Shown: in pieces, positions 1-64,000 of the stretch
Numbering within the stretch: position 1 is the stretch's first letter
Layout of the letters: the number at the start of each line of letters is the position of its first letter
Virus record (IMG/VR): IMGVR_UViG_3300025093_000011
Span: 49,199 to 113,198 of that record
DNA: 64,000 nucleotides
Direction: 5' to 3' (one strand)
Source of the DNA: a virus
The notes under the pieces: model-generated
Database searches by the model: none
What the model was told of the DNA's origin: nothing
Seen by the model: the letters and a program-made list of their open reading frames with translations, nothing else
Program-made: the position numbers and the translations under genes

Positions 1-1503
1 CCTGCAGAAAATGAAGCAGATGATTATTATCAAAATTTATTTCAAAGATTAAAAGATATAGATCAACAGAAGTCTGTTGAACCACAAACACTATATGATC
101 CTGTAACAGGACAACCAATGTCTCAGTCATCTAATCCTGCTTCAACATTTAGAGATCTTAGAACTCCTTATGATATACAACAGCAAGAACTAAGAGATGC
201 TGAAACTGCTGATTATGAAACTGTTACACAACCTTTTATGCAAGAAAACTTTCCCATAGTAACAGGTGTTGTTGATCAAATAGGAGATGGGGCAAAATTT
301 ATTGCAGATGAAGTTGAAGATGTTGTTGATAAACTTCAAAAGACATCTATACTTCCAGGATATATAACAAATGATGCAGAAGCATTATATAATTTTGGAT
401 CACATATAGTAAATAAAGACTATGAAGCTTTAATAAATAATAAATATGGTCAAAAACTTGCTTTAAAAATTCTTGATCAAAATGAGAATCCTAATAAATA
501 TATGGGTCTTAGATTTAAAACATTAACTGATGTAGAACAACAATGGTTAAGAAGAGGTCTTGAAAAAGTAGGAGCAATTGATACTCCTGATTTTAAATTA
601 GGTAACGTTGCAGAAGAAGTTGTAGAAGAAACTCCTGCACCTGAAACTTTTACTAGAAGAATAGGTGATGTAAAAGATTCTTATGCACCTGAATATAACT
701 TAATGGCTTATAGAAATCAATGGGATAATGGTGAAGGATTTGTATATAAAACAGCTCCTACTAAACAACATAGAAAAGATTCTGATGAATATGAAGGTGT
801 ATTAGGTGTAGCTCACTTCTTATTAGATGCTAGTGTTGATTCTGAATATCCGTATAGTCATAAAAATAACGCAGCTTTTATTGAAAATGCAATTGCTAAT
901 GATGATTGGATACCTGCTTTTGAACAACTTGAAGGTAATAGGGTTAGATTAAAATATAAAAAACCTGATGATATTCTTGAAACAGATATAGTAAACACAC
1001 CATTAAGACAATTAAATTTTTCAGATATTGATTTTAAAACAGATCAAACTCCTAAAGGTTTTAAATCTAGTGTACATGAAGTAACTACTAAAGATGGAGA
1101 TGGAACTCTTTTATTATTTAAAAACAAAGATGGCTATTCTAGATTTAGTGGAGGTTCTGTAGTATTTATATTTGAAGATAAGTATGGTAACGTTATTGTT
1201 AGAGATTTTGCTGGTTCATTAAATAGTATTCAAAAAGAAGGAAACTCAATTACTAAACAATATAATCTTAAACCTGGACAACTTACTATTGGTTATCATG
1301 ATGTAGGTTCATTTAGTGCTAAACCAAAAGCTAATAAGAATAATGTTCTTAAAGCTAAACAATGGGAAGGTTATAATGATGCAGGGTATACAGGAGGAGC
1401 ATTGCTTATTCCAGCACCTGATGATGTTGAGCTTCTTAACCGTGAGTCTTTTAGATTCTTTGATCCTAAATATACTAATACGGGTCCTGATAATAAACCT
1501 TAA
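1..1503 (+). CDS. Virion-module protein, 5'-truncated (frame is open from position 1); function unknown
   Basis: Frame 1 has no stop from base 1 to the track's ATG at 118, so the gene begins before the window. Codon usage matches the downstream structural genes. Confidence 0.75.
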   Translation, partial: PAENEADDYYQNLFQRLKDIDQQKSVEPQTLYDPVTGQPMSQSSNPASTFRDLRTPYDIQQQELRDAETADYETVTQPFMQENFPIVTGVVDQIGDGAKFIADEVEDVVDKLQKTSILPGYITNDAEALYNFGSHIVNKDYEALINNKYGQKLALKILDQNENPNKYMGLRFKTLTDVEQQWLRRGLEKVGAIDTPDFKLGNVAEEVVEETPAPETFTRRIGDVKDSYAPEYNLMAYRNQWDNGEGFVYKTAPTKQHRKDSDEYEGVLGVAHFLLDASVDSEYPYSHKNNAAFIENAIANDDWIPAFEQLEGNRVRLKYKKPDDILETDIVNTPLRQLNFSDIDFKTDQTPKGFKSSVHEVTTKDGDGTLLLFKNKDGYSRFSGGSVVFIFEDKYGNVIVRDFAGSLNSIQKEGNSITKQYNLKPGQLTIGYHDVGSFSAKPKANKNNVLKAKQWEGYNDAGYTGGALLIPAPDDVELLNRESFRFFDPKYTNTGPDNKP

Positions 1504-1540
1504 AGGTTTAAACAATAAATTAAAATTTAGTATATTATAT
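1494..1540 (+). promoter_or_regulatory. Putative late promoter: palindrome TAAACCT-TAA-AGGTTTA followed by TTTAGTATATTATAT
   Basis: A near-identical palindrome and TATATT box precede the 9066 gene. The same 15-mer occurs on the - strand at 56441-56455. Confidence 0.5.
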
Positions 1541-1555
1541 ATAACTATTTAAATT

Positions 1556-4500
1556 ATGGCACAGAAGAAAAAATATAGAATATATAAAGCTGGTGGTCAG
1601 CATGGTAGAATAATAAATCCAACTGCAAAATTCTTAATGAAAGCAGAAGCTGGAATGCAACAACCTACTCCAGCTGAAATGATCATGATGCAAGAACAGC
1701 AGATGGGTCAACAGCCTATGGGAGCACCTTCTCCTGAAGAAATGCAAATGATGCAACAAGCTCAAGGTCAACCACCTATGCAAGGAATGCCACCTCAACC
1801 ATCAGATGAAGAAAGAATGATGATGGAAGCACAGCAAGAAATGCAAGAACTGATAATGTCTGTAAAAGAAGCTTTAGAAGTTGGAACATCTGTAGAAGAA
1901 ATTATTGAAGCTTTACAAGAAGATGGTCATAGCTCTGATAAAATAAAATTTGCACTAGTAGAATCTGGAATTTCAGAAGAAGAAGCTAATGTATTAGTTT
2001 CTCCTGATGAAGTTAAAACTCCTGATGCTCCAGAATTAGATATGGAAATGAAGGAAGAAGATGTTGAGGTTGAAGAAGTTCCGGAAGAAACTGATAGAGC
2101 TTTTGTAAAAAGAAGAGTTAAAGAACTTAAGAAAGCAAAAGAAGGTTTAGAAGCAAATAAAGATACTGAAGATGGATTAGATGTAAAAAATACTTTTAGA
2201 TCTAATACTTTTGATATACCAGAAGGTGGTAGAAAAGATTTAGTTTCAGGTTTTTTATCTGGTATAAATGATAGTGTTCAGACTCATCAGTTTGAGCAAC
2301 AAGCTGAAAATGAATTGATGCAAGCAAAGACTGGTAGAGAAATGCGTCAAGAAATGAGAGCTAATAGACAAGCTCTAAGAGAAAGAAGAAGAGCAGGTAG
2401 ACAAGCTAGAAGATATGGATTAGATCCTTTCTTATTTGCTGAAGAAGGTACATTTCATGGAGAAAAAGGACCTCTTGGTTTAGGACTTAGAAGTTTTGAT
2501 ATAACTTGGAAGAATGCTACTCCTATGCCATATCATTTTTATGACGGTATTACAAATCCTTTTTTTAATGGTAGAGGTTATTATACTAACGTTGCTAAAA
2601 AAATAATAGCTCCTGGAGAAGAATTGATTCAATCAGAAATTCAAGCAGAAGGTGATTCTAAAAATGTTGATGAAGGAACTACATTTACTTGGGATGATGT
2701 TGAGAAAGGAAAGGCTCCTGCAAAATCAGAATCTAGTAATAAACAAACTCATACTAGAAGACAAACTAATACAACAAATTATTGGCAAAGACGTCAAAAT
2801 CCAGCAAGTGCTAGTATTTCCAGTGTAAGTAATCCTTCTAATGATGATTTAAATACTTTGGGTGCATTGTTTGCAATGCAAAAAGATATACCTGGAGGAG
2901 AAAAAGATATGCTTAAATTTATGGAGTTAGCTCAGACTAATCCTAAGTATATAAACAATGTAAAGAAAACAGTAAAAGGTTGGAATGCTGTTAATAAACA
3001 ACAGGTAACCAAAACTAAAATTACTCCAACTAAAGTAGATGAACCAGGTATGCCGGCATGGATGCAAATGGGTCTGTCTGTTGCAGGAGCTACAACACTA
3101 TATAAGACTGCGGAATGGGTCTTTAGATCTGTTAAAGCTGGTAAACCTGTAAAACCTTCTATTTTAAAATGGTTACAATCAAAAGGAGTTACACCTCCTA
3201 AACCTGGAACAACTCAATCTTTTAACTCATGGCTTGATTCAAATAAAAGTTCAATAAAAAGTAAAAGTAAGCCTGCTGCTAAACCTACTGCTAAACCTAA
3301 AGTTAAACCTACTACACCTAAACCTAAAGTTAAAGCTAAAGCACCTAGTAAGTGGAATAAGTTTTTAAAAGGTTCAAAAAAGGTTATGAAAGGAGCTGTT
3401 AAGGGTATGAAAGGGATTAATCCATTGATGAATTTAGATATGTTTATTCCCGATCCAGAGATAATGAATATGATTATGGGTCGGAGTAGTGGGAGGCCAT
3501 CAGCCCAAATAGGTGGATTTGTAGATTCAACTAATCCTGACTTATATAAATTTATATATGGAGGAGATGAAGCTTACTCAGGTATTCCACAAGGAGAAGA
3601 TATAAATGATCCTTACATACCTTTTATGAAACATGGTGGTCCACATAATGATCAAATTAGAGTTGTAAAAGAAACTCTCTCAGGTCGGAGTCCATCATAT
3701 TATCATGGTTGGGATCAAATGCCTTATGCACTTAATGAAGATGGAACTCTTGCTTTTAGTGCTGAAGATGTTGCTGCAGCTAACAAAGCTTATTTTGAAG
3801 AAGGGGATGAAAGTAGATTAGGAGATGCTGCATTAAAAGCTTATCCTCATATAGGACCTCATCAACAAAGTATGAATGTAGTTTATGCAGATGCAAATAA
3901 TCCAGAAGCAGCTTTTGCAGCTGGAGACAGGTTTGGAGATAAAGAGCTTACTACAATGTATATGTCACCTGCATCTGCAAGAAATCCTGTAGGTTCTTAT
4001 GATCAACAACTTCAAGCATGGTCAATGAGTCAACCAAGAACAAATGTTGTACCAGATCAAGTTTTATATGATAATAAAAGTTTAGATTATTTTCCAGGTG
4101 AAACCAAAGGAGAATACTATGGTAGAATGGGTGGTCCTGAAACAGTTCAATACATGATAGATAAGTATGATATGAATCCTGAAGAGATGTATAATACAAA
4201 TCCTCTACCTAGTAGATTTAAAGATCCTAGTGCTAACATAGATCCTAATACAGGTAAAAGAGGTCCTGAAAAATACTATGATTGGGATACTGGTACTTGG
4301 ATAGAACCTTATTTAGAACCTAGACCTGTTGAAGAATATCCTAATATAGAAAGTTATGCAACTGGTGGACAACTAGATACATATCAAGGAGATGAGGGTG
4401 GTAATCAAATACCAAGAATAAGTGATCAAGCATTAGATTATATTCTTGATTATGAAGCTGCACATGGAAGTCCTCATGGATTAGGATTATCTAACTATGG

Positions 4501-6523
4501 TATTCAAGATAAATACAGAACACAATATCCAAACATACTTCCTGCATCAGGAGATATAAGTAGAGATCAAGCTAGACAGTTTTTACTATCTGATCAATTT
4601 AGATATGGAGACATGCAACAGTTTCCTTTAGATGTTCAAAGAAGATTACTTGATTACAGTTTTAACACTGGTAGAAACTTTGAAGATCTTTTACTTTTAG
4701 ATGCAGGTCTTACAGATATGGCTACAGTAGATAGTTCTGATCCAGCTGACATAGCTAAATTAAAAGAACTTTATACTGAAAATCAAGCAGATATATTAGC
4801 TAAGATGGGAGAAGAAGGTTATGCATCTCATTTAGATAAAAGTAAACATGATGTTTATAAAAGTTTAAATACAAGAAGAGGTTATGGCAGTGATCCTTCT
4901 AGCTATACTTATAAAGATAGTCCTTATGCAAGAACGTGGAGTCCTAGAATTGACATGTGGCAAGACTTTAAATTAAATGAAAAAGGTGAAGTTGTAGATC
5001 AAAATACAAATGAAGTTGTTGTAGATAAAGATGGTAATCAAACTACTACAACTACTACAACTACTAAAAAAAGAATGAGACCACAAGTAAGAGGATATAG
5101 ATATAATCCTACAGGTGGTGCATTCTTTACACAAGGTAATCCCCGATTTGATAGATATAATGCTTTTGGTAGAATAAATCCAGCCTTTGGAAAAAGACCT
5201 TCAATATTTAATACTCATACATACATGACACCTTTAAATGACTTTGCTAGAAACTTACCACCAGAAGCTCTTGCAAGTTTAATGAAGTCTGGTAAAGCTG
5301 GAGTAATAAAACGAGGCATGTTTAGAGGAAGAGATCCGGAAACAGGTCTAAGACTTCCTAAAAGAGAAGCTTATATACAGTGGGGTGATGGTGTAAATAC
5401 ACCTGAGCAAACTATAAGAGATCCTAAAACTGGTGAGATTTTAAACCGTGCAGGACTTAGACAAACTATCAGAGGTATCAAAGATGGCAACTATGGTAGA
5501 AAGGCTACAAGAAAAATGATACGTGGTGAAAGAAAAGCTTTTAGAGATGCTAGAAAAGCAAGAAGAAGAGGGTTTGGTGATGATTATAATTATAATGAAG
5601 ATTATACTCCAGAAATGGAAGAAGCAGCTAATGCAGAATGGGTTGAAAAGATGAATGCAGATAGAGATCGAAGATTAAATCCTGATGCAGGAGGAGATCA
5701 AAATGCACCATACTATGATAAAAGAGGTGAAGATATGAATCCATTAAATAGATTTACAGAAGAAGAAGCAGGAGGTTATAGTAAAGATATGGGTTCTGAT
5801 AATATGAGATACGGTGGTTTCTTTAATCATGGTGGAACTCATCCTGATCAGCAACCTAATCCATATGGTAATACACCTATGGGACAGGGACTTAATACTA
5901 TGATGAATATGTTTGGTAATAACAATAACATGCAGACTCAACTTCAATCATCTGCAAACTTTCAAGCAAATCCTCAGTTTACTCCTCAAAATACAGGAGC
6001 TAGTCCTCAGACAGGTGGTTCTAATTTCTCTTATTCAGCTGCTGCACCTCCAATGATAGATGAAAATAATAATGGAATACCTGATACTATAGAAAGACCT
6101 AGTGATGAACAACCAATGATAGGTCCTCAAAATAAACCTAAAGAAACTAAAGGAGGAAAAGCAAGATTTGCTATAGATAATGCTTATGATATTAATCTTT
6201 CAGAAACTGCTAATATGGGTAAAGATCTTTCTTATGATGTTATAAAGTTTGCTAACACTCTTGGAAGTTCTTCGGGAGAGAAAGATAGATTCAATTTAGG
6301 TTTAGATGATTCTATAAATTATGGTGAAGATTTAGGATTAAAGAAAGTTAATACTCAAGGTAAAGATCAAGTATACCAAGATAACCGTGCAGATGTACAA
6401 TATGTTTCAGCAAAGTATGGAGGTGACGTAAGTAATATGTATGAGGAAGGTGAAGAATATGATTTAACTTTAGAAGAGCTTGCTGAAATTTTAGCAAATG
6501 GAGGTAATGTAGAATTTTTATAA
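1556..6523 (+). CDS. Large internal virion (cargo) protein with a Q/M/P-rich N-terminus, repeated xxxGG motifs and a GH108-like lysozyme domain
   Basis: 1655-aa ORF. ILDYEAAHG...SNYGIQ...ISRDQARQF...LLDYSFNTG resembles Glyco_hydro_108. Lies upstream of the virion RNAP cluster. Confidence 0.7.
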   Translation: MAQKKKYRIYKAGGQHGRIINPTAKFLMKAEAGMQQPTPAEMIMMQEQQMGQQPMGAPSPEEMQMMQQAQGQPPMQGMPPQPSDEERMMMEAQQEMQELIMSVKEALEVGTSVEEIIEALQEDGHSSDKIKFALVESGISEEEANVLVSPDEVKTPDAPELDMEMKEEDVEVEEVPEETDRAFVKRRVKELKKAKEGLEANKDTEDGLDVKNTFRSNTFDIPEGGRKDLVSGFLSGINDSVQTHQFEQQAENELMQAKTGREMRQEMRANRQALRERRRAGRQARRYGLDPFLFAEEGTFHGEKGPLGLGLRSFDITWKNATPMPYHFYDGITNPFFNGRGYYTNVAKKIIAPGEELIQSEIQAEGDSKNVDEGTTFTWDDVEKGKAPAKSESSNKQTHTRRQTNTTNYWQRRQNPASASISSVSNPSNDDLNTLGALFAMQKDIPGGEKDMLKFMELAQTNPKYINNVKKTVKGWNAVNKQQVTKTKITPTKVDEPGMPAWMQMGLSVAGATTLYKTAEWVFRSVKAGKPVKPSILKWLQSKGVTPPKPGTTQSFNSWLDSNKSSIKSKSKPAAKPTAKPKVKPTTPKPKVKAKAPSKWNKFLKGSKKVMKGAVKGMKGINPLMNLDMFIPDPEIMNMIMGRSSGRPSAQIGGFVDSTNPDLYKFIYGGDEAYSGIPQGEDINDPYIPFMKHGGPHNDQIRVVKETLSGRSPSYYHGWDQMPYALNEDGTLAFSAEDVAAANKAYFEEGDESRLGDAALKAYPHIGPHQQSMNVVYADANNPEAAFAAGDRFGDKELTTMYMSPASARNPVGSYDQQLQAWSMSQPRTNVVPDQVLYDNKSLDYFPGETKGEYYGRMGGPETVQYMIDKYDMNPEEMYNTNPLPSRFKDPSANIDPNTGKRGPEKYYDWDTGTWIEPYLEPRPVEEYPNIESYATGGQLDTYQGDEGGNQIPRISDQALDYILDYEAAHGSPHGLGLSNYGIQDKYRTQYPNILPASGDISRDQARQFLLSDQFRYGDMQQFPLDVQRRLLDYSFNTGRNFEDLLLLDAGLTDMATVDSSDPADIAKLKELYTENQADILAKMGEEGYASHLDKSKHDVYKSLNTRRGYGSDPSSYTYKDSPYARTWSPRIDMWQDFKLNEKGEVVDQNTNEVVVDKDGNQTTTTTTTTKKRMRPQVRGYRYNPTGGAFFTQGNPRFDRYNAFGRINPAFGKRPSIFNTHTYMTPLNDFARNLPPEALASLMKSGKAGVIKRGMFRGRDPETGLRLPKREAYIQWGDGVNTPEQTIRDPKTGEILNRAGLRQTIRGIKDGNYGRKATRKMIRGERKAFRDARKARRRGFGDDYNYNEDYTPEMEEAANAEWVEKMNADRDRRLNPDAGGDQNAPYYDKRGEDMNPLNRFTEEEAGGYSKDMGSDNMRYGGFFNHGGTHPDQQPNPYGNTPMGQGLNTMMNMFGNNNNMQTQLQSSANFQANPQFTPQNTGASPQTGGSNFSYSAAAPPMIDENNNGIPDTIERPSDEQPMIGPQNKPKETKGGKARFAIDNAYDINLSETANMGKDLSYDVIKFANTLGSSSGEKDRFNLGLDDSINYGEDLGLKKVNTQGKDQVYQDNRADVQYVSAKYGGDVSNMYEEGEEYDLTLEELAEILANGGNVEFL

Positions 6524-6531
6524 TATTAAAT

Positions 6532-9000
6532 ATGCGAGTTAGAATAACAAAAGTACCAAGTAAGAATAAATTAGAAAAAGCTGCATATGGTGGTCAAACT
6601 GCCACAGGTGCTTTGAATGTAAATCCTACATCTTATTTTGGTGGTGGACGTGATAAAAGTAATTTATCTCAAGCAAGAACAGGAAAAACACTTACATCAA
6701 TTCCTAGAGATAAAGCTAATTTAGAAGCTGAAGGTGGAGAGACTGCATTTGGTCCTATATCAGGAGAAAGTATTCCAGATCATTATACTATAAAAGGTCC
6801 TAGACATAGTAATGGTGGAGTACCTTTAGATCTTCCGGATGATACATTTATCTTTAGTGACACTAAGTCAATGAAAATAACTGATCCAAGAATCTTAAAA
6901 ATGTTTGGGAAAAAAGCTAAGAAAGGAGGATACACTCCTGCTGAACTTGCTAAACCATATGACATAAATAAGTATAAGTCAATCTTAATGGATCCAGATT
7001 CTGATAGAAAAGAAAGAGAAACTGCTACATTAATGATCAAAAACTTTATTATAAAGCTTGGTGCTTTAGCTTTAGCTCAAGAATCTAAAAAAGGATTTCC
7101 CCAAGGTATTCCAGAAATGGCTAAACCTTACATGGAGTCAATAGGATTAAAAGAAGAAGATATATTACCACAGGAACAGGAAATGCAACCTGAACAAATG
7201 ATGGCTATGCAACAACAAGGTCCTCCTCCAGCTGCTCCTCCAGGTGCAATGGATCCTAACCAGATGGAAGAAGTATTGCAACAAGAACAGCAAATGATGC
7301 CACCTCAGATGGAACAGCCTATGCCTATGGCTAGATATGGTGGAACACCTATGGCTGCTTATGGTATGCAACTAGGAGGATATGATATGCCTTTTATCAT
7401 GGCTAATGGTGGTTATGCAGATATGTTACCATCTTATCAAGGAGACGAAGGTGGTAGTGAAGTAAGTAGTGAAGGTGGTATGTGTAGAGTTAAAATAGAT
7501 TTTGGTGGTAAACAAAATCCAGATGAAGGAGGAGGAACTGCAATAAGTGATTTTGATCAAGGAACTAGAGGTTATGTAACAATGCCTTGTTCTAAAGCTC
7601 GTGAACTTAAAGCTGCTCAGAAACAATACTATGAAGAAAAACAAAAGCTTCTTGATGCAGAGTTTGATGTAAAGAAAGGTATACTAGATCCAGCTACAGG
7701 AGATTATATTCCGTTTACTAGAAATCAAAGGAGAAGGGATCAAGCTAGAGTAACAGCAGGAGGAAAACAAACAGGTAATTATTTAGATCATGGATGGGGA
7801 GATCCTGCAGGTAACTTAGGTAATAGTTTTTCAGTAGATCAAGTAAATGCAATTGCTCCAGATTTTTATGATAGTTTAAAATCTCTAGCTACTTTACATA
7901 AAGAATATGTTCCAGATCAAAAAATTCCTGATCTAAGAGGAGAAAGTGAAATAGCTAATGATCCAGATGGTAATACTATAACATCTTTAGAAAATGCATT
8001 TGGTCCTAGACAATTTAGTCTTAACTATGAAATGGGAGAAATTGAAGATAATGAGTGTGTTTGTAAACATCCTCAAACAGGAGAAGTGTTACATACATGG
8101 CCAAAACCTGCAGATGGAGATTGTAGTTCAGAAGGACAACCTAAATGTGTTGTACAAGAAGATGAGAATGTAGAAATATTAGAAGATGAAATACAAGAAG
8201 AAGGAGAAACACCTCAGTATTCAGATGCAGCATTAAGAAATATGATTGCTCAAAAAACATATGATACTAGTGTTGATTATATGACTTCTCAAAGAATAGA
8301 TCCTAAAATGGGTAGACCTGCATTACAAGAGAGATATGATGCTGATATATTCTCAGCTCTTGCTAATCAAAACTTAGCAATAAATCAAGGTCCAGGTAGT
8401 GCATCACAAAAATTAATTCAAAGTTTATCAATGATGGATAAAGGTTTGAATGCAACTGGTGGTAGAAATAAAGCAACTACAGATTACAATATAAATGTAC
8501 TTAATACAGAAGGTGCTAGAAATAGGGCAAGGGAACAACAAGCAGCTGCTCAAAATGCACAACTGCAATTTAAAACAGATGCATATAATATAGGTCAAGG
8601 TGAAAAACAAAGAATTGCACAAAATGTAGTTAGACAAGCACAAGGTTTAGCATTAGCTGATGCAGAAAAAGAGTTAACACAAAAACTTATGTGGAATTAT
8701 CAAAATCCAAATTTCCCAATAGGTTATAAAAAAGGGGATCCAGGATTTATACCATCTTATAAAGTTAACCCTTATAAAACTAAAGGTGATCAAGATATAC
8801 TAAATGAATGTATGAGAACGTATGGTGCAGAAACTCAAGCATATAAAGATTGTGTAAAAATGAAAATGGATGCAAGAAATCCTAAGAATAAAAATAAAAC
8901 TACCAATACTAATACTACTACTGCTAATCAACAGCAGCCTCTTCTTAGAAATGGTGGTTATGTTTTAGCTAGTATGATGTATCCTTTTAATAACTATTAA
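6532..9000 (+). CDS. Internal virion (cargo) protein
   Basis: 822-aa ORF with an EAEGGE...GPRHSNGGV...FIFSD block of the kind seen in Bacteroidota phage virion proteins. Shares YQGDEGG and xxxGG motifs with the upstream protein. Confidence 0.7.
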   Translation: MRVRITKVPSKNKLEKAAYGGQTATGALNVNPTSYFGGGRDKSNLSQARTGKTLTSIPRDKANLEAEGGETAFGPISGESIPDHYTIKGPRHSNGGVPLDLPDDTFIFSDTKSMKITDPRILKMFGKKAKKGGYTPAELAKPYDINKYKSILMDPDSDRKERETATLMIKNFIIKLGALALAQESKKGFPQGIPEMAKPYMESIGLKEEDILPQEQEMQPEQMMAMQQQGPPPAAPPGAMDPNQMEEVLQQEQQMMPPQMEQPMPMARYGGTPMAAYGMQLGGYDMPFIMANGGYADMLPSYQGDEGGSEVSSEGGMCRVKIDFGGKQNPDEGGGTAISDFDQGTRGYVTMPCSKARELKAAQKQYYEEKQKLLDAEFDVKKGILDPATGDYIPFTRNQRRRDQARVTAGGKQTGNYLDHGWGDPAGNLGNSFSVDQVNAIAPDFYDSLKSLATLHKEYVPDQKIPDLRGESEIANDPDGNTITSLENAFGPRQFSLNYEMGEIEDNECVCKHPQTGEVLHTWPKPADGDCSSEGQPKCVVQEDENVEILEDEIQEEGETPQYSDAALRNMIAQKTYDTSVDYMTSQRIDPKMGRPALQERYDADIFSALANQNLAINQGPGSASQKLIQSLSMMDKGLNATGGRNKATTDYNINVLNTEGARNRAREQQAAAQNAQLQFKTDAYNIGQGEKQRIAQNVVRQAQGLALADAEKELTQKLMWNYQNPNFPIGYKKGDPGFIPSYKVNPYKTKGDQDILNECMRTYGAETQAYKDCVKMKMDARNPKNKNKTTNTNTTTANQQQPLLRNGGYVLASMMYPFNNY

Positions 9001-9044
9001 ACTTAAAAGGTTTAATAAACTTATAAAATGTTAATATATTTATA
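8998..9044 (+). promoter_or_regulatory. Putative late promoter: TAAACTT-AAA-AGGTTTA followed by TGTTAATATATTTATA
   Basis: Same layout as 1494-1540, located in a 65-bp intergenic gap. Confidence 0.5.
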
Positions 9045-9065
9045 ATTTAAAAAATATTTGATAAA

Positions 9066-12000
9066 ATGGCAAGATATCCACAAGGTGTAACCTCATTTGT
9101 TCCAAGTTATCAGGCTTATGAACCTGATTTTACTACTATGGGTAAAATGTTAAGCATTAGACAAAATCAGTATGACCAAAATTGGGATAGACTAAATCAG
9201 GTATACGGTTCATTATTATATGGAAATACTACACATGAGCAAAGTCAGAAAGTAAAAGATCAATTAAAAAATGAAATTGATTTCAACTTAAGAAGAGTTG
9301 CAGGATTAGATCTTTCTAGAGAACAAAATGTACAACAGGCATTACAAGTTTTTCAACCATTTTATGAAAATAAAAATTTAATGTATGATATGGCAGCTAC
9401 TAAAAATAGAGAGACTGCTATATCTAAAGGGATGGGTTATAAGAATGCAACTGATCCAAACTTAAAAGGTTTATGGTGGGCAGGAGGATTGCAAGCTATT
9501 GAAGAAAAAACTAAAGATTTTCAAGCAACTCCATATGATCAAATTAGAGAATCTGGATTTAATAATATATCATATACTCCATGGGTAGACATTAACGGTA
9601 GAGCTGAAGAAATAGCAAAAGACTTTGGTGATAGAGTTACTCCAAGCTTTAGTGCAGATGGTAAATGGGTTATTCATACTAAAAATGGTGAGCAACTAAC
9701 TGAACCCTTACAAGAGTTATTTAGACTTAGATTAGGAAGTGACCCTGCTGTACAAGAGTTATATTCTACAAAGGCTTATTTAAAAAGAAAAAACTTTATG
9801 AATGAGAGAGCTGGAGAATATGGAGGAGATCCTAAAGCAGCTGAGAAAGAATATCTTAAAGAACGTTATGATTTTTATAAACAAAGTGTAGAGAATAGAA
9901 ATAAATCTTTAAGAGAAAGAAAGTCTTATTATGATAATAATATTAACTTATTAAATCAAAGTATTAAGAATAATACTGCAACTGCAAATTCTGCAAGCAC
10001 TCTTAGAGATTTAGAATTAAACAGACAAGTTCTACAAAATTCTTTAGATGAATCTGATCATGCATTAAAAATGGTTCAGGATGGTCAAAATATATTATCA
10101 GGATCACAAGGTCAAAATACTCCTGATTATAAACAATTAGAAACTTTTGTTGATTCATTAGAAGCTAATCAACTTCTAGGAAATGATTTAGGATTGGCAG
10201 CAAGTACTTTTGCTAAAAGAAACTATGAACAAACTATAAAACAAAATCCTTATAAGGTTCAAGAAATAGCTTTTGCTAATAGTAAGGCATTGAAAAAAAT
10301 GCAGTTTGAGCATGATGAAAACCAAAGGAGGTTAAAAAATAATGATGCTTTAACACAAGCATATTATAAGAATTTGGTAGAGGTGCAAAAAACACATCAA
10401 TACTATATGGATGAAAATGGAGCTATGAGTGTTGTTCCAATAAAGGGAGTTAATGAACCTTATAGTGTACAAGATCCTAACACTACTCCTCCATCAACAG
10501 ATTTTCAAGAAGCTGCTGCTGATTATAATACTAAAAAGTTTAGAGATGCAAGTCAATCTGTAAATGAAGGTATAGGATTATTAGCACCTTTAGGTCTTAC
10601 TGAAGAACAACAAAAATCTATATTAGGTGATGGTTACACTTTTGAAACTTTTGATAAGTTACTACAAGAAACTCAAAAGAAAGGTGCTTCTAATGTTTGG
10701 GATATGAAAAGACCTAATGGTGAATCTGTTGGAGACATATCATTTTTATTAGCTGATAAGCTTGAAAGGATGAGAGTTGCAATCTTTGAAAATAAAGATT
10801 ATAATGATTTAATAAGTAACAGAGAAACACAACCACGTCTAGATGAATTTGAAATAAAGGTTCAAGAAAACTTTTTGGATTTGCAGAACATGAATTCCAA
10901 CTTAACTTGGATGAATAAAACTCATGCAGCAGTAGCAGAGCATGCATCTAAATCAACTAATCCTTCTGAACAAGCTTATGCATATGCCTATGATGATTTT
11001 GGAAATAAAGTAGGTGAAGAACAGTATATACAAAACTTAATAAATAGTAAAGCTATTAGTGCAGAAGCTATGGAAAAATTTAAAGATCTGGCACGAATGA
11101 GAGGCAGGCAAGATCTTATAGATGCTACATCTGAAATAGCTTGGGAGCAGGGACAGTATGGTATGTCTGTTGCAATGAAGTTTGGAAATCTTCTTGGAAT
11201 AGGTACTATAACAGAAGAGGGTCCTGTTCAATGGGGAAAAAATATATTAAGTGTAATTACAGAAAATTGGGATTACCCGTCATATGAAGATGTTATAGAA
11301 GCCGGTGATGAACTGTGGAAAAATAATAATATAATAGGTAAAGATAGACCTATCTATTACGGAACATCAGTAGGAGAGGGGGGAGCAGGAGCTGCATCAA
11401 GAACAACTTTTATGAATGTTATGCCTAATGGTACTAATTCATCTGTTTATAAATATACATATGGAGGAAATACTGTAAAGAGATCTATTTATGACAATGT
11501 AAATCAAATGGACTTAGGTGATTCATCAAGATTTTTAATATCTCTAAATGGTGTAGGAAGAAGTGCTGGTGATAAAGTAAATAAAGATGATGCTACTTCA
11601 GATAGAAATGCTGGAATGAGTGCTATTTCATTAATGCTAAACAATAGAGAAATGGCAAAATATGATGAGGATGCTTTAAGAGTTGGAGTATATGGAACTA
11701 TAGGCTATGAAGGTAATAAATCAGCATACACTTTTAAACCCGGTAAAGAATTTATTGATGCTTATACAACCAAAGTTGATTCAGAGGGTAATGTGACTCA
11801 AGCAGGTTTATGGAGTGCAGAGCAGGGTCAGGCAATACTTACAAATGGTGTTTCTATAATAGGTGATCAAGATATGTTTGATTCAGATGTTTATGATAAA
11901 TATTATGGTAGCAGCATTGGTACTCATTTAAATACACAACAAATGAACGATCCTACAAAACCTGCAACATTAACTTACACACATGCTCCAGGATATACAC

Positions 12001-12308
12001 AGACTTTTACAAAAGTTCCTGTTTCAGATTCTTATGAGGTATCTTATACAATGCCTGTTTTTGATATACAACAATATTTATTATCTGGAACAATGCCTTC
12101 AAGAACAACTTATAATACACAAGCTGGTCAAGGTTCTCTTGATCAACAGTTTGCACAATTTCCAAGTCAGATGAAACAGTTTCAACAGTTTAATAATCAA
12201 AATGCACAAGCAGTAAGAGGATTTAAAGATAATGGCTTTACAGATAAACAAATTATAGAACTCTGGAATAAGTCAGGTGGTAACTTTAGTGGTGTAAATA
12301 GATATTAA
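9066..12308 (+). CDS. Internal virion/ejection protein (coiled-coil rich)
   Basis: 1080-aa ORF with no Cys seen, directly upstream of the giant-protein cluster as in crAss-like phages. Confidence 0.7.
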   Translation: MARYPQGVTSFVPSYQAYEPDFTTMGKMLSIRQNQYDQNWDRLNQVYGSLLYGNTTHEQSQKVKDQLKNEIDFNLRRVAGLDLSREQNVQQALQVFQPFYENKNLMYDMAATKNRETAISKGMGYKNATDPNLKGLWWAGGLQAIEEKTKDFQATPYDQIRESGFNNISYTPWVDINGRAEEIAKDFGDRVTPSFSADGKWVIHTKNGEQLTEPLQELFRLRLGSDPAVQELYSTKAYLKRKNFMNERAGEYGGDPKAAEKEYLKERYDFYKQSVENRNKSLRERKSYYDNNINLLNQSIKNNTATANSASTLRDLELNRQVLQNSLDESDHALKMVQDGQNILSGSQGQNTPDYKQLETFVDSLEANQLLGNDLGLAASTFAKRNYEQTIKQNPYKVQEIAFANSKALKKMQFEHDENQRRLKNNDALTQAYYKNLVEVQKTHQYYMDENGAMSVVPIKGVNEPYSVQDPNTTPPSTDFQEAAADYNTKKFRDASQSVNEGIGLLAPLGLTEEQQKSILGDGYTFETFDKLLQETQKKGASNVWDMKRPNGESVGDISFLLADKLERMRVAIFENKDYNDLISNRETQPRLDEFEIKVQENFLDLQNMNSNLTWMNKTHAAVAEHASKSTNPSEQAYAYAYDDFGNKVGEEQYIQNLINSKAISAEAMEKFKDLARMRGRQDLIDATSEIAWEQGQYGMSVAMKFGNLLGIGTITEEGPVQWGKNILSVITENWDYPSYEDVIEAGDELWKNNNIIGKDRPIYYGTSVGEGGAGAASRTTFMNVMPNGTNSSVYKYTYGGNTVKRSIYDNVNQMDLGDSSRFLISLNGVGRSAGDKVNKDDATSDRNAGMSAISLMLNNREMAKYDEDALRVGVYGTIGYEGNKSAYTFKPGKEFIDAYTTKVDSEGNVTQAGLWSAEQGQAILTNGVSIIGDQDMFDSDVYDKYYGSSIGTHLNTQQMNDPTKPATLTYTHAPGYTQTFTKVPVSDSYEVSYTMPVFDIQQYLLSGTMPSRTTYNTQAGQGSLDQQFAQFPSQMKQFQQFNNQNAQAVRGFKDNGFTDKQIIELWNKSGGNFSGVNRY

Positions 12309-12315
12309 TTAAGAT

Positions 12316-15300
12316 ATGGCTGAAGAATTAGAAAATCAGAATATGCAAGATGTTGCTAATGAGCAAATGAATCAACAAATGATGTCTCAGCAAGATCAAG
12401 CAAATCAACAAGAGCAATCTGTTGAGCAAAAGGTATTTAATCTTGACAATACTCAAAACGAACCTGTAGATCCAAATGTAACATCAACACTTGGTGCAGC
12501 ACAATTAATGAATAATTTAAATACTTCATTTCCAGCTTTACCTGTAGATAATAAATTTGATATACCAGCTCCTCAAGTACAAGAAAATGTTGTAGGTCTT
12601 CCTGATCAACCTCCTGGACCTTATGCTGTTAAAACTCAAGGGGATGCTTTAGTACAGATGCTTCGTGATCAAAGTGAACGTACAAGTAGAACAGAAAACA
12701 AAGATTTTGGAATGTTCTATAATTATGACAATGGTCCTGATGGAAATGCTTTTTATAAAAGGTATGCTGCATTAGTTGGTACTTCTGATTCTTTGTTTGG
12801 AGGAAAAACTTTTGATAATAAAACATTTGATCAAATAGGGTTTTCTCCATTAAGAAATAATGAAGCTAACTTTAATGCACATACTACAGGATGGAATGAC
12901 TGGGGTAGAATGTATAGACATTCATTTCCTGTTTTATTTAAAAGAGGTTTTGTAGATGGACCTAAAAGTATGATAAAAGCATTTAGTGGAGATTTTAGAG
13001 GTGCTGATCTTGCTGATGCAAAAGAGTATGAAGAAGCCGCAGCTATAGGAATGTCAAGTAAAGATGGTGTTGGCCCATGGTTTAATAATACTGTAATGAA
13101 CTTTGGTTATACTGCAGGTATAATTTTGGAAGCCATAGCAGAAGAATTTGCTCTGAGTGCTATGACTCTTGGTTCTGGAGGACTAGGAGCTGGAGTACAA
13201 GCATCAAGAACTGCTCAACTTATAAAAGGTATTGGAAAAGGTCTTGGTAAATTTGGATCTGGTGGTAAAGCTGTGAAAGATTTATTAAAAGCAACTAGTA
13301 CCGTACCTGGTGCAAGAGGTTTATTTAATGGAGTTAAAAAAACTGGAAAGTTTTTCAACCCTTTAGAAAATACTACAAGTACTATATCTGCTTTATATAA
13401 AGGTTCTAATGGTGGAAAGTATGTAACAGGAATAGCAGCGATGTCAAAAACTGCAGGTGCTTTATATAGAGATATGAGAGCATTGAACATGGCTGTATCT
13501 GAGTCTAGATTAGAAGCAGGAATGGTTGAGAACAAAGTGTTTGATAAACTTTATAAAAAGCACTACAAAGATTTTGGAGTTAGACCTACTGCAAAACAGC
13601 AAGCTGATATGAGAGAGCAAGCTAAAGTAGCTTCTTTATCTACATTTAACTCTAATGCTCCTATAATATATTTAACTAATAGATTAACTTTTAGAAACGT
13701 GGTATCTCCTAAAGGAGGTTTAAGAAATTTTATAAAAAATACAAGAGAAGATATTTATAAAATTGGTGCTACTGCAGGTGAAAGAAATTTTGGAACTTTA
13801 GGTAAAGTTATTTATAACAATAGTAAAAAAGCTTTTGAGTTTGAAGCTAATAACTTAAAAGGTTTAGCTAAAAGTTGGTGGAAAAATCCAGGTTATAAAA
13901 CAGCTGCTAAAACATTAGGCTATTTTAAATCTAATTTCTCAGAAGGATTTCAAGAAAACTTTCAAGAAATAGTAGCACGGTCTACTGAAAAATATTACAC
14001 TGAGGCATTTGAAACAAATGTTGTTTCTTCAAGTTTGTATGCTAATGCAGTAAATGACATGACATTTAAAATACAAACAGGAAGTGTACCAACAAATGTT
14101 TATAGAGATGAAATTAAGAATGAACTTAGTGCTGAAGGATTTAAAACCTTTGCTTCAGGTTTTGCAATGGGTATGTTCTCAGCACCTTTAAATCAAGCAA
14201 TACCTTTTTTAAGTACTCAGTATAATAGAATATATCATAAAGATGAATATGTTAAATGGAAAAGAGATAAATTAAAAATTACTAAAGAGTTAGCTAAAGA
14301 CTTAAATAATATAAATACAGGAGATCTTTTAAATCAGAGATTAATGAATGTTGGCATGCAAGATATAATAGCTGACATTTATAAAAATGGTAGCAAAAAA
14401 GAAGCTCTTGATGCAGAATTAGAAGGTTTTGTTAAAACTGTTTCTGTAATGAGTAAGACAGGAACGTTTGGTGTCTTCATTGATAAGTTGGAAGAAATGA
14501 AAACTCAAACAGATGAAGAATTAATAGATGATGTTGGTTCATCTGATATTAAAGAAGCTCCAAAGTATAGAGAAAGAATTGATAGAACTATTGCTAGGTT
14601 AAAGTCTATTGATGAAAATCTTAAAACTGCTAGAGAAAAATTAGAAAATCCTGTAACAGATGAAATGATAGAAACTGCTGCTGATAATAAAGAGAAAGAA
14701 TCTCTTAAAACATTACAATCAGCTTGGAATAAATCTGTAACAAATTTTGTTTTCTTTAATGAAAGTTTTAAGGATACATTACAAAGAATGAATTCTATTC
14801 AAACCAACTATTTAAAAGGTGATCTTTTATCAGATGTTGATTATGCTGCTTCTAAAGTAATATTTGAACCAACCAAAAGAATTAAAGGTCAGATAAATAT
14901 TTTAAAATCAGAAATAGAAATAGAAGAAAATAAAGATGACACTAATAAAACAAAAGTAAGAGACCTTAAAAATCAAATTAAATATTTAGAGGAGTATGAA
15001 AAAGCTTACACTGAATTTAATAAGTTTTATAATAGAGGTCCACTTGTTGCAGCTGCAGTTAAGTCTTTAAAAGAATCTGGAGTAAAAGAACCTACTGAAG
15101 AGCAAATTGAAAAAGAAGTAAATAAGAAAGTAGGGAAGATAGATGATGAAAAGAAACAAGTTTTAATTTTAGGAAATCTTAAAAAAGCACATGATGAATA
15201 TATAAAATCTCTTGCAACAGATGCTGCTGTTCCAATGCTTCAAGAAAATTTAGATAAAGCTTTTAATGAACTTCTTGATTTCTATAAGCTTGGAGAAGAG

Positions 15301-18300
15301 TCATCAATGATGGCTAACTATATAAATATTCTACATGATCCAGGAGAGTTTTTAAAACTTGTAACTGAAACTCAAAAAGCTCAAGAAGAAGCTCAAGCTA
15401 AAATGGAAAGTCTTATAAAAAACTTAATTGATAAACAAGTAAAAAATGTAGAGCATAATCAATTATTAAATACTTTAGCAAGCCATGCTCCTCCACTATT
15501 TTTTGCAGAAGGTCAGTTTATTGACTTTTATAATAATGGTATTGAGCCAACTCATTTCTTAGGTATTGATGGTGAAAGATATGAAAAAGGATCTCCTGAA
15601 TATGGTTCAGGATTAGCTCTAGTTAAAAAACAATTAGAGCTTAACAAGATTAAATTATCAAATGTAGATACTGCAAAAAATATTGAGATGACTCCTGAGA
15701 TGAAAAAGTCTGTAGAAATGATCAAAGCAGTATTTGCTGATTCTATGGATATAATATCAAGCCAAGGAGTCTATAAGTTCCAAGGTGTTGACTTTGAAAG
15801 AGTTTCTAATATAGTTAATAGTATATATGGTGATTATGGTTATCAAGATATAAATAATAGATTATTTGGTGTAGAGTTTAATGAGAGTTTTAGTGATCCT
15901 GTATTTAATGAAAAATTACAAAGACAGGTAAATAGAGTAGATGAGTCTGGTAATGAAATATTTAACTTTAATGAAGCTACTATAAACTCTTACATAGATA
16001 AGCTTGCTGCAGCTAACTTACCTGGATTTAATACAGCAACAATAAATAATTTAAGATCAGAGCTTTTAAGTTTAGCAGAAGGTAATATTTTAAATTCAAA
16101 TCAAAAAGAAATTGATAAGCTTACTAAGCTGAAAGAAAATGAACAGTCTCAGTTTAGAAAAGAAAATTTAGATAGAGAGATTAAAAAATTGCAAGAAGAG
16201 TCTACTATAACTGAAGATTTAAATTTAGAACGTGTAAAACAAGTCATAACAGATATAATTCCAAGAATTACTTATGAGTCTGGTAGACAAAGAGGGGATA
16301 CTCTGGATGCTTTGGTTAGAGACTTTTTTGATGCTAGTATTACAGATTTTACTTATGACTCAACTAAAATTACTAAAGAAGCTTTTGAAACATTGTTTGG
16401 TGAAAACGGTTTTTTAACTAAATTAAAAGAAGCTGAGTCTAGAGGTGATATTTATGTATTCTCAAAAAATTTAACATTAGCAGATAATAATTTATCAGAT
16501 AAAGATGGTAATTTATTGCCACCTGCTGCAGGTTCTTTAGATTTAGTTATTGTAGATAAGAGTGGTAAAGTTTATATTGCTGATTTAAAAACGGGTTCAT
16601 TAAATAAATGGAATAGTTATCAGGTAGCATCACCGGGAACTAAACAACAATATAATTATAAAAAGTATTTCCAAAATAGTATGCAGCAAAGAGCATATGC
16701 AAATCTTCTTTACAATAAAAGTAACGGAATGATTGATGCTGAAACTTTAATACTTCCTGTACAAACTAAAGAAGATCCTGAAACTGGTAAAGTTACATTA
16801 GCTAGCAAACCTGAACAAGGTGACTTAGTAGCAATTCCTGAAATTCTTGAAGAGGAAATGTTTATTTATGCTGATAAAGATCTTAAATATATAGACGAAG
16901 ATAATAATCTTTACATGGTTCTTCAGATTGATAAGAAAATACCTAGAATAGATAAAGGTACTGATCAAAAAGAAATGAATGATGAAGAGGTTTTAAATGA
17001 TGCTATAAAAGAACTACAGTCTGAATTAGAAGAATTAAGAAAAGATGAAACTCCTTCACAAAAAAGAATTAATGAAGTAGAGTTAGAACTTAAGCAAACT
17101 AGAAGTATACTTGCAGAATCAAAATTAACACCTGAACAAAAAGCAAAAAGAGACGCTGATGCTGAACGTACTGCTTATAACAAAGCTGTAACTAAAAGAA
17201 AAAATAAAGCCTTTAAAGAAATAAAAGAAACTAAATTAATTATAAGTGATAGAAATTCTTCAGGTTACAAAACTACTTATACAGATAGTAATGGTGAAGT
17301 TTATATTTTAAATGAAATCATTCTTCCTCAAAAAGATAAAGAAACCGGAAAATATAAACCTATTACTGAAGCAGATAAACAACGTGCTTATAAAAAAATA
17401 CAAAGAAGAATATTAAATTTAGCTGACTTTGATAAGAGTGATTATAAAAGACAAGCTAAAGTAGACAATACTATTGATAATATTACAGGTAGAACTTTTC
17501 CATTCTTTGTTGGTAAAGATGCATTAGGAAATCCTTATGAACACAACCTTACAGTACTCAGTGTTTATGTAATGGATGATGGTAACTATAGAATAAGAGC
17601 TAAAAATAATGTTAACCAGAATGGTTATGATATGGTTGTTACACCTGACGGTGATGTTGTAAAACATTTTAGAGAAGGTAGATTTAGTCCATCTGAAAAT
17701 GAAATAATTTTTAGTGCTGATAGTTTTGCTAGACAAAAAACTGAAGCTGAAAAAGAAGAAGAAAAAGATTCTGTTACAGATAAGAGAGCTGACATAGAAA
17801 AAAGAAGAGAAATAAGTTTAATAGTAGTAGATCAGCTTTCAGAGGAAGAAGTTAAAGAATTAGATAAATACGATGAAATTGAAGCAGCAATGCCTATAGC
17901 TGGAGATTCTGAAACTGGTTATGAAGCTTACTATTACCCAAATATTAATGAAGAAGTTTATTCAACTGATGACCTTAGTGAAGAAGATAGTAAAGATATA
18001 AACAAAGTAAAAGCTTGGGTAAACGCTAAATATGATGCAGAATTAGCTGCTTTAGAAGCTAAAGGCAAACCTGTTGCTGAACCAGAATCTTATAAAAATG
18101 CTGTTGAAGAATACAAAAAAACAGATTTAGGAGGTGGTACAGAAGCACAAATAGCAAAAGATAATCTTATAAAAGAAGCTAAAACTAAAGAAGGAAAAGC
18201 TTTTGTAGAAGATCAAGTTGATAGATTAGAAAAAAATGATGATGGTACTATTACAGTTTATAGAGCTGGAACTATACAGGAGGGTAATATTCCTGTAACA

Positions 18301-19266
18301 ACAAGTAAACAAACTGCAGAACTTATAGCTGAAGAAAGAAAAGGACAAGGATTAAGTTCAGAAATTCAAGAGTTTAAGGTTATGCCGAGTGATGTTGCAG
18401 CAGTAGTTCCAGGAATAGAATCTGAACTTTTAATAAATATTAATACTGGTAATATTAATAGAATTTCAAATACCGCTAATAAACAAGAGAAAGCTTTAGA
18501 AGAACTTCTAAGTGAAAAAGAACAAATTCAAAATGAGCTTTCTAAAGTAGAAGCTGATTTAGCAAAAACTAAAAAAGATAAAAGTGAAGGAACTTTTCCT
18601 TTTGCAGATAGCATATATAACAAAGCTGTAAAAGACAAGACTACTAAAATTAAAAATTTAAAATATCAAATAGTAAAGCTTGATAAACAAATAGCTGCTT
18701 TAGATAAAAATAAAATAGATTCTACTGACTATGTTGCAAGTATTGAAAACATGCAAGATACTGGAGTCTATGATAATTTATTTGATACCTATCAGGCACT
18801 AGATAGAGATAAAGTAAACTTAAAACCATCTGAGTATAATATGTATAAATCTCAACTTGATGATTTAGCTACTTTAGCATTTAATCTAACAGAGTCTGAA
18901 AAAATTGATAGCTTTAAAAAGTATGATGTGGTAAATGTTCTTCAAGATAAAAATGGTAAACCTTATTTATCAAGTGGTGATCAGTTTAGAGTTGTTAATG
19001 CAAATGTAAAAGACAATACTATAACTGTTAAGAAAGCAGGTAAAGGAAATAATAAAACAAAAACTATAACTCTTGATGGTTATAAGAAAGCTATTCAAGT
19101 TTCTGATCCAGGAACTGGAGATAGAAGTTCATCTGAAATAGATAATAATAAAGAATCTAAAACAAAGTTTGAAGATTATATAGCAGATAAAGAAAATTTA
19201 GATAAATTAGATGGTCAGAATAATCAGCCTGAAGATTATAATGATGACAGTATTTTTAAATGTTAG
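12316..19266 (+). CDS. Giant ejected protein: N-terminal hydrophobic/amphipathic region, PD-(D/E)xK nuclease-like domain, ART-like domain
   Basis: 2316 aa. AGSLDLVIVD...IADLKTG...QQRAYA is RecB-type nuclease-like; VYRAG...VTTS...ESE is ART-like. The only Cys is the last residue. Confidence 0.75.
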   Translation: MAEELENQNMQDVANEQMNQQMMSQQDQANQQEQSVEQKVFNLDNTQNEPVDPNVTSTLGAAQLMNNLNTSFPALPVDNKFDIPAPQVQENVVGLPDQPPGPYAVKTQGDALVQMLRDQSERTSRTENKDFGMFYNYDNGPDGNAFYKRYAALVGTSDSLFGGKTFDNKTFDQIGFSPLRNNEANFNAHTTGWNDWGRMYRHSFPVLFKRGFVDGPKSMIKAFSGDFRGADLADAKEYEEAAAIGMSSKDGVGPWFNNTVMNFGYTAGIILEAIAEEFALSAMTLGSGGLGAGVQASRTAQLIKGIGKGLGKFGSGGKAVKDLLKATSTVPGARGLFNGVKKTGKFFNPLENTTSTISALYKGSNGGKYVTGIAAMSKTAGALYRDMRALNMAVSESRLEAGMVENKVFDKLYKKHYKDFGVRPTAKQQADMREQAKVASLSTFNSNAPIIYLTNRLTFRNVVSPKGGLRNFIKNTREDIYKIGATAGERNFGTLGKVIYNNSKKAFEFEANNLKGLAKSWWKNPGYKTAAKTLGYFKSNFSEGFQENFQEIVARSTEKYYTEAFETNVVSSSLYANAVNDMTFKIQTGSVPTNVYRDEIKNELSAEGFKTFASGFAMGMFSAPLNQAIPFLSTQYNRIYHKDEYVKWKRDKLKITKELAKDLNNINTGDLLNQRLMNVGMQDIIADIYKNGSKKEALDAELEGFVKTVSVMSKTGTFGVFIDKLEEMKTQTDEELIDDVGSSDIKEAPKYRERIDRTIARLKSIDENLKTAREKLENPVTDEMIETAADNKEKESLKTLQSAWNKSVTNFVFFNESFKDTLQRMNSIQTNYLKGDLLSDVDYAASKVIFEPTKRIKGQINILKSEIEIEENKDDTNKTKVRDLKNQIKYLEEYEKAYTEFNKFYNRGPLVAAAVKSLKESGVKEPTEEQIEKEVNKKVGKIDDEKKQVLILGNLKKAHDEYIKSLATDAAVPMLQENLDKAFNELLDFYKLGEESSMMANYINILHDPGEFLKLVTETQKAQEEAQAKMESLIKNLIDKQVKNVEHNQLLNTLASHAPPLFFAEGQFIDFYNNGIEPTHFLGIDGERYEKGSPEYGSGLALVKKQLELNKIKLSNVDTAKNIEMTPEMKKSVEMIKAVFADSMDIISSQGVYKFQGVDFERVSNIVNSIYGDYGYQDINNRLFGVEFNESFSDPVFNEKLQRQVNRVDESGNEIFNFNEATINSYIDKLAAANLPGFNTATINNLRSELLSLAEGNILNSNQKEIDKLTKLKENEQSQFRKENLDREIKKLQEESTITEDLNLERVKQVITDIIPRITYESGRQRGDTLDALVRDFFDASITDFTYDSTKITKEAFETLFGENGFLTKLKEAESRGDIYVFSKNLTLADNNLSDKDGNLLPPAAGSLDLVIVDKSGKVYIADLKTGSLNKWNSYQVASPGTKQQYNYKKYFQNSMQQRAYANLLYNKSNGMIDAETLILPVQTKEDPETGKVTLASKPEQGDLVAIPEILEEEMFIYADKDLKYIDEDNNLYMVLQIDKKIPRIDKGTDQKEMNDEEVLNDAIKELQSELEELRKDETPSQKRINEVELELKQTRSILAESKLTPEQKAKRDADAERTAYNKAVTKRKNKAFKEIKETKLIISDRNSSGYKTTYTDSNGEVYILNEIILPQKDKETGKYKPITEADKQRAYKKIQRRILNLADFDKSDYKRQAKVDNTIDNITGRTFPFFVGKDALGNPYEHNLTVLSVYVMDDGNYRIRAKNNVNQNGYDMVVTPDGDVVKHFREGRFSPSENEIIFSADSFARQKTEAEKEEEKDSVTDKRADIEKRREISLIVVDQLSEEEVKELDKYDEIEAAMPIAGDSETGYEAYYYPNINEEVYSTDDLSEEDSKDINKVKAWVNAKYDAELAALEAKGKPVAEPESYKNAVEEYKKTDLGGGTEAQIAKDNLIKEAKTKEGKAFVEDQVDRLEKNDDGTITVYRAGTIQEGNIPVTTSKQTAELIAEERKGQGLSSEIQEFKVMPSDVAAVVPGIESELLININTGNINRISNTANKQEKALEELLSEKEQIQNELSKVEADLAKTKKDKSEGTFPFADSIYNKAVKDKTTKIKNLKYQIVKLDKQIAALDKNKIDSTDYVASIENMQDTGVYDNLFDTYQALDRDKVNLKPSEYNMYKSQLDDLATLAFNLTESEKIDSFKKYDVVNVLQDKNGKPYLSSGDQFRVVNANVKDNTITVKKAGKGNNKTKTITLDGYKKAIQVSDPGTGDRSSSEIDNNKESKTKFEDYIADKENLDKLDGQNNQPEDYNDDSIFKC

Positions 19267-19279
19267 TAAATAAAAGGTA

Positions 19280-22200
19280 ATGATAAAGTGTACACTTGGA
19301 CAACCACAATTTGATTGGCTTTACGGTTCTACTAAAGCTGCAATAAAAGCTGAATTAGATAATGGTAAGTCTTTTAATGTTAGTTCATATATGGATTTCT
19401 TATATGAAAGAATTAAAAAGGCTGAAGATGCTGATAGAGCTGCTCAATTTTTAGCAGTTACTCCTGATATATTAGACCTTGTTATATCTAGAAATTATGC
19501 AGATAATATTGATAATATAACTGGAGTAGAGCAGTTAACTAAGTTAAGAGCTAAGTTCTCTAATCCTGAAAGTAACATTGATAATGTAATTGAATTTTTT
19601 GAAAAAGATAATAAAGTTAATTTAGAAATAAATAAACAAAATAAAATCAATACTAAAGGAGCTACAGTAAATAAAGTTGATACTAAATATAAATCAGGTG
19701 GTCCAAGACTTTTAGCTAATACAATTTTATCTGCAACTTTTCCTGAGTATAAATCTGAAGGAGGAAAGTTTGATCCAGAAACTATTAATCCTGAAAGAAA
19801 TCTTATAAATAAAACATTAAGTAAGATAGCTGAGTCAATTGATTTACAAAGTTCTCTTTTGCAGTTTCCTGAATATCAAGGTAAGAAGATTGCACTTAGA
19901 GCAGTTAACATGTCTAGTTTTACTTATGGTGGTACAGCAGAAGGTAGAACTAACTTTAGTAAATTAGATTCTACTACACAAGATGAGATCATGAGATCTA
20001 GAAAATTATCTAGTGCTGCTATAGCTAAATCTGATGTGACTCAAGTTAACAAAAGAGCTTTAATTGTAGTCATTGATGCAGAGACTGGTAAACCTTTGTC
20101 ATTTAATTTTAATGGAGATATTGTTGATTCTAAAGATATAAATGGAAAATATGTTTTTCAGTTTATGAGAGACATACAAAAAGTTGGAAATACTTATACT
20201 GTAAAAGATATTTATGGTATAGAAGATAGAGTTGATACATCAAACGTTGACCAAAAAGACCTTGAAGATGCTTATAAGTTAAAACAAAAAGCTTTAAGAG
20301 GTGATGGTGTAGTTCTAAACTTTTTAGGAATGACAGAAGGTGTAGATTCACAACTTACTAAAAAAGAGTTTAGTCTTAAAGAGCTTATGGATCAAGGACA
20401 GATAAAGGAAAAAGACTTAAGTACTTTAAAAGTTTTACCTAAAGATTCTTTTGGTTTTAAAGCTGGATCAACTGTTATAAAAATTAACGGTACTTATTAT
20501 AAGTTAAAAGGAAATAGAGTAACACCTGTAGTAGATCAAATTATAGATGTGCTCTTTTCTAAAAAGGTTGGAAGAAAACAGAAGATTGAATTCTATTCTC
20601 AGTTTATTCCGGAAAATAATAAACATAGATTAACTTATACAGCAAGGAGACATGTTATAACACCACTGAAAAACGGTAGAATAGCAATACAAATATTTGA
20701 TAAAGTTGCTAAAACAGAAGAAGGTTGGCCGACTGTTGATGGTAAAACAGAAGGTTTAACACATACTTTCTTTATTGCTGAAAACGGAGATGTAATTGAT
20801 AAAACTCCTATGGGTGAAGTTGTAGTTACTAATCCTGAATCAGTAGAAGAACTAAAAAATATATTTAGAGATGCATTAAATAATGCTTATGCTCCACCAA
20901 AAGGAGGTGCTAGTTTTATGCATTATGATACAGATCTTATAGAGAGACCTAATGACTTTTTAGAATATAGAGATGGAAAATTCCCATCTAGAAACTATAT
21001 AGATTTTTTAATGTCTCAACCTTCTATAGTAGAAATACAAGCTTCACAAAAAGGTTTCTTTAATAAGCAAATACTATTTGAAGAATCAAATAAAGAAGTT
21101 AAAAAGGAAGATCCTAATGCAGATCTTATGGGTCCTAAAAGAACTTTAAGTGCAGAAGAATTAGCATTGATTGACCTTTCTGAAAATTTAGAAAAGTATA
21201 GAAAACTTTTACCAAAACAAACTACAGAAAACTATGCTGTTCTTTCATATATTTTAGATCAAGTAACTGGAAATAGATATAGTGAACAACTTGCTAGAGA
21301 TGTATTTGATCTTTATAATGGGCCTTTACAAAATACTTTTACTAGTGCACAAGTAAAAGAATTTAATAGAAAGTTAAATAGTTTATTCCCACCTATTACA
21401 CCTGAGCAAAATAAAAAAGATATTGAAGATAATCAGGATGATATAAGTGGTCAAACATCTTTAGATCTTGATTTAGATAGATCTGGAAACTTAACTTCAG
21501 ATACTATTTCAAAAGAAGATTTAAAGAATGCAAATGACTTTTGGAAGAATAGTAAATTAGGTAAAAAGTTAAGTAAATATATTGAGCTTAACCGTGCTGC
21601 AAATATTGCAAACTCTGATGCATATGCAAAGTTCATTATTGATGGAGCACAATTATTAAATCCAGATGTCTTAGGTAGAATAGACATAAATAAAGCTAAG
21701 GGAACTTTAGTAGATGTGTATCATGAAGCTTTTCATGGATTTACACAGCTGTTTTTATCTAAACAAGAAAAGATTGATTTATATAATGCTGTTTTAAATT
21801 ATAAAGATAAGTCTGGAAGAAAGCCTTATGAAAATATGAGTGAGTTAGAAATTGAAGAATTTCTTGCAGAAGACTTCAGAACTTACATGAAAGGTAACTA
21901 TAAAAGAAAAAGCACTTTAATAAATAGAATTTTTAGAAGAATCTTAAATATTTTAAAAGCTATATTTGGTGTAAAAAGTAAACCAGTTGTATCTAGCTTA
22001 AAGGTTGATGCAATGGCTATACCTGCTGTAAATGAACTTTATACAAAACTTAATTTTTCTGAAAAGTATCCTGGCTTTTTAAATAAGTATAAAGCTAGTA
22101 TAGATAATGTTATGTTTTATCAACTAGACCGTGGTGTTACTGCTGTTGATAAATTAAAGAATGAAAAATATAGAAGAACTGTATTATCTAAACAAGATTC

Positions 22201-25200
22201 TGACTTTATGTCTAGTAATATAGATTCTATCATATCAGAAGAAATTGATAAGTTTTACGATGTTAAAGTTGGTAAGTCAACAAATTCAGAATTAATTGCT
22301 AAATATAAAGGAGCTAATATATCTGCTTTATTAAAACCAGGAAATAGAGCACAGATTTATAAAGAAGTTTTAAAAAGATTAAAAGACACTTTAGCTGAGT
22401 TGACTGATAAACATTCTACTAGTGAAAACACTATAAGTAAAATAGAAGATTTTGAAGGAATAGAAACTGCTGCCGTTGCAACCTTAGTAGTAAATGAAGA
22501 CGACTCTACTAAAGATCCTAATAAATATTTTTTCTTAAGTTCTCAAATTGATTCATTTGATAATCTAACTCCTAATATGAAAAGAGGAGATAGAATTAAA
22601 GGTGAAACTTGGCAAGGTGTTAAAATAGTAGGTGATTACTATGTGCATAATACTATTAAAGATGGTAGCAATAGAAAAGCAGAAATAATTGTAATATCTG
22701 AATTAGAAGATGCTGAAATTCAATTTGATAATTATATAAAAGCTGGTGCAAAAAAATATGAGAGAGTAGATGTTAAAGAAGCTACAGAGCCTGAATTAAC
22801 AATTGAAGATGAGAATGTTTTAAATAACATGCGTCTTTTAGAAACCTCAATAAAAAACTTTGGTGATCCTTTCTATGAATCAAAAGGTGGTAAACCCACA
22901 GGTCTTATTAAATATCATTTACAAAATTCAGATTTTGAATTTGGTAAAGTTAAGTATGTTGTTGAGGAAGAAGTAAATGAAAAAGGAGATGAATTAGGAG
23001 AATCAGACTCACCAGTATCTGAAGGTCTTGAAAGTATGGATCCTGAATATTATGATAATAAAAAGTCATTATATGATTTAGCAGATAGTGAAGTTATTTA
23101 TCTACTAAAAGGATTATTTAAAGTTGATTCTAATGGAAAGCCTATAAAGAATTCTTTAGGATTTAATGAAAGAGAAGACTTTAGAAGTACTTGGAACTTG
23201 GTTTCTAAAAGTATTGGAGGTATTCAAGATAGACAAAAAGCATTTGATATTTTAAAAGAAGAAGCAGAATTATTTCCTGCTTTAAAACAATTAGTTGATT
23301 ATAAACTGCCAGGCCCAGAAGGTATTAAGAATACTTATGCATTTGATATTAGCTCATCTTTTTGGCATACATTTGCTAGACCATCTGCAAAGTTTTGGCA
23401 AGTATCAGTTATAGAGGGTGAACCTGTACTACAAGAATCTTCTCCAGCAGCAGCTAAAGTATTAACTAATTTTAAAAGTTACTTTAAAAGCTTTCCTAAT
23501 CCTTATGTTAAAGATCAAACTTTAAACTTAGAGAAGCTTGTTAAGTCTTTTAGCAATAACAATGGAGAGATTAACTCTAAAGATTTTAAAAGTTTTTTAA
23601 ATGCTTTAGGTATTATTCTTGACAATACTAAAAAAATTAATACTGCAATAGATAACTCTGATGTTCAAATAAATAAATTATTTGATTTAGTTAAAGACAT
23701 AGAAACTATTTCGCAAAAAGAAACTTTAAGTAAGAATGAAAAAATACTAGTAAGTAGATTTACACAAGATCCTATTACTACATTACAAACTTTAGAATGG
23801 AGTAAATTTATGTATTTACTTCCTAGTTTTAAAACAGTTCAGATATTAGCACCAGTATCAACTATTAATTTATTTGCTAATTTGCAGTCTAAGTATGGAT
23901 TTGATTCTCCTGTAGAAAATATAATTCTTCCTGATGGCAATAAAGCTTTTGCTGTTACAAATCATAGTTCAGTTAGTTCTATGGTAGATGGTATAAATAA
24001 TTTAGATGAATTAGATAATGCTTGGGCAGATACTAATTCACATATGTCTTTTCTAGATCCTTCTAAAAACTTCTTTACAAATAGGTCAAAACTAATAGCA
24101 TCTATTTTTGATCCAGTTACCGGTAAAAAAATTAAAGGTAGAGAATTAAACTTTTTAGCTTTTGCAGGTTTAGAAGTGGTTGATGAAATGGTTGCTCAGG
24201 GAATTAATACTCCAGATCTAGTTCCTATAGATAAATTTTACTTAGCATATAATACAATGATGCAAAAAGGAATTGGTGAGTTTATTAGACATGCTGAGAA
24301 AAGAATGGCTTTTGGTATAGCACCAAATGAAAAAAGTCAAGTGATTTTAGATAATGGTTTAAAGTCCGGGACAGATGGTCTATGGATTTCTAAAGATTTA
24401 TTTCAAAATGAATTAGAAGTTAGTGAAGGTGAGTTAATGGCTATTGAAGGTTACTTACTAGATTATATAGGTGTTGAGTTTGATAGAATTAGTTTCTTTA
24501 AAAAGAATCCAGAAGTATTGAAAAATACAATAGGATTTAATAGAGATGTAAGAGGTACTAAAGCTGGTTTAACTTTTGGTTTAACAGATGATCTTTTAAC
24601 TAAAGATATTAAAAAGACTTTAACTGGATTAGCTGAAACTTTAGATGAGAATGAAGACATTGTTGAATACATAAAAGCAGATTCTAAACTTTATGATGAA
24701 ATTTCAAAAAGCATCACAAATTATTTTAATCAAGTAGCAGAAGAAACTTATAAAAACTATGTAAGTAAAATAAAATCTATACCTCAAGACATGGTTTCAG
24801 TAAAAGCTTTTGTCTATAATGATTACATTAATAAGTTTGAAATGTTTAATCTAATACATGGTGATGCTGTTCAGTTTAATCATAGTAAAGAACAAGCTAC
24901 TAAACGTGCACCAGGTTCTACATCTAATGGAGATAGCTTTGTTTATGATGAGTATGCACAAGACTTTATTAATCAGGTGTTTCAGGGAGAAAATGTTAAC
25001 ACATATGCTAAAGAGCTTAGTAAAGAACTAGATGATGAAACTATACAAGACTTTAACTTTGATGGTACTCTTAATACAGGAGTTATAAAAGACCCTAAAA
25101 GAAAGACTGTATATATGGATGAACTAGTTGAGGGTTGGACAGAAGCTTATGAAAAAGCAGGACTGACTCCACAGGAAATAAAATACAGACTTGAAAAAGA

Positions 25201-28200
25201 TCGTGATCCATATGAAGGAATTGAAGAAGCTGATGGAGCTGCATTTGCAACGTTAGATGCATACAGGATGCTTAAAAAATTAGGAGGTCCAAATGAATGG
25301 ACTAGTGAACAAGAAAACTTATATCAGCAAGTAATTAAAGGTGAAGATACTGATCCATTAAAAGTAAAGGAAGCATTTCCGGTTTATAAACTGCATTATT
25401 ATGGTCCCTTAATGAACAGTGAAATTAATACAACTCTTATGTATAAATTTGCTGTTGCACCTATCATACCTACAATTGCTAAATCAGATACAGAATTGTA
25501 TAAATTGCAGAAGTACATGATTGAAAATAATTTTCAAATGATTACAATGAGTACTGGTTCAAAAGTATCTACTTTAACAATGAATGGTGAATTTGATGAT
25601 ATATATCTACCTTCTGATAATGATTATTTTAAAGATAAATATATTAATCCAAATGCTAAATTAGCAAATAATAAGATTCATATTAGATATTTAAAAAATG
25701 TTACTAAGGTAGCATCTAAATTAAAAAAGACTATAACTAAACCAACTCAAGAAAGAATAATGACCATTAGTGGTTTATTCAAAGAAGGTGAAATTAATGA
25801 TAAACATAGAGAATTTTATAATGAATATAAGAATGCTGTTGATGCTTTAACAGATGCCTATGAACAAGAATTTTTAGATGAGATTGGTTATGAATTTAAA
25901 GATGGTAAATATGTCGGTAAGCTAGATAACTTAATAAGAGTTATAAGAGATGAGCTTGAATTAAAAGATGTACCTGTACAATTACGAGCTGCACTAGATG
26001 TAGATCTTAATGAACAACTTAGTAAAGATTTTTCATTACATCCTGAAGCAGGGTTAGTTGAAAAAATTGTAATTAATAGAATAGCAAAAGCACTTGTAAG
26101 ACAAAAAGTAAAAGGAGAAAAAGACATACAAGTTCCAAGTACTTTTTATAATGGACTATGGAGTTCTGAATATGAACAGGATCCAAAGATTATTAATGAT
26201 CCTAAAGAAATAAAAAAGTTTTTAGGTAGTAATAATTTACCTAGTTATAGAAGAGGTGATATATTAAAAGGTAAAAACGGTAAGATATTAAAAGATAAAG
26301 ATGGATATCCTCTAAGAGAAAAAACAAAGTTAGCTAAAATTGCTGTTTCTATTAACCATGGTGATTTTATTAATTTATTAAACCTTGAATACAAAGGTAA
26401 AAAGATTGGAACAAGACAAAACTTAAATAAACTTATAAAAGATGATAAGTTTTTAGAAGAGCATGGTGATAAAGTTAGAATAACAGGACCTAGGATTCCT
26501 GTAGATGATTTGAATCTAAAGGATGGTTTTGAAGTGTGGCACTTTTTAGATGCTTCTTCTGCTAATACTGTAGTAGTTCCTACAGAAATTGTTGCAAAAG
26601 AAGGTTCTGACTTTGATGTTGATGCATTATTTTTATCTTTCCCTACTATAAATAAAGATGGATCTTTTCCAATTAAAGTTGACTTTAAGAAAGAGTATGC
26701 AAAACTAAAGGCAGAAAATAAAAGTACTAAAGCATTAATTGAAAACCAAATAGGTTATGCTCAAAATGAATTAATTAGAACTGAGCTAAATATATTAACA
26801 TTAGCAGACAACTATGCAAATCTTACAAAACCAAATGCAACTTATCTAATATCTGATGAAGCTGAAGGTTTTTATAAAGAGTATGCTCAAGAGTTTGATC
26901 CTTTAGCTAATAAGAATACTACAGAAAGATATGTTAGTCCTACAACAGTAACTAATATTAATTATGATGTTAATAAGTTTGCTCAGTTATTAGGAGGTGC
27001 TAAACCTTTAGGGATGCTTGCTAAGAAAAAGAAACAACATGTTCTATATAAATATGCAGGTATGGCAATGCCTGGACAAATTCTTATTGATGATGATGTT
27101 TCATATAATTATGTACCTAACTTTAAGTTTGAATATCAAAAAACATCTGATGGTAGAATATCTTTTTCTCACGAGAATTCTGTAACAAATCAAGATATTT
27201 CAACTACATTTTCTCATAGCTTTCAAGGAGTTCTTGATAGAGGAAATAACCCATTCCCTGCATATGTGAACTTTACAAAAGATTCACTTCCTGTATTTAA
27301 TAGAATGTTAGAATCAGGAATAGATAAAAGCATTGCTTTAGCACTTATAAACCAACCAATAATTAAAAGGTTTCTTAATGATTTAAATGAAACTAAAGGT
27401 ATAGTGGCTGTATTAAATGGTCAGCAAAGCACTAAAGGTGAAGTTTTAGAAAACATTTTATTAGGTCTTTCAGATAATTTAAGAGCTATTGTATATAATG
27501 CAGTGGATGTTGCTAATGAAAACAGACTTGATAAAATATTAGATAGCAATGAGGTATCTGCACTAGATGGTAAGTTTTCTGTAAAATATCTTGATGGTTA
27601 CACTGAACAAACCGAATGGAAAACTTATAAAACTCTAAAGGGTTTAAAAACTTTCATTAAGAAAAATTCAGATAATAGTTATGAACTTGTTATTAATGAA
27701 AGTAAACTAGGAAATAAAACTAGAGTTTATCAAGAAAAAGGTTTAAGATTTTTTGCTTGGTCACCTAATGAGTTGGCAGATGTTTTATGGAAAGATTCAT
27801 ATGGTAGTAATGCTCCTACTGTAGAAGAGTTACAAAATAATATTTCTAAACTTGAACCAATTGCTTCTCAAAAATATTTGATGGATCAAGCTGCTTTATT
27901 ACTTTACTTTTTACAAATTCAAAACTTGTCTTCAGATTTTGAACAGTTTGAAATTGACTTTAATCCAGATACTAGTATTTTAGATACTATGGCTTCATTA
28001 GATATTTATGAAAGAAATTTAAATAGATTACTGAAGGATCCTTTTAGTAAATTAGATACAGCTGGTGCTAATAGATTAATGAAAGAGTCAGTTTTATCTT
28101 CAATGAATAAGTATGAGATTTATAAAGATATAGTAATTCCTTTATTTCCATTAAGATTAAATTCTAGAATAAACTTCTTCTTAGTAAATTCTCTTTTGGA

Positions 28201-30868
28201 TAAAAAATTTAAGAAAAGAGTTACTGATGTATATGGTACAAGAAAAGAAGATGTAGATAGATTTATTTCAAACTTTAATAATGCTATAGTAGATTACATT
28301 TATCAAAATACAATGTCAGGAATGCCTGATACTGTAGGATTACCTCAAACTATTCCTAATGAAAATCCTTATAACCTACCTGTTGAGTCTGCAGAATTAA
28401 GTTATGAAAAACCTGTTGAATTTACAGATAGTAAAATTAAAGTAGACTTTAAAAAGATTGATGCAATTTTTAAAACTAAAAGATATCTATCAAATAATAA
28501 AAGCAGTACATCTTTTGCTGAATTAGGTTTGGATACATTTAAACAGAATGAAGATCCTTTTACAAATAAAGATTCTTTTGTAAAATATTTAATTGAGAAA
28601 GAATCTTTGTATAATCAATATGATGTAAAGGATTTTAAAAATAAAACTGAATATGAACAATTTATTTCTAAAAGAGCTTTATTAAATAACTTTAATCATA
28701 AATACATAATGGGTAGAACTAAGTATTCTTATACTCAAGATGTTGTAAAGATGATACAGTCTAATAAATTACTTATGGAAAGATATCCTGTATTAAAACA
28801 ATTGAATAGTTCATTCTTTATGAAAGGTGTTGGATATAATCTATTAGAATTAAGAGATAAAGGTATAATTGATTCAAGTACTTCAAACTTATACAGCAAA
28901 CAGTTAACTCAACTTGGAGATGTGACAGTTAAGAAAGTAAAAGATAAAGCTAAAAATAAAGAGATTAGTGATATATTTAAAAACTTTTTCTTAATAACCC
29001 TATATCAGCATGGTATTGGAAGAGGTATTATAAACTTTCCACAGATACAGAATCCAGAAACTTTTATGGAAATTATGAGTAATACTACTAATTCTTTCTT
29101 AAATAAGACTCTTGAATCTAAAGGTAGTGGTGAGATTTTCAACTTTATTACCAATAGACTTTTAGCTCCTAATGTTTATAAGAACTATGTTCAAAGTGCT
29201 AATGCATTTAATGGTACAAATATAGAAACTGACTCAATTCCTACAGAGGATTCTCAGTTACAAAAGTTAGAAGAAGATATTACACTCATAGAGTTTGGTA
29301 TTTCTATAGGGGCTGCTACTGAAGCTGAGTTAAATGCAGCTAGGGAAAGACTTAATAAGTATTTGGATCAAAATAAACCTAAACGTCCTAATAACTTAAA
29401 TGTTAAAAAAGGTAGTGGAGTTAAAATTATATCTGAACCTTATGGAGTGGCAGTTATTGAAACAAATCCAACAAAAACATTACAGTCTAAGTTTTTAGAT
29501 CTTATTAAACCTCAAATAAAAGCTCAAGCTATAAAAGAGAATAAAGGTAGAAATGCTAACTTGATGTTCCAATTTGGATTAAGATGGGCTAGAGTAGAAC
29601 TTTCTGCTCAACCTTTAGAAATTAATTCTCCATCATATGATTCTAATGCTAGAAAGAAAGAGATTGCAGCACTAGAAAAATCTAATAAAGATAAAACTGA
29701 TAAGTTTGTGTATGCATATCATCAACTAGATCAGAATGGAACTCTATTACCGGAACTATCAGAACTACAACCTATAATAGATGATATACAAAAATCTTTA
29801 GGAATAGATATGTCTAATTATGATGCAATGATTGGTAACATATATTTACCAGGACAAGCTGTAGCTACACATAAAGATGTTACTGAAAGTAAATCTGCAG
29901 AAAATTATCCTGTAATAGTATATACACTTGGTGCAGGAAATGCAATAAACATTTATGAAAATGTTAAAGATCCAGGTAAAGCATCATTCGCATCTGATAA
30001 AAAAGTTACTATACCAACTAAAGCAGGTACTATATATACATTTGGTTTAGAAGGAAAAGGTAGATTTGAATTAGCACATGATACACCAAGAGCTATACAG
30101 AAAGGTGAAGCATTAGAACCTATCACTCTTCCTGATGGTAAAGTAGTAAAAGATTATACTATTACACTTACTTTTAGAAGAGCAGCTGATTTAGATCCAG
30201 GAATGCCTAAGACACCTAAATCATTAATATCTACTCCAACTGAAGAAGTTGAAGAAGTAGATATACAACCTATTGATATATCATCTAATAGTAGAGGTCT
30301 TGGAGGTGCTCTTACTAACCCTACAGAATTATCTAAATCAAAAGGTAATATTGCTATGTCATATCCTGTTGAAGTTAGAGGTAAAAAATATCAAGATGCT
30401 GAGGCAGCATACCAAGCTTTAAAAGATAAAAAAGAGAGTACTACTAAACCTTCTAAAGATAAAAGTAGTAACTTTGCATTGATGACAGAAATATTAACTA
30501 ATAAACTAGATACTTATCCAAATCTATTTTCAGAGATTCAAAACAGAGGAGGTCTAGCATTTCTTAATGTATCAGTTCATCAACCTACTAATAAGAACAC
30601 TGTATGGGAAAGTGGAGGTCAGAATTGGTTTATAGAATCTTTGGCTGAAGCCTTTGTTGCAACTCAAGCAACATATAACTTGCAATCTATACAAGGTAGT
30701 TTATTTATTGATCCTTCAATATCTAATTATTATAATAGCTTAAGTAAGAAAGAAAAAGAAGATCTTGAATTAAGATATGGAAATGAACAGTTTGCTCAAG
30801 CTCAATGGGATAGTGCTCCTGCAAGTTTCACAATGGAACAATTTATTGAAATATTAAAATGTAAGTAA
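19280..30868 (+). CDS. Virion-packaged DNA-dependent RNA polymerase (crAss-like, double-psi beta-barrel type) with zincin, AlkB-like and NADAR-like domains
   Basis: 3862 aa. RIP...GSDFDVD catalytic motif (DFDVD at 26609-26623), comparable to DFDID of phi14:2 gp66. Also ADGAAF, HEAFH zincin, HKD...H...LTFR and YQDAEAAYQALK. Confidence 0.88.
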   Translation: MIKCTLGQPQFDWLYGSTKAAIKAELDNGKSFNVSSYMDFLYERIKKAEDADRAAQFLAVTPDILDLVISRNYADNIDNITGVEQLTKLRAKFSNPESNIDNVIEFFEKDNKVNLEINKQNKINTKGATVNKVDTKYKSGGPRLLANTILSATFPEYKSEGGKFDPETINPERNLINKTLSKIAESIDLQSSLLQFPEYQGKKIALRAVNMSSFTYGGTAEGRTNFSKLDSTTQDEIMRSRKLSSAAIAKSDVTQVNKRALIVVIDAETGKPLSFNFNGDIVDSKDINGKYVFQFMRDIQKVGNTYTVKDIYGIEDRVDTSNVDQKDLEDAYKLKQKALRGDGVVLNFLGMTEGVDSQLTKKEFSLKELMDQGQIKEKDLSTLKVLPKDSFGFKAGSTVIKINGTYYKLKGNRVTPVVDQIIDVLFSKKVGRKQKIEFYSQFIPENNKHRLTYTARRHVITPLKNGRIAIQIFDKVAKTEEGWPTVDGKTEGLTHTFFIAENGDVIDKTPMGEVVVTNPESVEELKNIFRDALNNAYAPPKGGASFMHYDTDLIERPNDFLEYRDGKFPSRNYIDFLMSQPSIVEIQASQKGFFNKQILFEESNKEVKKEDPNADLMGPKRTLSAEELALIDLSENLEKYRKLLPKQTTENYAVLSYILDQVTGNRYSEQLARDVFDLYNGPLQNTFTSAQVKEFNRKLNSLFPPITPEQNKKDIEDNQDDISGQTSLDLDLDRSGNLTSDTISKEDLKNANDFWKNSKLGKKLSKYIELNRAANIANSDAYAKFIIDGAQLLNPDVLGRIDINKAKGTLVDVYHEAFHGFTQLFLSKQEKIDLYNAVLNYKDKSGRKPYENMSELEIEEFLAEDFRTYMKGNYKRKSTLINRIFRRILNILKAIFGVKSKPVVSSLKVDAMAIPAVNELYTKLNFSEKYPGFLNKYKASIDNVMFYQLDRGVTAVDKLKNEKYRRTVLSKQDSDFMSSNIDSIISEEIDKFYDVKVGKSTNSELIAKYKGANISALLKPGNRAQIYKEVLKRLKDTLAELTDKHSTSENTISKIEDFEGIETAAVATLVVNEDDSTKDPNKYFFLSSQIDSFDNLTPNMKRGDRIKGETWQGVKIVGDYYVHNTIKDGSNRKAEIIVISELEDAEIQFDNYIKAGAKKYERVDVKEATEPELTIEDENVLNNMRLLETSIKNFGDPFYESKGGKPTGLIKYHLQNSDFEFGKVKYVVEEEVNEKGDELGESDSPVSEGLESMDPEYYDNKKSLYDLADSEVIYLLKGLFKVDSNGKPIKNSLGFNEREDFRSTWNLVSKSIGGIQDRQKAFDILKEEAELFPALKQLVDYKLPGPEGIKNTYAFDISSSFWHTFARPSAKFWQVSVIEGEPVLQESSPAAAKVLTNFKSYFKSFPNPYVKDQTLNLEKLVKSFSNNNGEINSKDFKSFLNALGIILDNTKKINTAIDNSDVQINKLFDLVKDIETISQKETLSKNEKILVSRFTQDPITTLQTLEWSKFMYLLPSFKTVQILAPVSTINLFANLQSKYGFDSPVENIILPDGNKAFAVTNHSSVSSMVDGINNLDELDNAWADTNSHMSFLDPSKNFFTNRSKLIASIFDPVTGKKIKGRELNFLAFAGLEVVDEMVAQGINTPDLVPIDKFYLAYNTMMQKGIGEFIRHAEKRMAFGIAPNEKSQVILDNGLKSGTDGLWISKDLFQNELEVSEGELMAIEGYLLDYIGVEFDRISFFKKNPEVLKNTIGFNRDVRGTKAGLTFGLTDDLLTKDIKKTLTGLAETLDENEDIVEYIKADSKLYDEISKSITNYFNQVAEETYKNYVSKIKSIPQDMVSVKAFVYNDYINKFEMFNLIHGDAVQFNHSKEQATKRAPGSTSNGDSFVYDEYAQDFINQVFQGENVNTYAKELSKELDDETIQDFNFDGTLNTGVIKDPKRKTVYMDELVEGWTEAYEKAGLTPQEIKYRLEKDRDPYEGIEEADGAAFATLDAYRMLKKLGGPNEWTSEQENLYQQVIKGEDTDPLKVKEAFPVYKLHYYGPLMNSEINTTLMYKFAVAPIIPTIAKSDTELYKLQKYMIENNFQMITMSTGSKVSTLTMNGEFDDIYLPSDNDYFKDKYINPNAKLANNKIHIRYLKNVTKVASKLKKTITKPTQERIMTISGLFKEGEINDKHREFYNEYKNAVDALTDAYEQEFLDEIGYEFKDGKYVGKLDNLIRVIRDELELKDVPVQLRAALDVDLNEQLSKDFSLHPEAGLVEKIVINRIAKALVRQKVKGEKDIQVPSTFYNGLWSSEYEQDPKIINDPKEIKKFLGSNNLPSYRRGDILKGKNGKILKDKDGYPLREKTKLAKIAVSINHGDFINLLNLEYKGKKIGTRQNLNKLIKDDKFLEEHGDKVRITGPRIPVDDLNLKDGFEVWHFLDASSANTVVVPTEIVAKEGSDFDVDALFLSFPTINKDGSFPIKVDFKKEYAKLKAENKSTKALIENQIGYAQNELIRTELNILTLADNYANLTKPNATYLISDEAEGFYKEYAQEFDPLANKNTTERYVSPTTVTNINYDVNKFAQLLGGAKPLGMLAKKKKQHVLYKYAGMAMPGQILIDDDVSYNYVPNFKFEYQKTSDGRISFSHENSVTNQDISTTFSHSFQGVLDRGNNPFPAYVNFTKDSLPVFNRMLESGIDKSIALALINQPIIKRFLNDLNETKGIVAVLNGQQSTKGEVLENILLGLSDNLRAIVYNAVDVANENRLDKILDSNEVSALDGKFSVKYLDGYTEQTEWKTYKTLKGLKTFIKKNSDNSYELVINESKLGNKTRVYQEKGLRFFAWSPNELADVLWKDSYGSNAPTVEELQNNISKLEPIASQKYLMDQAALLLYFLQIQNLSSDFEQFEIDFNPDTSILDTMASLDIYERNLNRLLKDPFSKLDTAGANRLMKESVLSSMNKYEIYKDIVIPLFPLRLNSRINFFLVNSLLDKKFKKRVTDVYGTRKEDVDRFISNFNNAIVDYIYQNTMSGMPDTVGLPQTIPNENPYNLPVESAELSYEKPVEFTDSKIKVDFKKIDAIFKTKRYLSNNKSSTSFAELGLDTFKQNEDPFTNKDSFVKYLIEKESLYNQYDVKDFKNKTEYEQFISKRALLNNFNHKYIMGRTKYSYTQDVVKMIQSNKLLMERYPVLKQLNSSFFMKGVGYNLLELRDKGIIDSSTSNLYSKQLTQLGDVTVKKVKDKAKNKEISDIFKNFFLITLYQHGIGRGIINFPQIQNPETFMEIMSNTTNSFLNKTLESKGSGEIFNFITNRLLAPNVYKNYVQSANAFNGTNIETDSIPTEDSQLQKLEEDITLIEFGISIGAATEAELNAARERLNKYLDQNKPKRPNNLNVKKGSGVKIISEPYGVAVIETNPTKTLQSKFLDLIKPQIKAQAIKENKGRNANLMFQFGLRWARVELSAQPLEINSPSYDSNARKKEIAALEKSNKDKTDKFVYAYHQLDQNGTLLPELSELQPIIDDIQKSLGIDMSNYDAMIGNIYLPGQAVATHKDVTESKSAENYPVIVYTLGAGNAINIYENVKDPGKASFASDKKVTIPTKAGTIYTFGLEGKGRFELAHDTPRAIQKGEALEPITLPDGKVVKDYTITLTFRRAADLDPGMPKTPKSLISTPTEEVEEVDIQPIDISSNSRGLGGALTNPTELSKSKGNIAMSYPVEVRGKKYQDAEAAYQALKDKKESTTKPSKDKSSNFALMTEILTNKLDTYPNLFSEIQNRGGLAFLNVSVHQPTNKNTVWESGGQNWFIESLAEAFVATQATYNLQSIQGSLFIDPSISNYYNSLSKKEKEDLELRYGNEQFAQAQWDSAPASFTMEQFIEILKCK

Positions 30869-31740
30869 TGGCTTGTATAAATAAATCAAATAAAACATAT
30901 CAAAATATAGAGAAACGTTATGGTGTATTCTTAGCTGAAGTCTATACAAGAAGTCATCCTAAGAATCTTTCTATGAAAGCTAATGATGATTTTTATATTC
31001 CTTCATTAAGTGAGGTATCTAAAATTGTTAAAGCTGAAGGTATTGATACTATAGAAAACTTTGATGCAAATATGAAACAAAATCCTTATATGACTGAAGA
31101 GTTTATAAGGGATTCATTAAAAGGAGTTATTAGAAAGCATAGAGGTGAATACTATGTAATTAAAGGTATAGATGTAGGACCTTTGCAAACAGCAATCTCT
31201 ATAAAAGAAATCTTTGAAAAAAATTATAGAGTAATGAATACTCTACAATCAAAGTATCCTCAAATAATATCTTTAAGACAAGGACGTAAGCCAAGAAGTT
31301 TTAAAGTTATTATAACTCCTCAGCAAAAACCTGAAGAGGTTGAAGAAAGAACTATAGAACCTAGCTTAAGAGCATATGCTAGATTAGTAGAGCTTAATGA
31401 TGGAGCACAACCCAAGATGTTTCAGAGTGGTCCGCATAGATGGCAAAGAGTCGGAAATAATCTATATACTCTTATAGATGAAGACACTGGAGCTGTGTTT
31501 ATGCCAAATGTTAATTTAGTAACAGGGATGCAAGAAGTTGAATCAAATACAACTCCTGTAAATCCTGAATATAAAAAGTATGTACTAAACCAAGTTAAAC
31601 CACTTAATACATCAGCTATGCAAGTATACTTAGCTGAAAGGGGTTATAATATGAATTTAATTATAAAAAACTTAGAATCTGCAGAAACTCAAGAAGAACT
31701 TCTTAGAGTATATAAAGATTTTGTTAAAACTGTATGTTGA
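30868..31740 (+). CDS. Hypothetical protein of the ejected-protein cluster
   Basis: 290 aa, TAATG-coupled to the RNAP stop. Cys only at residues 3 and 290. Confidence 0.75.
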   Translation: MACINKSNKTYQNIEKRYGVFLAEVYTRSHPKNLSMKANDDFYIPSLSEVSKIVKAEGIDTIENFDANMKQNPYMTEEFIRDSLKGVIRKHRGEYYVIKGIDVGPLQTAISIKEIFEKNYRVMNTLQSKYPQIISLRQGRKPRSFKVIITPQQKPEEVEERTIEPSLRAYARLVELNDGAQPKMFQSGPHRWQRVGNNLYTLIDEDTGAVFMPNVNLVTGMQEVESNTTPVNPEYKKYVLNQVKPLNTSAMQVYLAERGYNMNLIIKNLESAETQEELLRVYKDFVKTVC

Positions 31741-31741
31741 T

Positions 31742-34700
31742 ATGGCAACTTGTCCTAATAAAAATAGTAAAGAATGGAAAGAGATTCTTTCAGAAGCACA
31801 AAACAATGAACAAATTGCAATGGATCTTTGGATTAAAAAAGGATTCAATCAGCAAGAGGATTTAAACGAAGATGCTAAAGAGGGAGATCTAACTAATGAG
31901 GAAATAGAAGCACTGCAAGAGCTTGATCCTATGCAAAGATTAGCTCAAAAGACTAAAGTATATCTTCAAAAAAGAATTAATATTCTTTCAAATCAGAAAG
32001 TTAAAGACGTAGATAGAAAAACAAATAGGCTCAAAGAACTTTTACAAAACATGAAAGCTGTAGAGGAAGTTGAGTCAATAAATCTATTTATCGAAGAAGC
32101 ATATAAAATGTCTCAACAGTTAAAGCAAAGAACAAAACAATTTTTGATTGATGTAAAGAAAGAGGATGTTGATAGAAAAGAACTTATAGAAGCTTTAACT
32201 AATATAAACGAGTATGCAAACAGTTATAATATATTAGATGAGATATCTAGTGAAGATCTTTTTGATTTCTTTCAGTTAGACGAAGACGCTGAACAAAAAA
32301 TGTTTGAAGAAGATGAAGAAGGGAATGTGAAATTAAGTATGAAAGAAAAACTAGAAAGAGCAGTAACTACTAGAAATATCATACGACAAAGAATGCTGGA
32401 TGAAGGCATACCTTTATTAGCAGAGTTTTTATTAGATGCAAGATCAAAATACAGTGCTGAAGGTTTAGAAAAAGAAATTGCAGCAAAACGAGCAGAGATT
32501 GAAAAAATAAAGAATGATGTAACTAATGAAAAAAGAAGAGATAGACTTATTCAAAAAGTAGAAAGACAAATAGATCTTTTAAGCACGAAGGCTCAAGATA
32601 AAGATGGTATGATTAAGATACTAAAAGAAGCTGCTATAGAAGAAGGAGTCTTAGACTTTTTAGTAGGGCCATTAATTAGTTCACCTGATAGTGCTGTTGC
32701 ATTATTTGCTAAAGCAATTAAAGATCAGTTAGAGTTTGCTAGATTAAAAGATATTAATATTAAAAGAGAATTGACTGACGAATATTTAGAATACAGAAGT
32801 CAAGCTCCGGGATCAACTGACAATCCTCAAAAATTTAATGAAGGTTTATATACTGTAGTAGAAGTACCTGTATATGAAACGGTGCAATCAAAAAAGAATC
32901 CTAACTATTATTATAAGACGGTTAAGAAAGATGAGGCTGGTAATATAGTATATAAGAAAGAGGTACACTTTGTTGAAAGAATAGATAGAAAGAAATTTAA
33001 AGCTGCACAAGCCCAATGGTGGGCTGAAAACCCTAAGCCGCATGCAGATAAAATACCTGAGCAATTAACATCATCAGAAAAACAAGATGTTAGAAATTGG
33101 GAAAATAAAAAGAAGCAATGGTATAAAGAAAACATGACAGAGAAATCTGCAGAAGCTATTAAAGCTATTGATGATAAGATGAAGAATGAAAGAGATGCAG
33201 AAATCATTAGTAAAAAACAATACGCAAACTGGTTTAACAATGAAAGGTTTAAAGAGATACAAGAACCTTCTTCAAAGTATATAAGTGAGAAGTGGTTAGC
33301 AATGTATAACAAAGATGGTAAGCCTAAGAATGCAATGGGAGAATATCACAAAGCACTTACCGATACTTACTACGGTGCTCAAGAGTTATTACCTGAATCA
33401 CAACGAACAGGTTCTAGAATACCATCTATTCCTAAGAAAGATTTAGAAAGGTTATTAGATGAAGGAATTAGTAATCTAGTAAAGACTAACATTAAAGAAA
33501 CTATTTCTATACAAGCTTATGATACAGAATACGGTGGCAACATTGCAACTTTGGGAGGGGAAGCTGTGAAGTTCTTACCTATATTCTTTACACAAAATAT
33601 TGATGAATCAGATATAAGCTATGATTTATTAAGTTCTGTTTTATTATTTAGTCAAATGGCAAATAAGTATGACGCACTGAATGAAGTTAATGGTGAGATA
33701 TCTTTAATGAAACAAGTTATATCTAAAAGAGCTAATCCGAAATTTGATGAGGTATCTGGTAAGAAACAATTTGATGTAGTGGCTAAGAGATTTGGCCTTG
33801 AAGAATTTATTGTTAAGAGTGGAGAAAGTTTTACTAAAAAACATTTAGATGCATTTATTGATATGATTGTATATGGAGAGATGCAAAAGAAAGAAGTTCT
33901 CTTGGGTTTACAGTTTGATAAAATAACTAACACAATAACCGGATTTTCTGCACTAACATCTATTGCAGCTGATTTACTTAAAGGTGTGGCTAATAACTTA
34001 CAAGGTAATATACAATTAATTATAGAAGCATCGGGAGCAGAATTCTTTAGTGCTGCTGACTTAGCAAAATCTAAAGTTCAGTTCATGGAGAATGTTGCGG
34101 GAACATTAGGAGACTTTGGTAAACCTAGTCCTACAAGTTGGATGGGTAGACTTAATGAGTTATATGACCCTATACAAGGAGACTTTACTGATAAGTATGG
34201 AAGAATTGTTTCTGCAAGTGTAGCAAATAAACTATTTAGAACTAATACATTATTCTTTAATCAGTACTTTGGGGAATATGAAATACAAGTTTCAGGAATG
34301 CTAGCATTAATGAATGCTACAGAAGTTAGAGATAAGGAGAATGGTACTAATATAACTATGTATGAAGCACATAAGAAATATGGTCCTGATTCAGGTGATT
34401 TAAATGGGAAAGTTGAGTGGATTACTCAGGATAAAGATGGGAATAATGTTTATGAGGATTTTAATGAAAAGCATAGGAGATCTTTTCAAGATAGAGTTCA
34501 TGCATTAAGTAAAAAAATGCATGGTATATACAATACCTTTGATAAAGGTACTGCACAAAAGCAATCTTTGGGCCGTCTAGCTTTGATGTATAGAAAGCAT
34601 ATGTATCCTGGATTTAAAAGAAGATGGAAACAGTATTCTTGGGATGAGGAACTTGGTTCAGGGACTGAGGGTCACTATAGAACCTTTTGGAATACTTTTG

Positions 34701-35203
34701 TTAGAGATTTAAGAACTTATAAATTAAATGTTGCAAAAGAATGGAGTACATATACTCCTATGCAAAAAGCAAATATCAGAAGAACTCTTTCTGAGATAGG
34801 TGTGTTCTTAACAATTGTAGGTTTGATAGGTATTCTTTCAGCTATGGCTTCTGATGATGGAGAGGATAAAGAAAAGTATAAAGACAATTATCTTTATAAC
34901 TTTCTTCTGTATGAAATGGTTAGGATGAGATCAGAGACAGCTCAGTATATTTCTCCTAAAGATATGTGGAGAACTATAAAATCACCTTCTGCAGCTTTAA
35001 GTACCTTAAGTAGATTCATAAGATTTACAAATCAGATACTACCTTGGAATATTACAGAAGAGTATAAAAGAAAGTCAGGTATTTGGGAGAAAGGAGATAA
35101 CAAAGCATGGGCATACTTTATTAAATTAATTGGTCTTCCTGGTTATAATATTAAACCACAAGATGCAGTTAAAGTTTATGAGAACTTATCTAGAGCAATT
35201 TAA
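31742..35203 (+). CDS. Large ejected protein with a C-terminal transmembrane segment (last gene of the RNAP cluster)
   Basis: ATG at 31742 (MATCPNKN, 1153 aa), 1 nt after the upstream TGA, is preferred over the TTG at 31721. Hydrophobic stretch IGVFLTIVGLIGILSAMAS. Confidence 0.78.
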   Translation: MATCPNKNSKEWKEILSEAQNNEQIAMDLWIKKGFNQQEDLNEDAKEGDLTNEEIEALQELDPMQRLAQKTKVYLQKRINILSNQKVKDVDRKTNRLKELLQNMKAVEEVESINLFIEEAYKMSQQLKQRTKQFLIDVKKEDVDRKELIEALTNINEYANSYNILDEISSEDLFDFFQLDEDAEQKMFEEDEEGNVKLSMKEKLERAVTTRNIIRQRMLDEGIPLLAEFLLDARSKYSAEGLEKEIAAKRAEIEKIKNDVTNEKRRDRLIQKVERQIDLLSTKAQDKDGMIKILKEAAIEEGVLDFLVGPLISSPDSAVALFAKAIKDQLEFARLKDINIKRELTDEYLEYRSQAPGSTDNPQKFNEGLYTVVEVPVYETVQSKKNPNYYYKTVKKDEAGNIVYKKEVHFVERIDRKKFKAAQAQWWAENPKPHADKIPEQLTSSEKQDVRNWENKKKQWYKENMTEKSAEAIKAIDDKMKNERDAEIISKKQYANWFNNERFKEIQEPSSKYISEKWLAMYNKDGKPKNAMGEYHKALTDTYYGAQELLPESQRTGSRIPSIPKKDLERLLDEGISNLVKTNIKETISIQAYDTEYGGNIATLGGEAVKFLPIFFTQNIDESDISYDLLSSVLLFSQMANKYDALNEVNGEISLMKQVISKRANPKFDEVSGKKQFDVVAKRFGLEEFIVKSGESFTKKHLDAFIDMIVYGEMQKKEVLLGLQFDKITNTITGFSALTSIAADLLKGVANNLQGNIQLIIEASGAEFFSAADLAKSKVQFMENVAGTLGDFGKPSPTSWMGRLNELYDPIQGDFTDKYGRIVSASVANKLFRTNTLFFNQYFGEYEIQVSGMLALMNATEVRDKENGTNITMYEAHKKYGPDSGDLNGKVEWITQDKDGNNVYEDFNEKHRRSFQDRVHALSKKMHGIYNTFDKGTAQKQSLGRLALMYRKHMYPGFKRRWKQYSWDEELGSGTEGHYRTFWNTFVRDLRTYKLNVAKEWSTYTPMQKANIRRTLSEIGVFLTIVGLIGILSAMASDDGEDKEKYKDNYLYNFLLYEMVRMRSETAQYISPKDMWRTIKSPSAALSTLSRFIRFTNQILPWNITEEYKRKSGIWEKGDNKAWAYFIKLIGLPGYNIKPQDAVKVYENLSRAI

Positions 35204-35204
35204 G

Positions 35205-35354
35205 ATGGTTCTAGAATTTTCTATATATTGGCCCCATGATAGATGTATGTTGGGATGGGAACATATAGGTTCAACAGATGAAGAACCTATAAACTCCTAT
35301 ATCTTACACTTAACTATCCTGACACTGAGCCTTCATCTGCCGGATAATTCATAG
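35205..35354 (+). CDS. Small hypothetical protein (49 aa, MVLEFSIYWPHDRCMLGWE...)
   Basis: ATG lies 1 nt after the upstream stop and the composition is protein-like. Confidence 0.5.
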   Translation: MVLEFSIYWPHDRCMLGWEHIGSTDEEPINSYILHLTILTLSLHLPDNS

Positions 35355-35526
35355 TAGCAAATCTTTTAAATTTATTTAAATTTCTTTTATTTAAACCTTC
35401 AAGATCTTCTACATCTACTTTATAAATTTTAAATGTTTTACTTTCATCTTCAGTAACTAGTGCATACTTATGATCTGAAGATACATATTTTACATAAACA
35501 GTTTTGTTATTATGTTTTAGTTTCAT
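35314..35526 (-). CDS. Small hypothetical protein (MKLKHNNKTVYV...)
   Basis: Internal ATG of the 80-aa track ORF; overlaps the end of the 59-aa upstream ORF. Confidence 0.55.
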   Translation of the reverse strand: MKLKHNNKTVYVKYVSSDHKYALVTEDESKTFKIYKVDVEDLEGLNKRNLNKFKRFATMNYPADEGSVSG

Positions 35527-35689
35527 TCTTGATTTTTTTAGGATTAGATAACTCATCTCTCATATCAGAGAGGATTTTGTTGAACATCATTTTCTCATTA
35601 CTATTCAGCTTTTCATACCATGATGCAAAATCTCCGGACTTAATTTTAAGATATTCTTTGTGTAAATCATATAAGCTTCTACTTTTCAT
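35510..35689 (-). CDS. Small hypothetical protein, 59 aa (MKSRSLYDLHKEY...), absent from the ORF track
   Basis: Translated by hand: ATG at 35689 to TAA at 35510, just below a TATATTTATA promoter-like box. Confidence 0.55.
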   Translation of the reverse strand: MKSRSLYDLHKEYLKIKSGDFASWYEKLNSNEKMMFNKILSDMRDELSNPKKIKNETKT

Positions 35690-35703
35690 AATATAAATAT
35701 ATG

Positions 35704-35729
35704 AAAAAAGGAGGACTTACATCCTCCTT
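35704..35729 (-). terminator. Intrinsic terminator
   Basis: AAGGAGGA-N6-TCCTCCTT hairpin with a U-tract on the - strand. Confidence 0.65.
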
Positions 35730-35787
35730 CTCCCCTAATTAATCAAATAAATAATATGAGACACTATAAATATAGTAAAATTTTCTT

Positions 35788-35827
35788 TAAATAAAAAGGA
35801 GACATTACATCTCCCTTTTATTTTTTG
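35788..35827. terminator. Bidirectional intrinsic terminator
   Basis: TAAAAGGGAGA-N7-TCTCCCTTTTA flanked by A and T tracts, right after the stop at 35837. Confidence 0.75.
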
Positions 35828-35836
35828 AACTTTAAA

Positions 35837-36982
35837 CTAAAATAGATCAGGTAAGTCACCCTCTTCCACTTCAGTATCTTCATCAGAACTCTCAGTATTA
35901 GATACACTAAAGTCTAAATCAAAATCAGCATCTTCTGTAATATCCGTTACAGATTCTTCAGCTATTTGCTTATCTACGATTACTTGACCTTTAATTAATT
36001 CATCTAACTCTTTGAGTTCTTCATCTTCTTGATGCTCTGGACATGAATTCATATCATCAGAGCCCAGGGGTGGGCTTGATGGTTCATCACATACTTCTGC
36101 CACTGCAGCTTCATCTTCTGCTATCTGCTCTTCAATTGTAAGTTCAGGAGTAGTTTCAACTTCTGTAGATTCGGTAACAGTTGTTTCCTCTTCAGCCTCA
36201 ACCTCTGCAATCATATCTTCTAGATCTACTTGATTAGGATCTACTTCAGGCTCTACCTCTTCTGCTTTATCAAATTTAAAAGCATCAGATATAAACCAAT
36301 GAAGAACTCTTTGATCCTCCATCCAAGTTTTAGGATGTGACTGTTGTAAAGCTAGAGTAACATGATTATAAAATGCCCATAAGCTATCAGGATTTCCATA
36401 CTTAAAACTAGGTCTAGACATTTGTTGTCTGATGATGCTAGCTTGTTCAGTAGTTAGAATCTCATGTTCAGCAAACAGGATACCAAGTAACTGAGCTTGT
36501 TGTCTTTTACTAATATGAATTTCCTTCATACTTTCTTTATCTTTAACAAGCTGCTTATAATACATATTAGCATCTTTGATTTGCTCTTTAATGGTCTCTT
36601 CAGTTTCTGTATCTGCAGTACCTGTGTGTTTACGGGCCCAAGAACCCATGTCTCCACAAACCATACTACTACCAGTTTGATTTATGTAAGCTCCAATACC
36701 ACACTTAAACCTCATCTGTTTGTTATAACTGTTAGACCAGGCAAACATCATGGACAACTCAGGGTCATCCATAAACGTTAATCTATATACTCCTTGTGCT
36801 ATATTTCCATTTCCTGTACATCTATAATGCTCTTGATTAACTTTAAATCCGGCATTCTCTAGACATTCAATTGATAGATCTACAACTGACTTATGACTGA
36901 TTACAGTATAAGTACTTGTCTGATTTGGTAAAGCAACATCAAACAGATGCTGCTTTGTACATTCTTTAATTTTTGTTGGCAT
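35837..36982 (-). CDS. DUF932-like protein with a long acidic C-terminal tail
   Basis: TYTVISH...WSNSYNK..RFKCGIG...RKHTG...SLWAFYNHVT pattern; the last ~140 aa are E/D-rich. Confidence 0.6.
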   Translation of the reverse strand: MPTKIKECTKQHLFDVALPNQTSTYTVISHKSVVDLSIECLENAGFKVNQEHYRCTGNGNIAQGVYRLTFMDDPELSMMFAWSNSYNKQMRFKCGIGAYINQTGSSMVCGDMGSWARKHTGTADTETEETIKEQIKDANMYYKQLVKDKESMKEIHISKRQQAQLLGILFAEHEILTTEQASIIRQQMSRPSFKYGNPDSLWAFYNHVTLALQQSHPKTWMEDQRVLHWFISDAFKFDKAEEVEPEVDPNQVDLEDMIAEVEAEEETTVTESTEVETTPELTIEEQIAEDEAAVAEVCDEPSSPPLGSDDMNSCPEHQEDEELKELDELIKGQVIVDKQIAEESVTDITEDADFDLDFSVSNTESSDEDTEVEEGDLPDLF

Positions 36983-36984
36983 AA

Positions 36985-38967
36985 TTAAAATAATTGTAAT
37001 TGTGTTTTAACAGGTTGCAAGAGCTCTATCTCCCGCATAACCTTTTTAAGATAAAAATCATAATTTATATCATATTCTTCAAATGGCTTTTCTATGTGAT
37101 TAATAAACACAGTTTGTAACCATTTACCTGCTTCTACTTGTACAGATCTTCCATCAACATTGTTAACTTTCATAATTTTAGAACCTGTGTTTGAGATGTA
37201 GTATCTGACAGTTCCTTGAAGTTTATCAATTTTATGTTCACCATTGATAACATATTCTTCATTGAACTCCCAATTACCTCTCTTCTTAACTCCTCCACAA
37301 AAATCAAATATATTTTTGTTAGACTTAAGAGATTCTTCAGGGTCTATGTTTTTAATTAAGTAATCATATATTGCTTTCTTAACACATAAGAAACTCTTGT
37401 TTTTATGTAAAGGAAGATCTTCAAATACAAAACGTCCCTTGGACTTAACACCTGCAAAATAATACTTATCATTAAGTATCTTATACAAATAGTTAGGATT
37501 TGACTTTCTTAAATCTTCAAATACATCTTTGTGAACTTCTTTATATTCATTTATAGCAATATAGTTGTTGACATCTGCCAGTAGAACTTTCTGGTATGTA
37601 TCATGTTCAAGTTGCAAGTTTGTAATCTTTTCCCATTCTTTACAAATTTCCATATACTTATCTACATAGTTCCGTGGTATTCTTGTTTCAAGACCATCAG
37701 TATTATGCATCAAAGGAACAGCATTTGGGATACCTTCACATATCATTTCATGTAACATCATTAGACTCAATTGTCCATTGATAGTTATCTTCATTGTAAG
37801 TTCAGGGTCATATAGAAAACTATTTGCATCATTACTTAAACCATAAGTACTATTTAATACAATCTTATAAACATAATTTCTAGGGTCAGATTTAGGAATC
37901 TTTTTTCTTTCTTTGAAAAACCATTCATACTGATCAGTGAACTCTTCTTTAGGAAGATGTAATGGTGCCCACTTGTTTTTAATAGCTAGATTAGGATAAA
38001 AACTTGTAACATCTGAAGACATTATAACATGATTATCATCAGAAACATATACTTCTTTTCTAGCTCCGTGTACACCACCGAGACCAAAATGAGTTGTTAT
38101 ATTCTTATATCTAACTTTATATTTGAAATTACCTTTTAGATCATTTGCATCTAGTACCAGGTCATTAAACTTATTAACTAATCTTTGAAATGTAGCTGTC
38201 TTAAAATTAATATAAGGCAGAATTAAATCTTTAACTATAAGTTCATTACGATATGTTCTCAATTGCTTGAGGTCATATTTCTTTATACCTGTTTTCTCAC
38301 TAAGGAAAAGTGAAAACAGTTCTTTAGCTATTCTTGGTTCAGATGCACTATATAAATCTATATTATATTCTTCTGTCAATGCTCTCCTAAGTTCTATCTG
38401 TTTTTTACTTTTAAACATGATAGCTTTAGTTGACTTGACATCATTAATACAATAAGTTATTATGTCATCTACCTGCTCTTTAGTTTTAATTTCAGTACTG
38501 TGATGGATAGGCATATCTTGTATGTTCTTCCAATCCATAGTATACTGAATCCACTTAAGACTAGACCTCTTAGCTGCATTATCCCAATGATTTAGTTTAA
38601 ATACATCTACTTGTCTGATCTGTAAGTGCCAAGGTGCAAATTCAGAGAATTCTCCTTCATTCTGCCTTTGAATTATACTTTGAGCTTTTCCATATAAAAA
38701 TAAAGCTATTTCCTCCCCTGGCATTTCCAGGAGTTGTTCTTTATTTCTTAATACATGTTCTGTAATTTGAGCATCAAAAGACAAACCATTAAAAGATACA
38801 TGCCATTCATTCAATAAAATATTCTTTTCTAGAAATGTAATAAATTCTAGAATATCATTTCTTGAATTATGAATAACAAATATCTCACGGTCATCACTTT
38901 TGATATCTTCAAATACTCCTATGAAACAATTGAGTAAAGTTTCATAGTCCATAACATAATGACTCAT
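36985..38967 (-). CDS. polB: DNA polymerase family B with 3'-5' exonuclease
   Basis: Exonuclease motifs DYE, FNGLSFD, YCINDV; polymerase motifs DVTSFYP, KIVLNSTYG, NTDG; C-terminal QLQLF. Confidence 0.92.
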   Translation of the reverse strand: MSHYVMDYETLLNCFIGVFEDIKSDDREIFVIHNSRNDILEFITFLEKNILLNEWHVSFNGLSFDAQITEHVLRNKEQLLEMPGEEIALFLYGKAQSIIQRQNEGEFSEFAPWHLQIRQVDVFKLNHWDNAAKRSSLKWIQYTMDWKNIQDMPIHHSTEIKTKEQVDDIITYCINDVKSTKAIMFKSKKQIELRRALTEEYNIDLYSASEPRIAKELFSLFLSEKTGIKKYDLKQLRTYRNELIVKDLILPYINFKTATFQRLVNKFNDLVLDANDLKGNFKYKVRYKNITTHFGLGGVHGARKEVYVSDDNHVIMSSDVTSFYPNLAIKNKWAPLHLPKEEFTDQYEWFFKERKKIPKSDPRNYVYKIVLNSTYGLSNDANSFLYDPELTMKITINGQLSLMMLHEMICEGIPNAVPLMHNTDGLETRIPRNYVDKYMEICKEWEKITNLQLEHDTYQKVLLADVNNYIAINEYKEVHKDVFEDLRKSNPNYLYKILNDKYYFAGVKSKGRFVFEDLPLHKNKSFLCVKKAIYDYLIKNIDPEESLKSNKNIFDFCGGVKKRGNWEFNEEYVINGEHKIDKLQGTVRYYISNTGSKIMKVNNVDGRSVQVEAGKWLQTVFINHIEKPFEEYDINYDFYLKKVMREIELLQPVKTQLQLF

Positions 38968-38973
38968 ATTTTA

Positions 38974-39312
38974 TTATTTATAAAGTTGTAGTTCTCTTAA
39001 CCTACGTTTTACGGGAATCTTTAAATGTGAATCTACAAAAGACTGCTTACTTAACCATTCTAAGTATTGTTCATCTTTACAGTTTCTTATTAAAGAACCT
39101 TTATGTTTTCCAAAAGGAAATCTTCTAACTTTAAATGTACGAGTTTCTTTTACAGTAGAATATCTGAATCTATATTTTTTATTATTAAAATTTAGTTCAA
39201 TATTCTTTTCTGCACTCTCTTTAATTTTAGATGCAGGTATATTAAGAACTTCTCCCGCTAACTTCATTGATTCAAAGTTTTGCCGGGAGTAGACATCATA
39301 TACAGCTATCAT
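38974..39312 (-). CDS. Small protein: NUMOD1-like N-terminus plus FPFGKHKG domain (DUF3820/ExoX C-terminal-like)
   Basis: FESMKLAGEVLNI; FPFGKHKG...YLEWL. Confidence 0.55.
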   Translation of the reverse strand: MIAVYDVYSRQNFESMKLAGEVLNIPASKIKESAEKNIELNFNNKKYRFRYSTVKETRTFKVRRFPFGKHKGSLIRNCKDEQYLEWLSKQSFVDSHLKIPVKRRLRELQLYK

Positions 39313-39695
39313 ACTTTTTCAACAACTGCAGCTACTGAGGGTTTATCTTTTTTACTTTCTAAAAAACTTTTAAGACTAAACTTTTTAGCATTCACAGCAA
39401 AGATGTTTACAATTTCTTTTATAGAGTCTGCATCTTCAATGTAGTACTCTTGAAAAGTTTCAATTGATGTTCTTTGTTGTTTAGCTCCTCTATTACCGCT
39501 GATAGCTTTTCCATACTCATCTAGTTTAGGTAACATATGTAATGCAGTTTTAACTGTCTTACCTATAATTACAAAAACTTTTGATGTTGGATCAAATATA
39601 CATTCTACATATGGACAATCATTACTGATAGGTACCATTTTAAAAGTTTGTGTTTCTTGCCAGGTTGATTTAACCAGGATCATTGAATTTTCCAT
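39309..39695 (-). CDS. Hypothetical protein
   Basis: Likely start MENSMILV at 39695 after an A-rich leader. Confidence 0.65.
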   Translation of the reverse strand: MENSMILVKSTWQETQTFKMVPISNDCPYVECIFDPTSKVFVIIGKTVKTALHMLPKLDEYGKAISGNRGAKQQRTSIETFQEYYIEDADSIKEIVNIFAVNAKKFSLKSFLESKKDKPSVAAVVEKV

Positions 39696-39778
39696 GTTGA
39701 TTTTTTTTATAAAATTAATCAATAATTTTGATATTATCTAAATTAGCTACCTCCATTACTAACTTTTCTTTCTCAAGG

Positions 39779-40282
39779 TCAGGTTTGGCTACAGAGTTCA
39801 CCTACAGATTCTATCATTTTTACGTCTACATTTAAACAGTTTGCATAGTCTTCAAAGTACTTTTCTGGATACAAATAACTTTTCATATATACATAGTTAC
39901 CTGTATGAGGATTAAAGAAGCTCATGATATCTCCTTTTACTTTTGTACTAATCATACTATACTTACCATCTAAAAACAATTGCCAATCATATTCTAAATC
40001 AGAAAAATCAAACACAAAAATTCTATTTGATTTGTCAACCATTATACAATCATGTAACCGGTTATGTTTGAGTAATATATTCTTCTCAAACTTTTTATAC
40101 TCAACATCTTCTCTTGGATGATATAAACATACTAGCTTCATATCATTAGGAGAAACTGAATCATTCCAAGCAAGATAAGTCTCACTTGGAATAACACTTG
40201 TACCTCTTTTAATTCCAAGGAGTGGGTACAAGAACACCTTAGATTTTTGAAAATATTTCTTATATACTGATTTTATTCCCAT
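39779..40282 (-). CDS. Hypothetical protein; probably extends to 39715 across a 1-nt frameshift
   Basis: 167-aa ORF. The adjacent frame continues KPDLEKEKLVMEV...IID* and fills the gap to the next gene. Confidence 0.65.
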   Translation of the reverse strand: MGIKSVYKKYFQKSKVFLYPLLGIKRGTSVIPSETYLAWNDSVSPNDMKLVCLYHPREDVEYKKFEKNILLKHNRLHDCIMVDKSNRIFVFDFSDLEYDWQLFLDGKYSMISTKVKGDIMSFFNPHTGNYVYMKSYLYPEKYFEDYANCLNVDVKMIESVGELCSQT

Positions 40283-40286
40283 GTTT

Positions 40287-41321
40287 TTATAATTTAATAG
40301 TTCCTGTTGCTAATTCATAAGGCAGATCATAATTTTTATTTACATAATGAAAATCTAATACCGGTAGTACTAAATTTCTAAAGTCAACCAACCATTCTTT
40401 CATAGTTTTAGCACTTACTTGAAATGGATATACTTGATTATATTTGTCTATTACAACAAAAGTAAAGTTAATTGTCCACTCCAACTTATCTTTTCTATTG
40501 TTTATATACTTATAAAACGCAAGTTGATAGTAAATAGATGCTTGGATCCAATATTTATAGTAGTCTACTGAATCAGGAAATTCTACTAGTGGTTTACCCG
40601 TAGTCTTTAAATCATTAATAAATAAATTCTTAGTGTCTTCATCTATAACAACGTTATCTAAGATACCTTTAAATCCAAAGGGTGCATCATTAAAGAATAA
40701 ATTTTCATCAGATATCAATCCTATTTCATTATAAACAGTTATATGAGTATCCTCTTCACTTTTATTAAATCCTAACAAAGTTTTTACATTATCATTTGCA
40801 TTTAGAGCATTAACACTTTCCTGACAATAGTCTATTGTTTCATTATCTACTAAAGTTTTACCTTTAGCCTTCTTTAAGAAATCAAAATATTTAACATTAT
40901 CATCTGTTAGAATTTTCTTTAACCTTGCTTCATCAGTTTTAAGCTTTTGGTGCAAGTTTATCTTTTCTAATAAATCTAATATTTCTTTTTCAAAAAGTCG
41001 TAATGATAATGATTCATCTGCAAGCTCTGTATAGATTTTAAAAATCTCATCTACAATCATTCTATTATTACCTGAAGGTAATTTGCTAGGAATTGTTATA
41101 AATTCCTTATCAAAGTCTTCAGGATTCAAAAGCAAGCAGTGAATGACCCTACCTTTTACAAGGTGAGGGTCAACACTATCTTCTCTTTCATTTAAAATAT
41201 AATGAGAATAAAACATTCTTGGTGAGAACAAGAGTTTATTTATTCCACTGTAACTAAAATAAAATTTATTTTTATAAAATTGTTCTAATTCACTAGAACC
41301 AGTCAAAGTCTGTGTCTGCAT
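40287..41321 (-). CDS. PD-(D/E)xK exonuclease (RecE/ExoVIII-like)
   Basis: FSYSGINKL, GRVIH, KGILDN...INDLKTT, YWIQASIY. Confidence 0.8.
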   Translation of the reverse strand: MQTQTLTGSSELEQFYKNKFYFSYSGINKLLFSPRMFYSHYILNEREDSVDPHLVKGRVIHCLLLNPEDFDKEFITIPSKLPSGNNRMIVDEIFKIYTELADESLSLRLFEKEILDLLEKINLHQKLKTDEARLKKILTDDNVKYFDFLKKAKGKTLVDNETIDYCQESVNALNANDNVKTLLGFNKSEEDTHITVYNEIGLISDENLFFNDAPFGFKGILDNVVIDEDTKNLFINDLKTTGKPLVEFPDSVDYYKYWIQASIYYQLAFYKYINNRKDKLEWTINFTFVVIDKYNQVYPFQVSAKTMKEWLVDFRNLVLPVLDFHYVNKNYDLPYELATGTIKL

Positions 41322-42780
41322 TTTTAGTTTGTGTTTTTGAATTATTAGGTTGTGATCCTGTTTCTACCAGGGACCTTTCTGGTTCAGAAACTACTTCTTC
41401 TTCAGTAATTTCTTCTTCTGTGTCTTCATTAGACTCTACTACAGGTACTACTTCTTCTATAGCTTCAATAGATGCTTTTTCTTCAACATTTGCTGAATCC
41501 GGATCACCAGTCTCATGATCTGAATTTTCTGAAATAGTTGGGTCTTCTTCAGGAATTCTTTCAACATCACTTCTTTCATAAGAATACTGTGTATCCTTTG
41601 TCCAATAGAAACCTGTGTTTGCTGCAGTCTCAGTACTAAGTGTGTAAGTCTTAGGTTTAATGAACTCACTATACCCACCCCTATTAAAAAACTCAACATT
41701 TTCTTCCATTATGATTTCTAAAGCTTCCTTACTTAATGCATCATGATTTATTAAACCTCTAATCAGTGTATCCACATGTTGATTGTAATAATTATCCTTA
41801 CCCAAATAACTTTTAAGAGACTTAAAGTTTACATGATTTTTAGATCTACAATATTGTATATGATGGTTATGATGATAATATAAAAGTTCTAACCACAGGA
41901 TGCTTTCTTTATAATTACAATTAGCCATAATTTCCATAGCAAGAACATGATTTTCATTATCAGAACTCATAAACATATTTCTTAAATTCTGATAGGTATC
42001 CTTATCAATAGTTGTAGAGTCTTCACCATTAACTACCTCAAGCAAACCATTCTGATCAATTATTGTTTTATCACCTATGTTTTCAAGAAATTCAAGGTTA
42101 TGATCACTTATAACAAAGCAGTGTTGACTATTTCTTTGTACATTATGTTGAGGATTAGCATTAGTTAAAAGATGATCTTTCCAAGCTTGTTCTTTGAGCT
42201 TTAAAAATTCACTAGGATTATGAGTATTACCTTTACTATATAATCTTGAAGCACTCCAGTCACATAATATATAAAAGTTTTCACCATTCTCTTCTACATA
42301 TGCTTCTAAGACTTTATTAAAAGCTTTAACTTCTTTTTGACAATAATAACCACCGTGTTCCTCCCACTGATCTTTCATATAGTCTATACATGCTGCATAT
42401 ACCTTATATGGTATTTTATAATACCATTCAGCTTTTACTAATTTATCATTAGCAGCAGAACTTCCCACAACAACAGTTGCTTTATCTATTTCAGTAGTTG
42501 TTCTAATTTTATACTTTACAGATAAGTCTTTAAGTTTTACTCTAGGGACAGTACATCCCTTCATAAAATAAATTCTATCTTTCATTTGAGGAACATATGT
42601 TTTTGCCTCAAGGTCTACAAGATTTCTAGGTGTATCAAAACCCTCTTCATCTTTTTGTACAACATTAATAAGATATTGATTTTCACTTTCATAGTTTAAC
42701 TCAGTAAACTCTACGTTATTATACTCATCTCTTCTGGCATTCCAGGTCAGTTTTAAAAAAGGTATTTTCTTTGTTTTCAT
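41293..42780 (-). CDS. Hypothetical protein with a possible BRCT-like N-terminal region and an acidic tail
   Basis: 495 aa; IYFMKGCTVPRVKLKDL...KATVVV; tail ends DFDWF. Confidence 0.65.
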   Translation of the reverse strand: MKTKKIPFLKLTWNARRDEYNNVEFTELNYESENQYLINVVQKDEEGFDTPRNLVDLEAKTYVPQMKDRIYFMKGCTVPRVKLKDLSVKYKIRTTTEIDKATVVVGSSAANDKLVKAEWYYKIPYKVYAACIDYMKDQWEEHGGYYCQKEVKAFNKVLEAYVEENGENFYILCDWSASRLYSKGNTHNPSEFLKLKEQAWKDHLLTNANPQHNVQRNSQHCFVISDHNLEFLENIGDKTIIDQNGLLEVVNGEDSTTIDKDTYQNLRNMFMSSDNENHVLAMEIMANCNYKESILWLELLYYHHNHHIQYCRSKNHVNFKSLKSYLGKDNYYNQHVDTLIRGLINHDALSKEALEIIMEENVEFFNRGGYSEFIKPKTYTLSTETAANTGFYWTKDTQYSYERSDVERIPEEDPTISENSDHETGDPDSANVEEKASIEAIEEVVPVVESNEDTEEEITEEEVVSEPERSLVETGSQPNNSKTQTKNADTDFDWF

Positions 42781-42795
42781 TTTTAATAGTTGGTT

Positions 42796-42820
42796 AAAAA
42801 GGGAGACTTGAGCCTCCCTT
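42796..42820 (-). terminator. Intrinsic terminator/attenuator
   Basis: AAGGGAG-N8-CTCCCTT with a U-tract on the - strand. Confidence 0.55.
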
Positions 42821-42877
42821 ATCTGTTGATTAAAATTGTTTAATAATTAGTAAAAAAGGAAGCTGTCTAACTGTGAT

Positions 42878-44050
42878 TTACTTCACAGCCATTGCCACCA
42901 CCTTTTGATTTAACATTAGTTTTGAGAACTTAGCTTTATTACCATTTATGATTTCCTTAACCATATAGTATCTCAAATCATCAGTAAAGGCTTTACTATC
43001 TGTAGTTAATTGAACAAGTCTGTCAATCATCTTTTGAGGTATAGAACCTTTGCTAGCTTTAATTAAAGAATAGTTAATAATTCTAGTTGTAATTATACTA
43101 GATATATCAGCTCTGAATTCATCTCCTGTTCCAATACAAGAGTTTAAGCTTCCACTTACATATTCCCAATTATCATTTTCTAGAATTTGCTGAGGACTAA
43201 TAATCTTATCAAGTTGATTATTAATAAACATAGTAAACATGCTACTAAATTCATCTCCTACAGATCCTTCACCAATCATTTGAATTAGAGGTAATTGCTC
43301 TTCAAACTTTTCAATAGAACTGATAGAGTTAAAGAATGTAGTTACACTTCTAGGATTAACATCCTTACTAACTAGTTCAGGATGCATTAATAAGAAGTTA
43401 ATACATCTACCATCAATCTTTACAGTCTCAGCCCACTTAGCCCATACATCTGCATCAAACTTTACTGCAGTAGAAATAAATCTAGTTCTCTGAGCTGTAT
43501 CTAATGCTGTAACATTATAGTCACCATTGTCTGGATTAGTAGTAAGAAGTACATGCCAGTTCTTTGGAAGACTCCAAGAAATATACTCTTGTCTGTCAAT
43601 CAATTCCATAGTAGCTTGCATGAATCTATGGTCAGCTCTAGTATAATCATCTAATACTAAGAACCCACCTTCACCTTTACCTTGAATCCACTCAGGTGCA
43701 GCATGAGACATTCTCTTGTCTACAACTTTGTAACCTTTCTTCATAGCAACATCTACTTGAGCTTCATTTATCCAAGTAGTTTTACCATCTTTATTTTGAA
43801 TTTGGAATTCTTTAACAGGAAAACCAACAAGATCACCTAACTCCTCTATCTGTGATAAGTTAATCTTAACTACATCCATCTCAAGTTCTTCTCCTAATTG
43901 CATAATAGCAGAAGTTTTACCAAGACCAGCATCACCTTCAATATTTACAGCAACAGGAACTTTTCCTTCTGCTTGAATGTGCTGATTGTTTTTTACCATG
44001 TGCTTTAAAAAGTCTTTTAATTCATTAACGTTTAATTGTGTCTCACTCAT
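42878..44050 (-). CDS. MoxR-like AAA+ ATPase
   Basis: Walker A GDAGLGKT, Walker B LVLDD, TTNP, AQRTRF; adjacent to a vWA gene. Confidence 0.85.
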   Translation of the reverse strand: MSETQLNVNELKDFLKHMVKNNQHIQAEGKVPVAVNIEGDAGLGKTSAIMQLGEELEMDVVKINLSQIEELGDLVGFPVKEFQIQNKDGKTTWINEAQVDVAMKKGYKVVDKRMSHAAPEWIQGKGEGGFLVLDDYTRADHRFMQATMELIDRQEYISWSLPKNWHVLLTTNPDNGDYNVTALDTAQRTRFISTAVKFDADVWAKWAETVKIDGRCINFLLMHPELVSKDVNPRSVTTFFNSISSIEKFEEQLPLIQMIGEGSVGDEFSSMFTMFINNQLDKIISPQQILENDNWEYVSGSLNSCIGTGDEFRADISSIITTRIINYSLIKASKGSIPQKMIDRLVQLTTDSKAFTDDLRYYMVKEIINGNKAKFSKLMLNQKVVAMAVK

Positions 44051-44060
44051 CTTTTTTAAT

Positions 44061-45272
44061 TTAAAGTTCTAATTTAATTTGTTTACCAGGCAAGCTTTCA
44101 TTATAACTGGATCTCTCCGATAATACCCAAAGTACTTGCTTCTTTGGTTTAATGTCTGTAAATGCTTCACCATCAGTGAAATATATAAGACTTGTATATT
44201 TATTATGCTCATTGTAATATTCAAGAACAGGGTTAAATTCAGTTCCACCTCTACCGGAAACTTCTAACTCAAATTTCCCATCATATTCTTTTATAGACTG
44301 TATTCTAGTATCACACTGTATAATTGTAATACTCACTCCACACTTATATAAATGATATATTTCATTCATAAACTCCTTTAACTCTTCATCTTCTACTGAA
44401 GCTGATGTATCAATTGCTAATAACATCTGTTGCCTCATCTTTATCTTAAGTCCGGGATTATCAGAAAATCTTCTATTCTCTTTTCTCCTCAACTTTCTAG
44501 TAAAGATCTTTGTACTTATACCTGTGAATCTTTTAATATATGCTTTCCAATTAAACTTAGGTGGAATAATCTCTTCTAGTTTAATTAAACCCTCAATCTC
44601 ACCTGGTATATAACCTCTCTTCTTAATTGTCTGTTCCTTAGCTTCAGTAAGAACTCTTTGAATTTGTTTTTCAATAAGTTTCTTTTCAGCTTCAGGCATG
44701 TCTTCAAACTCACCCCATGCATGATCAGGGATTTCTACATCACCTTTTTCATCTAGAGTAACTGTCATCTGACCTTGTTCCATACCATCAAGAACTTTAT
44801 CCATGTTCTTATCTCCACAAGTACCATTACACTTCTTATCTTCTTGAGCTTGTTTAAGCTGATCATAATAATATCTAGAACCAGCTCTCCTATCTAGATC
44901 AAGATCATCATAATCATCTATATCTATACCACCTTCAGGCAGCCAATCTTTAGATATATACTGATTAATCTCCATATCCATTGCAATATTAGCCAACTTC
45001 TTGTCTTCAAATAATTCAAAGGCAGTCAGGTGATTAAATGCAATATGAAGTAATTCATGTTTAAGAAGACCCAGTTTCTTGATATCTTCTAAACCTTGCC
45101 AAAATGTTTCATTAATAATCAACTGAAAATTAATTCCATTTTTACAAACTCCTGCAGTAGGAATTTTATCTTTTGTCCATACTTTATTTAACATAAGTAG
45201 AAAGAAACCATAGTATGGTTCCCTCAGCATCAGATCTTTTGATATTCTGCTTAACGAATCTTGTTTATTCAT
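44061..45272 (-). CDS. Metallopeptidase-like + vWA domain protein (DUF2201-type)
   Basis: HELLH; MIDAS elements AIDTSAS, GRGGT, YFTDG. Confidence 0.85.
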   Translation of the reverse strand: MNKQDSLSRISKDLMLREPYYGFFLLMLNKVWTKDKIPTAGVCKNGINFQLIINETFWQGLEDIKKLGLLKHELLHIAFNHLTAFELFEDKKLANIAMDMEINQYISKDWLPEGGIDIDDYDDLDLDRRAGSRYYYDQLKQAQEDKKCNGTCGDKNMDKVLDGMEQGQMTVTLDEKGDVEIPDHAWGEFEDMPEAEKKLIEKQIQRVLTEAKEQTIKKRGYIPGEIEGLIKLEEIIPPKFNWKAYIKRFTGISTKIFTRKLRRKENRRFSDNPGLKIKMRQQMLLAIDTSASVEDEELKEFMNEIYHLYKCGVSITIIQCDTRIQSIKEYDGKFELEVSGRGGTEFNPVLEYYNEHNKYTSLIYFTDGEAFTDIKPKKQVLWVLSERSSYNESLPGKQIKLEL

Positions 45273-45645
45273 ACACTATTTTAAATTTTACTTCTTGACC
45301 TATAGTTTTAAATATTCTTTTTAAGTCTTTCATATGCTCCTCTATTAATAGCTCCTTCATATAAGGTTTATTATCATGTATACACAGATGCCAATTATGA
45401 GTTGCTATTAAACTGTTTTTAAGAGATACTCCTACTCTGATTTTTTCACATAATAATTCACTAGAAGCTTTAAAATTTTCTTGCCACTCTCCTAGAGCAG
45501 GTGCTGCATACATATACAAATAGAATATTTCTTCTTCAATCTTATTTACATCATAAGATTCCAAAATCTTGAAACCCATATACATATTATCCTTATCTGA
45601 AGAGTTTAACATATTGTAAATCTTCACCAACTTTTCTTTATCCAT
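45265..45645 (-). CDS. Hypothetical protein
   Basis: 126-aa ORF tightly packed between its neighbours. Confidence 0.65.
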   Translation of the reverse strand: MDKEKLVKIYNMLNSSDKDNMYMGFKILESYDVNKIEEEIFYLYMYAAPALGEWQENFKASSELLCEKIRVGVSLKNSLIATHNWHLCIHDNKPYMKELLIEEHMKDLKRIFKTIGQEVKFKIVYE

Positions 45646-45648
45646 AAT

Positions 45649-46080
45649 TTATTTTTGTTTATAGAATCTACCTAAGATATTAGCATTTAAGAATTCATCT
45701 TTTTCTAAAACTTCATTGATAAACTGTAGCTTAGTTTCTTGATATGTAAGTTCTGTTTTAGAGTAACATATCTTTAGAATATTTCGATGTACTACTATTC
45801 CTTTTTTATGAGCATCTTTTAACACTTTGTTACTACTAAAGTATTTTTGATAATCAAGTTTAGTGACTATCTCATACTTTTTAGTTCTTTTATCTGTTAT
45901 AGCAGCTAGAGCTTTCTTACCAAACTTTTTCTTTCTTTTAGAATAAAAGTTTTTCTTGCCAATATATTTAACATGCTTACCATCTATAATAGCTTGCATT
46001 TCATATACAAACCCCACAGCATCTTCAGGTATCATTTCTTCTAGAAACTCTTTACCTTTGTATAACCACGGATGTTTCAT
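45649..46080 (-). CDS. GIY-YIG-like endonuclease
   Basis: GFVY...KYIGKK...YFSS...E...NANI. Likely start MKHPWLY at 46080 (the track start is 46110). Confidence 0.65.
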   Translation of the reverse strand: MKHPWLYKGKEFLEEMIPEDAVGFVYEMQAIIDGKHVKYIGKKNFYSKRKKKFGKKALAAITDKRTKKYEIVTKLDYQKYFSSNKVLKDAHKKGIVVHRNILKICYSKTELTYQETKLQFINEVLEKDEFLNANILGRFYKQK

Positions 46081-46100
46081 TGAATTCTTAATTCTAGTTC

Positions 46101-47090
46101 TTAAATGCATAACTCTTTTAATAAAGGTAATAAAGTTTCTCTAGTTTTAGTAAGACCATGTGCTTTTATAGAGTCAGATAAATCTTTCTCCATATTTAAA
46201 ATTACATAATCAAAACCGTATTTCTCTTTATACTTTTTCATAGATGTGATACCTGCTTCATCATTGTCAAATAAAACAAATACTTTTTCATACTTTGATA
46301 TTATACCTTTAAGCATGCTCTCTGGTATTAAAGTATTCTCACTGTCAGGAGCAATTGATTCTGCATCACTTAACTTAAGCCTGTTAAAGGCCATTAAGTC
46401 TTTTAATGAAGATGTAATCACAAGATATTTCTTATCATATTTTAATTGTTCAGATCCTTGTATATAATTTTTAATCTTTATAAACTTCTTTTTAGAAACT
46501 TTAGGTTGATAAATTTTATATATAGAGCCATCATTTTTAAAATATCCGTATATACTGAAACCTTTAATAGTTATTGACTTTTCAATAATACCTTCTTCAT
46601 TCTTCTTTTCCATCTTATAATACTCCAAAGGAGCTACATTATATTTCTCAAGAAGTCTAGAACCAATATTAAACTTAGTCCAATACTTCTGATCAATTGT
46701 AGTCCAATGTCTAATCTCATAATCAGTAACTTTATACTTACTATAAGACTTATATTGTATTATAGGATTATGACCATTATTTAAGATATGCTCATTATAA
46801 TCAGCCATCAACTTTATTACTGCTTCTCCACGAGATTTTAAGTCAAAAACTATTTTTACAAGTTCTAAAGAATCTCCATATAATCCCGAAGAGAAATCTT
46901 TAAACTTATATATACCTTTATTTACGTCAAAATAAATAAACATTGAAGGAGTTTTCTCTCTTGTGTTTATTATAGATCTTATCTTTACATCTTGACCATC
47001 AAGGTTCTCAGATAGTCCTAAATAATGTTCAAAAGGCCAACCTGCAGGTATATCATTTAAATCAGAAATTAAGTTTTTTGTTGAAATCAT
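46101..47090 (-). CDS. DNA primase (Toprim domain)
   Basis: REKTPSM...FKDFSSG N-terminal region; VLFDNDEAG Toprim DxD; KDLSD. Confidence 0.8.
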   Translation of the reverse strand: MISTKNLISDLNDIPAGWPFEHYLGLSENLDGQDVKIRSIINTREKTPSMFIYFDVNKGIYKFKDFSSGLYGDSLELVKIVFDLKSRGEAVIKLMADYNEHILNNGHNPIIQYKSYSKYKVTDYEIRHWTTIDQKYWTKFNIGSRLLEKYNVAPLEYYKMEKKNEEGIIEKSITIKGFSIYGYFKNDGSIYKIYQPKVSKKKFIKIKNYIQGSEQLKYDKKYLVITSSLKDLMAFNRLKLSDAESIAPDSENTLIPESMLKGIISKYEKVFVLFDNDEAGITSMKKYKEKYGFDYVILNMEKDLSDSIKAHGLTKTRETLLPLLKELCI

Positions 47091-47107
47091 AATGTTTAAT
47101 TTAAAAT

Positions 47108-47141
47108 AAAAAAGGGGAAGACTTATTTTATGCTTCCCCTT
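47108..47141 (-). terminator. Intrinsic terminator
   Basis: AAGGGGAAG...CTTCCCCTT hairpin with a U-tract on the - strand, after the stop at 47150. Confidence 0.65.
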
Positions 47142-47149
47142 GTAACCAA

Positions 47150-47833
47150 TTAATCTAAATTAAAATCAGAAGAAGTCTTCATAGGGATTGATAAGTCATC
47201 ATCACTTTCAAAAGAATTTACAGGTTTATTTTCAATTTTTCTGAGATGTTTTTCTTCATTATATTTTATAATGTTCTCTTCACTCTTGTTAAAACCATAT
47301 TTTTTATTTTCAACTTTAGCAAACCAACAGTCATATGCTATATAACCTGATTTGTTTTCATATTCTTTACCTGCAACGCAAGTATGTATATATTTATCTT
47401 GATAAGGTGCATCATCATTGAAAGCTTTTATAAAGTCTTCAATTGTTTCATGCTTCTTATCTTGAGCTTGGAACCAATCAGAAATCTCAAGAGCATCAGA
47501 CATGTTCTTTAAGAACATCATAATAGCATTATCTCTATTAATTTTAATACCTGATTTAGTTTCACCATCAGCAAATGCATACTGACTTGCTTTTACTCTA
47601 CCTATTTGACCTTTAAATCTACCTTTAGATTCATCATTTCTGTCAATCATAAAACCTTCAAAATCATCAATAGGTTCTGTTTCCATTTCTAACATAATAT
47701 AATATGCATTATCAATAAACTTGAAAGGTTCCAATCTCATACTGTTCATTTTCAGTTTATGATTACCTGGAGCAATTGTCTTAGGCATTGATGATCCACT
47801 ACTTGTTGTCAAATTTGTTGTACTTAAAGCCAT
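47150..47833 (-). CDS. Putative single-stranded DNA-binding protein
   Basis: Follows the Sak4-like gene; beta-rich body and acidic tail ending SSDFNLD. Confidence 0.5.
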   Translation of the reverse strand: MALSTTNLTTSSGSSMPKTIAPGNHKLKMNSMRLEPFKFIDNAYYIMLEMETEPIDDFEGFMIDRNDESKGRFKGQIGRVKASQYAFADGETKSGIKINRDNAIMMFLKNMSDALEISDWFQAQDKKHETIEDFIKAFNDDAPYQDKYIHTCVAGKEYENKSGYIAYDCWFAKVENKKYGFNKSEENIIKYNEEKHLRKIENKPVNSFESDDDLSIPMKTSSDFNLD

Positions 47834-47863
47834 TTTTTTTACTTTTTTTAATTAATAATTGAT

Positions 47864-48589
47864 TTATTTATATATTTTATTCCAGTGAGTTTTTATCTCA
47901 CCTTTTTCATTCATTTCAGAAATTACTATTTCTTCATTTCTTAGGTGTTCAGGTCTAGCCCCGCAGGTAACAGCATCATTATTCTTGAAACTAAGAATAG
48001 TTTTGTTACCTTTTCTATACATATATCCTATAGCATCTGCATTAGCACAGATAAGAGATTTTATCTTACCAGTTAAGTCAATATTAGCAGACATAACCAT
48101 CTCTCCTGTATCATCAACTACCTTATCTTTTATGTGTCCAGATAAAATAATATGGGGTGCTAATGTATCAATAAAATCTAAAACTTGAAAAAATGCTTGC
48201 CTAATATACAAATATCCTGCACCATTTGGTAAAGTTATTACATCATTTCCTTGATAATTTTTCCCCATAGATGTCTGTTTGTATAATTTTACAGCTAATG
48301 GTTTAACCATTTCTTCTAATGCTGTTACAGTATCTATAGTTACACAATTATAAGGTTTTCCTTGTTCTTTGATTTCTTTTCCTGCATTTAATAAATCTTG
48401 AAGATTATCAACTTTTATTTTCAATGCTTCCACATACTCTGAACCATTTTCTAAATCTATAATAAGATTATTATCTAGTCCTGCATATGCAGTTGTCTTA
48501 CCTGTCTTAGGCTTACTGTAAATAATTAATCTCTTAGGATTAACTCTTTCAGCTTTTACTTTTTTTGTTGGTAAAGTGATTGTATTCAT
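47864..48589 (-). CDS. Sak4-like/AAA_24 ATPase (recombination)
   Basis: YSKPKTGKTT, IIDLENGS, IDTVTALEE, NGAGY, ADAIGY. Confidence 0.8.
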   Translation of the reverse strand: MNTITLPTKKVKAERVNPKRLIIYSKPKTGKTTAYAGLDNNLIIDLENGSEYVEALKIKVDNLQDLLNAGKEIKEQGKPYNCVTIDTVTALEEMVKPLAVKLYKQTSMGKNYQGNDVITLPNGAGYLYIRQAFFQVLDFIDTLAPHIILSGHIKDKVVDDTGEMVMSANIDLTGKIKSLICANADAIGYMYRKGNKTILSFKNNDAVTCGARPEHLRNEEIVISEMNEKGEIKTHWNKIYK

Positions 48590-49161
48590 ATTTTCTTTTC
48601 TATTTTTTCTAATGCTGATGCTATTCTATCCAAAGTATTTAACCACTCTGGAAAGTTCTTCATCTCTTCTTCAGGTTTAACTTCTTCTTCTTTTTTCTTC
48701 AATCCTACATTAAGATATTCTTCAGCAAAATTTGGAAAATCAGCAGGTTTAGTTTCTACTTGTGGATTCTTTAGTTGTTCTTGATATTCATTATATGGTA
48801 CTTCTTTACCATCCGGTTTAACTGCAACTAAATTCTCTAATCCAACAAGATAAACTCCATACTCTCTTCCATCTTTTGTTCTTTTCTCTTCAAAAGGATA
48901 TTCTTCTTTATAAAACGGATTATGTTTTAATTTATACAAGGTGTGTGTAGGATCTTCTGACTTACCTTTAAAGTCACTAAACTCTGTATAGATATCTACA
49001 TCTCTTTCAAATTCACTTGGAAAGATTTGTAATCTAAGCTCTTCACCTGGAGGAGCCCATGCAGATTTAGCAACAAAGAAAGGGTCAATTATTCCTAACT
49101 TTTGAAATGTAGGCAAGTGAGTTGCCATAAGAATCTTTTGATTCTCTTGTCTTTCTGTCAT
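48586..49161 (-). CDS. Hypothetical protein
   Basis: 191 aa, with 4-nt overlaps with both neighbours. Confidence 0.7.
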   Translation of the reverse strand: MTERQENQKILMATHLPTFQKLGIIDPFFVAKSAWAPPGEELRLQIFPSEFERDVDIYTEFSDFKGKSEDPTHTLYKLKHNPFYKEEYPFEEKRTKDGREYGVYLVGLENLVAVKPDGKEVPYNEYQEQLKNPQVETKPADFPNFAEEYLNVGLKKKEEEVKPEEEMKNFPEWLNTLDRIASALEKIEKKI

Positions 49162-50171
49162 ACTCTAATTTTTGAATTTTGATTCATACTGTTACTAGGT
49201 GTATTCAATTCTACTATTCTTATAGTATCTCTATCTAACTTAAAGAAACTCATTCTAGTATCTCCATTTCTACATTTTAAGAAATGAAATACAAGAGTAT
49301 CTGGGTCAGTGATTTGAAACTTTTCCGGGCCATAAAATCTAATCTTTTTAGCAGCAGGTTTATTAATACCTAATACTATATCAGCATGTTGTAATAATGC
49401 ATCTGCACCAAACAAATCAGAATCAAGTACATAGTTTCCATATGTACCTTCTACAGCTCTTTTAGGGTCATCAATATTTCTATTTAATTGACTTAATACA
49501 ATAAATGATAAAGGATAACTCCTCTTCATATATGTTAAAGCCTCACCTAAATTATATAACATTTCAAATCTATCCTTCTCATGTTTAGCTCTTTTAAATA
49601 AAGCTGAGTGATCTACTGTTACTAGTAGTTTTGGATACACTTTTTTGTCATTTATAATTTTAAAATTTTGGTCAAAGTGATAATGTATACTTGCACAAAA
49701 TTCATCTACAGTACATGGTCTATATATACTATGTACTTTGTTATTAGCACTTAAATTACTAACATATTGTTTACATTTTTCATAGACAGCTTCATCAAGT
49801 GGTGTATACTTACTATGTAATACACCATAGTCTTGCTGAGTTACTTGAGAAAATGCTCTCATACCAAGTGTCTTTTCAGGCATTTCAAATTGAAATTGCA
49901 ATACTTGAAAATCCTGGTCTTGATTTAGAGCCATAACTTCTGTAACTAATTGCTCCATAAACAAAGTCTTACCTACACCGGGTCTAGCTCCAACTACAGT
50001 TAGAGTATTCCACTCTAAACCATTTAGTGTAGCATCATTAAACTTTGGCCATGCTGTTTTTAAACTCTTGACTCTACCATCCATTCTAGCTCTCATTTCC
50101 ATAAGAGCTTTTTCATAAGCACGAACTTTACTAATAGCCTTTAAAGGCTTTGCATTATTAAACTGTTCCAA
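49158..50171 (-). CDS. dnaB: DnaB-like replicative helicase (C-terminal RecA-like domain only; TTG start)
   Basis: GARPGVGKT, FEM, VDH, LSQLNR, KCRNG. Confidence 0.88.
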   Translation of the reverse strand: MEQFNNAKPLKAISKVRAYEKALMEMRARMDGRVKSLKTAWPKFNDATLNGLEWNTLTVVGARPGVGKTLFMEQLVTEVMALNQDQDFQVLQFQFEMPEKTLGMRAFSQVTQQDYGVLHSKYTPLDEAVYEKCKQYVSNLSANNKVHSIYRPCTVDEFCASIHYHFDQNFKIINDKKVYPKLLVTVDHSALFKRAKHEKDRFEMLYNLGEALTYMKRSYPLSFIVLSQLNRNIDDPKRAVEGTYGNYVLDSDLFGADALLQHADIVLGINKPAAKKIRFYGPEKFQITDPDTLVFHFLKCRNGDTRMSFFKLDRDTIRIVELNTPSNSMNQNSKIRV

Positions 50172-50173
50172 AC

Positions 50174-50764
50174 TTAAACTATTTTTTCTCTAAAGATTTC
50201 TTCTACAGTATCTTCTCCATTAAGATATTGTTCACAAAAGTTTGCAAGATCAGATTCAAAAGTTTTATCTGAGTTGTTTTGTTTTCTAATAAAATACTGT
50301 GATGTTCTCATATATTCATAGTTTTTAAGTTGGTATTCTTCTACATAGAGTTTTGTAGCACTCATAATAGTATCCCAACTATAATCATAATTTTCAAAAA
50401 ACCATCTAAATGCAGTTTCTAAATTCTTAGCATTAGTTCTTGCATATTTACCACTACCAAGTTTCTTAGCAGGAAATACTTCATTATACATTTTAATACG
50501 TAATGTAAAGTTATCTCCAAGTAAATCTTTAGATGTTTTCTTTTTACTTTTTCTAAAGAAAGAGTTTAATTCTTCTAATAAGATAATGCTCTTTCCTGTT
50601 AATTCCAAATCATTCTTTATCCAATCATTTGCTTTTAATTTCTGAATTTCTAAGCTAGCACTAACAAGCTTATTTACAGAAATTTTATTTTGTATACAGT
50701 GTAAAACGTAAAGTGAATTAGGGGTTAGACTTTCTTTAATAAGTCTATTAAATATCTCATTCAT
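50174..50764 (-). CDS. Hypothetical protein, possibly a replication initiator/helicase loader
   Basis: 196 aa immediately upstream of the helicase. Confidence 0.6.
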   Translation of the reverse strand: MNEIFNRLIKESLTPNSLYVLHCIQNKISVNKLVSASLEIQKLKANDWIKNDLELTGKSIILLEELNSFFRKSKKKTSKDLLGDNFTLRIKMYNEVFPAKKLGSGKYARTNAKNLETAFRWFFENYDYSWDTIMSATKLYVEEYQLKNYEYMRTSQYFIRKQNNSDKTFESDLANFCEQYLNGEDTVEEIFREKIV

Positions 50765-50765
50765 T

Positions 50766-51479
50766 TTACCAAGTTAATGATAAATTATTATTTTCCAATA
50801 AAATTTTATTAGTTTTATTAAAGACATCATTACAATCCCACTTTTGACCTTTATTATATACAGCACTTGCTGGATGATTAACCATAAATTTATAGCTAGT
50901 ATCATTAACACACTCAGCCCAATCTTGGGCTTGCTTACCCATGTATATATAGATAAGTCCTGGATTATGCCAAGTTAACCAATCAAATACATATGCTAAG
51001 AAAGGTTTCCATATAGGAATATGTTGTCCTACTTTACCTACAGTAGTTGTAAGTGCAGTATTCAGTAATAATATTCCTTGATTAGACCATCTCTTAAGAT
51101 CTGGATCATGTGACTGACCAACACCATCATATACAGTTCTGTTAACTTCATCTAATATGAACTTCAAACTTGGTTGTTGCTTCATTGTATTACTACAACT
51201 AAATGCAATACCATCTGCTACTCCTAATTTAGGGTATGGATCTTGTCCTACTATAACAACTTTTAATTCATCATATGGACATTCTTCAAATGCTCTAAAT
51301 AATTGTCTAAGTGTAGGAGTAAATCTTTGATTATCTTTTGAATTCTTAATTAAATGTTTAATTATATTTTCAAAATCACTGCTAAATATAAAAGATTTAA
51401 GTATTCTAGACCAACCTGATGACTCTAGATTTTTAAATATTTTTTGTTTAATTTCATTAATATCAATTGTTTTAGTCAT
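50766..51479 (-). CDS. ung: Uracil-DNA glycosylase (family 1)
   Basis: VVIVGQDPYP, GIAFS, PSL, QGILLLNTALT, HPAS. Start placed at ATG 51479 (MTKTIDI). Confidence 0.9.
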   Translation of the reverse strand: MTKTIDINEIKQKIFKNLESSGWSRILKSFIFSSDFENIIKHLIKNSKDNQRFTPTLRQLFRAFEECPYDELKVVIVGQDPYPKLGVADGIAFSCSNTMKQQPSLKFILDEVNRTVYDGVGQSHDPDLKRWSNQGILLLNTALTTTVGKVGQHIPIWKPFLAYVFDWLTWHNPGLIYIYMGKQAQDWAECVNDTSYKFMVNHPASAVYNKGQKWDCNDVFNKTNKILLENNNLSLTW

Positions 51480-51495
51480 TTTTTTCTTAAGTTTG
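51467..51495 (+). promoter_or_regulatory. Bacteroidota housekeeping-type promoter (TTG-N18-TAAGTTTG)
   Basis: TAAGTTTG at 51488-51495 matches the TAnnTTTG -7 element, 15 nt before the ATG at 51511. Confidence 0.5.
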
Positions 51496-51510
51496 TAAAA
51501 ATTAATAATT

Positions 51511-51855
51511 ATGAATAAAGAAGATTTAAAAAACAAAGTTATTAAAGATGATGCTTTAATTGACATTCAAGTTAATAAAACTTATTACATGATGTGCAAA
51601 GCTTCTTTATTTACTTTATTTAAAAATATTCATTCTCAATCTACAGAAAATGCTGAAGAGTTCATCAAAGAAGTTACTTCTAAAGGTTATGAAAACCTTG
51701 ATGAAACACAAAGAATATTCTATACTTTAACATTATTAGTAGGTGAAATAGAAAAGCAAGCTTTTAATAATAATCTTTTTGTAGATAAAAAAGATAATGA
51801 AAAAATTAAAGAAACTTTAGAAGAAGATTCTAAGGACAAATCTAGTGAAGATTAA
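51511..51855 (+). CDS. Hypothetical protein; the only + strand gene in the early/middle block
   Basis: 114 aa, fills the gap between - strand genes, with a promoter-like element upstream. Confidence 0.7.
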   Translation: MNKEDLKNKVIKDDALIDIQVNKTYYMMCKASLFTLFKNIHSQSTENAEEFIKEVTSKGYENLDETQRIFYTLTLLVGEIEKQAFNNNLFVDKKDNEKIKETLEEDSKDKSSED

Positions 51856-52204
51856 GTCCATAGAATTCTCCTATTTCTATACAAGTTTGAATAACACTAC
51901 TTAATTCTGTTTTTGAACAATCAGCAAATGATTTAACATTATTATTTATAACCAATCCTGATTTACCTTTTACCAATGTTTTCATGTCATCAAAGCTATA
52001 ACCTATGTCATTAGCTAACTCACGAATACATTTATGTATTTTTGCAATTTGTGCATTACTACCTTTTTCTTCAGAGATAGACATAAATACTTCTACCTCT
52101 TGACCATCACCAAGTTGTTCTAAAAAAACTTTATATGCTGTTTTAGTTTTTTCATCTGGACATACTAATTTACCATCAGTATATACCAGCTTATGAGTAA
52201 ACAT
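51842..52204 (-). CDS. NinB/YbcN-like protein
   Basis: SNAQIAKIH..IRELA...GY...MK...SFADCSKTELS pattern. Confidence 0.5.
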   Translation of the reverse strand: MFTHKLVYTDGKLVCPDEKTKTAYKVFLEQLGDGQEVEVFMSISEEKGSNAQIAKIHKCIRELANDIGYSFDDMKTLVKGKSGLVINNNVKSFADCSKTELSSVIQTCIEIGEFYGLNLH

Positions 52205-52206
52205 AC

Positions 52207-52458
52207 TCAAGACTTCCAGGATTTTGCTAAAGATGCTAAACTTTCAATAGATTCAGCATCTTTTATTTTAGCATGAGGCCATTCATGGTTCATAACATAC
52301 CAAGTGCCATCTTCTACTTCATCATCAGCAATTGATGTCAAAGACAGTCCTTCTATTATATCTACAACATAGTAGTAATAGTCATAACCATTACCACTTT
52401 CTTCATCCTTAACTATAATTTTCTTAAAGCCAAGGTCAATTAATTCTTGTTCTGTCAT
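52207..52458 (-). CDS. Hypothetical protein
   Basis: 83 aa, coupled to its neighbours. Confidence 0.65.
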   Translation of the reverse strand: MTEQELIDLGFKKIIVKDEESGNGYDYYYYVVDIIEGLSLTSIADDEVEDGTWYVMNHEWPHAKIKDAESIESLASLAKSWKS

Positions 52459-52862
52459 GCTACTTTAACTTTATAATCTTTAAAAATATCTGCATTAAGT
52501 ATTTTATGCTCATAGTCTTTAACAACATTATCATAAGCTTCATTTTCAGGATGGTATTCACCAAATCTTTTAATTCTTTCTTTTCTAAATGTGTTAATTG
52601 CTAAAGCAGCCACAAAAGTATTCTCTTTATCTATAGATTCAAAGAGTTTTATCATACTTTCTATTTGTTCTTTTTTAACTATACCTAAATAATTTAATAG
52701 TTGGAGTTCTGCAAAGAACATAAAAGGTTTATAAGTACCTTTCTTTACTCCATTTTTATACATCCACCATAAATAATGCATGTTACCTGCATTTCCGTTT
52801 TCACATATACTATGGTGTTCATCAATAATTTTAGTTACTAAATTCTTTATTTTCCTCTCCAT
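52455..52862 (-). CDS. Hypothetical protein
   Basis: 135 aa, carries an S-x-D-x-EN motif. Confidence 0.65.
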   Translation of the reverse strand: MERKIKNLVTKIIDEHHSICENGNAGNMHYLWWMYKNGVKKGTYKPFMFFAELQLLNYLGIVKKEQIESMIKLFESIDKENTFVAALAINTFRKERIKRFGEYHPENEAYDNVVKDYEHKILNADIFKDYKVKVA

Positions 52863-53155
52863 TCTTTTAATAGTGTTCTAACTCTTTTTCCGAGTTCATA
52901 ATCATTAGGTGTATCTTCAGCCATGTTCTCCATCTCTTTTATAACTGCAATAGCTCTAATCTTTGCAGTTTGTCTTGCTCTAGTGTTCTCATAAACAGAG
53001 TCTTTAACTTGTCTGTGTCCATTCAAGTCTACTTTTTTTGCCATCTTTCTAATATTTTTTAAGTTTAATATTCTTGTATACAAATTTAAATTAAAATTAT
53101 CCCAATAAGTTACTATATTTTCTTTTTTACTTTTTTTCATCTTTGGATCTATCAT
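52847..53155 (-). CDS. Hypothetical protein (start uncertain)
   Basis: 102-aa ORF with several internal ATGs. Confidence 0.5.
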   Translation of the reverse strand: MIDPKMKKSKKENIVTYWDNFNLNLYTRILNLKNIRKMAKKVDLNGHRQVKDSVYENTRARQTAKIRAIAVIKEMENMAEDTPNDYELGKRVRTLLKEWRGK

Positions 53156-53234
53156 TGTGGTTTAAATCAAAAACAATAATCCATGCTAATGGAATTAGTA
53201 TTAAAAATGCTACCGATAATATAATTACTGCCAC
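53127..53234 (-). CDS. Small membrane peptide, 35 aa (MAVIILSVAFLILIPLAWIIVF...), absent from the ORF track
   Basis: GTG at 53234, 1 nt after the upstream stop; a single hydrophobic helix. Confidence 0.4.
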   Translation of the reverse strand: MAVIILSVAFLILIPLAWIIVFDLNHNDRSKDEKK

Positions 53235-53235
53235 T

Positions 53236-53628
53236 TTAATCTGTTCTATATCTGTTATACAATTCTTGTAAAATTCTAGAGCCTCCTGGTTGAAACTCTA
53301 TTTCACCTAAAATAGATGAAAATAGTTGATTTTCTTCTGTAACCTCATCTAACTCCTTTTGACAAAGTTCTAAATTAACTTCAGCTAACATAGTTCTTCT
53401 TTGAAGTTTTCCTAATTCTGTATTTGTGTCACCAATACAAGGAAAGGCAAAATGATGTTTAATTTCATCAATTTGAAGACCACTATCTGCTGTAATAACA
53501 TACTGATATCCATTTATTGTATCTTTATAAATAAATGTTTTTTTACTTACAGAATCAGAAGTTGATTCTTTACATCCTATCAACACTAATAAGATAACTA
53601 AAAATTTTAAAAGTTTAAACTTATTCAT
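53236..53628 (-). CDS. Putative lipoprotein
   Basis: MNKFKLLKFLVILLVLIG-C: signal peptide and lipobox. Confidence 0.65.
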   Translation of the reverse strand: MNKFKLLKFLVILLVLIGCKESTSDSVSKKTFIYKDTINGYQYVITADSGLQIDEIKHHFAFPCIGDTNTELGKLQRRTMLAEVNLELCQKELDEVTEENQLFSSILGEIEFQPGGSRILQELYNRYRTD

Positions 53629-53636
53629 AACATTTT

Positions 53637-53825
53637 TTATTTTTCTGAATTTTTATAATCTAAAATGAATCCTATTAATACAATCAAATTCATACCAACT
53701 GATGCTAATATTTCATGTACATCTTCATAAATATTAGTTGATAGATGCACATGTCCTATTATCCAAAATGGAATAGCCAAGTTCTGACTGACCCATATTA
53801 AAGTGAATTTAATAAAATTTTTCAT
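53637..53825 (-). CDS. Small membrane protein (2 TM)
   Basis: 62 aa with two hydrophobic stretches. Confidence 0.6.
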   Translation of the reverse strand: MKNFIKFTLIWVSQNLAIPFWIIGHVHLSTNIYEDVHEILASVGMNLIVLIGFILDYKNSEK

Positions 53826-53826
53826 T

Positions 53827-54669
53827 TTAAAATATATATCTAATTGTATCTAAATCAAAGTACTGTGAGTAAAGTTCTTTAAACTCTTCAAGTAACCTTG
53901 TTTTGTGTTTAAGAGGATATCTCATTACACCTGATTTATTTTTAATCTCATAGCTCAGACTCATTAATTCTTTAGCTTGCCTGGAAGATCTTTTCATCTG
54001 ATTAGCATGATTAGTTAATGCAATTACCTCACATTTATTTTCTCCTGCTATATCTTTAACCATCTTAAACAACTCTCTGTAGTCTTCTTTCCATTTTTTA
54101 TAGAAAATAAGAGGACTATAATTAACGTGCACTTCCCACCCAAGGTTCTTAAGTCTATTAATCTCAGGTATTCTATCTGCAACCTTCTGCATCTTAGGTT
54201 CTAATACATCTGCAAATCTTTGTGGCATTAGACTAACTCTTACCCTTGGCTTTTTGTTAAACTTTTTAACATCAAGTTTCAACAAACTAGGATACTTAGT
54301 TGCCATAGTGCTATTAAGCTGCGGATGATTATCATATCTCTTAAGATAATCTATCAAAGGTTCAGGTAAATGTTTTTGCATTAGTACTAAATCACTATTA
54401 CATGCAATATCTACCATAGTATATATAGGATCCTGTTGATCAGGGACTTTGGTAAAACCTTTCTCCCATTCTACAACAGAATTAAATATATCATCTACAT
54501 TCTCATTAACAAAAACTCTCTTACCATTGTACCTAGACATATAACAATAGGTATCTACACAACCACCAAAACATCCATAGATAAGATTTGGTGCTATGCA
54601 GTTAGCACTATTGTTATTGTCTTTTGTAACTAAGGTCTTTGTTTTCTGAACTTTAATTACCCCACTCAT
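53827..54669 (-). CDS. Radical SAM protein, spore photoproduct lyase (SplB)-like
   Basis: GCFGGCVDTYCY Cys cluster, D..CNSD, ATKY, RVRVSLMP, NYSP, MRY. Confidence 0.7.
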   Translation of the reverse strand: MSGVIKVQKTKTLVTKDNNNSANCIAPNLIYGCFGGCVDTYCYMSRYNGKRVFVNENVDDIFNSVVEWEKGFTKVPDQQDPIYTMVDIACNSDLVLMQKHLPEPLIDYLKRYDNHPQLNSTMATKYPSLLKLDVKKFNKKPRVRVSLMPQRFADVLEPKMQKVADRIPEINRLKNLGWEVHVNYSPLIFYKKWKEDYRELFKMVKDIAGENKCEVIALTNHANQMKRSSRQAKELMSLSYEIKNKSGVMRYPLKHKTRLLEEFKELYSQYFDLDTIRYIF

Positions 54670-54680
54670 TATTTACATAA

Positions 54681-54938
54681 TTAAAAGGGGGCACCCGGAC
54701 TCCACTCTGCTGGACTGTTGGAACCCTTCTCATCTTTTTTAATTCTCTTGTTCTTCTCTGCCTTCCATGCATGAGGGTTATCCGTTTTCTTAAGTTTCTC
54801 AATCTCAAACTCATATAATCTCCAATTATAAATTTCTAATTCTTTCATTCTTGCAACATCTGCTATAGTCATTTCTGTAGGTATTTCACCATCATTATGT
54901 CTACGGATGTCCATAAATATTTCTTTCATTCTACCCAT
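54681..54938 (-). CDS. Hypothetical protein
   Basis: 85-aa ORF in the operon. Confidence 0.6.
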   Translation of the reverse strand: MGRMKEIFMDIRRHNDGEIPTEMTIADVARMKELEIYNWRLYEFEIEKLKKTDNPHAWKAEKNKRIKKDEKGSNSPAEWSPGAPF

Positions 54939-55224
54939 TGTCCCAATCTTTTAGTTTAATGTGAACTTCATGTCTGTAATCTATTGAACCTTCTATTCTC
55001 TTACATGCATGATGAGAAACAGTTTCAAATAGTTTTTCTCCTTCTTCATCTTTTAATAAGTCAAGGACATCCCAATGAAATACATCATCAGTAATATAAT
55101 CAAGGACCATAAATCTTGCTCCTTTTCTAGCACCTTCTTTCATTTGCTCATAGCATTTGTCAGCTGCATCTCTAAGTCTTCTTTCTCTAAGTTCTTTTCT
55201 AATGTTTAATCTTGGATATGCCAT
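54931..55224 (-). CDS. Hypothetical protein
   Basis: 97-aa ORF in the operon. Confidence 0.6.
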   Translation of the reverse strand: MAYPRLNIRKELRERRLRDAADKCYEQMKEGARKGARFMVLDYITDDVFHWDVLDLLKDEEGEKLFETVSHHACKRIEGSIDYRHEVHIKLKDWDNG

Positions 55225-55229
55225 AATAA

Positions 55230-55727
55230 TTATAAATCAAATTCAACATTGATAGGTTTACTTACTACTTTAGTTTCATTTAAACCTATTCCTATTAATG
55301 CCTTCAAAGCTTCATCAGTGTCACTTATGTTAAATTTATTCTTAAATAATTCTATCTTATTTAAGGTTGACAAATTTAAATAAATTTGTTTAAGCTTGTA
55401 AGGTCTTTTCTTTTTAAGTTCTACTGGGAACTTAAATGGATACTTATGTGCCAGGTGTAGTGTGTTAATCTCAAAAGTCCAATCATCTTCTTTTTCTAAA
55501 CTTAAGATGACTCTCTTCTTTGCATAACAAACACTTGACCTTTCTATGTTTACTAATTCTGAAATAAATTCTTCAGTAAAACCAAACTTATAATACAATA
55601 CAGAGATTAAATAATTTCTCTGGTCAATATGAAATCTTGTTTTAGTTTTCTTCTCTAGTGTTGGAAGAAGCCTCTTGATGTCATTCATGATATCAGAAGC
55701 TGTATACTTTCTATTAAATTTTTTCAT
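55230..55727 (-). CDS. Putative HTH DNA-binding protein (DnaA domain IV-like)
   Basis: RNYLISVLY...TEEFISELVNIERSSVCYA. Confidence 0.5.
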   Translation of the reverse strand: MKKFNRKYTASDIMNDIKRLLPTLEKKTKTRFHIDQRNYLISVLYYKFGFTEEFISELVNIERSSVCYAKKRVILSLEKEDDWTFEINTLHLAHKYPFKFPVELKKKRPYKLKQIYLNLSTLNKIELFKNKFNISDTDEALKALIGIGLNETKVVSKPINVEFDL

Positions 55728-55906
55728 ATAAAAAACGGAAACAGGAATCCTTTTATTTCAGAAACAAAAGGTCCTATAATTAATGTTTTAATAAAACTAT
55801 GATTTTGACTGTAGTTATACCAAAAGTATAACATAAATCCTTGTGATAAAAATAAATATAAGTATACCAACACTACAACTAAAGTTTTAAAGTTGTAATT
55901 GTTCAT
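55724..55906 (-). CDS. Small membrane protein
   Basis: 60 aa, hydrophobic. Confidence 0.55.
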   Translation of the reverse strand: MNNYNFKTLVVVLVYLYLFLSQGFMLYFWYNYSQNHSFIKTLIIGPFVSEIKGFLFPFFI

Positions 55907-55910
55907 TTAG

Positions 55911-56195
55911 TTAATTTAATTTAGATAGATCTGCAGAATCTGTATTAATAAAATATTCTTCTCTATTTTCAATTTCAATATCAAATGGAAAAATTATAAA
56001 TCTTTCTGCATCATATGATTCATAGGGCATAGACTTTGAAGATAGTTCAACTTCTTTTAATAAAACCCCATACTTACCAGCCTGAAAACCTAATCTTACT
56101 ATACTTCTAACAGTATATACAACACCAGCTTCTATCCATTCCTCTTCAGGAATTTCAGGTGGTTTATTTTCATCATCAATACAAATTGCTTTCAT
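55911..56195 (-). CDS. Hypothetical protein
   Basis: 94 aa, MKAICID...YTV...YDAERF. Confidence 0.65.
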   Translation of the reverse strand: MKAICIDDENKPPEIPEEEWIEAGVVYTVRSIVRLGFQAGKYGVLLKEVELSSKSMPYESYDAERFIIFPFDIEIENREEYFINTDSADLSKLN

Positions 56196-56436
56196 TCTCT
56201 AATTGTTCTATAGAAGCTTCAATATTTAATTCAGAAAATGTACTTACAATGTCATACATATCATCAAAGCTCCCTGATTTTATATCAACTTTACCAGTTG
56301 TATCTGCTATTATAGCACATTGCTCTGCTTGTATAGGAGTATGGTTACATAATCTAACTAAGCAGGACATTATATATTGAAACGAATGATTATCATCATT
56401 ATATAAAGTAACTTTATGTGTTTTCTCTATTGCCAT
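56176..56436 (-). CDS. clpS: Clp protease adaptor ClpS-like protein
   Basis: VTLYNDDNHSFQY...LCNHTPIQAEQCAII...GKVDIKSG matches the Bacteroidota-type ClpS core. Confidence 0.82.
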   Translation of the reverse strand: MAIEKTHKVTLYNDDNHSFQYIMSCLVRLCNHTPIQAEQCAIIADTTGKVDIKSGSFDDMYDIVSTFSELNIEASIEQLENESNLY

Positions 56437-56440
56437 TATA

Positions 56441-56455
56441 ATATAATATACTAAA
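56441..56455 (-). promoter_or_regulatory. Promoter-like 15-mer TTTAGTATATTATAT
   Basis: Identical to 1526-1540 (+); lies immediately upstream of clpS. Confidence 0.45.
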
Positions 56456-56476
56456 AAAGGCTGAGAAAATGAAGAC

Positions 56477-57586
56477 TCAGCCTAGGTTTATGTTATAGTT
56501 TGACCACACTATTTTGGAATCATCAAAAGTATTTAAGGCCTCTTTGACCCACTTTTCATCAACAGTTCCTGTATAGCATAGTATATGAATTATTGCTTTC
56601 TCATCAGGATTTAATCTCAATAGTCTACCAATTCTTTGGGCAGACTTTCTTTCATTACCATATGCATGCATAATAATACCTTGTCTTAATTCTGGTATGT
56701 TTACACCTTCATTTAACTGCAATACGGCTGATAGTTTTTTAATTAAACCTGACTTGAACATTTCTAGATTAGATTCTGATTCATCATTACCACTGTGATA
56801 ACTATGACTGACTAATCTATCTGCTTGATCTTTTGTATTAGCAAACACAATACATTTATCATTGATTGCTTCCAAAAGTTTCTTGGTGTATTTCTCTTTA
56901 CTAGGATACTCCATCATGGCTTTCATTCTCATAACTCTCATCATATGAGAACCTTTTCCAGTAGAAGTATCTATTCTTGTACCCCAATAGTTATAGTTAT
57001 TAAGTTCACTAGTTCTAAATGATTTATTTTTAGTCTGAACTAAATAATTTGATTTAGTTCCTAAACTTAACTCATGAACTATAATTTGATAATCATTAAG
57101 AATATTATTTTCTACTGCATTATCAGTAACAAACTCATAAACTATAGGACAGAATTCATTCACAAGTTGACCCTTCTCAAACTTTGTACTTTTAGGTTTA
57201 GTACCTGTTAATCCAAGTATTTTACCGTTATAGTTATCTAAAAAGGCTCTGTGTGAGTTTAATAGGCTATGACATTCATCTAGATAGATTATATCATAAT
57301 CTTTAGGATTCTGCTTTACAAGGCTCCTATATGTTGTAAAGGTTACATTGTTTAATAAGTTTTCTTTATCAAACTTTTTAGCTTCAGCTCTCCAGGAGTC
57401 AAATAATACAATCTTTGGAGCTACTACAAGTACATTAAGTAGTGGTGAATAGTTATATTCTAAATGTTTTAAAGCAACAAGTGTTTTACCTACACCGGTT
57501 GCTAAACCTATACCACATCTTTCTTTACCTTGAGTAGCTTTTAAAGCTTCTTCTTGGACACTGTCCCTGTTAACTACTGCTTCCAT
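56477..57586 (-). CDS. Superfamily 2 helicase (UvsW/ResIII-like)
   Basis: ATGVGKT, LDECH, GLTGT, LNEGVNIP, QRIGRLLR. Confidence 0.88.
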   Translation of the reverse strand: MEAVVNRDSVQEEALKATQGKERCGIGLATGVGKTLVALKHLEYNYSPLLNVLVVAPKIVLFDSWRAEAKKFDKENLLNNVTFTTYRSLVKQNPKDYDIIYLDECHSLLNSHRAFLDNYNGKILGLTGTKPKSTKFEKGQLVNEFCPIVYEFVTDNAVENNILNDYQIIVHELSLGTKSNYLVQTKNKSFRTSELNNYNYWGTRIDTSTGKGSHMMRVMRMKAMMEYPSKEKYTKKLLEAINDKCIVFANTKDQADRLVSHSYHSGNDESESNLEMFKSGLIKKLSAVLQLNEGVNIPELRQGIIMHAYGNERKSAQRIGRLLRLNPDEKAIIHILCYTGTVDEKWVKEALNTFDDSKIVWSNYNINLG

Positions 57587-57800
57587 TTTCTAAAGTTTTT
57601 AAGTAGTTAAATACTCTATACCATATAGCAGCACCGGTAACTTTAACTAATTCATTAGAAGTTACAAGTGAAGCTTGTATAGCTGCATCCCATTCTTTTT
57701 TTGTACCTGCATTTTCATTATTATTATGCAGTTTAATCAATCTTGTTGCTGCTGCAATGATTGTAGATTCATCTATTTCAGTAGTTTTTTGTTCTAACAT
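57570..57800 (-). CDS. Hypothetical protein
   Basis: 76-aa ORF in the operon. Confidence 0.6.
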   Translation of the reverse strand: MLEQKTTEIDESTIIAAATRLIKLHNNNENAGTKKEWDAAIQASLVTSNELVKVTGAAIWYRVFNYLKTLENGSSS

Positions 57801-57804
57801 AGTG

Positions 57805-58209
57805 TTATTTTAAATAGTTTAACTTTCTTGATTCTTCTGGATGACTATGTATCCAATTATGACAATTCCTACAAACAGGAATCCAAGTACTTTGAATTAA
57901 ATAATATACATCTCTGTTGCTTCCAGCATAAGTGTGATGTATATCAGTTGCTTTCTTTGTACAATCAACTCTATTGATTTTACATAAAGGGTTCTCATTA
58001 AGATATCTTCTTCTTAATTTAAGATATTCAGCATCTTTCTTTTTTCTTTTAGAAGACACATGAGGGATAGACACGTTTGGTTTCTGTGACTTATTACTAC
58101 TGCTTTTGTGGCAACTCCAGCAATATTTGCAATATCTATTACCCTCATGGTTCTTCCATATGACAGTCATCTTTTGACAACCGTCACAGGTTTTAAGTTT
58201 TGGCTTCAT
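57805..58209 (-). CDS. HNH endonuclease-like protein with an N-terminal zinc ribbon
   Basis: CDGC...CKYC; C....DC...ATDIHH...VCRNCHNWIH. Likely ATG at 58209. Confidence 0.75.
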   Translation of the reverse strand: MKPKLKTCDGCQKMTVIWKNHEGNRYCKYCWSCHKSSSNKSQKPNVSIPHVSSKRKKKDAEYLKLRRRYLNENPLCKINRVDCTKKATDIHHTYAGSNRDVYYLIQSTWIPVCRNCHNWIHSHPEESRKLNYLK

Positions 58210-58384
58210 CTTTTGGTACACCTTTATTTACATAATGCTCAAGTAACTCAAGCTTTTCATATGTGGATCTAGGTCTATTGTTTTTATACCAATAGTTTTC
58301 TGTTCTAACTGTTCTCCAATCTTCTAGATCAAAATTTTTAGTTAAATCAAAAAACTTTTGGTCAATATATGATAATTCACTCAT
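58193..58384 (-). CDS. Hypothetical protein
   Basis: 63 aa, with a 4-nt overlap with the upstream gene. Confidence 0.55.
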   Translation of the reverse strand: MSELSYIDQKFFDLTKNFDLEDWRTVRTENYWYKNNRPRSTYEKLELLEHYVNKGVPKDEAKT

Positions 58385-58872
58385 TTCTTTAAACTTGGTA
58401 ACTTAGGTGGTGCTTCTTTTAAACTTGAAAAGTTTTGTGGAAGAATACCCTCATTCATAAAGATACGAATAATTTGTTTTTTATCAATATTTAAATCTTT
58501 AAAATTTAAAGTGTTCTTAAATTTAGGATCTGTATCAGTACTATTCAACATGAATTTTGTAAATTCCGTATCAGGGAACCATTTATTAAATATGTTATTA
58601 GTTACTGCTATAAGTCTCTCTTGTTTAAACAGATTTAAAACTTTTTGAGCTCTGTAATGAACATTAGATATTCTTTTCTTTTTCTTACTACACATAGCAT
58701 TAAGCTCTTGTTTACTTATACCTTTAAGACCATATAAAGCTCTCTTATAACGAGCATTTTGATATGGAGAATAAGTATCTACTTCATACTTTGTATATAA
58801 ATTGTTTCTATATATTTGATAGCCTTCTAAACTACCAGAATATTCAAATTTACTAGTCGGTTTCTTTTTCAT
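58381..58872 (-). CDS. Hypothetical basic protein
   Basis: Start placed at ATG 58872 because the longer track start crosses a terminator hairpin. Confidence 0.6.
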   Translation of the reverse strand: MKKKPTSKFEYSGSLEGYQIYRNNLYTKYEVDTYSPYQNARYKRALYGLKGISKQELNAMCSKKKKRISNVHYRAQKVLNLFKQERLIAVTNNIFNKWFPDTEFTKFMLNSTDTDPKFKNTLNFKDLNIDKKQIIRIFMNEGILPQNFSSLKEAPPKLPSLKK

Positions 58873-58899
58873 TCTTTCAATTTTTAAATAATTATTATC

Positions 58900-58939
58900 A
58901 AAATAAAAATAATGGGAGATATCTCTACCTCCCACTATT
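58900..58939 (-). terminator. Intrinsic terminator after the SSB-like gene
   Basis: Minus strand reads AATAGTGGGAG-N10-CTCCCATTATT followed by TTTATTTT. Confidence 0.65.
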
Positions 58940-58967
58940 CTTTTATACACACATAAAGTGTTTTAGA

Positions 58968-59450
58968 TTATCCTATTTGGAAATCTGATTCTTCTGACAT
59001 TGCAGCAGCTTTTTGAGCTTCATATGCAGCTCTAAGTTCAGCTTTATTATCATGCTGAACAAGAGTATCCACTTTACTACCTGTAGGATCCCATACTGTT
59101 TTACGATAAATAGGTGCTCCACCTACTGTTAAAACAATACCTGTGTCTCCTGCTTTCTTTATATCATTTGCAGGATCTTTAGTATTAAAAGGCTCCATTG
59201 ATTCTAAGACTTGAATCTTACCTTCAACAGCTTTTCCTTCATACCAGTTTAACCCTTGTAAAGTTTCAATTGTACCTTGAAGTAAAGTAGAAACTGTTTT
59301 AAACACTGCAAATCCACCATCATCAACAGAAATTTTTTGTTGTTTTAGTATAATATTGCCATACTCTGGATTCTTTGCACTTACATTAATAATTGCTTTA
59401 GTTTCTTTATTAGCAACTACTCTTACTGGGAATTCATTGTTAGTTTCCAT
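58968..59450 (-). CDS. Putative ssDNA-binding protein
   Basis: 160 aa, beta-strand-like pattern, acidic-aromatic tail SEESDFQIG, own terminator and a pseudoknotted leader. Confidence 0.5.
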   Translation of the reverse strand: METNNEFPVRVVANKETKAIINVSAKNPEYGNIILKQQKISVDDGGFAVFKTVSTLLQGTIETLQGLNWYEGKAVEGKIQVLESMEPFNTKDPANDIKKAGDTGIVLTVGGAPIYRKTVWDPTGSKVDTLVQHDNKAELRAAYEAQKAAAMSEESDFQIG

Positions 59451-59487
59451 GATTAATTAAATTTTAAATAATAAATAAATAGATTTT

Positions 59488-59529
59488 TGAGCACTAAATA
59501 CTGTATCTACAATTGCTCAGATGTAGATA
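59488..59529 (-). promoter_or_regulatory. H-type RNA pseudoknot in the 5' leader
   Basis: Interleaved perfect stems: TATCTACA(59504-11)/TGTAGATA(59522-29) and TGAGCA(59488-93)/TGCTCA(59514-19). Confidence 0.65.
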
Positions 59530-59552
59530 AGTAAACTTAATTTATAAGTTAT

Positions 59553-59810
59553 TTACAAGTTATTTTTTATTCTTTTGATATCTTCTGCAGATATTTCAAT
59601 AGGGTCATCAAAATCTAATGATGGAAATTCTTTCTCATCATCTGATTTTGTTTTTCTTGACTTTAATGCAGAACCGCTGAATGGGTTTACTATATGATCT
59701 CCACAATCATGAGCTATTAAATATTGTATATCTTCATCAGTGAGGTCTAAGAATTCCTCTATTGATAAATATACAACCTTTCCGGTGGGTAATTGATAGT
59801 TCATAATCAT
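59553..59810 (-). CDS. Hypothetical protein
   Basis: 85 aa, YQLPTGKVVYLSIEEFLDLTDEDIQYL. Confidence 0.65.
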   Translation of the reverse strand: MIMNYQLPTGKVVYLSIEEFLDLTDEDIQYLIAHDCGDHIVNPFSGSALKSRKTKSDDEKEFPSLDFDDPIEISAEDIKRIKNNL

Positions 59811-59881
59811 GTGTTAATAAAAATACGTTATAAATTTTAAATAGTTGGACTATAAATTATTTTTATTTACATTATATAGCT

Positions 59882-59913
59882 AATAAAGGGAAGTTTTTAT
59901 ACTCCCCTTTATT
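59882..59913 (-). terminator. Intrinsic terminator-like hairpin
   Basis: AATAAAAGGG...CCCCTTTATT inverted repeat in an intergenic gap. Confidence 0.45.
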
Positions 59914-59960
59914 ATTCTGCTGGAAAAAATACATCCGACTAGAATATATTTTCTTTAATA

Positions 59961-60422
59961 CTAAAACTTATCTGTAATCTTTTTAATCTTTTCTATTTCA
60001 TAATTACCAGTTGTTTCAATTTCATCTGCTCTAATAGAATCTGAGTAAGCTTTATTAGATCCATAGACTACTCTATAATTAGAATAACCATGCCAACCTA
60101 AGAAAGAAGTTATCTTACAATAAACATAACCTTTAGCATCTAAAAGACCATCTTTAATTAAATCTTGCTCATGCTGAGCAACATTATAAAGATGATCCTT
60201 ATGTACTTTACAAATAGTACCATATGGTAATACATCAGGTAGACCGTTACCATACATTATTTTAAATAGATTACTTGCACCTTGTGTATTATCTAATACC
60301 ATATAAGATAATAGATTTGCTAAATCTGTAGCTTGTTTACCTTTTAAAGACAAGCTATTTTTTATAATTTTGTGGACATCATCCTCTGTGACATCCACAC
60401 TAACTGTTTTCTTAATCTGCAT
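59961..60422 (-). CDS. Hypothetical protein
   Basis: Likely start MQIKKTV; the track start at 60464 overlaps the upstream gene. Confidence 0.6.
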   Translation of the reverse strand: MQIKKTVSVDVTEDDVHKIIKNSLSLKGKQATDLANLLSYMVLDNTQGASNLFKIMYGNGLPDVLPYGTICKVHKDHLYNVAQHEQDLIKDGLLDAKGYVYCKITSFLGWHGYSNYRVVYGSNKAYSDSIRADEIETTGNYEIEKIKKITDKF

Positions 60423-60753
60423 CTCTAAAAAATTGTTTAAGCATATTATCTCTATCTCTATCAAGACTGTTTTTAATCATTAAGATTGCAAACTCTTGAG
60501 ATACAAAACATACCTCATTAGTATGTTTGCATTTATCTACAACTTCTTTTAATGTAGGTATAGGTAAACCGTCATGTTTACTTAATGCAGAAATTATATA
60601 TAAACGAAGTTCTTCAACTCTTTCATTAGATATTCCTAATGCTTGATGTAATAATTCTGCATATTCATCTATAATTAATAACTGAATCTTCTCATAATCT
60701 CGAAGTTCAATCTTTTTTTCTTTTCTAAATAATTTTCTAAAAAATTTCTTCAT
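60412..60753 (-). CDS. Hypothetical protein
   Basis: 113-aa ORF. Confidence 0.6.
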   Translation of the reverse strand: MKKFFRKLFRKEKKIELRDYEKIQLLIIDEYAELLHQALGISNERVEELRLYIISALSKHDGLPIPTLKEVVDKCKHTNEVCFVSQEFAILMIKNSLDRDRDNMLKQFFRDAD

Positions 60754-61054
60754 GATATGTAATTAATATGTAAAACATCGTAGCTATTACAGCTATCATA
60801 GTGTACCTTGCACAATTAAATTCAAACTTCATACCCAAATATAGATTTTCACTGACATCTATTTCATGCTGTAATTTTTGAAGTTGTTCTTGAGCTTCTT
60901 CCTCACTCACATCTAATAAATTGTTTAAGGATTTTTCAGAAATAATGCTCATCCTATATTTCAGATGAGCAATATGTCTTTCTAGTTTTCTAAGCTTCTT
61001 CTTCACAAGAAGTAGTATTGCTGTCTCCATATGCATCACAGTGAACAGATGCAC
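60737..61054 (-). CDS. Hypothetical coiled-coil protein with a C-terminal TM helix (start uncertain, probably later)
   Basis: Hydrophobic C-terminus TMIAVIATMFYILIT. Confidence 0.5.
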   Translation of the reverse strand: MHLFTVMHMETAILLLVKKKLRKLERHIAHLKYRMSIISEKSLNNLLDVSEEEAQEQLQKLQHEIDVSENLYLGMKFEFNCARYTMIAVIATMFYILITYHEEIF

Positions 61055-61151
61055 ATGAAGAAAAGATTAAAGCAAAGCTTACTACAATAGTAAACCATGC
61101 TAGAACATGGATAACTCCACGTCTATTTAAGTTAATAAATATTGACTTCAT
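60990..61151 (-). CDS. Small lipoprotein, 53 aa, absent from the ORF track
   Basis: MKSIFINLNRRGVIHVLAWFTIVVSFALIFSS-CASVHCDAYG...; lipobox FSSC. Confidence 0.6.
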   Translation of the reverse strand: MKSIFINLNRRGVIHVLAWFTIVVSFALIFSSCASVHCDAYGDSNTTSCEEEA

Positions 61152-61163
61152 AATTTGTAGTTT

Positions 61164-61382
61164 TTATAATTCAACAATGAAATCACCAATAGTTCCCATC
61201 AAAGTTTCATGATGTAAACGTACTAGCTCTCTCTTAATTTCAGTAAGTTTCTCCATAGTAAATGTATCAATTCTATAAATCTCTTTAACTTGATTCATAT
61301 CAATACGTTCATTATACATAGTTAAATGTAAATCAATTATGGATTCAATCATAGGTGTTCCAATCATAGTAATTCCAGTCAT
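61164..61382 (-). CDS. Hypothetical protein
   Basis: Likely start MTGITMIG at 61382, just after the upstream 45-aa ORF. Confidence 0.5.
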   Translation of the reverse strand: MTGITMIGTPMIESIIDLHLTMYNERIDMNQVKEIYRIDTFTMEKLTEIKRELVRLHHETLMGTIGDFIVEL

Positions 61383-61392
61383 AGTTAAGTTT

Positions 61393-61530
61393 TTAATAAG
61401 TATTGTATTTAATAATTCTGAGTTCTGTTCCTTCATCTGCTCTTTTCATAGCAACATCTCTATTTGCGGTGAAGAACTCTTTACCACCACGTAAATAAAT
61501 GTAATAAGTTGATTCTGTATCCCAGTTCAT
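61393..61530 (-). CDS. Small hypothetical protein, 45 aa (MNWDTESTYYIYLRGGKEFF...), absent from the ORF track
   Basis: Translated by hand; fills the gap after the stop at 61557. Confidence 0.5.
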   Translation of the reverse strand: MNWDTESTYYIYLRGGKEFFTANRDVAMKRADEGTELRIIKYNTY

Positions 61531-61556
61531 TGGTATAAATTTTAAAAGTTTAATAA

Positions 61557-62171
61557 TTAAAAAGGTAAGTCATCAGTTACTGATACAAGTATCTTCTCTA
61601 TCTCTAATGAATTCTTGTTAAGTTCATTACCAAGAAATTCAGGAGACATAAGATATGTACCAGTAGTTTCATCAAAGTTAGTAAAAACATCATTAATATT
61701 TTTCTTTGTCAAAGATTTAATCCTTGCATTGATAAAAGAAAAGATAGGATTTACTGCTTTTATAATCTCTATATGCTCTTGTGCAGTCTTAAAGTTCAAT
61801 AAACCTTGACTAACACAACGCATTTGAAAATATCTTTGATGACAACTAGCACTGTAATGTAATTCATAGTCATTACCTAATACATTTATAACATGACCAT
61901 TTAACTGAATCATTTTATTACCTAACATTTTTAGTAAGTACTGTGTACCAGGCATATGTTTATGTAAGTCAAACGTGTATTTAAAAGGTATTTCAATAGC
62001 ACCATGGTAACTATGTGTATCAATTTCACATGTTTCACTAATATGCATATCAAAATAACTATTAAATATAGTTATTGAATTCTTGTTACCTGCAGTACAT
62101 ATTTCAGTAGAGGTGGCATGACCTTTACGGAGCTCACCTCTTCTTTTTCTATTAATAAGTTTATAATTCAT
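61557..62171 (-). CDS. Hypothetical protein ending in an SSB-tail-like DDLPF
   Basis: 204 aa; C-terminus VTDDLPF. Confidence 0.65.
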   Translation of the reverse strand: MNYKLINRKRRGELRKGHATSTEICTAGNKNSITIFNSYFDMHISETCEIDTHSYHGAIEIPFKYTFDLHKHMPGTQYLLKMLGNKMIQLNGHVINVLGNDYELHYSASCHQRYFQMRCVSQGLLNFKTAQEHIEIIKAVNPIFSFINARIKSLTKKNINDVFTNFDETTGTYLMSPEFLGNELNKNSLEIEKILVSVTDDLPF

Positions 62172-62172
62172 A

Positions 62173-62541
62173 TTATTTTATTTCATAATTTACGATAACA
62201 TAATCATCAGGAATAGATTCATTGTACTCAAACTCTAAAGTCTGAATCCAATTTAATATCTCTCCCTTATAGCAATGGTCATAGATATAAAGTCTTTCTG
62301 ATTTAGATAGACCGTGTATCTCTTCAGCTTTATCAAAGTATTTAAATGATAAAGTTTCTGTAGCTCCCTCTATACCATCTTCATTAGCATCTAATATTGT
62401 TAAACCAATATCATCAAATACTTCTGCTGATGCATTTGGGTGAAGAACATATAGTTCTCTGCCTTCATTGTCCTGATTCATAGGGACAACAACTCCTGCA
62501 CTAAGCAGGAGATTGAATATAATCATAGTAATAGTTTCCAT
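62173..62541 (-). CDS. Hypothetical protein with a hydrophobic N-terminus
   Basis: 122-aa ORF. Confidence 0.6.
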   Translation of the reverse strand: METITMIIFNLLLSAGVVVPMNQDNEGRELYVLHPNASAEVFDDIGLTILDANEDGIEGATETLSFKYFDKAEEIHGLSKSERLYIYDHCYKGEILNWIQTLEFEYNESIPDDYVIVNYEIK

Positions 62542-62543
62542 AT

Positions 62544-62963
62544 CTAAAAAGGGTTTTTAAATTTATCATCTTTTCTTAAGTAAAGAACTCTCTTGTCTCC
62601 GTGTGTAGATATAGTAAAACCTGTTGTAACTCTACGAGTTTCTGAGTTTCCATAATCATCAACTTGTTCTACAAAATAAGATGCCTCACCTGTAACATAG
62701 AAATAACCTACATCTTCAATGTTAAAGTCTATTACACTGAATTCTTTTAAACAAGAAGGATGATACCCAACACATAAAGTTTTGGTTTTCCACATTTCTA
62801 CTACAGATAACTGAGACATATCATTAAATGGTAGTCTTCTCTTGTCATATAGAACAACACAATCAACGCTATCAAGCACCTTTAAGAATCTTTTTTCATT
62901 GTCCTTTTCAATATTGATTTTCTTTTTACTTGCAAAATCATAGCAAAGTTTAATTTTACTCAT
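62544..62963 (-). CDS. Hypothetical protein
   Basis: Likely start MSKIKLCY at 62963. Confidence 0.6.
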   Translation of the reverse strand: MSKIKLCYDFASKKKINIEKDNEKRFLKVLDSVDCVVLYDKRRLPFNDMSQLSVVEMWKTKTLCVGYHPSCLKEFSVIDFNIEDVGYFYVTGEASYFVEQVDDYGNSETRRVTTGFTISTHGDKRVLYLRKDDKFKNPF

Positions 62964-62997
62964 GGTGTGTGTATTAAATAAATAAATAAATAAGAAT

Positions 62998-63305
62998 AAA
63001 AAGGAGGACAAACGGGATGAAGAAAATTTGCAATTTTAAAGTGTCTGCCCTCCTATAATACTTTTAAGGATTAAAGTATAAAACCTTTCTTGTTTAAAGC
63101 ACAAGAACAACTTACTAGTTAAATGTTTGGCTAAATGCTTGGTGCATCATTCTGCATTTAATTAAGGACAATATCTCACCAGTGTCCACCAATACAACGG
63201 TGGGTCCCCCTCCATAGTCAAACAAACTATATGTCCTAATACTAAAATAGTGCACTATCTTTATGTATTACTCTTTATAATTCTCCGTCAGGGGGCCCTG
63301 TTTCT
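62998..63305 (-). ncRNA. Candidate structured non-coding RNA ending in a terminator-like stem
   Basis: About 340-nt gap with no long ORF, at least eight inverted repeats and GC-rich long-range stems. Confidence 0.4.
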
Positions 63306-63347
63306 TAAAAGTTTCCTCTTATCTTCTAAAACATATTCATCTCCTTT

Positions 63348-63671
63348 TTATAAGTTAAGATAAGTAGTTTTAGAAAGAATGTTTGGATCTTTCTTTACAA
63401 TATTAAACCAAGATTTCCCATCATACTCACCAAAGGTTATCTCTTCATCTTCATGTAAATCAACTTTAGCTAATCTATAACCTCCTTCTTCAGCATATTT
63501 CTTAAAGAGTTTTTCCGTATACATATCTTCTGTATACTCCAAATCTTTAAGTAATATCTCATACCGCATCTCTTGTTTTACAATTGCTCTCTTGAGTTCA
63601 TCAAGAGTATTGCATACCTTAAAGAATTCTGTTCCATAACTGTGTTTATCAGCTGTGTATACTGTTTTCAT
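63348..63671 (-). CDS. Hypothetical protein
   Basis: 107-aa ORF. Confidence 0.6.
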   Translation of the reverse strand: MKTVYTADKHSYGTEFFKVCNTLDELKRAIVKQEMRYEILLKDLEYTEDMYTEKLFKKYAEEGGYRLAKVDLHEDEEITFGEYDGKSWFNIVKKDPNILSKTTYLNL

Positions 63672-63883
63672 AATAAATCAAGTTTATCTCTGCATTGAAC
63701 ATATCCCATAAAGCTTAGTGCAGAGCAAGTTAAACAAAGTAATCCAAGAGCTATGCTTCCATCTACCGAAACAGTTTCTCCTATGAATAAATCTAGGAAA
63801 AACATTAACGTAAAAAATGTAAAAAACATAGTAAATAAAGCACATATGTACTTAAACACTGTGTATCTAATTTTTGATCTCAT
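63668..63883 (-). CDS. Small membrane protein (2 TM)
   Basis: 71 aa with two hydrophobic helices. Confidence 0.6.
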   Translation of the reverse strand: MRSKIRYTVFKYICALFTMFFTFFTLMFFLDLFIGETVSVDGSIALGLLCLTCSALSFMGYVQCRDKLDLL

Positions 63884-63895
63884 AATAAATAAGTT

Positions 63896-64000
63896 TTAAG
63901 TGTGTAAATATTTCTGTATAAATAAAATTATAGGTATAAATAACAGACCAATGATACAACCAAGTGCTGTACCATTAGCTAAACCTAAGTTACCTGCTAT
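63896..64000 (-). CDS. 3' end of a membrane protein running off the window
   Basis: IAGNLGLANGTALGCIIGLLFIPIILFIQKYLHT*, open from 64000. Confidence 0.45.
   Translation of the reverse strand: MAGNLGLANGTALGCIIGLLFIPIILFIQKYLHT

Follow-up and report, generated by a model that had tools for sequence, protein, structure and literature searches.

The window analysed here, a 64,000-nt stretch of the IMG/VR virus record IMGVR_UViG_3300025093_000011 (positions 49,199 to 113,198), carries four consecutive genes on the same strand (Table 1). By sequence comparison, their products make up the predicted cargo module of the virion in a distant crAss-like phage: an A-region protein, a protein that combines a zincin domain with an RNA polymerase, a small adaptor and a gp49-like protein (hereafter, chain members 1 to 4). 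The presence of such proteins in virions was shown by mass spectrometry for the relatives crAss001 and phi14:2.

Table 1 Positions of the cargo genes, their domains and their cysteines in the window.
Feature	Position	Strand	Description
Upstream 1080-aa protein	9066..12308	+	Zero Cys; presumed cargo outside the chain, marks the chain start
Chain member 1, 2316 aa	12316..19266	+	N-terminal part of the 'A' cargo region; sole Cys at the C-terminal residue (codon 19261-19263)
Chain member 2, 3862 aa	19280..30868	+	Zincin-like domain and two-barrel virion RNA polymerase
Cys of chain member 2	19289-19291; 30860-30862		Residues 4 and 3861 (of 3862) only
Zincin-like domain of member 2	21596..22075	+	Residues 773-932, HExxH at 815
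DFDxD catalytic motif of RNA polymerase	26609..26623	+	Residue 2444 of member 2
Chain member 3, 290 aa	30868..31740	+	Adaptor; Cys at residue 3 (30874-30876) and at the final residue, 290 (31735-31737)
Chain member 4, 1153 aa	31742..35203	+	Homologue of crAss001 gp49 and the phi14:2 third protein; sole Cys is residue 4 (31751-31753)

The polymerase core of member 2 was aligned with those of phi14:2, crAss001, p-crAssphage, DAC15, cr118_1 and cr271_1, and the catalytic motif was invariant (D545, F546, D547 and D549 in this alignment, A1). BLASTP of the 3862-aa protein against the phi14:2 polymerase gave 8e-13, and the match of the A1 profile to PDB 6VR4 is by construction, as phi14:2 itself is in A1. 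The zincin-like domain aligned with crAss001 gp47 and with the fusion proteins of cr118_1 and cr114_1, and the spacing from HExxH to DFDxD is 1629 residues, within the range of about 1400-1700 used to define the module. Residues 171-1016 of member 1 aligned to residues 89-889 of proteins that unite the A region with the RNA polymerase, and residues 496-1136 of member 4 matched crAss001 gp49 (E 1e-52) and the phi14:2 third protein (E 2e-41). Searches with the four proteins in Pfam and PHROGs returned sub-threshold matches only, megablast and tblastn against the phage collection, run for the region, the 2316-aa protein and the adaptor, returned none, and a phmmer search of PDB sequences with the three large proteins gave no meaningful match. 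The portal and terminase matched PHROGs 6547 and 6681, with a portal identity of 22-26% to crassvirus portals and 34% to that of the unclassified Leptolyngbya phage Lbo-JY46. The window phage appears to be a distant relative, for which placement in the order Crassvirales would be provisional.

The four proteins have six Cys in 7621 residues (2316 + 3862 + 290 + 1153 aa), all no more than four residues from the termini that face a neighboring chain member. Member 1 has a Cys at the C-terminus only, member 4 at the N-terminus only (its C-terminus is without Cys), and members 2 and 3 have one at both ends. The original prediction had read this arrangement and the six codons from the sequence, and the open reading frames agree with it on both and contain no further Cys. 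Given that Cys makes up 1.28% of the non-virion ORFs of the window, ~98 would be expected in 7621 residues, and the probability that six randomly placed Cys all fall within the 24 facing-terminal positions is ~1e-15. The Cys pattern of the window is exact and beyond chance. Further presumed cargo proteins upstream (1080, 1655 and 1084 aa) have zero Cys. The presumed tail-fibre proteins, still further upstream, are Cys-rich.

We surveyed 80 of the 393 confirmed IMG/VR loci, with a Cys scored as terminal within 10 residues of an end. Across 77 non-redundant related loci, 99 of the 108 junctions of consecutive proteins have Cys on both sides. The proteins of these loci total 435,565 residues with 268 Cys, 216 of them terminal, and the internal Cys frequency is 0.012%. 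A C-terminal Cys was found in none of 53 last chain members, and an N-terminal Cys in two of 37 first members; for one of the two, the upstream Cys is at -19, beyond the 10-residue window, and in the other case the survey probably missed the true upstream member. At N-termini the Cys generally lies at position 3-6 and at C-termini mostly 1-4 residues from the end, leaving stubs with means of 1.8 and 2.9 residues, and a few junction Cys are found at 8-19 residues from the end. Small proteins located between the giants (n = 7, 169-506 aa, several length classes) have exactly two Cys each, one per end, and the upstream cargo proteins across loci have almost zero Cys. The residues adjoining the Cys are conserved within clades. 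The same pattern was seen in phi14:2, DAC15, IAS virus, p-crAssphage, crAss002, cr114_1, cr118_1, cr271_1 and Lbo-JY46, and in gp47/gp50/gp49 of crAss001, where gp47 is on the opposite strand. The rule persists at 20-25% identity and across intergenic gaps of 0 to 170 nt. Conservation of the terminal Cys and their pairing across junctions in relatives had been set beforehand as a test that could refute the proposal, and in about 90 relatives the terminal Cys are both conserved and paired.

The position of the gene breaks varies among these phages. The first break precedes the zincin domain, by a long way or immediately, in some lineages and follows it or is absent in others, and the break state changes at least nine times on an RNA polymerase tree. 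The Cys pairs follow the break points: the two Cys are lost jointly when genes fuse and gained jointly when they split, so the expectation that terminal Cys track gene splits and fusions is borne out. Regions A and B are fused in cr114_1, cr118_1 and 27 IMG/VR loci, and regions B and C in p-crAssphage gp44, crAss002 gp33 and Lbo-JY46. Such fused crAss-like cargo has the same domains in the same order as one covalent thread, as in the chain proposed for the window. Unlike in the window, it lacks the junction Cys and is held together by peptide bonds, and a protease, not reduction, would be needed for separation. In the four window proteins, selection purged every internal Cys and retains one at each terminus facing a next protein.

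The 290-aa adaptor has two domains, at roughly residues 1-155 and 162-290, which were modeled by AlphaFold2 with a mean pLDDT of 78 and a weak linker at 156-161. Foldseek of this model against the PDB gave no match at E 0.001 or better. A homologue at 40% identity exists, and two IMG/VR scans, one with the adaptor and one with this homologue, returned no matches. In the window's own clade, the adaptor halves either stand alone or are joined to one of two neighbors, the polymerase protein at its end or the last protein at its start, and whichever way they are fused, Cys are found only at the actual breaks. The protein had been suggested to be an inserted extra link, and it fits this description as a two-domain adaptor whose halves are joined to the neighboring proteins in close relatives. 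Co-folding of the adaptor with the C-terminal 300 residues of the polymerase protein and the N-terminal 400 residues of the last protein, with small alignments, gave a median score of 0.28 against a mark of 0.32, which speaks neither for nor against the links.

Among the better-studied relatives, the crAss001 gp47/gp50/gp49 and phi14:2 modules share with the window the zincin-like domain, the DFDxD two-barrel polymerase, the gp49-like protein and the terminal Cys. The window differs in having four chain members, with the inserted 290-aa adaptor, and in the pre-polymerase break, which is ~770 residues upstream of the zincin domain in the window and after it in these modules; in crAss001 the domain sits in gp47, the protein preceding the polymerase. 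The crAss001 virions contain gp47, gp49 and gp50 along with other structural disulfides, and passage through the tail requires the cargo to unfold in part (PMC10172136). In this atlas (Bayfield 2023, PMC10172136) these three proteins were not resolved and their cysteines are not mentioned, and the phi14:2 polymerase paper (Drobysheva 2020 preprint, doi 10.1101/2020.03.07.982082; PDB 6VR4) is likewise without mention of cysteines.

A structural counterpart of a single junction is available from cyanophage A4 (Anabaena phage A-4L), in which a disulfide between gp27 Cys1715 and gp26 Cys5 is seen in the solved pre-ejectosome (PNAS 2025, PMC12002296). The gp27 protein (1717 aa) has its sole Cys at 1715 (position -3) and gp26 (1114 aa) its sole Cys at 5. 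As in the window, these are consecutive giant ejection proteins with sole Cys near their facing ends, and their covalent joining inside the capsid is observed. The sequence signature of the A4 pair, a sole or near-sole Cys by the C-terminus followed by one at residues 3-6 of the next protein, is found at three junctions of the window. Unlike the window, A4 has only one such pair; it belongs to another family, has a 42-kb genome and lacks a virion RNA polymerase. The A4 disulfide was reported as a local detail that stabilises the C-terminal helix docked in the next protein's cleft within a five-fold ring, not as a chain rule tracking gene fission and fusion (PMC12002296). BLASTP of A-4L gp25-gp29 against crAss-type proteins gave none at E below 0.1, and the zincin profile had non-significant matches only to the A4 proteins; as judged from these searches, the resemblance is one of pattern without detectable ancestry. 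A disulfide at the crAss-type junctions is plausible because this pattern-like pair is a disulfide in the cryo-EM structure. The original prediction knew of no description of such a mechanism. This stands for Crassvirales, for which we found no paper on a terminal-Cys rule, and needs amending for the A4 gp27-gp26 disulfide, a partial precedent.

The terminal Cys pattern points to end-to-end links between consecutive proteins, probably disulfides, and we lean toward a reading in which these C-to-N links tie the packaged proteins into one thread that is passed through the tail and opened in the cytoplasm. In the non-reducing packaged particle, the facing ends would dock non-covalently before a bond, most likely a disulfide, forms between the C-terminal Cys of one protein and the N-terminal Cys of its successor. 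The product would be a head-to-tail thread of ~7600 residues that keeps one polarity throughout, as a single polypeptide does. With such short stubs past the Cys, the junctions would be nearly peptide-thin and could traverse the tail channel with the partly unfolded proteins, and we propose that internal Cys were purged because they would create loops or wrong joints. The reducing cytoplasm would open the links and free the polymerase and its partners, and relatives with fused regions would have the same continuity via peptide bonds. We infer the bond formation in crAss-like virions, the threading in gene order and the uncoupling by reduction. Given the low-redox habitat of gut phages, oxidation in nature cannot be taken for granted.

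Phage N4 (Schitoviridae) shows that giant proteins can be ejected without a covalent chain. As in the window, N4 ejects a giant vRNAP (gp50) with partners (gp51 and gp52), all without internal Cys; unlike in the window, terminal Cys are wholly absent, the polymerase (3500 aa) and its two partners having zero Cys, and a covalent clasp is impossible. The inter-protein disulfides could have a different role and only staple the packed pre-ejectosome or cargo body in the capsid, as an aid to assembly, stoichiometry or DNA spooling, with no role in threading order and no need to last through ejection. The helix-stabilising disulfide reported for the five-fold ring of A4 (PMC12002296) agrees with this, and the clade-conserved residues beside the Cys suggest specific docking. 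We consider it rather unlikely as the whole explanation, since an interface staple could sit anywhere, and it leaves unexplained why the Cys are a few residues from the extreme termini, why the C-to-N polarity is constant and why peptide fusion freely replaces the pair.

The pairing partners cannot be read from sequence, and the Cys may instead pair intramolecularly or out of order. If they bonded non-neighbours, such as another copy of the same protein, the portal or the capsid interior, or cyclised their own protein, as members 2 and 3 with Cys at both ends could in principle do, no gene-order chain would form. This is improbable: essentially all loci lack an N-terminal Cys in the first member and a C-terminal Cys in the last, the upstream cargo proteins offer almost no Cys as partners, and neither anchoring nor self-pairing predicts the joint loss and gain of the Cys pair on fusion and fission. 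Equally improbable is a non-disulfide clasp, in which the facing Cys would coordinate a bridging metal (e.g. Zn, Cu) or form an enzyme-made thioether or thioester. Paired Cys at breaks would suit any two-ligand clasp and the chain includes a zincin-like domain, but each end has one Cys with no conserved His or second Cys nearby for a metal site, and the only solved example of the pattern, in A4, is a plain disulfide. The suggestion that the pattern has no function, as a by-product of Cys depletion and start/stop context or of shared ancestry, could draw on the many mutually related loci and on ejected proteins being Cys-free for other reasons (N4), and is of negligible probability given that the pattern holds at such low identity, on opposite strands and over the full range of gaps, at recurrently arisen, non-homologous break points, with no sign in the survey of free replacement of the terminal Cys in natural variants, and that the internal frequency predicts ~0.1% of ends with Cys vs ~92% of junctions observed.

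Three other candidates were tried and rejected. The opposite-strand gp47 of crAss001, together with gaps of up to 170 nt in crAss002, excludes a nucleotide-level junction signal or artefact. Lipobox-type lipidation was ruled out by the absence of a signal peptide and a Cys at position 3-6, and intein or native-ligation chemistry by the Cys not being residue 1 or 2 and the absence of intein motifs.

How several proteins of 150-450 kDa are moved through the narrow crassvirus tail, and in which order, is a question posed by the crAss001 atlas (PMC10172136). More tentatively than for the chain itself, it is possible that crAss-like phages inject the RNA polymerase and its partners as one reducible 'polyprotein by disulfide' of roughly 0.9 MDa with modular end-clasps, for which the reducing host cytoplasm is the release and activation switch. 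This suggests a redox switch that starts early transcription. If true, genes could split, fuse and gain adaptor or cargo links with continuity kept, and the most abundant human-gut phages would have a protein-delivery principle that is both general and evolvable. The terminal-Cys rule would account for the free splitting and fusing of the cargo genes, and its strictness makes it a concrete hypothesis that is testable in cultured crAss001, DAC15 and phi14:2. Annotators can also use the rule to recognise true starts and to delimit cargo chains. For member 4, a TTG at 31721 is an alternative start, and the ATG at 31742 is the start common to its homologues.

The window takes up the final 64 kb of an IMG/VR virus record that is 113 kb long. 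It encodes four adjoining plus-strand proteins of 2316, 3862, 290 and 1153 aa (ORF calling and translation) with six cysteines between them, at codon positions that match exactly those on which the original prediction of a disulfide-linked train, ejected in order, was built. About 98 cysteines would be expected in their 7621 residues because Cys makes up 1.28% of the replication-module ORFs of the window, and the probability that six random Cys would all land in the 24 facing-terminal positions is ~1e-15. No Cys occurs in the large proteins of 1084, 1655 and 1080 aa that precede the chain. An 822-aa protein with 8 Cys (window 6532-9000) sits amid this otherwise Cys-free run of giant proteins; no PHROG matched it, and it may be an outer component of the tail or muzzle. 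Farther upstream, the presumed fibre proteins are very Cys-rich: presumed tail-fibre or receptor-binding proteins upstream of the window (G000 C1 24415-34189; L003) include examples with 51 Cys in 724 aa and 21 Cys in 559 aa, a sharp contrast with the internal proteins of this phage, which have no Cys.

Cysteines of the chain proteins in the window and in reference genomes
Genome	Protein	Position (strand)	Cysteines
Window	2316 aa	12316-19266 (+)	Sole Cys is the last residue
Window	3862 aa	19280-30868 (+)	Only 4 and 3861
Window	290 aa	30868-31740 (+)	Only 3 and 290 (last)
Window	1153 aa	31742-35203 (+)	Only 4
crAss001	gp47 (2341 aa)		Sole Cys 2339
crAss001	gp50 (2412 aa)		5, 1334, 2404
crAss001	gp49 (1349 aa)		Sole Cys 5
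phi14:2	1797 aa		Last residue only
phi14:2	2180 aa		3 and 2179
phi14:2	1421 aa		3
DAC15, IAS virus	Three proteins		As in crAss001 and phi14:2; a few internal Cys
p-crAssphage, cr271_1	First protein; polymerase + gp49-like fusion		C-terminal Cys; Cys 3, no C-terminal Cys
crAss002	First protein; polymerase + gp49-like fusion		C-terminal Cys; C-terminus and annotated start without Cys
Lbo-JY46	1552 aa; 2748-aa fusion		Last residue; Cys 4 only
cr114_1, cr118_1	Fusion of the region before the polymerase with the polymerase; gp49-like		No N-terminal Cys, Cys 3-4 residues from C-terminus; sole Cys 5 or 3

The portal and terminase of this phage match PHROGs 6547 and 6681, and the closest portal is that of Leptolyngbya phage Lbo-JY46 (34%), followed by those of crassviruses and Cellulophaga phages (22-26%). 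At residue 2444, the 3862-aa protein has the DFDxD motif of a two-barrel virion RNA polymerase, which is the same in all six known crassvirus polymerases aligned with it, and a zincin-like domain occupies residues 773-932. Residues 171-1016 of the 2316-aa protein align with the first 900 residues of proteins that hold the pre-polymerase region and the polymerase in a single polypeptide, and residues 496-1136 of the 1153-aa protein share homology with both crAss001 gp49 and phi14:2's third cargo protein. The window thus holds the known cargo module, cut elsewhere than in crAss001, where the zincin-like domain is near the end of the preceding protein, gp47, whereas here it lies within the polymerase protein. 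In crAss001, gp47, gp49 and gp50 are present in virions, were assigned to the capsid cargo zone and were argued to need partial unfolding for tail passage (Bayfield et al., PMC10172136), and the three cargo proteins form a single polyprotein in some phages (Drobysheva et al., doi 10.1101/2020.03.07.982082); neither paper mentions the cysteines of the cargo proteins. Near the C-terminus of the polymerase protein (residues 3444-3607; window 29600-30100), a sub-threshold Pfam match to PF13532 of the 2OG-Fe(II) oxygenase superfamily (E 1.3e-4, 22.7 bits vs a cut-off of 31.2) may indicate an AlkB-like domain as extra cargo.

The same terminal pattern recurs in the reference genomes (table), including crAss001, where gp47 is encoded on the strand opposite to gp50 and gp49. 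In crAss002 gp33 (L010, MN917146), an in-frame M-S-C lies 32 codons downstream of the annotated start (9006-9104) and agrees with how p-crAssphage gp44 begins; gp33 was probably annotated with the wrong start, an error of the kind that the Cys rule can correct. The IAS virus polymerase protein (L011, NC_049978, 7893-16875) is annotated as two overlapping CDS of 837 and 2159 aa around an N stretch, the first as a 'molybdenum carrier', which is probably a sequencing artefact and not a real split. Four genes before its chain, Lbo-JY46 (L006, PP438436) encodes a 674-aa protein (2674-4698) whose one Cys, at residue 5, has no obvious partner since the protein before it has none. The cargo genes of cr114_1 and of loci L084 and L094 contain in-frame TAG in abundance, one ORF having 69, and stay open only if TAG is decoded as sense; with this decoding the rule holds.

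To survey the junctions between consecutive chain proteins, we retrieved 80 IMG/VR loci (20-49% identity) with an alignment of the polymerase core (A1) and counted 77 non-redundant loci, the window included, after ORF calling; a junction was scored as paired when Cys occurred both within 10 residues of the upstream protein's end and within the first 7 residues of the downstream protein. Paired Cys were found at 99 of 108 junctions, bearing out the expected conservation and pairing of terminal Cys in relatives, and 216 of the 268 Cys in 435,565 residues were terminal (internal frequency 0.012%). The N-terminal Cys is at position 3 (n=43), 4 (n=39), 5 (n=17) or 6 (n=8), and the C-terminal one is among the last three residues in 79/107 cases, leaving mean stubs of 2.9 and 1.8 residues. 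A C-terminal Cys was found on the last chain member in 0/53 complete cases, and an N-terminal one on the first member in 2/37: L044, whose upstream Cys at -19 falls beyond the 10-residue limit, and L053, for which the survey probably missed the real upstream member. The proteins that precede the chain have 4 Cys in 20,938 residues. Exceptions, besides L044, involve unrelated genes inserted between chain members (L040, L053 and L081), what is probably a miscalled start (L037), a probable frameshift (L091) and the window's 1080-aa protein, wrongly counted as a chain member by size. Chain proteins flanking the insertions retain their terminal Cys. The inserted genes (L040 11711-13050, L053 10024-10641, L081 13834-17965) have internal Cys, some as CxxC pairs, and some are possibly homing endonucleases.

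The spacing from zincin to DFDxD is 1400-1700 residues in nearly all loci, and the position of the first break varies. In the window's clade it precedes the zincin domain by 640-1300 residues and in L044, L045 and L053 by 160-250; it follows the domain in crAss001, phi14:2 and loci L032-L037, L041, L042 and L089, and 27 fused proteins have no such break. The break states change at least 9 times on the polymerase-core tree, which was built quickly with FastTree and has some long branches. Small proteins between the giants (169-506 aa, several length classes) have exactly two Cys each, one per end. Homologues of the 290-aa adaptor (95-98% and 40%) all have both terminal Cys and no other, and in a profile built from five such links its N-terminal half matched what is the last protein's N-terminal domain in relatives L017 (E 1.5e-38) and L087, while its C-terminal half matched the final part of the L020 polymerase protein (E 7e-21), which ends with the same terminal Cys. 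An AlphaFold2 model has two domains with a weak linker. The adaptor is thus the extra link that had been suspected, and since its halves are fused to either neighbour elsewhere, three arrangements exist among close relatives; in these, a pair of Cys is present only at real interruptions of the polypeptide. Within clades, the sequence next to each Cys is conserved, for example a C-P-N start in many of the last proteins and a C-terminal helix of the polymerase protein, which suggests specific docking of the ends.

These data show a strongly selected rule: each facing end has one Cys, the rest of the proteins has none, and neither strand nor spacing nor the place of the break matters. The survey makes an absence of any function very unlikely. 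The facing Cys would bond to each other, most likely through a disulfide, which with a lone Cys on either side is the least complicated linkage and is seen in the cryo-EM structure of cyanophage A4 (gp27 Cys1715-gp26 Cys5; PMC12002296); crAss001 particles have other structural disulfides (PMC10172136). In the A-4L genome these are the sole Cys of the 1717-aa (gp27) and 1114-aa (gp26) proteins. The head-to-tail polarity, the very short stubs, the removal of internal Cys and the ease with which peptide fusion takes the place of the pairs would fit a thread that has to pass a narrow channel and then fall apart once inside the reducing cytoplasm. A staple with a purely structural role in the packed cargo is a less likely but serious alternative. 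Bonding to partners other than the gene neighbours is improbable, and a metal or other clasp slightly more so.

We found no description of the terminal-Cys rule in crassviruses in the literature searched. The mechanism of the original prediction had been thought undescribed; the single A4 pair is a partial precedent for it and the nearest published case. The window's own contributions are a four-member chain, a break point non-homologous to that of crAss001, and a two-domain adaptor with fused counterparts in close relatives. In N4 (L096, NC_008720, 14524-27524), vRNAP gp50 (3500 aa), gp51 (644 aa) and gp52 (150 aa) have no Cys at all. Cys avoidance in ejected proteins seems to extend beyond crAss-like phages, and the chain would be a lineage-specific solution, not a necessity. 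Directly downstream of the cargo genes, the early region of p-crAssphage (L008, BK010471, 22875-24142) has two annotated thioredoxin genes, one truncated, of possible interest for redox-controlled release.

Follow-up and report, generated by a model that had tools for sequence, protein, structure and literature searches.

The window, a 64,000-nucleotide stretch of viral DNA, carries an uninterrupted open reading frame (ORF) of 3862 codons for a giant virion RNA polymerase of the crAss-like type, which bears accessory domains in its C-terminal part (Table 1). This ORF stands among other giant genes on the + strand. Its accessory domains include an AlkB-like Fe(II)/2-oxoglutarate (2OG) dioxygenase domain and, directly downstream, a NADAR-like domain.

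Table 1. Features of the polymerase gene. Positions are those of the window.
Feature	Position	Strand	Residues and basis
Giant virion RNA polymerase of the crAss-like type, with C-terminal accessory domains	19280..30868	+	Uninterrupted 3862-aa ORF
RNA polymerase core, homologous to phi14:2 gp66	25061..26644	+	1928-2455; tblastn E 9e-9, BLASTP E 3e-15
AlkB-like Fe(II)/2OG dioxygenase domain (predicted), including the N-terminal lid region	29411..30193	+	3378-3638; AlphaFold2, Foldseek, VIA, Pfam, hhalign
N3520-x-Y3522, equivalent to AlkB N120/Y122 (predicted 2OG binding)	29837..29845	+	hhalign; invariant in 227/227
H3531-K-D3533-V-T3535-E3536	29870..29887	+	hhalign; family alignment
R3595-FELA-H3600, Arg equivalent to AlkB R183 and predicted distal Fe(II) His to AlkB H187	30062..30079	+	Both in 227/227
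Y-T3627-I-T-L-T-F-R3633-R3634	30155..30181	+	hhalign, family alignment, tree
NADAR-like domain (predicted), directly downstream of the AlkB-like domain	30257..30700	+	AlphaFold2, Foldseek, VIA, family alignment A2

RNA polymerase gene and its integrity

The polymerase core was aligned by BLASTP with gp66 of the Cellulophaga phage phi14:2 over about 550 residues, at about 26% identity. In this alignment, the catalytic DFDVD of the core (D2444, D2446 and D2448; 26609-26623) is paired with the catalytic DFDID of gp66 (residues 1361-1365). A sequence search of the PDB with the RNA polymerase gave no match. gp66 is packed in the virion, requires its DFDID motif, transcribes the early genes and prefers ssDNA templates (bioRxiv 10.1101/2020.03.07.982082). 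By extension from gp66, and from the place of its gene among giant + strand genes, the polymerase of the present phage would also be packaged and injected.

The initial annotation had described the AlkB-like domain as fused to the virion RNA polymerase. Core and domain are indeed found in the same polypeptide. The frame is open from 19280 to 30868 without a break, and positions 27000 to 31000 are spanned by a single 7,095-nt contig from an independent public run, with two substitutions and no indels. Two further runs tile the same region. Samples other than this one yielded at least 82 further giant proteins in which the same polymerase core is joined to the same AlkB-like domain. Some database relatives are short (250-900 aa), as if the AlkB-like gene were really a separate small gene, joined here by a chimeric assembly, a missed stop or a frameshift; many of these relatives come from short contigs. 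Because the ORF is continuous and the independent contig has no indels, the fusion is not an assembly artefact. With the other giant fusions also contradicting it, such an origin is given a negligible probability.

Fold of the AlkB-like domain

Residues 3378-3638 were modelled with AlphaFold2 (pLDDT 93.3) and are predicted to form an AlkB fold, in which the double-stranded beta-helix core is preceded by a lid region of the AlkB type. All the top Foldseek matches of the model were E. coli AlkB (E 6e-11). VIA aligned it with E. coli AlkB at Z 22.1 and an rmsd of 2.5 A over 199 of 207 residues (AlkB 9-215); ABH2, ABH3 and ALKBH5 came behind, at Z 15-16. The family alignment matched E. coli AlkB in hhalign with a probability of 92% (E 5e-7). 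Sequence models gave lower scores: Pfam PF13532 matched at E 6e-6 and 26.9 bits, below its gathering score of 31.2 bits, and NCBIfam TIGR00568 reached 13 bits for a cut-off of 231. An AlkB-like domain had initially been annotated at 29450-30190, with a fold comparison by Foldseek or profile proposed as a check. AlphaFold2, Foldseek, VIA and hhalign agree with that assignment and with the double-stranded beta-helix, and the folded domain is slightly longer (about 29411-30193).

Active-site residues and conservation

The motifs quoted in the initial annotation were all recovered in frame 1 of the ORF, an agreement well beyond chance. Conservation was analysed in 227 full-length relatives, down to about 30% identity. 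By hhalign, H3531 (29870) and D3533 (29876) correspond to the Fe(II) ligands H131 and D133 of AlkB, and H3600 (30077) to H187; this HxD...H triad is present in all 227 sequences, as are N3520 (29837) and Y3522 (29843). Superposition on AlkB at 2.2-2.5 A predicts that the Fe(II) triad clusters. In domain numbering, the invariant residues are N151, Y153, H162, D164, E167, R226, H231, T262 and R264. The lid residues W67, Y109 and Y111 (same numbering) are 98-99% conserved. Y109 and Y111 are paired with AlkB Y76 and Y78 by hhalign; W67, which lies outside the hhalign range, is by our own reading the probable equivalent of AlkB W69.

In the RxxxxxR motif of AlkB, R204 binds the C5 carboxylate of 2OG and the second Arg is R210. 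The domain keeps the second Arg (R3633, 30176) and has T3627 (30158) in place of the first, as the initial annotation had read it; T3629 replaces AlkB N206. The same Thr is found in a clade of 149 of the 227 relatives, the other 78 having Arg, and the family tree places the replacement of Arg by Thr as a single change. The Thr is thus an old trait of the clade and not a sign of decay. Because the first Arg is replaced, the domain is assigned to a divergent AlkB-like subfamily rather than to the canonical AlkB enzymes. Around the pocket, coupled changes accompany the Thr clade: T replaces N180, G replaces N225, and positions 163, 212, 224 and 239 have acquired basic residues.

Loss of the canonical C5-carboxylate-binding Arg raises the possibility of an altered or inactive AlkB fold, which would serve as a nucleic-acid-binding or structural tail module or would use a co-substrate other than 2OG. 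The two Thr substitutions, T3627 and T3629, and the clade-specific pocket changes point in this direction. Against it, the triad and the equivalents of N120/Y122, R183 and R210 are invariant in 149/149 members of the Thr clade, sister members of the same family retain the Arg, and one Arg to Thr change followed by wide diversification under conservation is the usual pattern for an active enzyme, not for a relic. We regard this alternative as improbable. Residues ~3378-3638 are best explained as a genuine AlkB-type Fe(II)/2OG dioxygenase, which is most likely active.

A second pocket position bears on the substrate. T3535 lies at the position of AlkB D135, and E3536 at that of E136; Thr occupies the D135 position in 153/227 family sequences. 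In AlkB, D135 contacts the base N6, and the engineered D135T variant gains activity on m1G, including demethylation of tRNA m1G, while its m1A and m3C activities are kept (PMC7968990).

NADAR-like neighbour

The family HMM envelope of the downstream domain covers residues 3644-3813 (30209-30718). Its AlphaFold2 model (pLDDT 94.2) had YbiA (2b3w) as top Foldseek match (E 7e-3). VIA found the NADAR fold, with Z 10.1 for 2b3w (123 residues, rmsd 2.7) and Z 9.7 for 8bau, a NADAR with ADP-ribose; the next row was at 3.4. Pfam, where NADAR is PF08719, gave no match to it even at E 10, the NCBIfam NADAR model matched only at E 0.075, and a local HMM built from the canonical NADARs of relatives did not match. 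The domain belongs to a distinct sequence family, A2.

AlkB-like and NADAR or NADAR-like domains lie at most 41 residues apart, in either order, in 35 of 61 pairs. Their co-occurrence in the polymerase-seeded set has an odds ratio of 3.2 (p 0.017). The association is uncorrected for phylogeny, and some of the sequences sampled were retrieved through the AlkB domain.

Distribution of the domain

A survey of related RNA polymerases, also proposed in the initial annotation, found the AlkB-like domain in 39 of the 119 nearest polymerase homologues. It is an optional in-frame cassette with a patchy distribution, placed in other proteins N- or C-terminal of the polymerase core. Other swappable modules on related polymerases are a PIF1-type helicase, NADAR, ART-PolyVal, RNase H, a zeta-toxin-like kinase and HD/RelA-SpoT. 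No homologue of the AlkB-like domain was found in 50,697 GenBank phage records. The deposited gut crAss-like genomes all lack the domain, and the present carrier is marine.

Proposed role

The cassette probably enters the cell with the genome, as part of the virion polymerase, because the homologue gp66 is virion-packed, transcribes early genes and prefers ssDNA. The AlkB-like domain would then act by oxidation on bases of the single-stranded template DNA or the nascent RNA, and free their Watson-Crick face of alkyl groups. The predicted substrates are 1-methyladenine, 3-methylcytosine and, given the Thr at the D135 position, probably 1-methylguanine. Removal of these groups would unblock early transcription, and with its NADAR-like neighbour the domain would form a two-part 'base-adduct eraser' tail. 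We consider it probable that a polymerase-tail AlkB cassette and its NADAR-like neighbour, delivered with the genome, clean the template DNA or nascent RNA for early transcription. A demethylase delivered in this way and acting on these nucleic acids fits all the evidence. The analysis establishes the fold, the conservation of the catalytic residues, the fusion with the polymerase core, the patchy occurrence and the pairing with NADAR-type domains. From these we infer catalytic activity, use of 2OG despite the lost first Arg, the substrate, packaging and injection in this phage, and the biological purpose, be it repair or counter-defence.

Several observations stand on the other side of the proposed cleaning role. 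Without the R204 Arg, 2OG would have to be bound otherwise than in every AlkB enzyme characterised so far, or its binding may be weak, and the Pfam score lies under the gathering threshold. Delivery is extrapolated from a homologue of about 26% core identity.

An injected enzyme of counter-defence or host takeover, in place of repair, would fit the logic of 'polyvalent' injected proteins. It could erase base modifications placed on phage ssDNA or RNA by a host defence or toxin, or it could strip m1G, m1A, m3C or m6A from host tRNA, rRNA or DNA, so that the cell is reprogrammed. These polymerases bear many swappable modules with enzymatic functions; the AlkB-like domain is one of them and is frequently adjacent to NADAR-type domains. 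NADARs reverse the guanine ADP-ribosylation of ssDNA by DarT1 and are used in phage counter-defence (PMC11543638, PMC11825919). The Thr at the D135 position matches the engineered variants that demethylate tRNA m1G, and Iyer et al. suggest mark-resetting by jumbo-phage AlkB-like enzymes (PMC7824862). However, the paper on polyvalent proteins (Iyer et al. 2017, PMC5512222) mentions neither AlkB, 2OG dioxygenases and NADAR nor crAss-like polymerases. Loss of m1G37 from host tRNA would also hurt phage translation. No anti-phage system is known to us whose base alkylation AlkB could reverse, such as methylation at N1-A or N3-C, and the counter-defence reading is therefore left with no known adversary. 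We hold a counter-defence or takeover function to be possible, if rather unlikely; since its chemistry is identical to that of repair, sequence alone does not separate the two.

A further and still more doubtful proposal is that the two domains together form a pre-loaded counter-defence cassette, which would remove host-inflicted methyl groups and ADP-ribose from the single-stranded template within the first minutes of infection. It would imply an undescribed anti-phage defence by alkylation of N1-A, N3-C or N1-G in phage ssDNA or RNA, and a Thr clade whose binding of the 2-oxoacid is without parallel among characterised AlkB enzymes.

Significance

Few known viruses are as abundant as the crAss-like phages, whose injected RNA polymerase acts in the cell before any other phage enzyme. 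Here this polymerase comes with exchangeable enzymes that would undo base adducts: the AlkB-like domain is found in a third of the close relatives and is often paired with a NADAR-type domain. This suggests that bases of the incoming single-stranded template, when damaged or modified by the host, form a real obstacle, which phages bear a cost to remove. The kind of domain is known; no paper describing it on a crAss-like RNA polymerase was found in the literature.

The arrangement raises the questions of whether, and how, an AlkB still works when it lacks the canonical Arg for 2OG binding, whether a natural Thr at the D135 position broadens specificity to 1-methylguanine like the engineered mutant, and whether some hosts defend themselves by alkylating phage nucleic acid. 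A natural AlkB of the D135T type could serve tRNA and RNA sequencing. AlkB requires O2. With the absence of the domain from the deposited gut genomes and its marine carrier here, the domain is predicted to occur in relation to the oxygen of the habitat.

Comparison with known systems

With E. coli AlkB, a DNA/RNA oxidative demethylase (3KHC, 3BI3, 2FD8, 3I3Q), the phage domain shares the whole-domain fold including the lid and its tyrosines, the triad, NxY and the counterparts of R183 and R210. Identity is about 18%, however, and the phage domain scores under the Pfam and NCBIfam cut-offs. It differs from E. coli AlkB by about 40 residues inserted after the lid Trp and before YxY, by Thr for R204, N206 and D135, and by one extra residue between the invariant Arg and the distal His. 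E. coli AlkB stands alone, whereas the phage domain is embedded in a 3862-aa polymerase. The neighbour resembles the YbiA/NADAR ADP-ribosyl-guanine hydrolases (2B3W, 8BAU) in fold, and canonical NADARs of relatives occupy the same position beside the AlkB-like domain. In contrast to these, it belongs to a family without Pfam or NCBIfam NADAR match, and its activity is a prediction.

phi14:2 gp66 (2180 aa) has a homologous core, an aligned DFDxD and a giant size, and its gene also lies among giant genes, on the strand that carries the structural block. Unlike the window protein, it carries neither an AlkB nor a NADAR domain, and the same holds for the GenBank phage records. The window protein exceeds gp66 by about 1,700 aa, of which about 1,080 precede the motif and about 600 follow it.

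Polyvalent proteins are likewise very large; they are injected, and their exchangeable enzymatic domains serve the first minutes inside the host. Relatives of the window polymerase carry ART-PolyVal, helicase and other such domains. The polyvalent-type trait seen here is the multi-domain, exchangeable architecture, injection of the window protein being predicted only; unlike in polyvalent proteins, the scaffold is an RNA polymerase.

A precedent comes from plant ssRNA(+) viruses (Flexiviridae and relatives), in whose replicase polyproteins an AlkB domain is likewise joined in frame to the polymerase. These domains repair m1A and m3C in RNA (PMC2553587, PMC544882). Like the phage domain, they are patchy and apparently acquired; unlike it, they keep the first Arg of RxxxxxR. 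Their carriers are RNA-dependent RNA polymerases of eukaryotic RNA viruses, made after infection, whereas the carrier here belongs to a tailed phage and is a DNA-dependent polymerase, predicted to be of the two-barrel type and probably loaded into the virion beforehand.

Identity of the AlkB-like domain

Translation of the plus strand reproduced exactly the motifs quoted in the initial annotation, which had read this stretch as an AlkB-like domain fused to the virion RNA polymerase, with Thr in place of the first Arg. The Pfam model 2OG-FeII_Oxy_2 (PF13532) matched with an E-value of 6e-6 and 26.9 bits, under its gathering cut-off of 31.2 bits, and the AlkB and NADAR models of NCBIfam scored without significance. 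When 1.84 billion representative proteins were scanned in full by HMMER with the 271-aa AlkB-like piece, 202 relatives were returned, nearly all within proteins of 2,000-6,700 aa.

The 271-aa piece was aligned with 33 short relatives (alignment A1) before being modelled with AlphaFold2 (pLDDT 93.3, pTM 0.91). When the model was compared with the PDB using Foldseek, the top ranks were all E. coli AlkB (E 6e-11, target TM 0.74-0.78). VIA-align placed 199/207 residues on AlkB 3KHC (Z 22.1, rmsd 2.5 A), across AlkB residues 9-215 and including the lid region; the runners-up were rice ALKBH1 (Z 21) and human ABH2, ABH3 and ALKBH5 (just Z 15-16). Alignment A1 was also compared by hhalign with the E. 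coli AlkB sequence from NC_000913.3 (probability 92%, E 5e-7). The domain was detectable by fold and profile comparison and not by sequence search of PDB chains, where the whole protein and the polymerase core were likewise without a match. The double-stranded beta-helix expected of an AlkB enzyme is thus upheld by the fold and by the hhalign equivalences to E. coli AlkB.

In domain numbering (+3369 for the protein), hhalign paired Y109 with AlkB Y76, Y111 with Y78, N151 with N120, Y153 with Y122, H162 with H131, D164 with D133, T166 with D135, E167 with E136, R226 with R183, T258 with R204, T260 with N206 and R264 with R210. AlkB H187 was paired with A230 in the hhalign output itself; we take the invariant H231 as the putative distal His, which requires one additional residue between R226 and the His.

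Features of the giant polymerase and its surroundings (window coordinates)
Feature	Coordinates	Strand	Basis or content
Giant polymerase, 3862 aa	19280..30868	+	single ORF without interruption
Cysteines 4 and 3861	19289 and 30860	+
HEAFH, residues 815-819	21722-21736	+
N3520-x-Y3522	29837 and 29843	+	translation
H3531-x-D3533	29870 and 29876	+	translation
H3600	30077	+	translation
Y-T3627-I-T-L-T-F-R3633-R3634	30155-30181	+	translation
NADAR-like domain	30257-30700	+	directly after the AlkB-like domain; fold match
Six further large ORFs (1655, 822, 1080, 2316, 290 and 1160 aa)	1556-19266 and 30868-35203	+
Replication block	35837-50171	-	DUF932, family B DNA polymerase (weak), PD-(D/E)XK nuclease, DUF2201 metallopeptidase/VWA protein, Toprim primase-like, AAA_24, DnaB-like helicase

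The giant polymerase and its genome

The fusion of the AlkB-like domain to the polymerase is real, since a single 7,095-nt contig from an independent run spans positions 27000-31000 and differs by two substitutions, without any indel. When the first 3,000 residues were searched against GenBank phages (tblastn), the matches were all in crAss-like phages. One match was g066 of Cellulophaga phage phi14:2, annotated as 'Catalytic RNA polymerase subunit', whose product is the virion RNA polymerase gp66. Residues 1600-2800 aligned with gp66 by BLASTP across ~550 residues (E 3e-15), and the alignment terminates in GSDFDVDALF over GSDFDIDKMY of gp66, so that D2444, D2446 and D2448 match gp66 DFDID (1361-1365). 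In gp66, every Asp of this motif is essential; the protein is present in the virion, uses single-stranded or denatured DNA efficiently and double-stranded DNA poorly, and produces the early transcripts (bioRxiv 10.1101/2020.03.07.982082). By homology, we infer that the giant polymerase would be packaged and ejected.

Neither the 3862-aa protein, nor its tail, nor any of the seven neighbouring plus-strand proteins had a match in PHROGs. The protein contains exactly two cysteines, each near a terminus. Its sole HExxH motif is HEAFH, and the surrounding segment (601-1200) is common to 39 related giant proteins; this segment is a possible zincin-like metallopeptidase module such as polyvalent proteins carry.

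The source genome is 113,198 bp long, 98% complete (CheckV estimate) and 30% G+C, with its replication block on the minus strand. The six neighbouring plus-strand ORFs, probably cargo or ejection proteins, had no significant Pfam or PHROG match; their lone Pfam row, DUF4763 on the 2316-aa ORF (E 0.0035), was under the cut-off. Many studies have metagenomes (marine, seawater and sponge) that contain near-identical DNA, with no RNA run among the sequencing runs listed.

Distribution of the AlkB-like domain

A single-sequence search found the polymerase core in 82 of 162 giant proteins carrying the AlkB-like domain. The domain lies mostly 900-1,900 residues past the core, and ahead of it in several proteins. 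The 119 nearest polymerase homologues were retrieved via the core alone (39-55% identity), and only 39 of them bear the domain. In its stead, others bear RNase H, helicase, NADAR, HD/RelA-SpoT or ART-PolyVal domains. Homologues that lack any accessory tail domain end ~840-1,000 residues beyond the core, like gp66, which makes the AlkB-like domain an optional cassette added to the polymerase body. Exchangeable tail modules in related polymerases comprise PIF1/AAA_30 helicase, RNase H, ART-PolyVal (PF18760), zeta-toxin/AAA_33 kinase, HD + RelA-SpoT (PF01966, PF13328) and DUF7831. The polymerase is a scaffold for interchangeable enzymes.

IMG/VR holds 76 loci with the domain. It was found in none of 50,697 GenBank phage records, even at E 1 (tblastn), a set that includes human-gut crAss-like genomes whose polymerase core does match. 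A single-protein query found no locus with the domain on the contigs of GTDB species genomes. With a closer alignment as the query, copies with Thr at the AlkB R204 position were found in only two places among 185,579 GTDB species genomes, both on short contigs of Legionellaceae MAGs (DAHWEW010000112.1 and CANJHO010000116.1, 6.8 and 9 kb). Most probably these contigs are phage DNA that was binned together with the MAGs, but they could be a lead to the host. The closest relative of the tail (P0004, 2778 aa, 59% identity) is filed in a eukaryotic single-cell assembly (eukprot SAG31) and most likely comes from a phage contig swept up with those data.

Conservation and the Arg/Thr switch

Near-full-length copies of the domain (n = 227) were excised from the retrieved proteins and aligned. 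N151, Y153, H162, D164, E167, R226, H231, T262 and R264 are invariant (227/227), and W67, Y109, Y111, Y257 and R265 are 98-99% conserved. At the position of AlkB R204, the first Arg of RxxxxxR, 149 sequences have Thr and 78 have Arg. This difference is a single change on the maximum-likelihood domain tree, where the 149 sequences with Thr all group together (the Thr clade), at a weakly supported node. The Thr clade differs further nearby (N180 to T, N225 to G) and is enriched in basic residues at domain positions 163, 212, 224 and 239.

Loss of the canonical Arg might be read as decay. By alignment and tree, however, the loss is ancient and fixed throughout a large, diverse clade in which all other catalytic residues are kept, a pattern that speaks against decay and in favour of an active enzyme with a predicted, rebuilt 2-oxoacid pocket. 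That K3593 (domain K224) stands in for the missing Arg is no more than an idea: Lys is enriched in the Thr clade (90% versus 32%), but its state changes ~25 times on the tree versus once for Arg/Thr.

D135 of E. coli AlkB touches N6 of the flipped base, and the engineered D135S and D135T enzymes gained activity on 1-methylguanine while keeping m1A and m3C removal (PMC7968990). The equivalent position is Thr in 153 of the 227 phage-family sequences (this phage among them), Asp in 53 and Ser in 18. The Thr may thus point to a 1-methylguanine substrate, as a lead and not a proof.

The neighbouring NADAR-like domain

Residues ~3644-3813 form a separate sequence family (alignment A2) with stand-alone members, two of them fused to DUF4326; its invariant motifs include ALTN.T, D.E.AY, RGG, H and W. 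The model of this domain (pLDDT 94.2) matched just YbiA and the NADAR-ADP-ribose complex (Foldseek E 7e-3), with VIA Z-scores of 10.1 and 9.7, respectively, and 3.4 for the following row. Pfam recognised no family here, and a BLASTP comparison with the canonical NADAR of a relative gave no significant match for this C-terminal domain. The NADAR-like assignment rests on the predicted fold plus weak atlas leads.

Canonical NADAR (PF08719) occupies the equivalent place in relatives, for example in P0034 (AlkB-like domain 3583-3749, NADAR 3791-3911). Among the proteins retrieved, a partly biased sample, 35 of 61 AlkB and NADAR(-like) pairs lie <=41 residues apart, in either order. In the polymerase-seeded set, the two types co-occur with an odds ratio of 3.2 (p 0.017), a statistic that ignores phylogeny. 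NADARs strip ADP-ribose from guanine of DarT1-modified ssDNA, and phages deploy them against DarTG1 (PMC11543638, PMC11825919).

Proposed role

As predicted from sequence and models, the polymerase tail would carry two 'eraser'-type enzymes, both for base adducts of single-stranded nucleic acid. Single strands are where m1A and m3C form, and both prevent base pairing. The AlkB-like domain, delivered together with the polymerase to which it is tethered, would oxidatively take alkyl groups off the DNA template or the nascent RNA and so allow early transcription to go ahead. Given the gp66-type preference for single-stranded templates, such cleaning is the simplest reading. The adducts could come from the environment or from host defence, with identical chemistry either way; methyl halides occur naturally in seawater and methylate by SN2 chemistry. 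AlkB requires O2, so absence from gut crAss-like genomes and presence in a marine phage agree with de-alkylation, a fit between one marine phage and the deposited gut genomes.

Relation to known systems

In the searchable literature, no description was found of a crAss-like virion polymerase with an AlkB domain, of an AlkB-NADAR pairing on such a polymerase or of an AlkB clade without R204, and searches combining crAss or Crassvirales with AlkB or dioxygenase gave no relevant paper. JGI automatic annotation has already given the name 'AlkB' to some of these giant proteins. The crAss-like virion polymerase and the polyvalent-protein concept (PMC5512222) are known elements; the polyvalent-protein paper mentions neither AlkB, NADAR nor crAss (PMC5512222). 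Also known are AlkB enzymes as such, whose fold the domain shares. AlkB-like genes occur sporadically in jumbo phages (PMC7824862), and plant RNA-virus replicases carry AlkB domains that repair RNA (PMC2553587, PMC544882).
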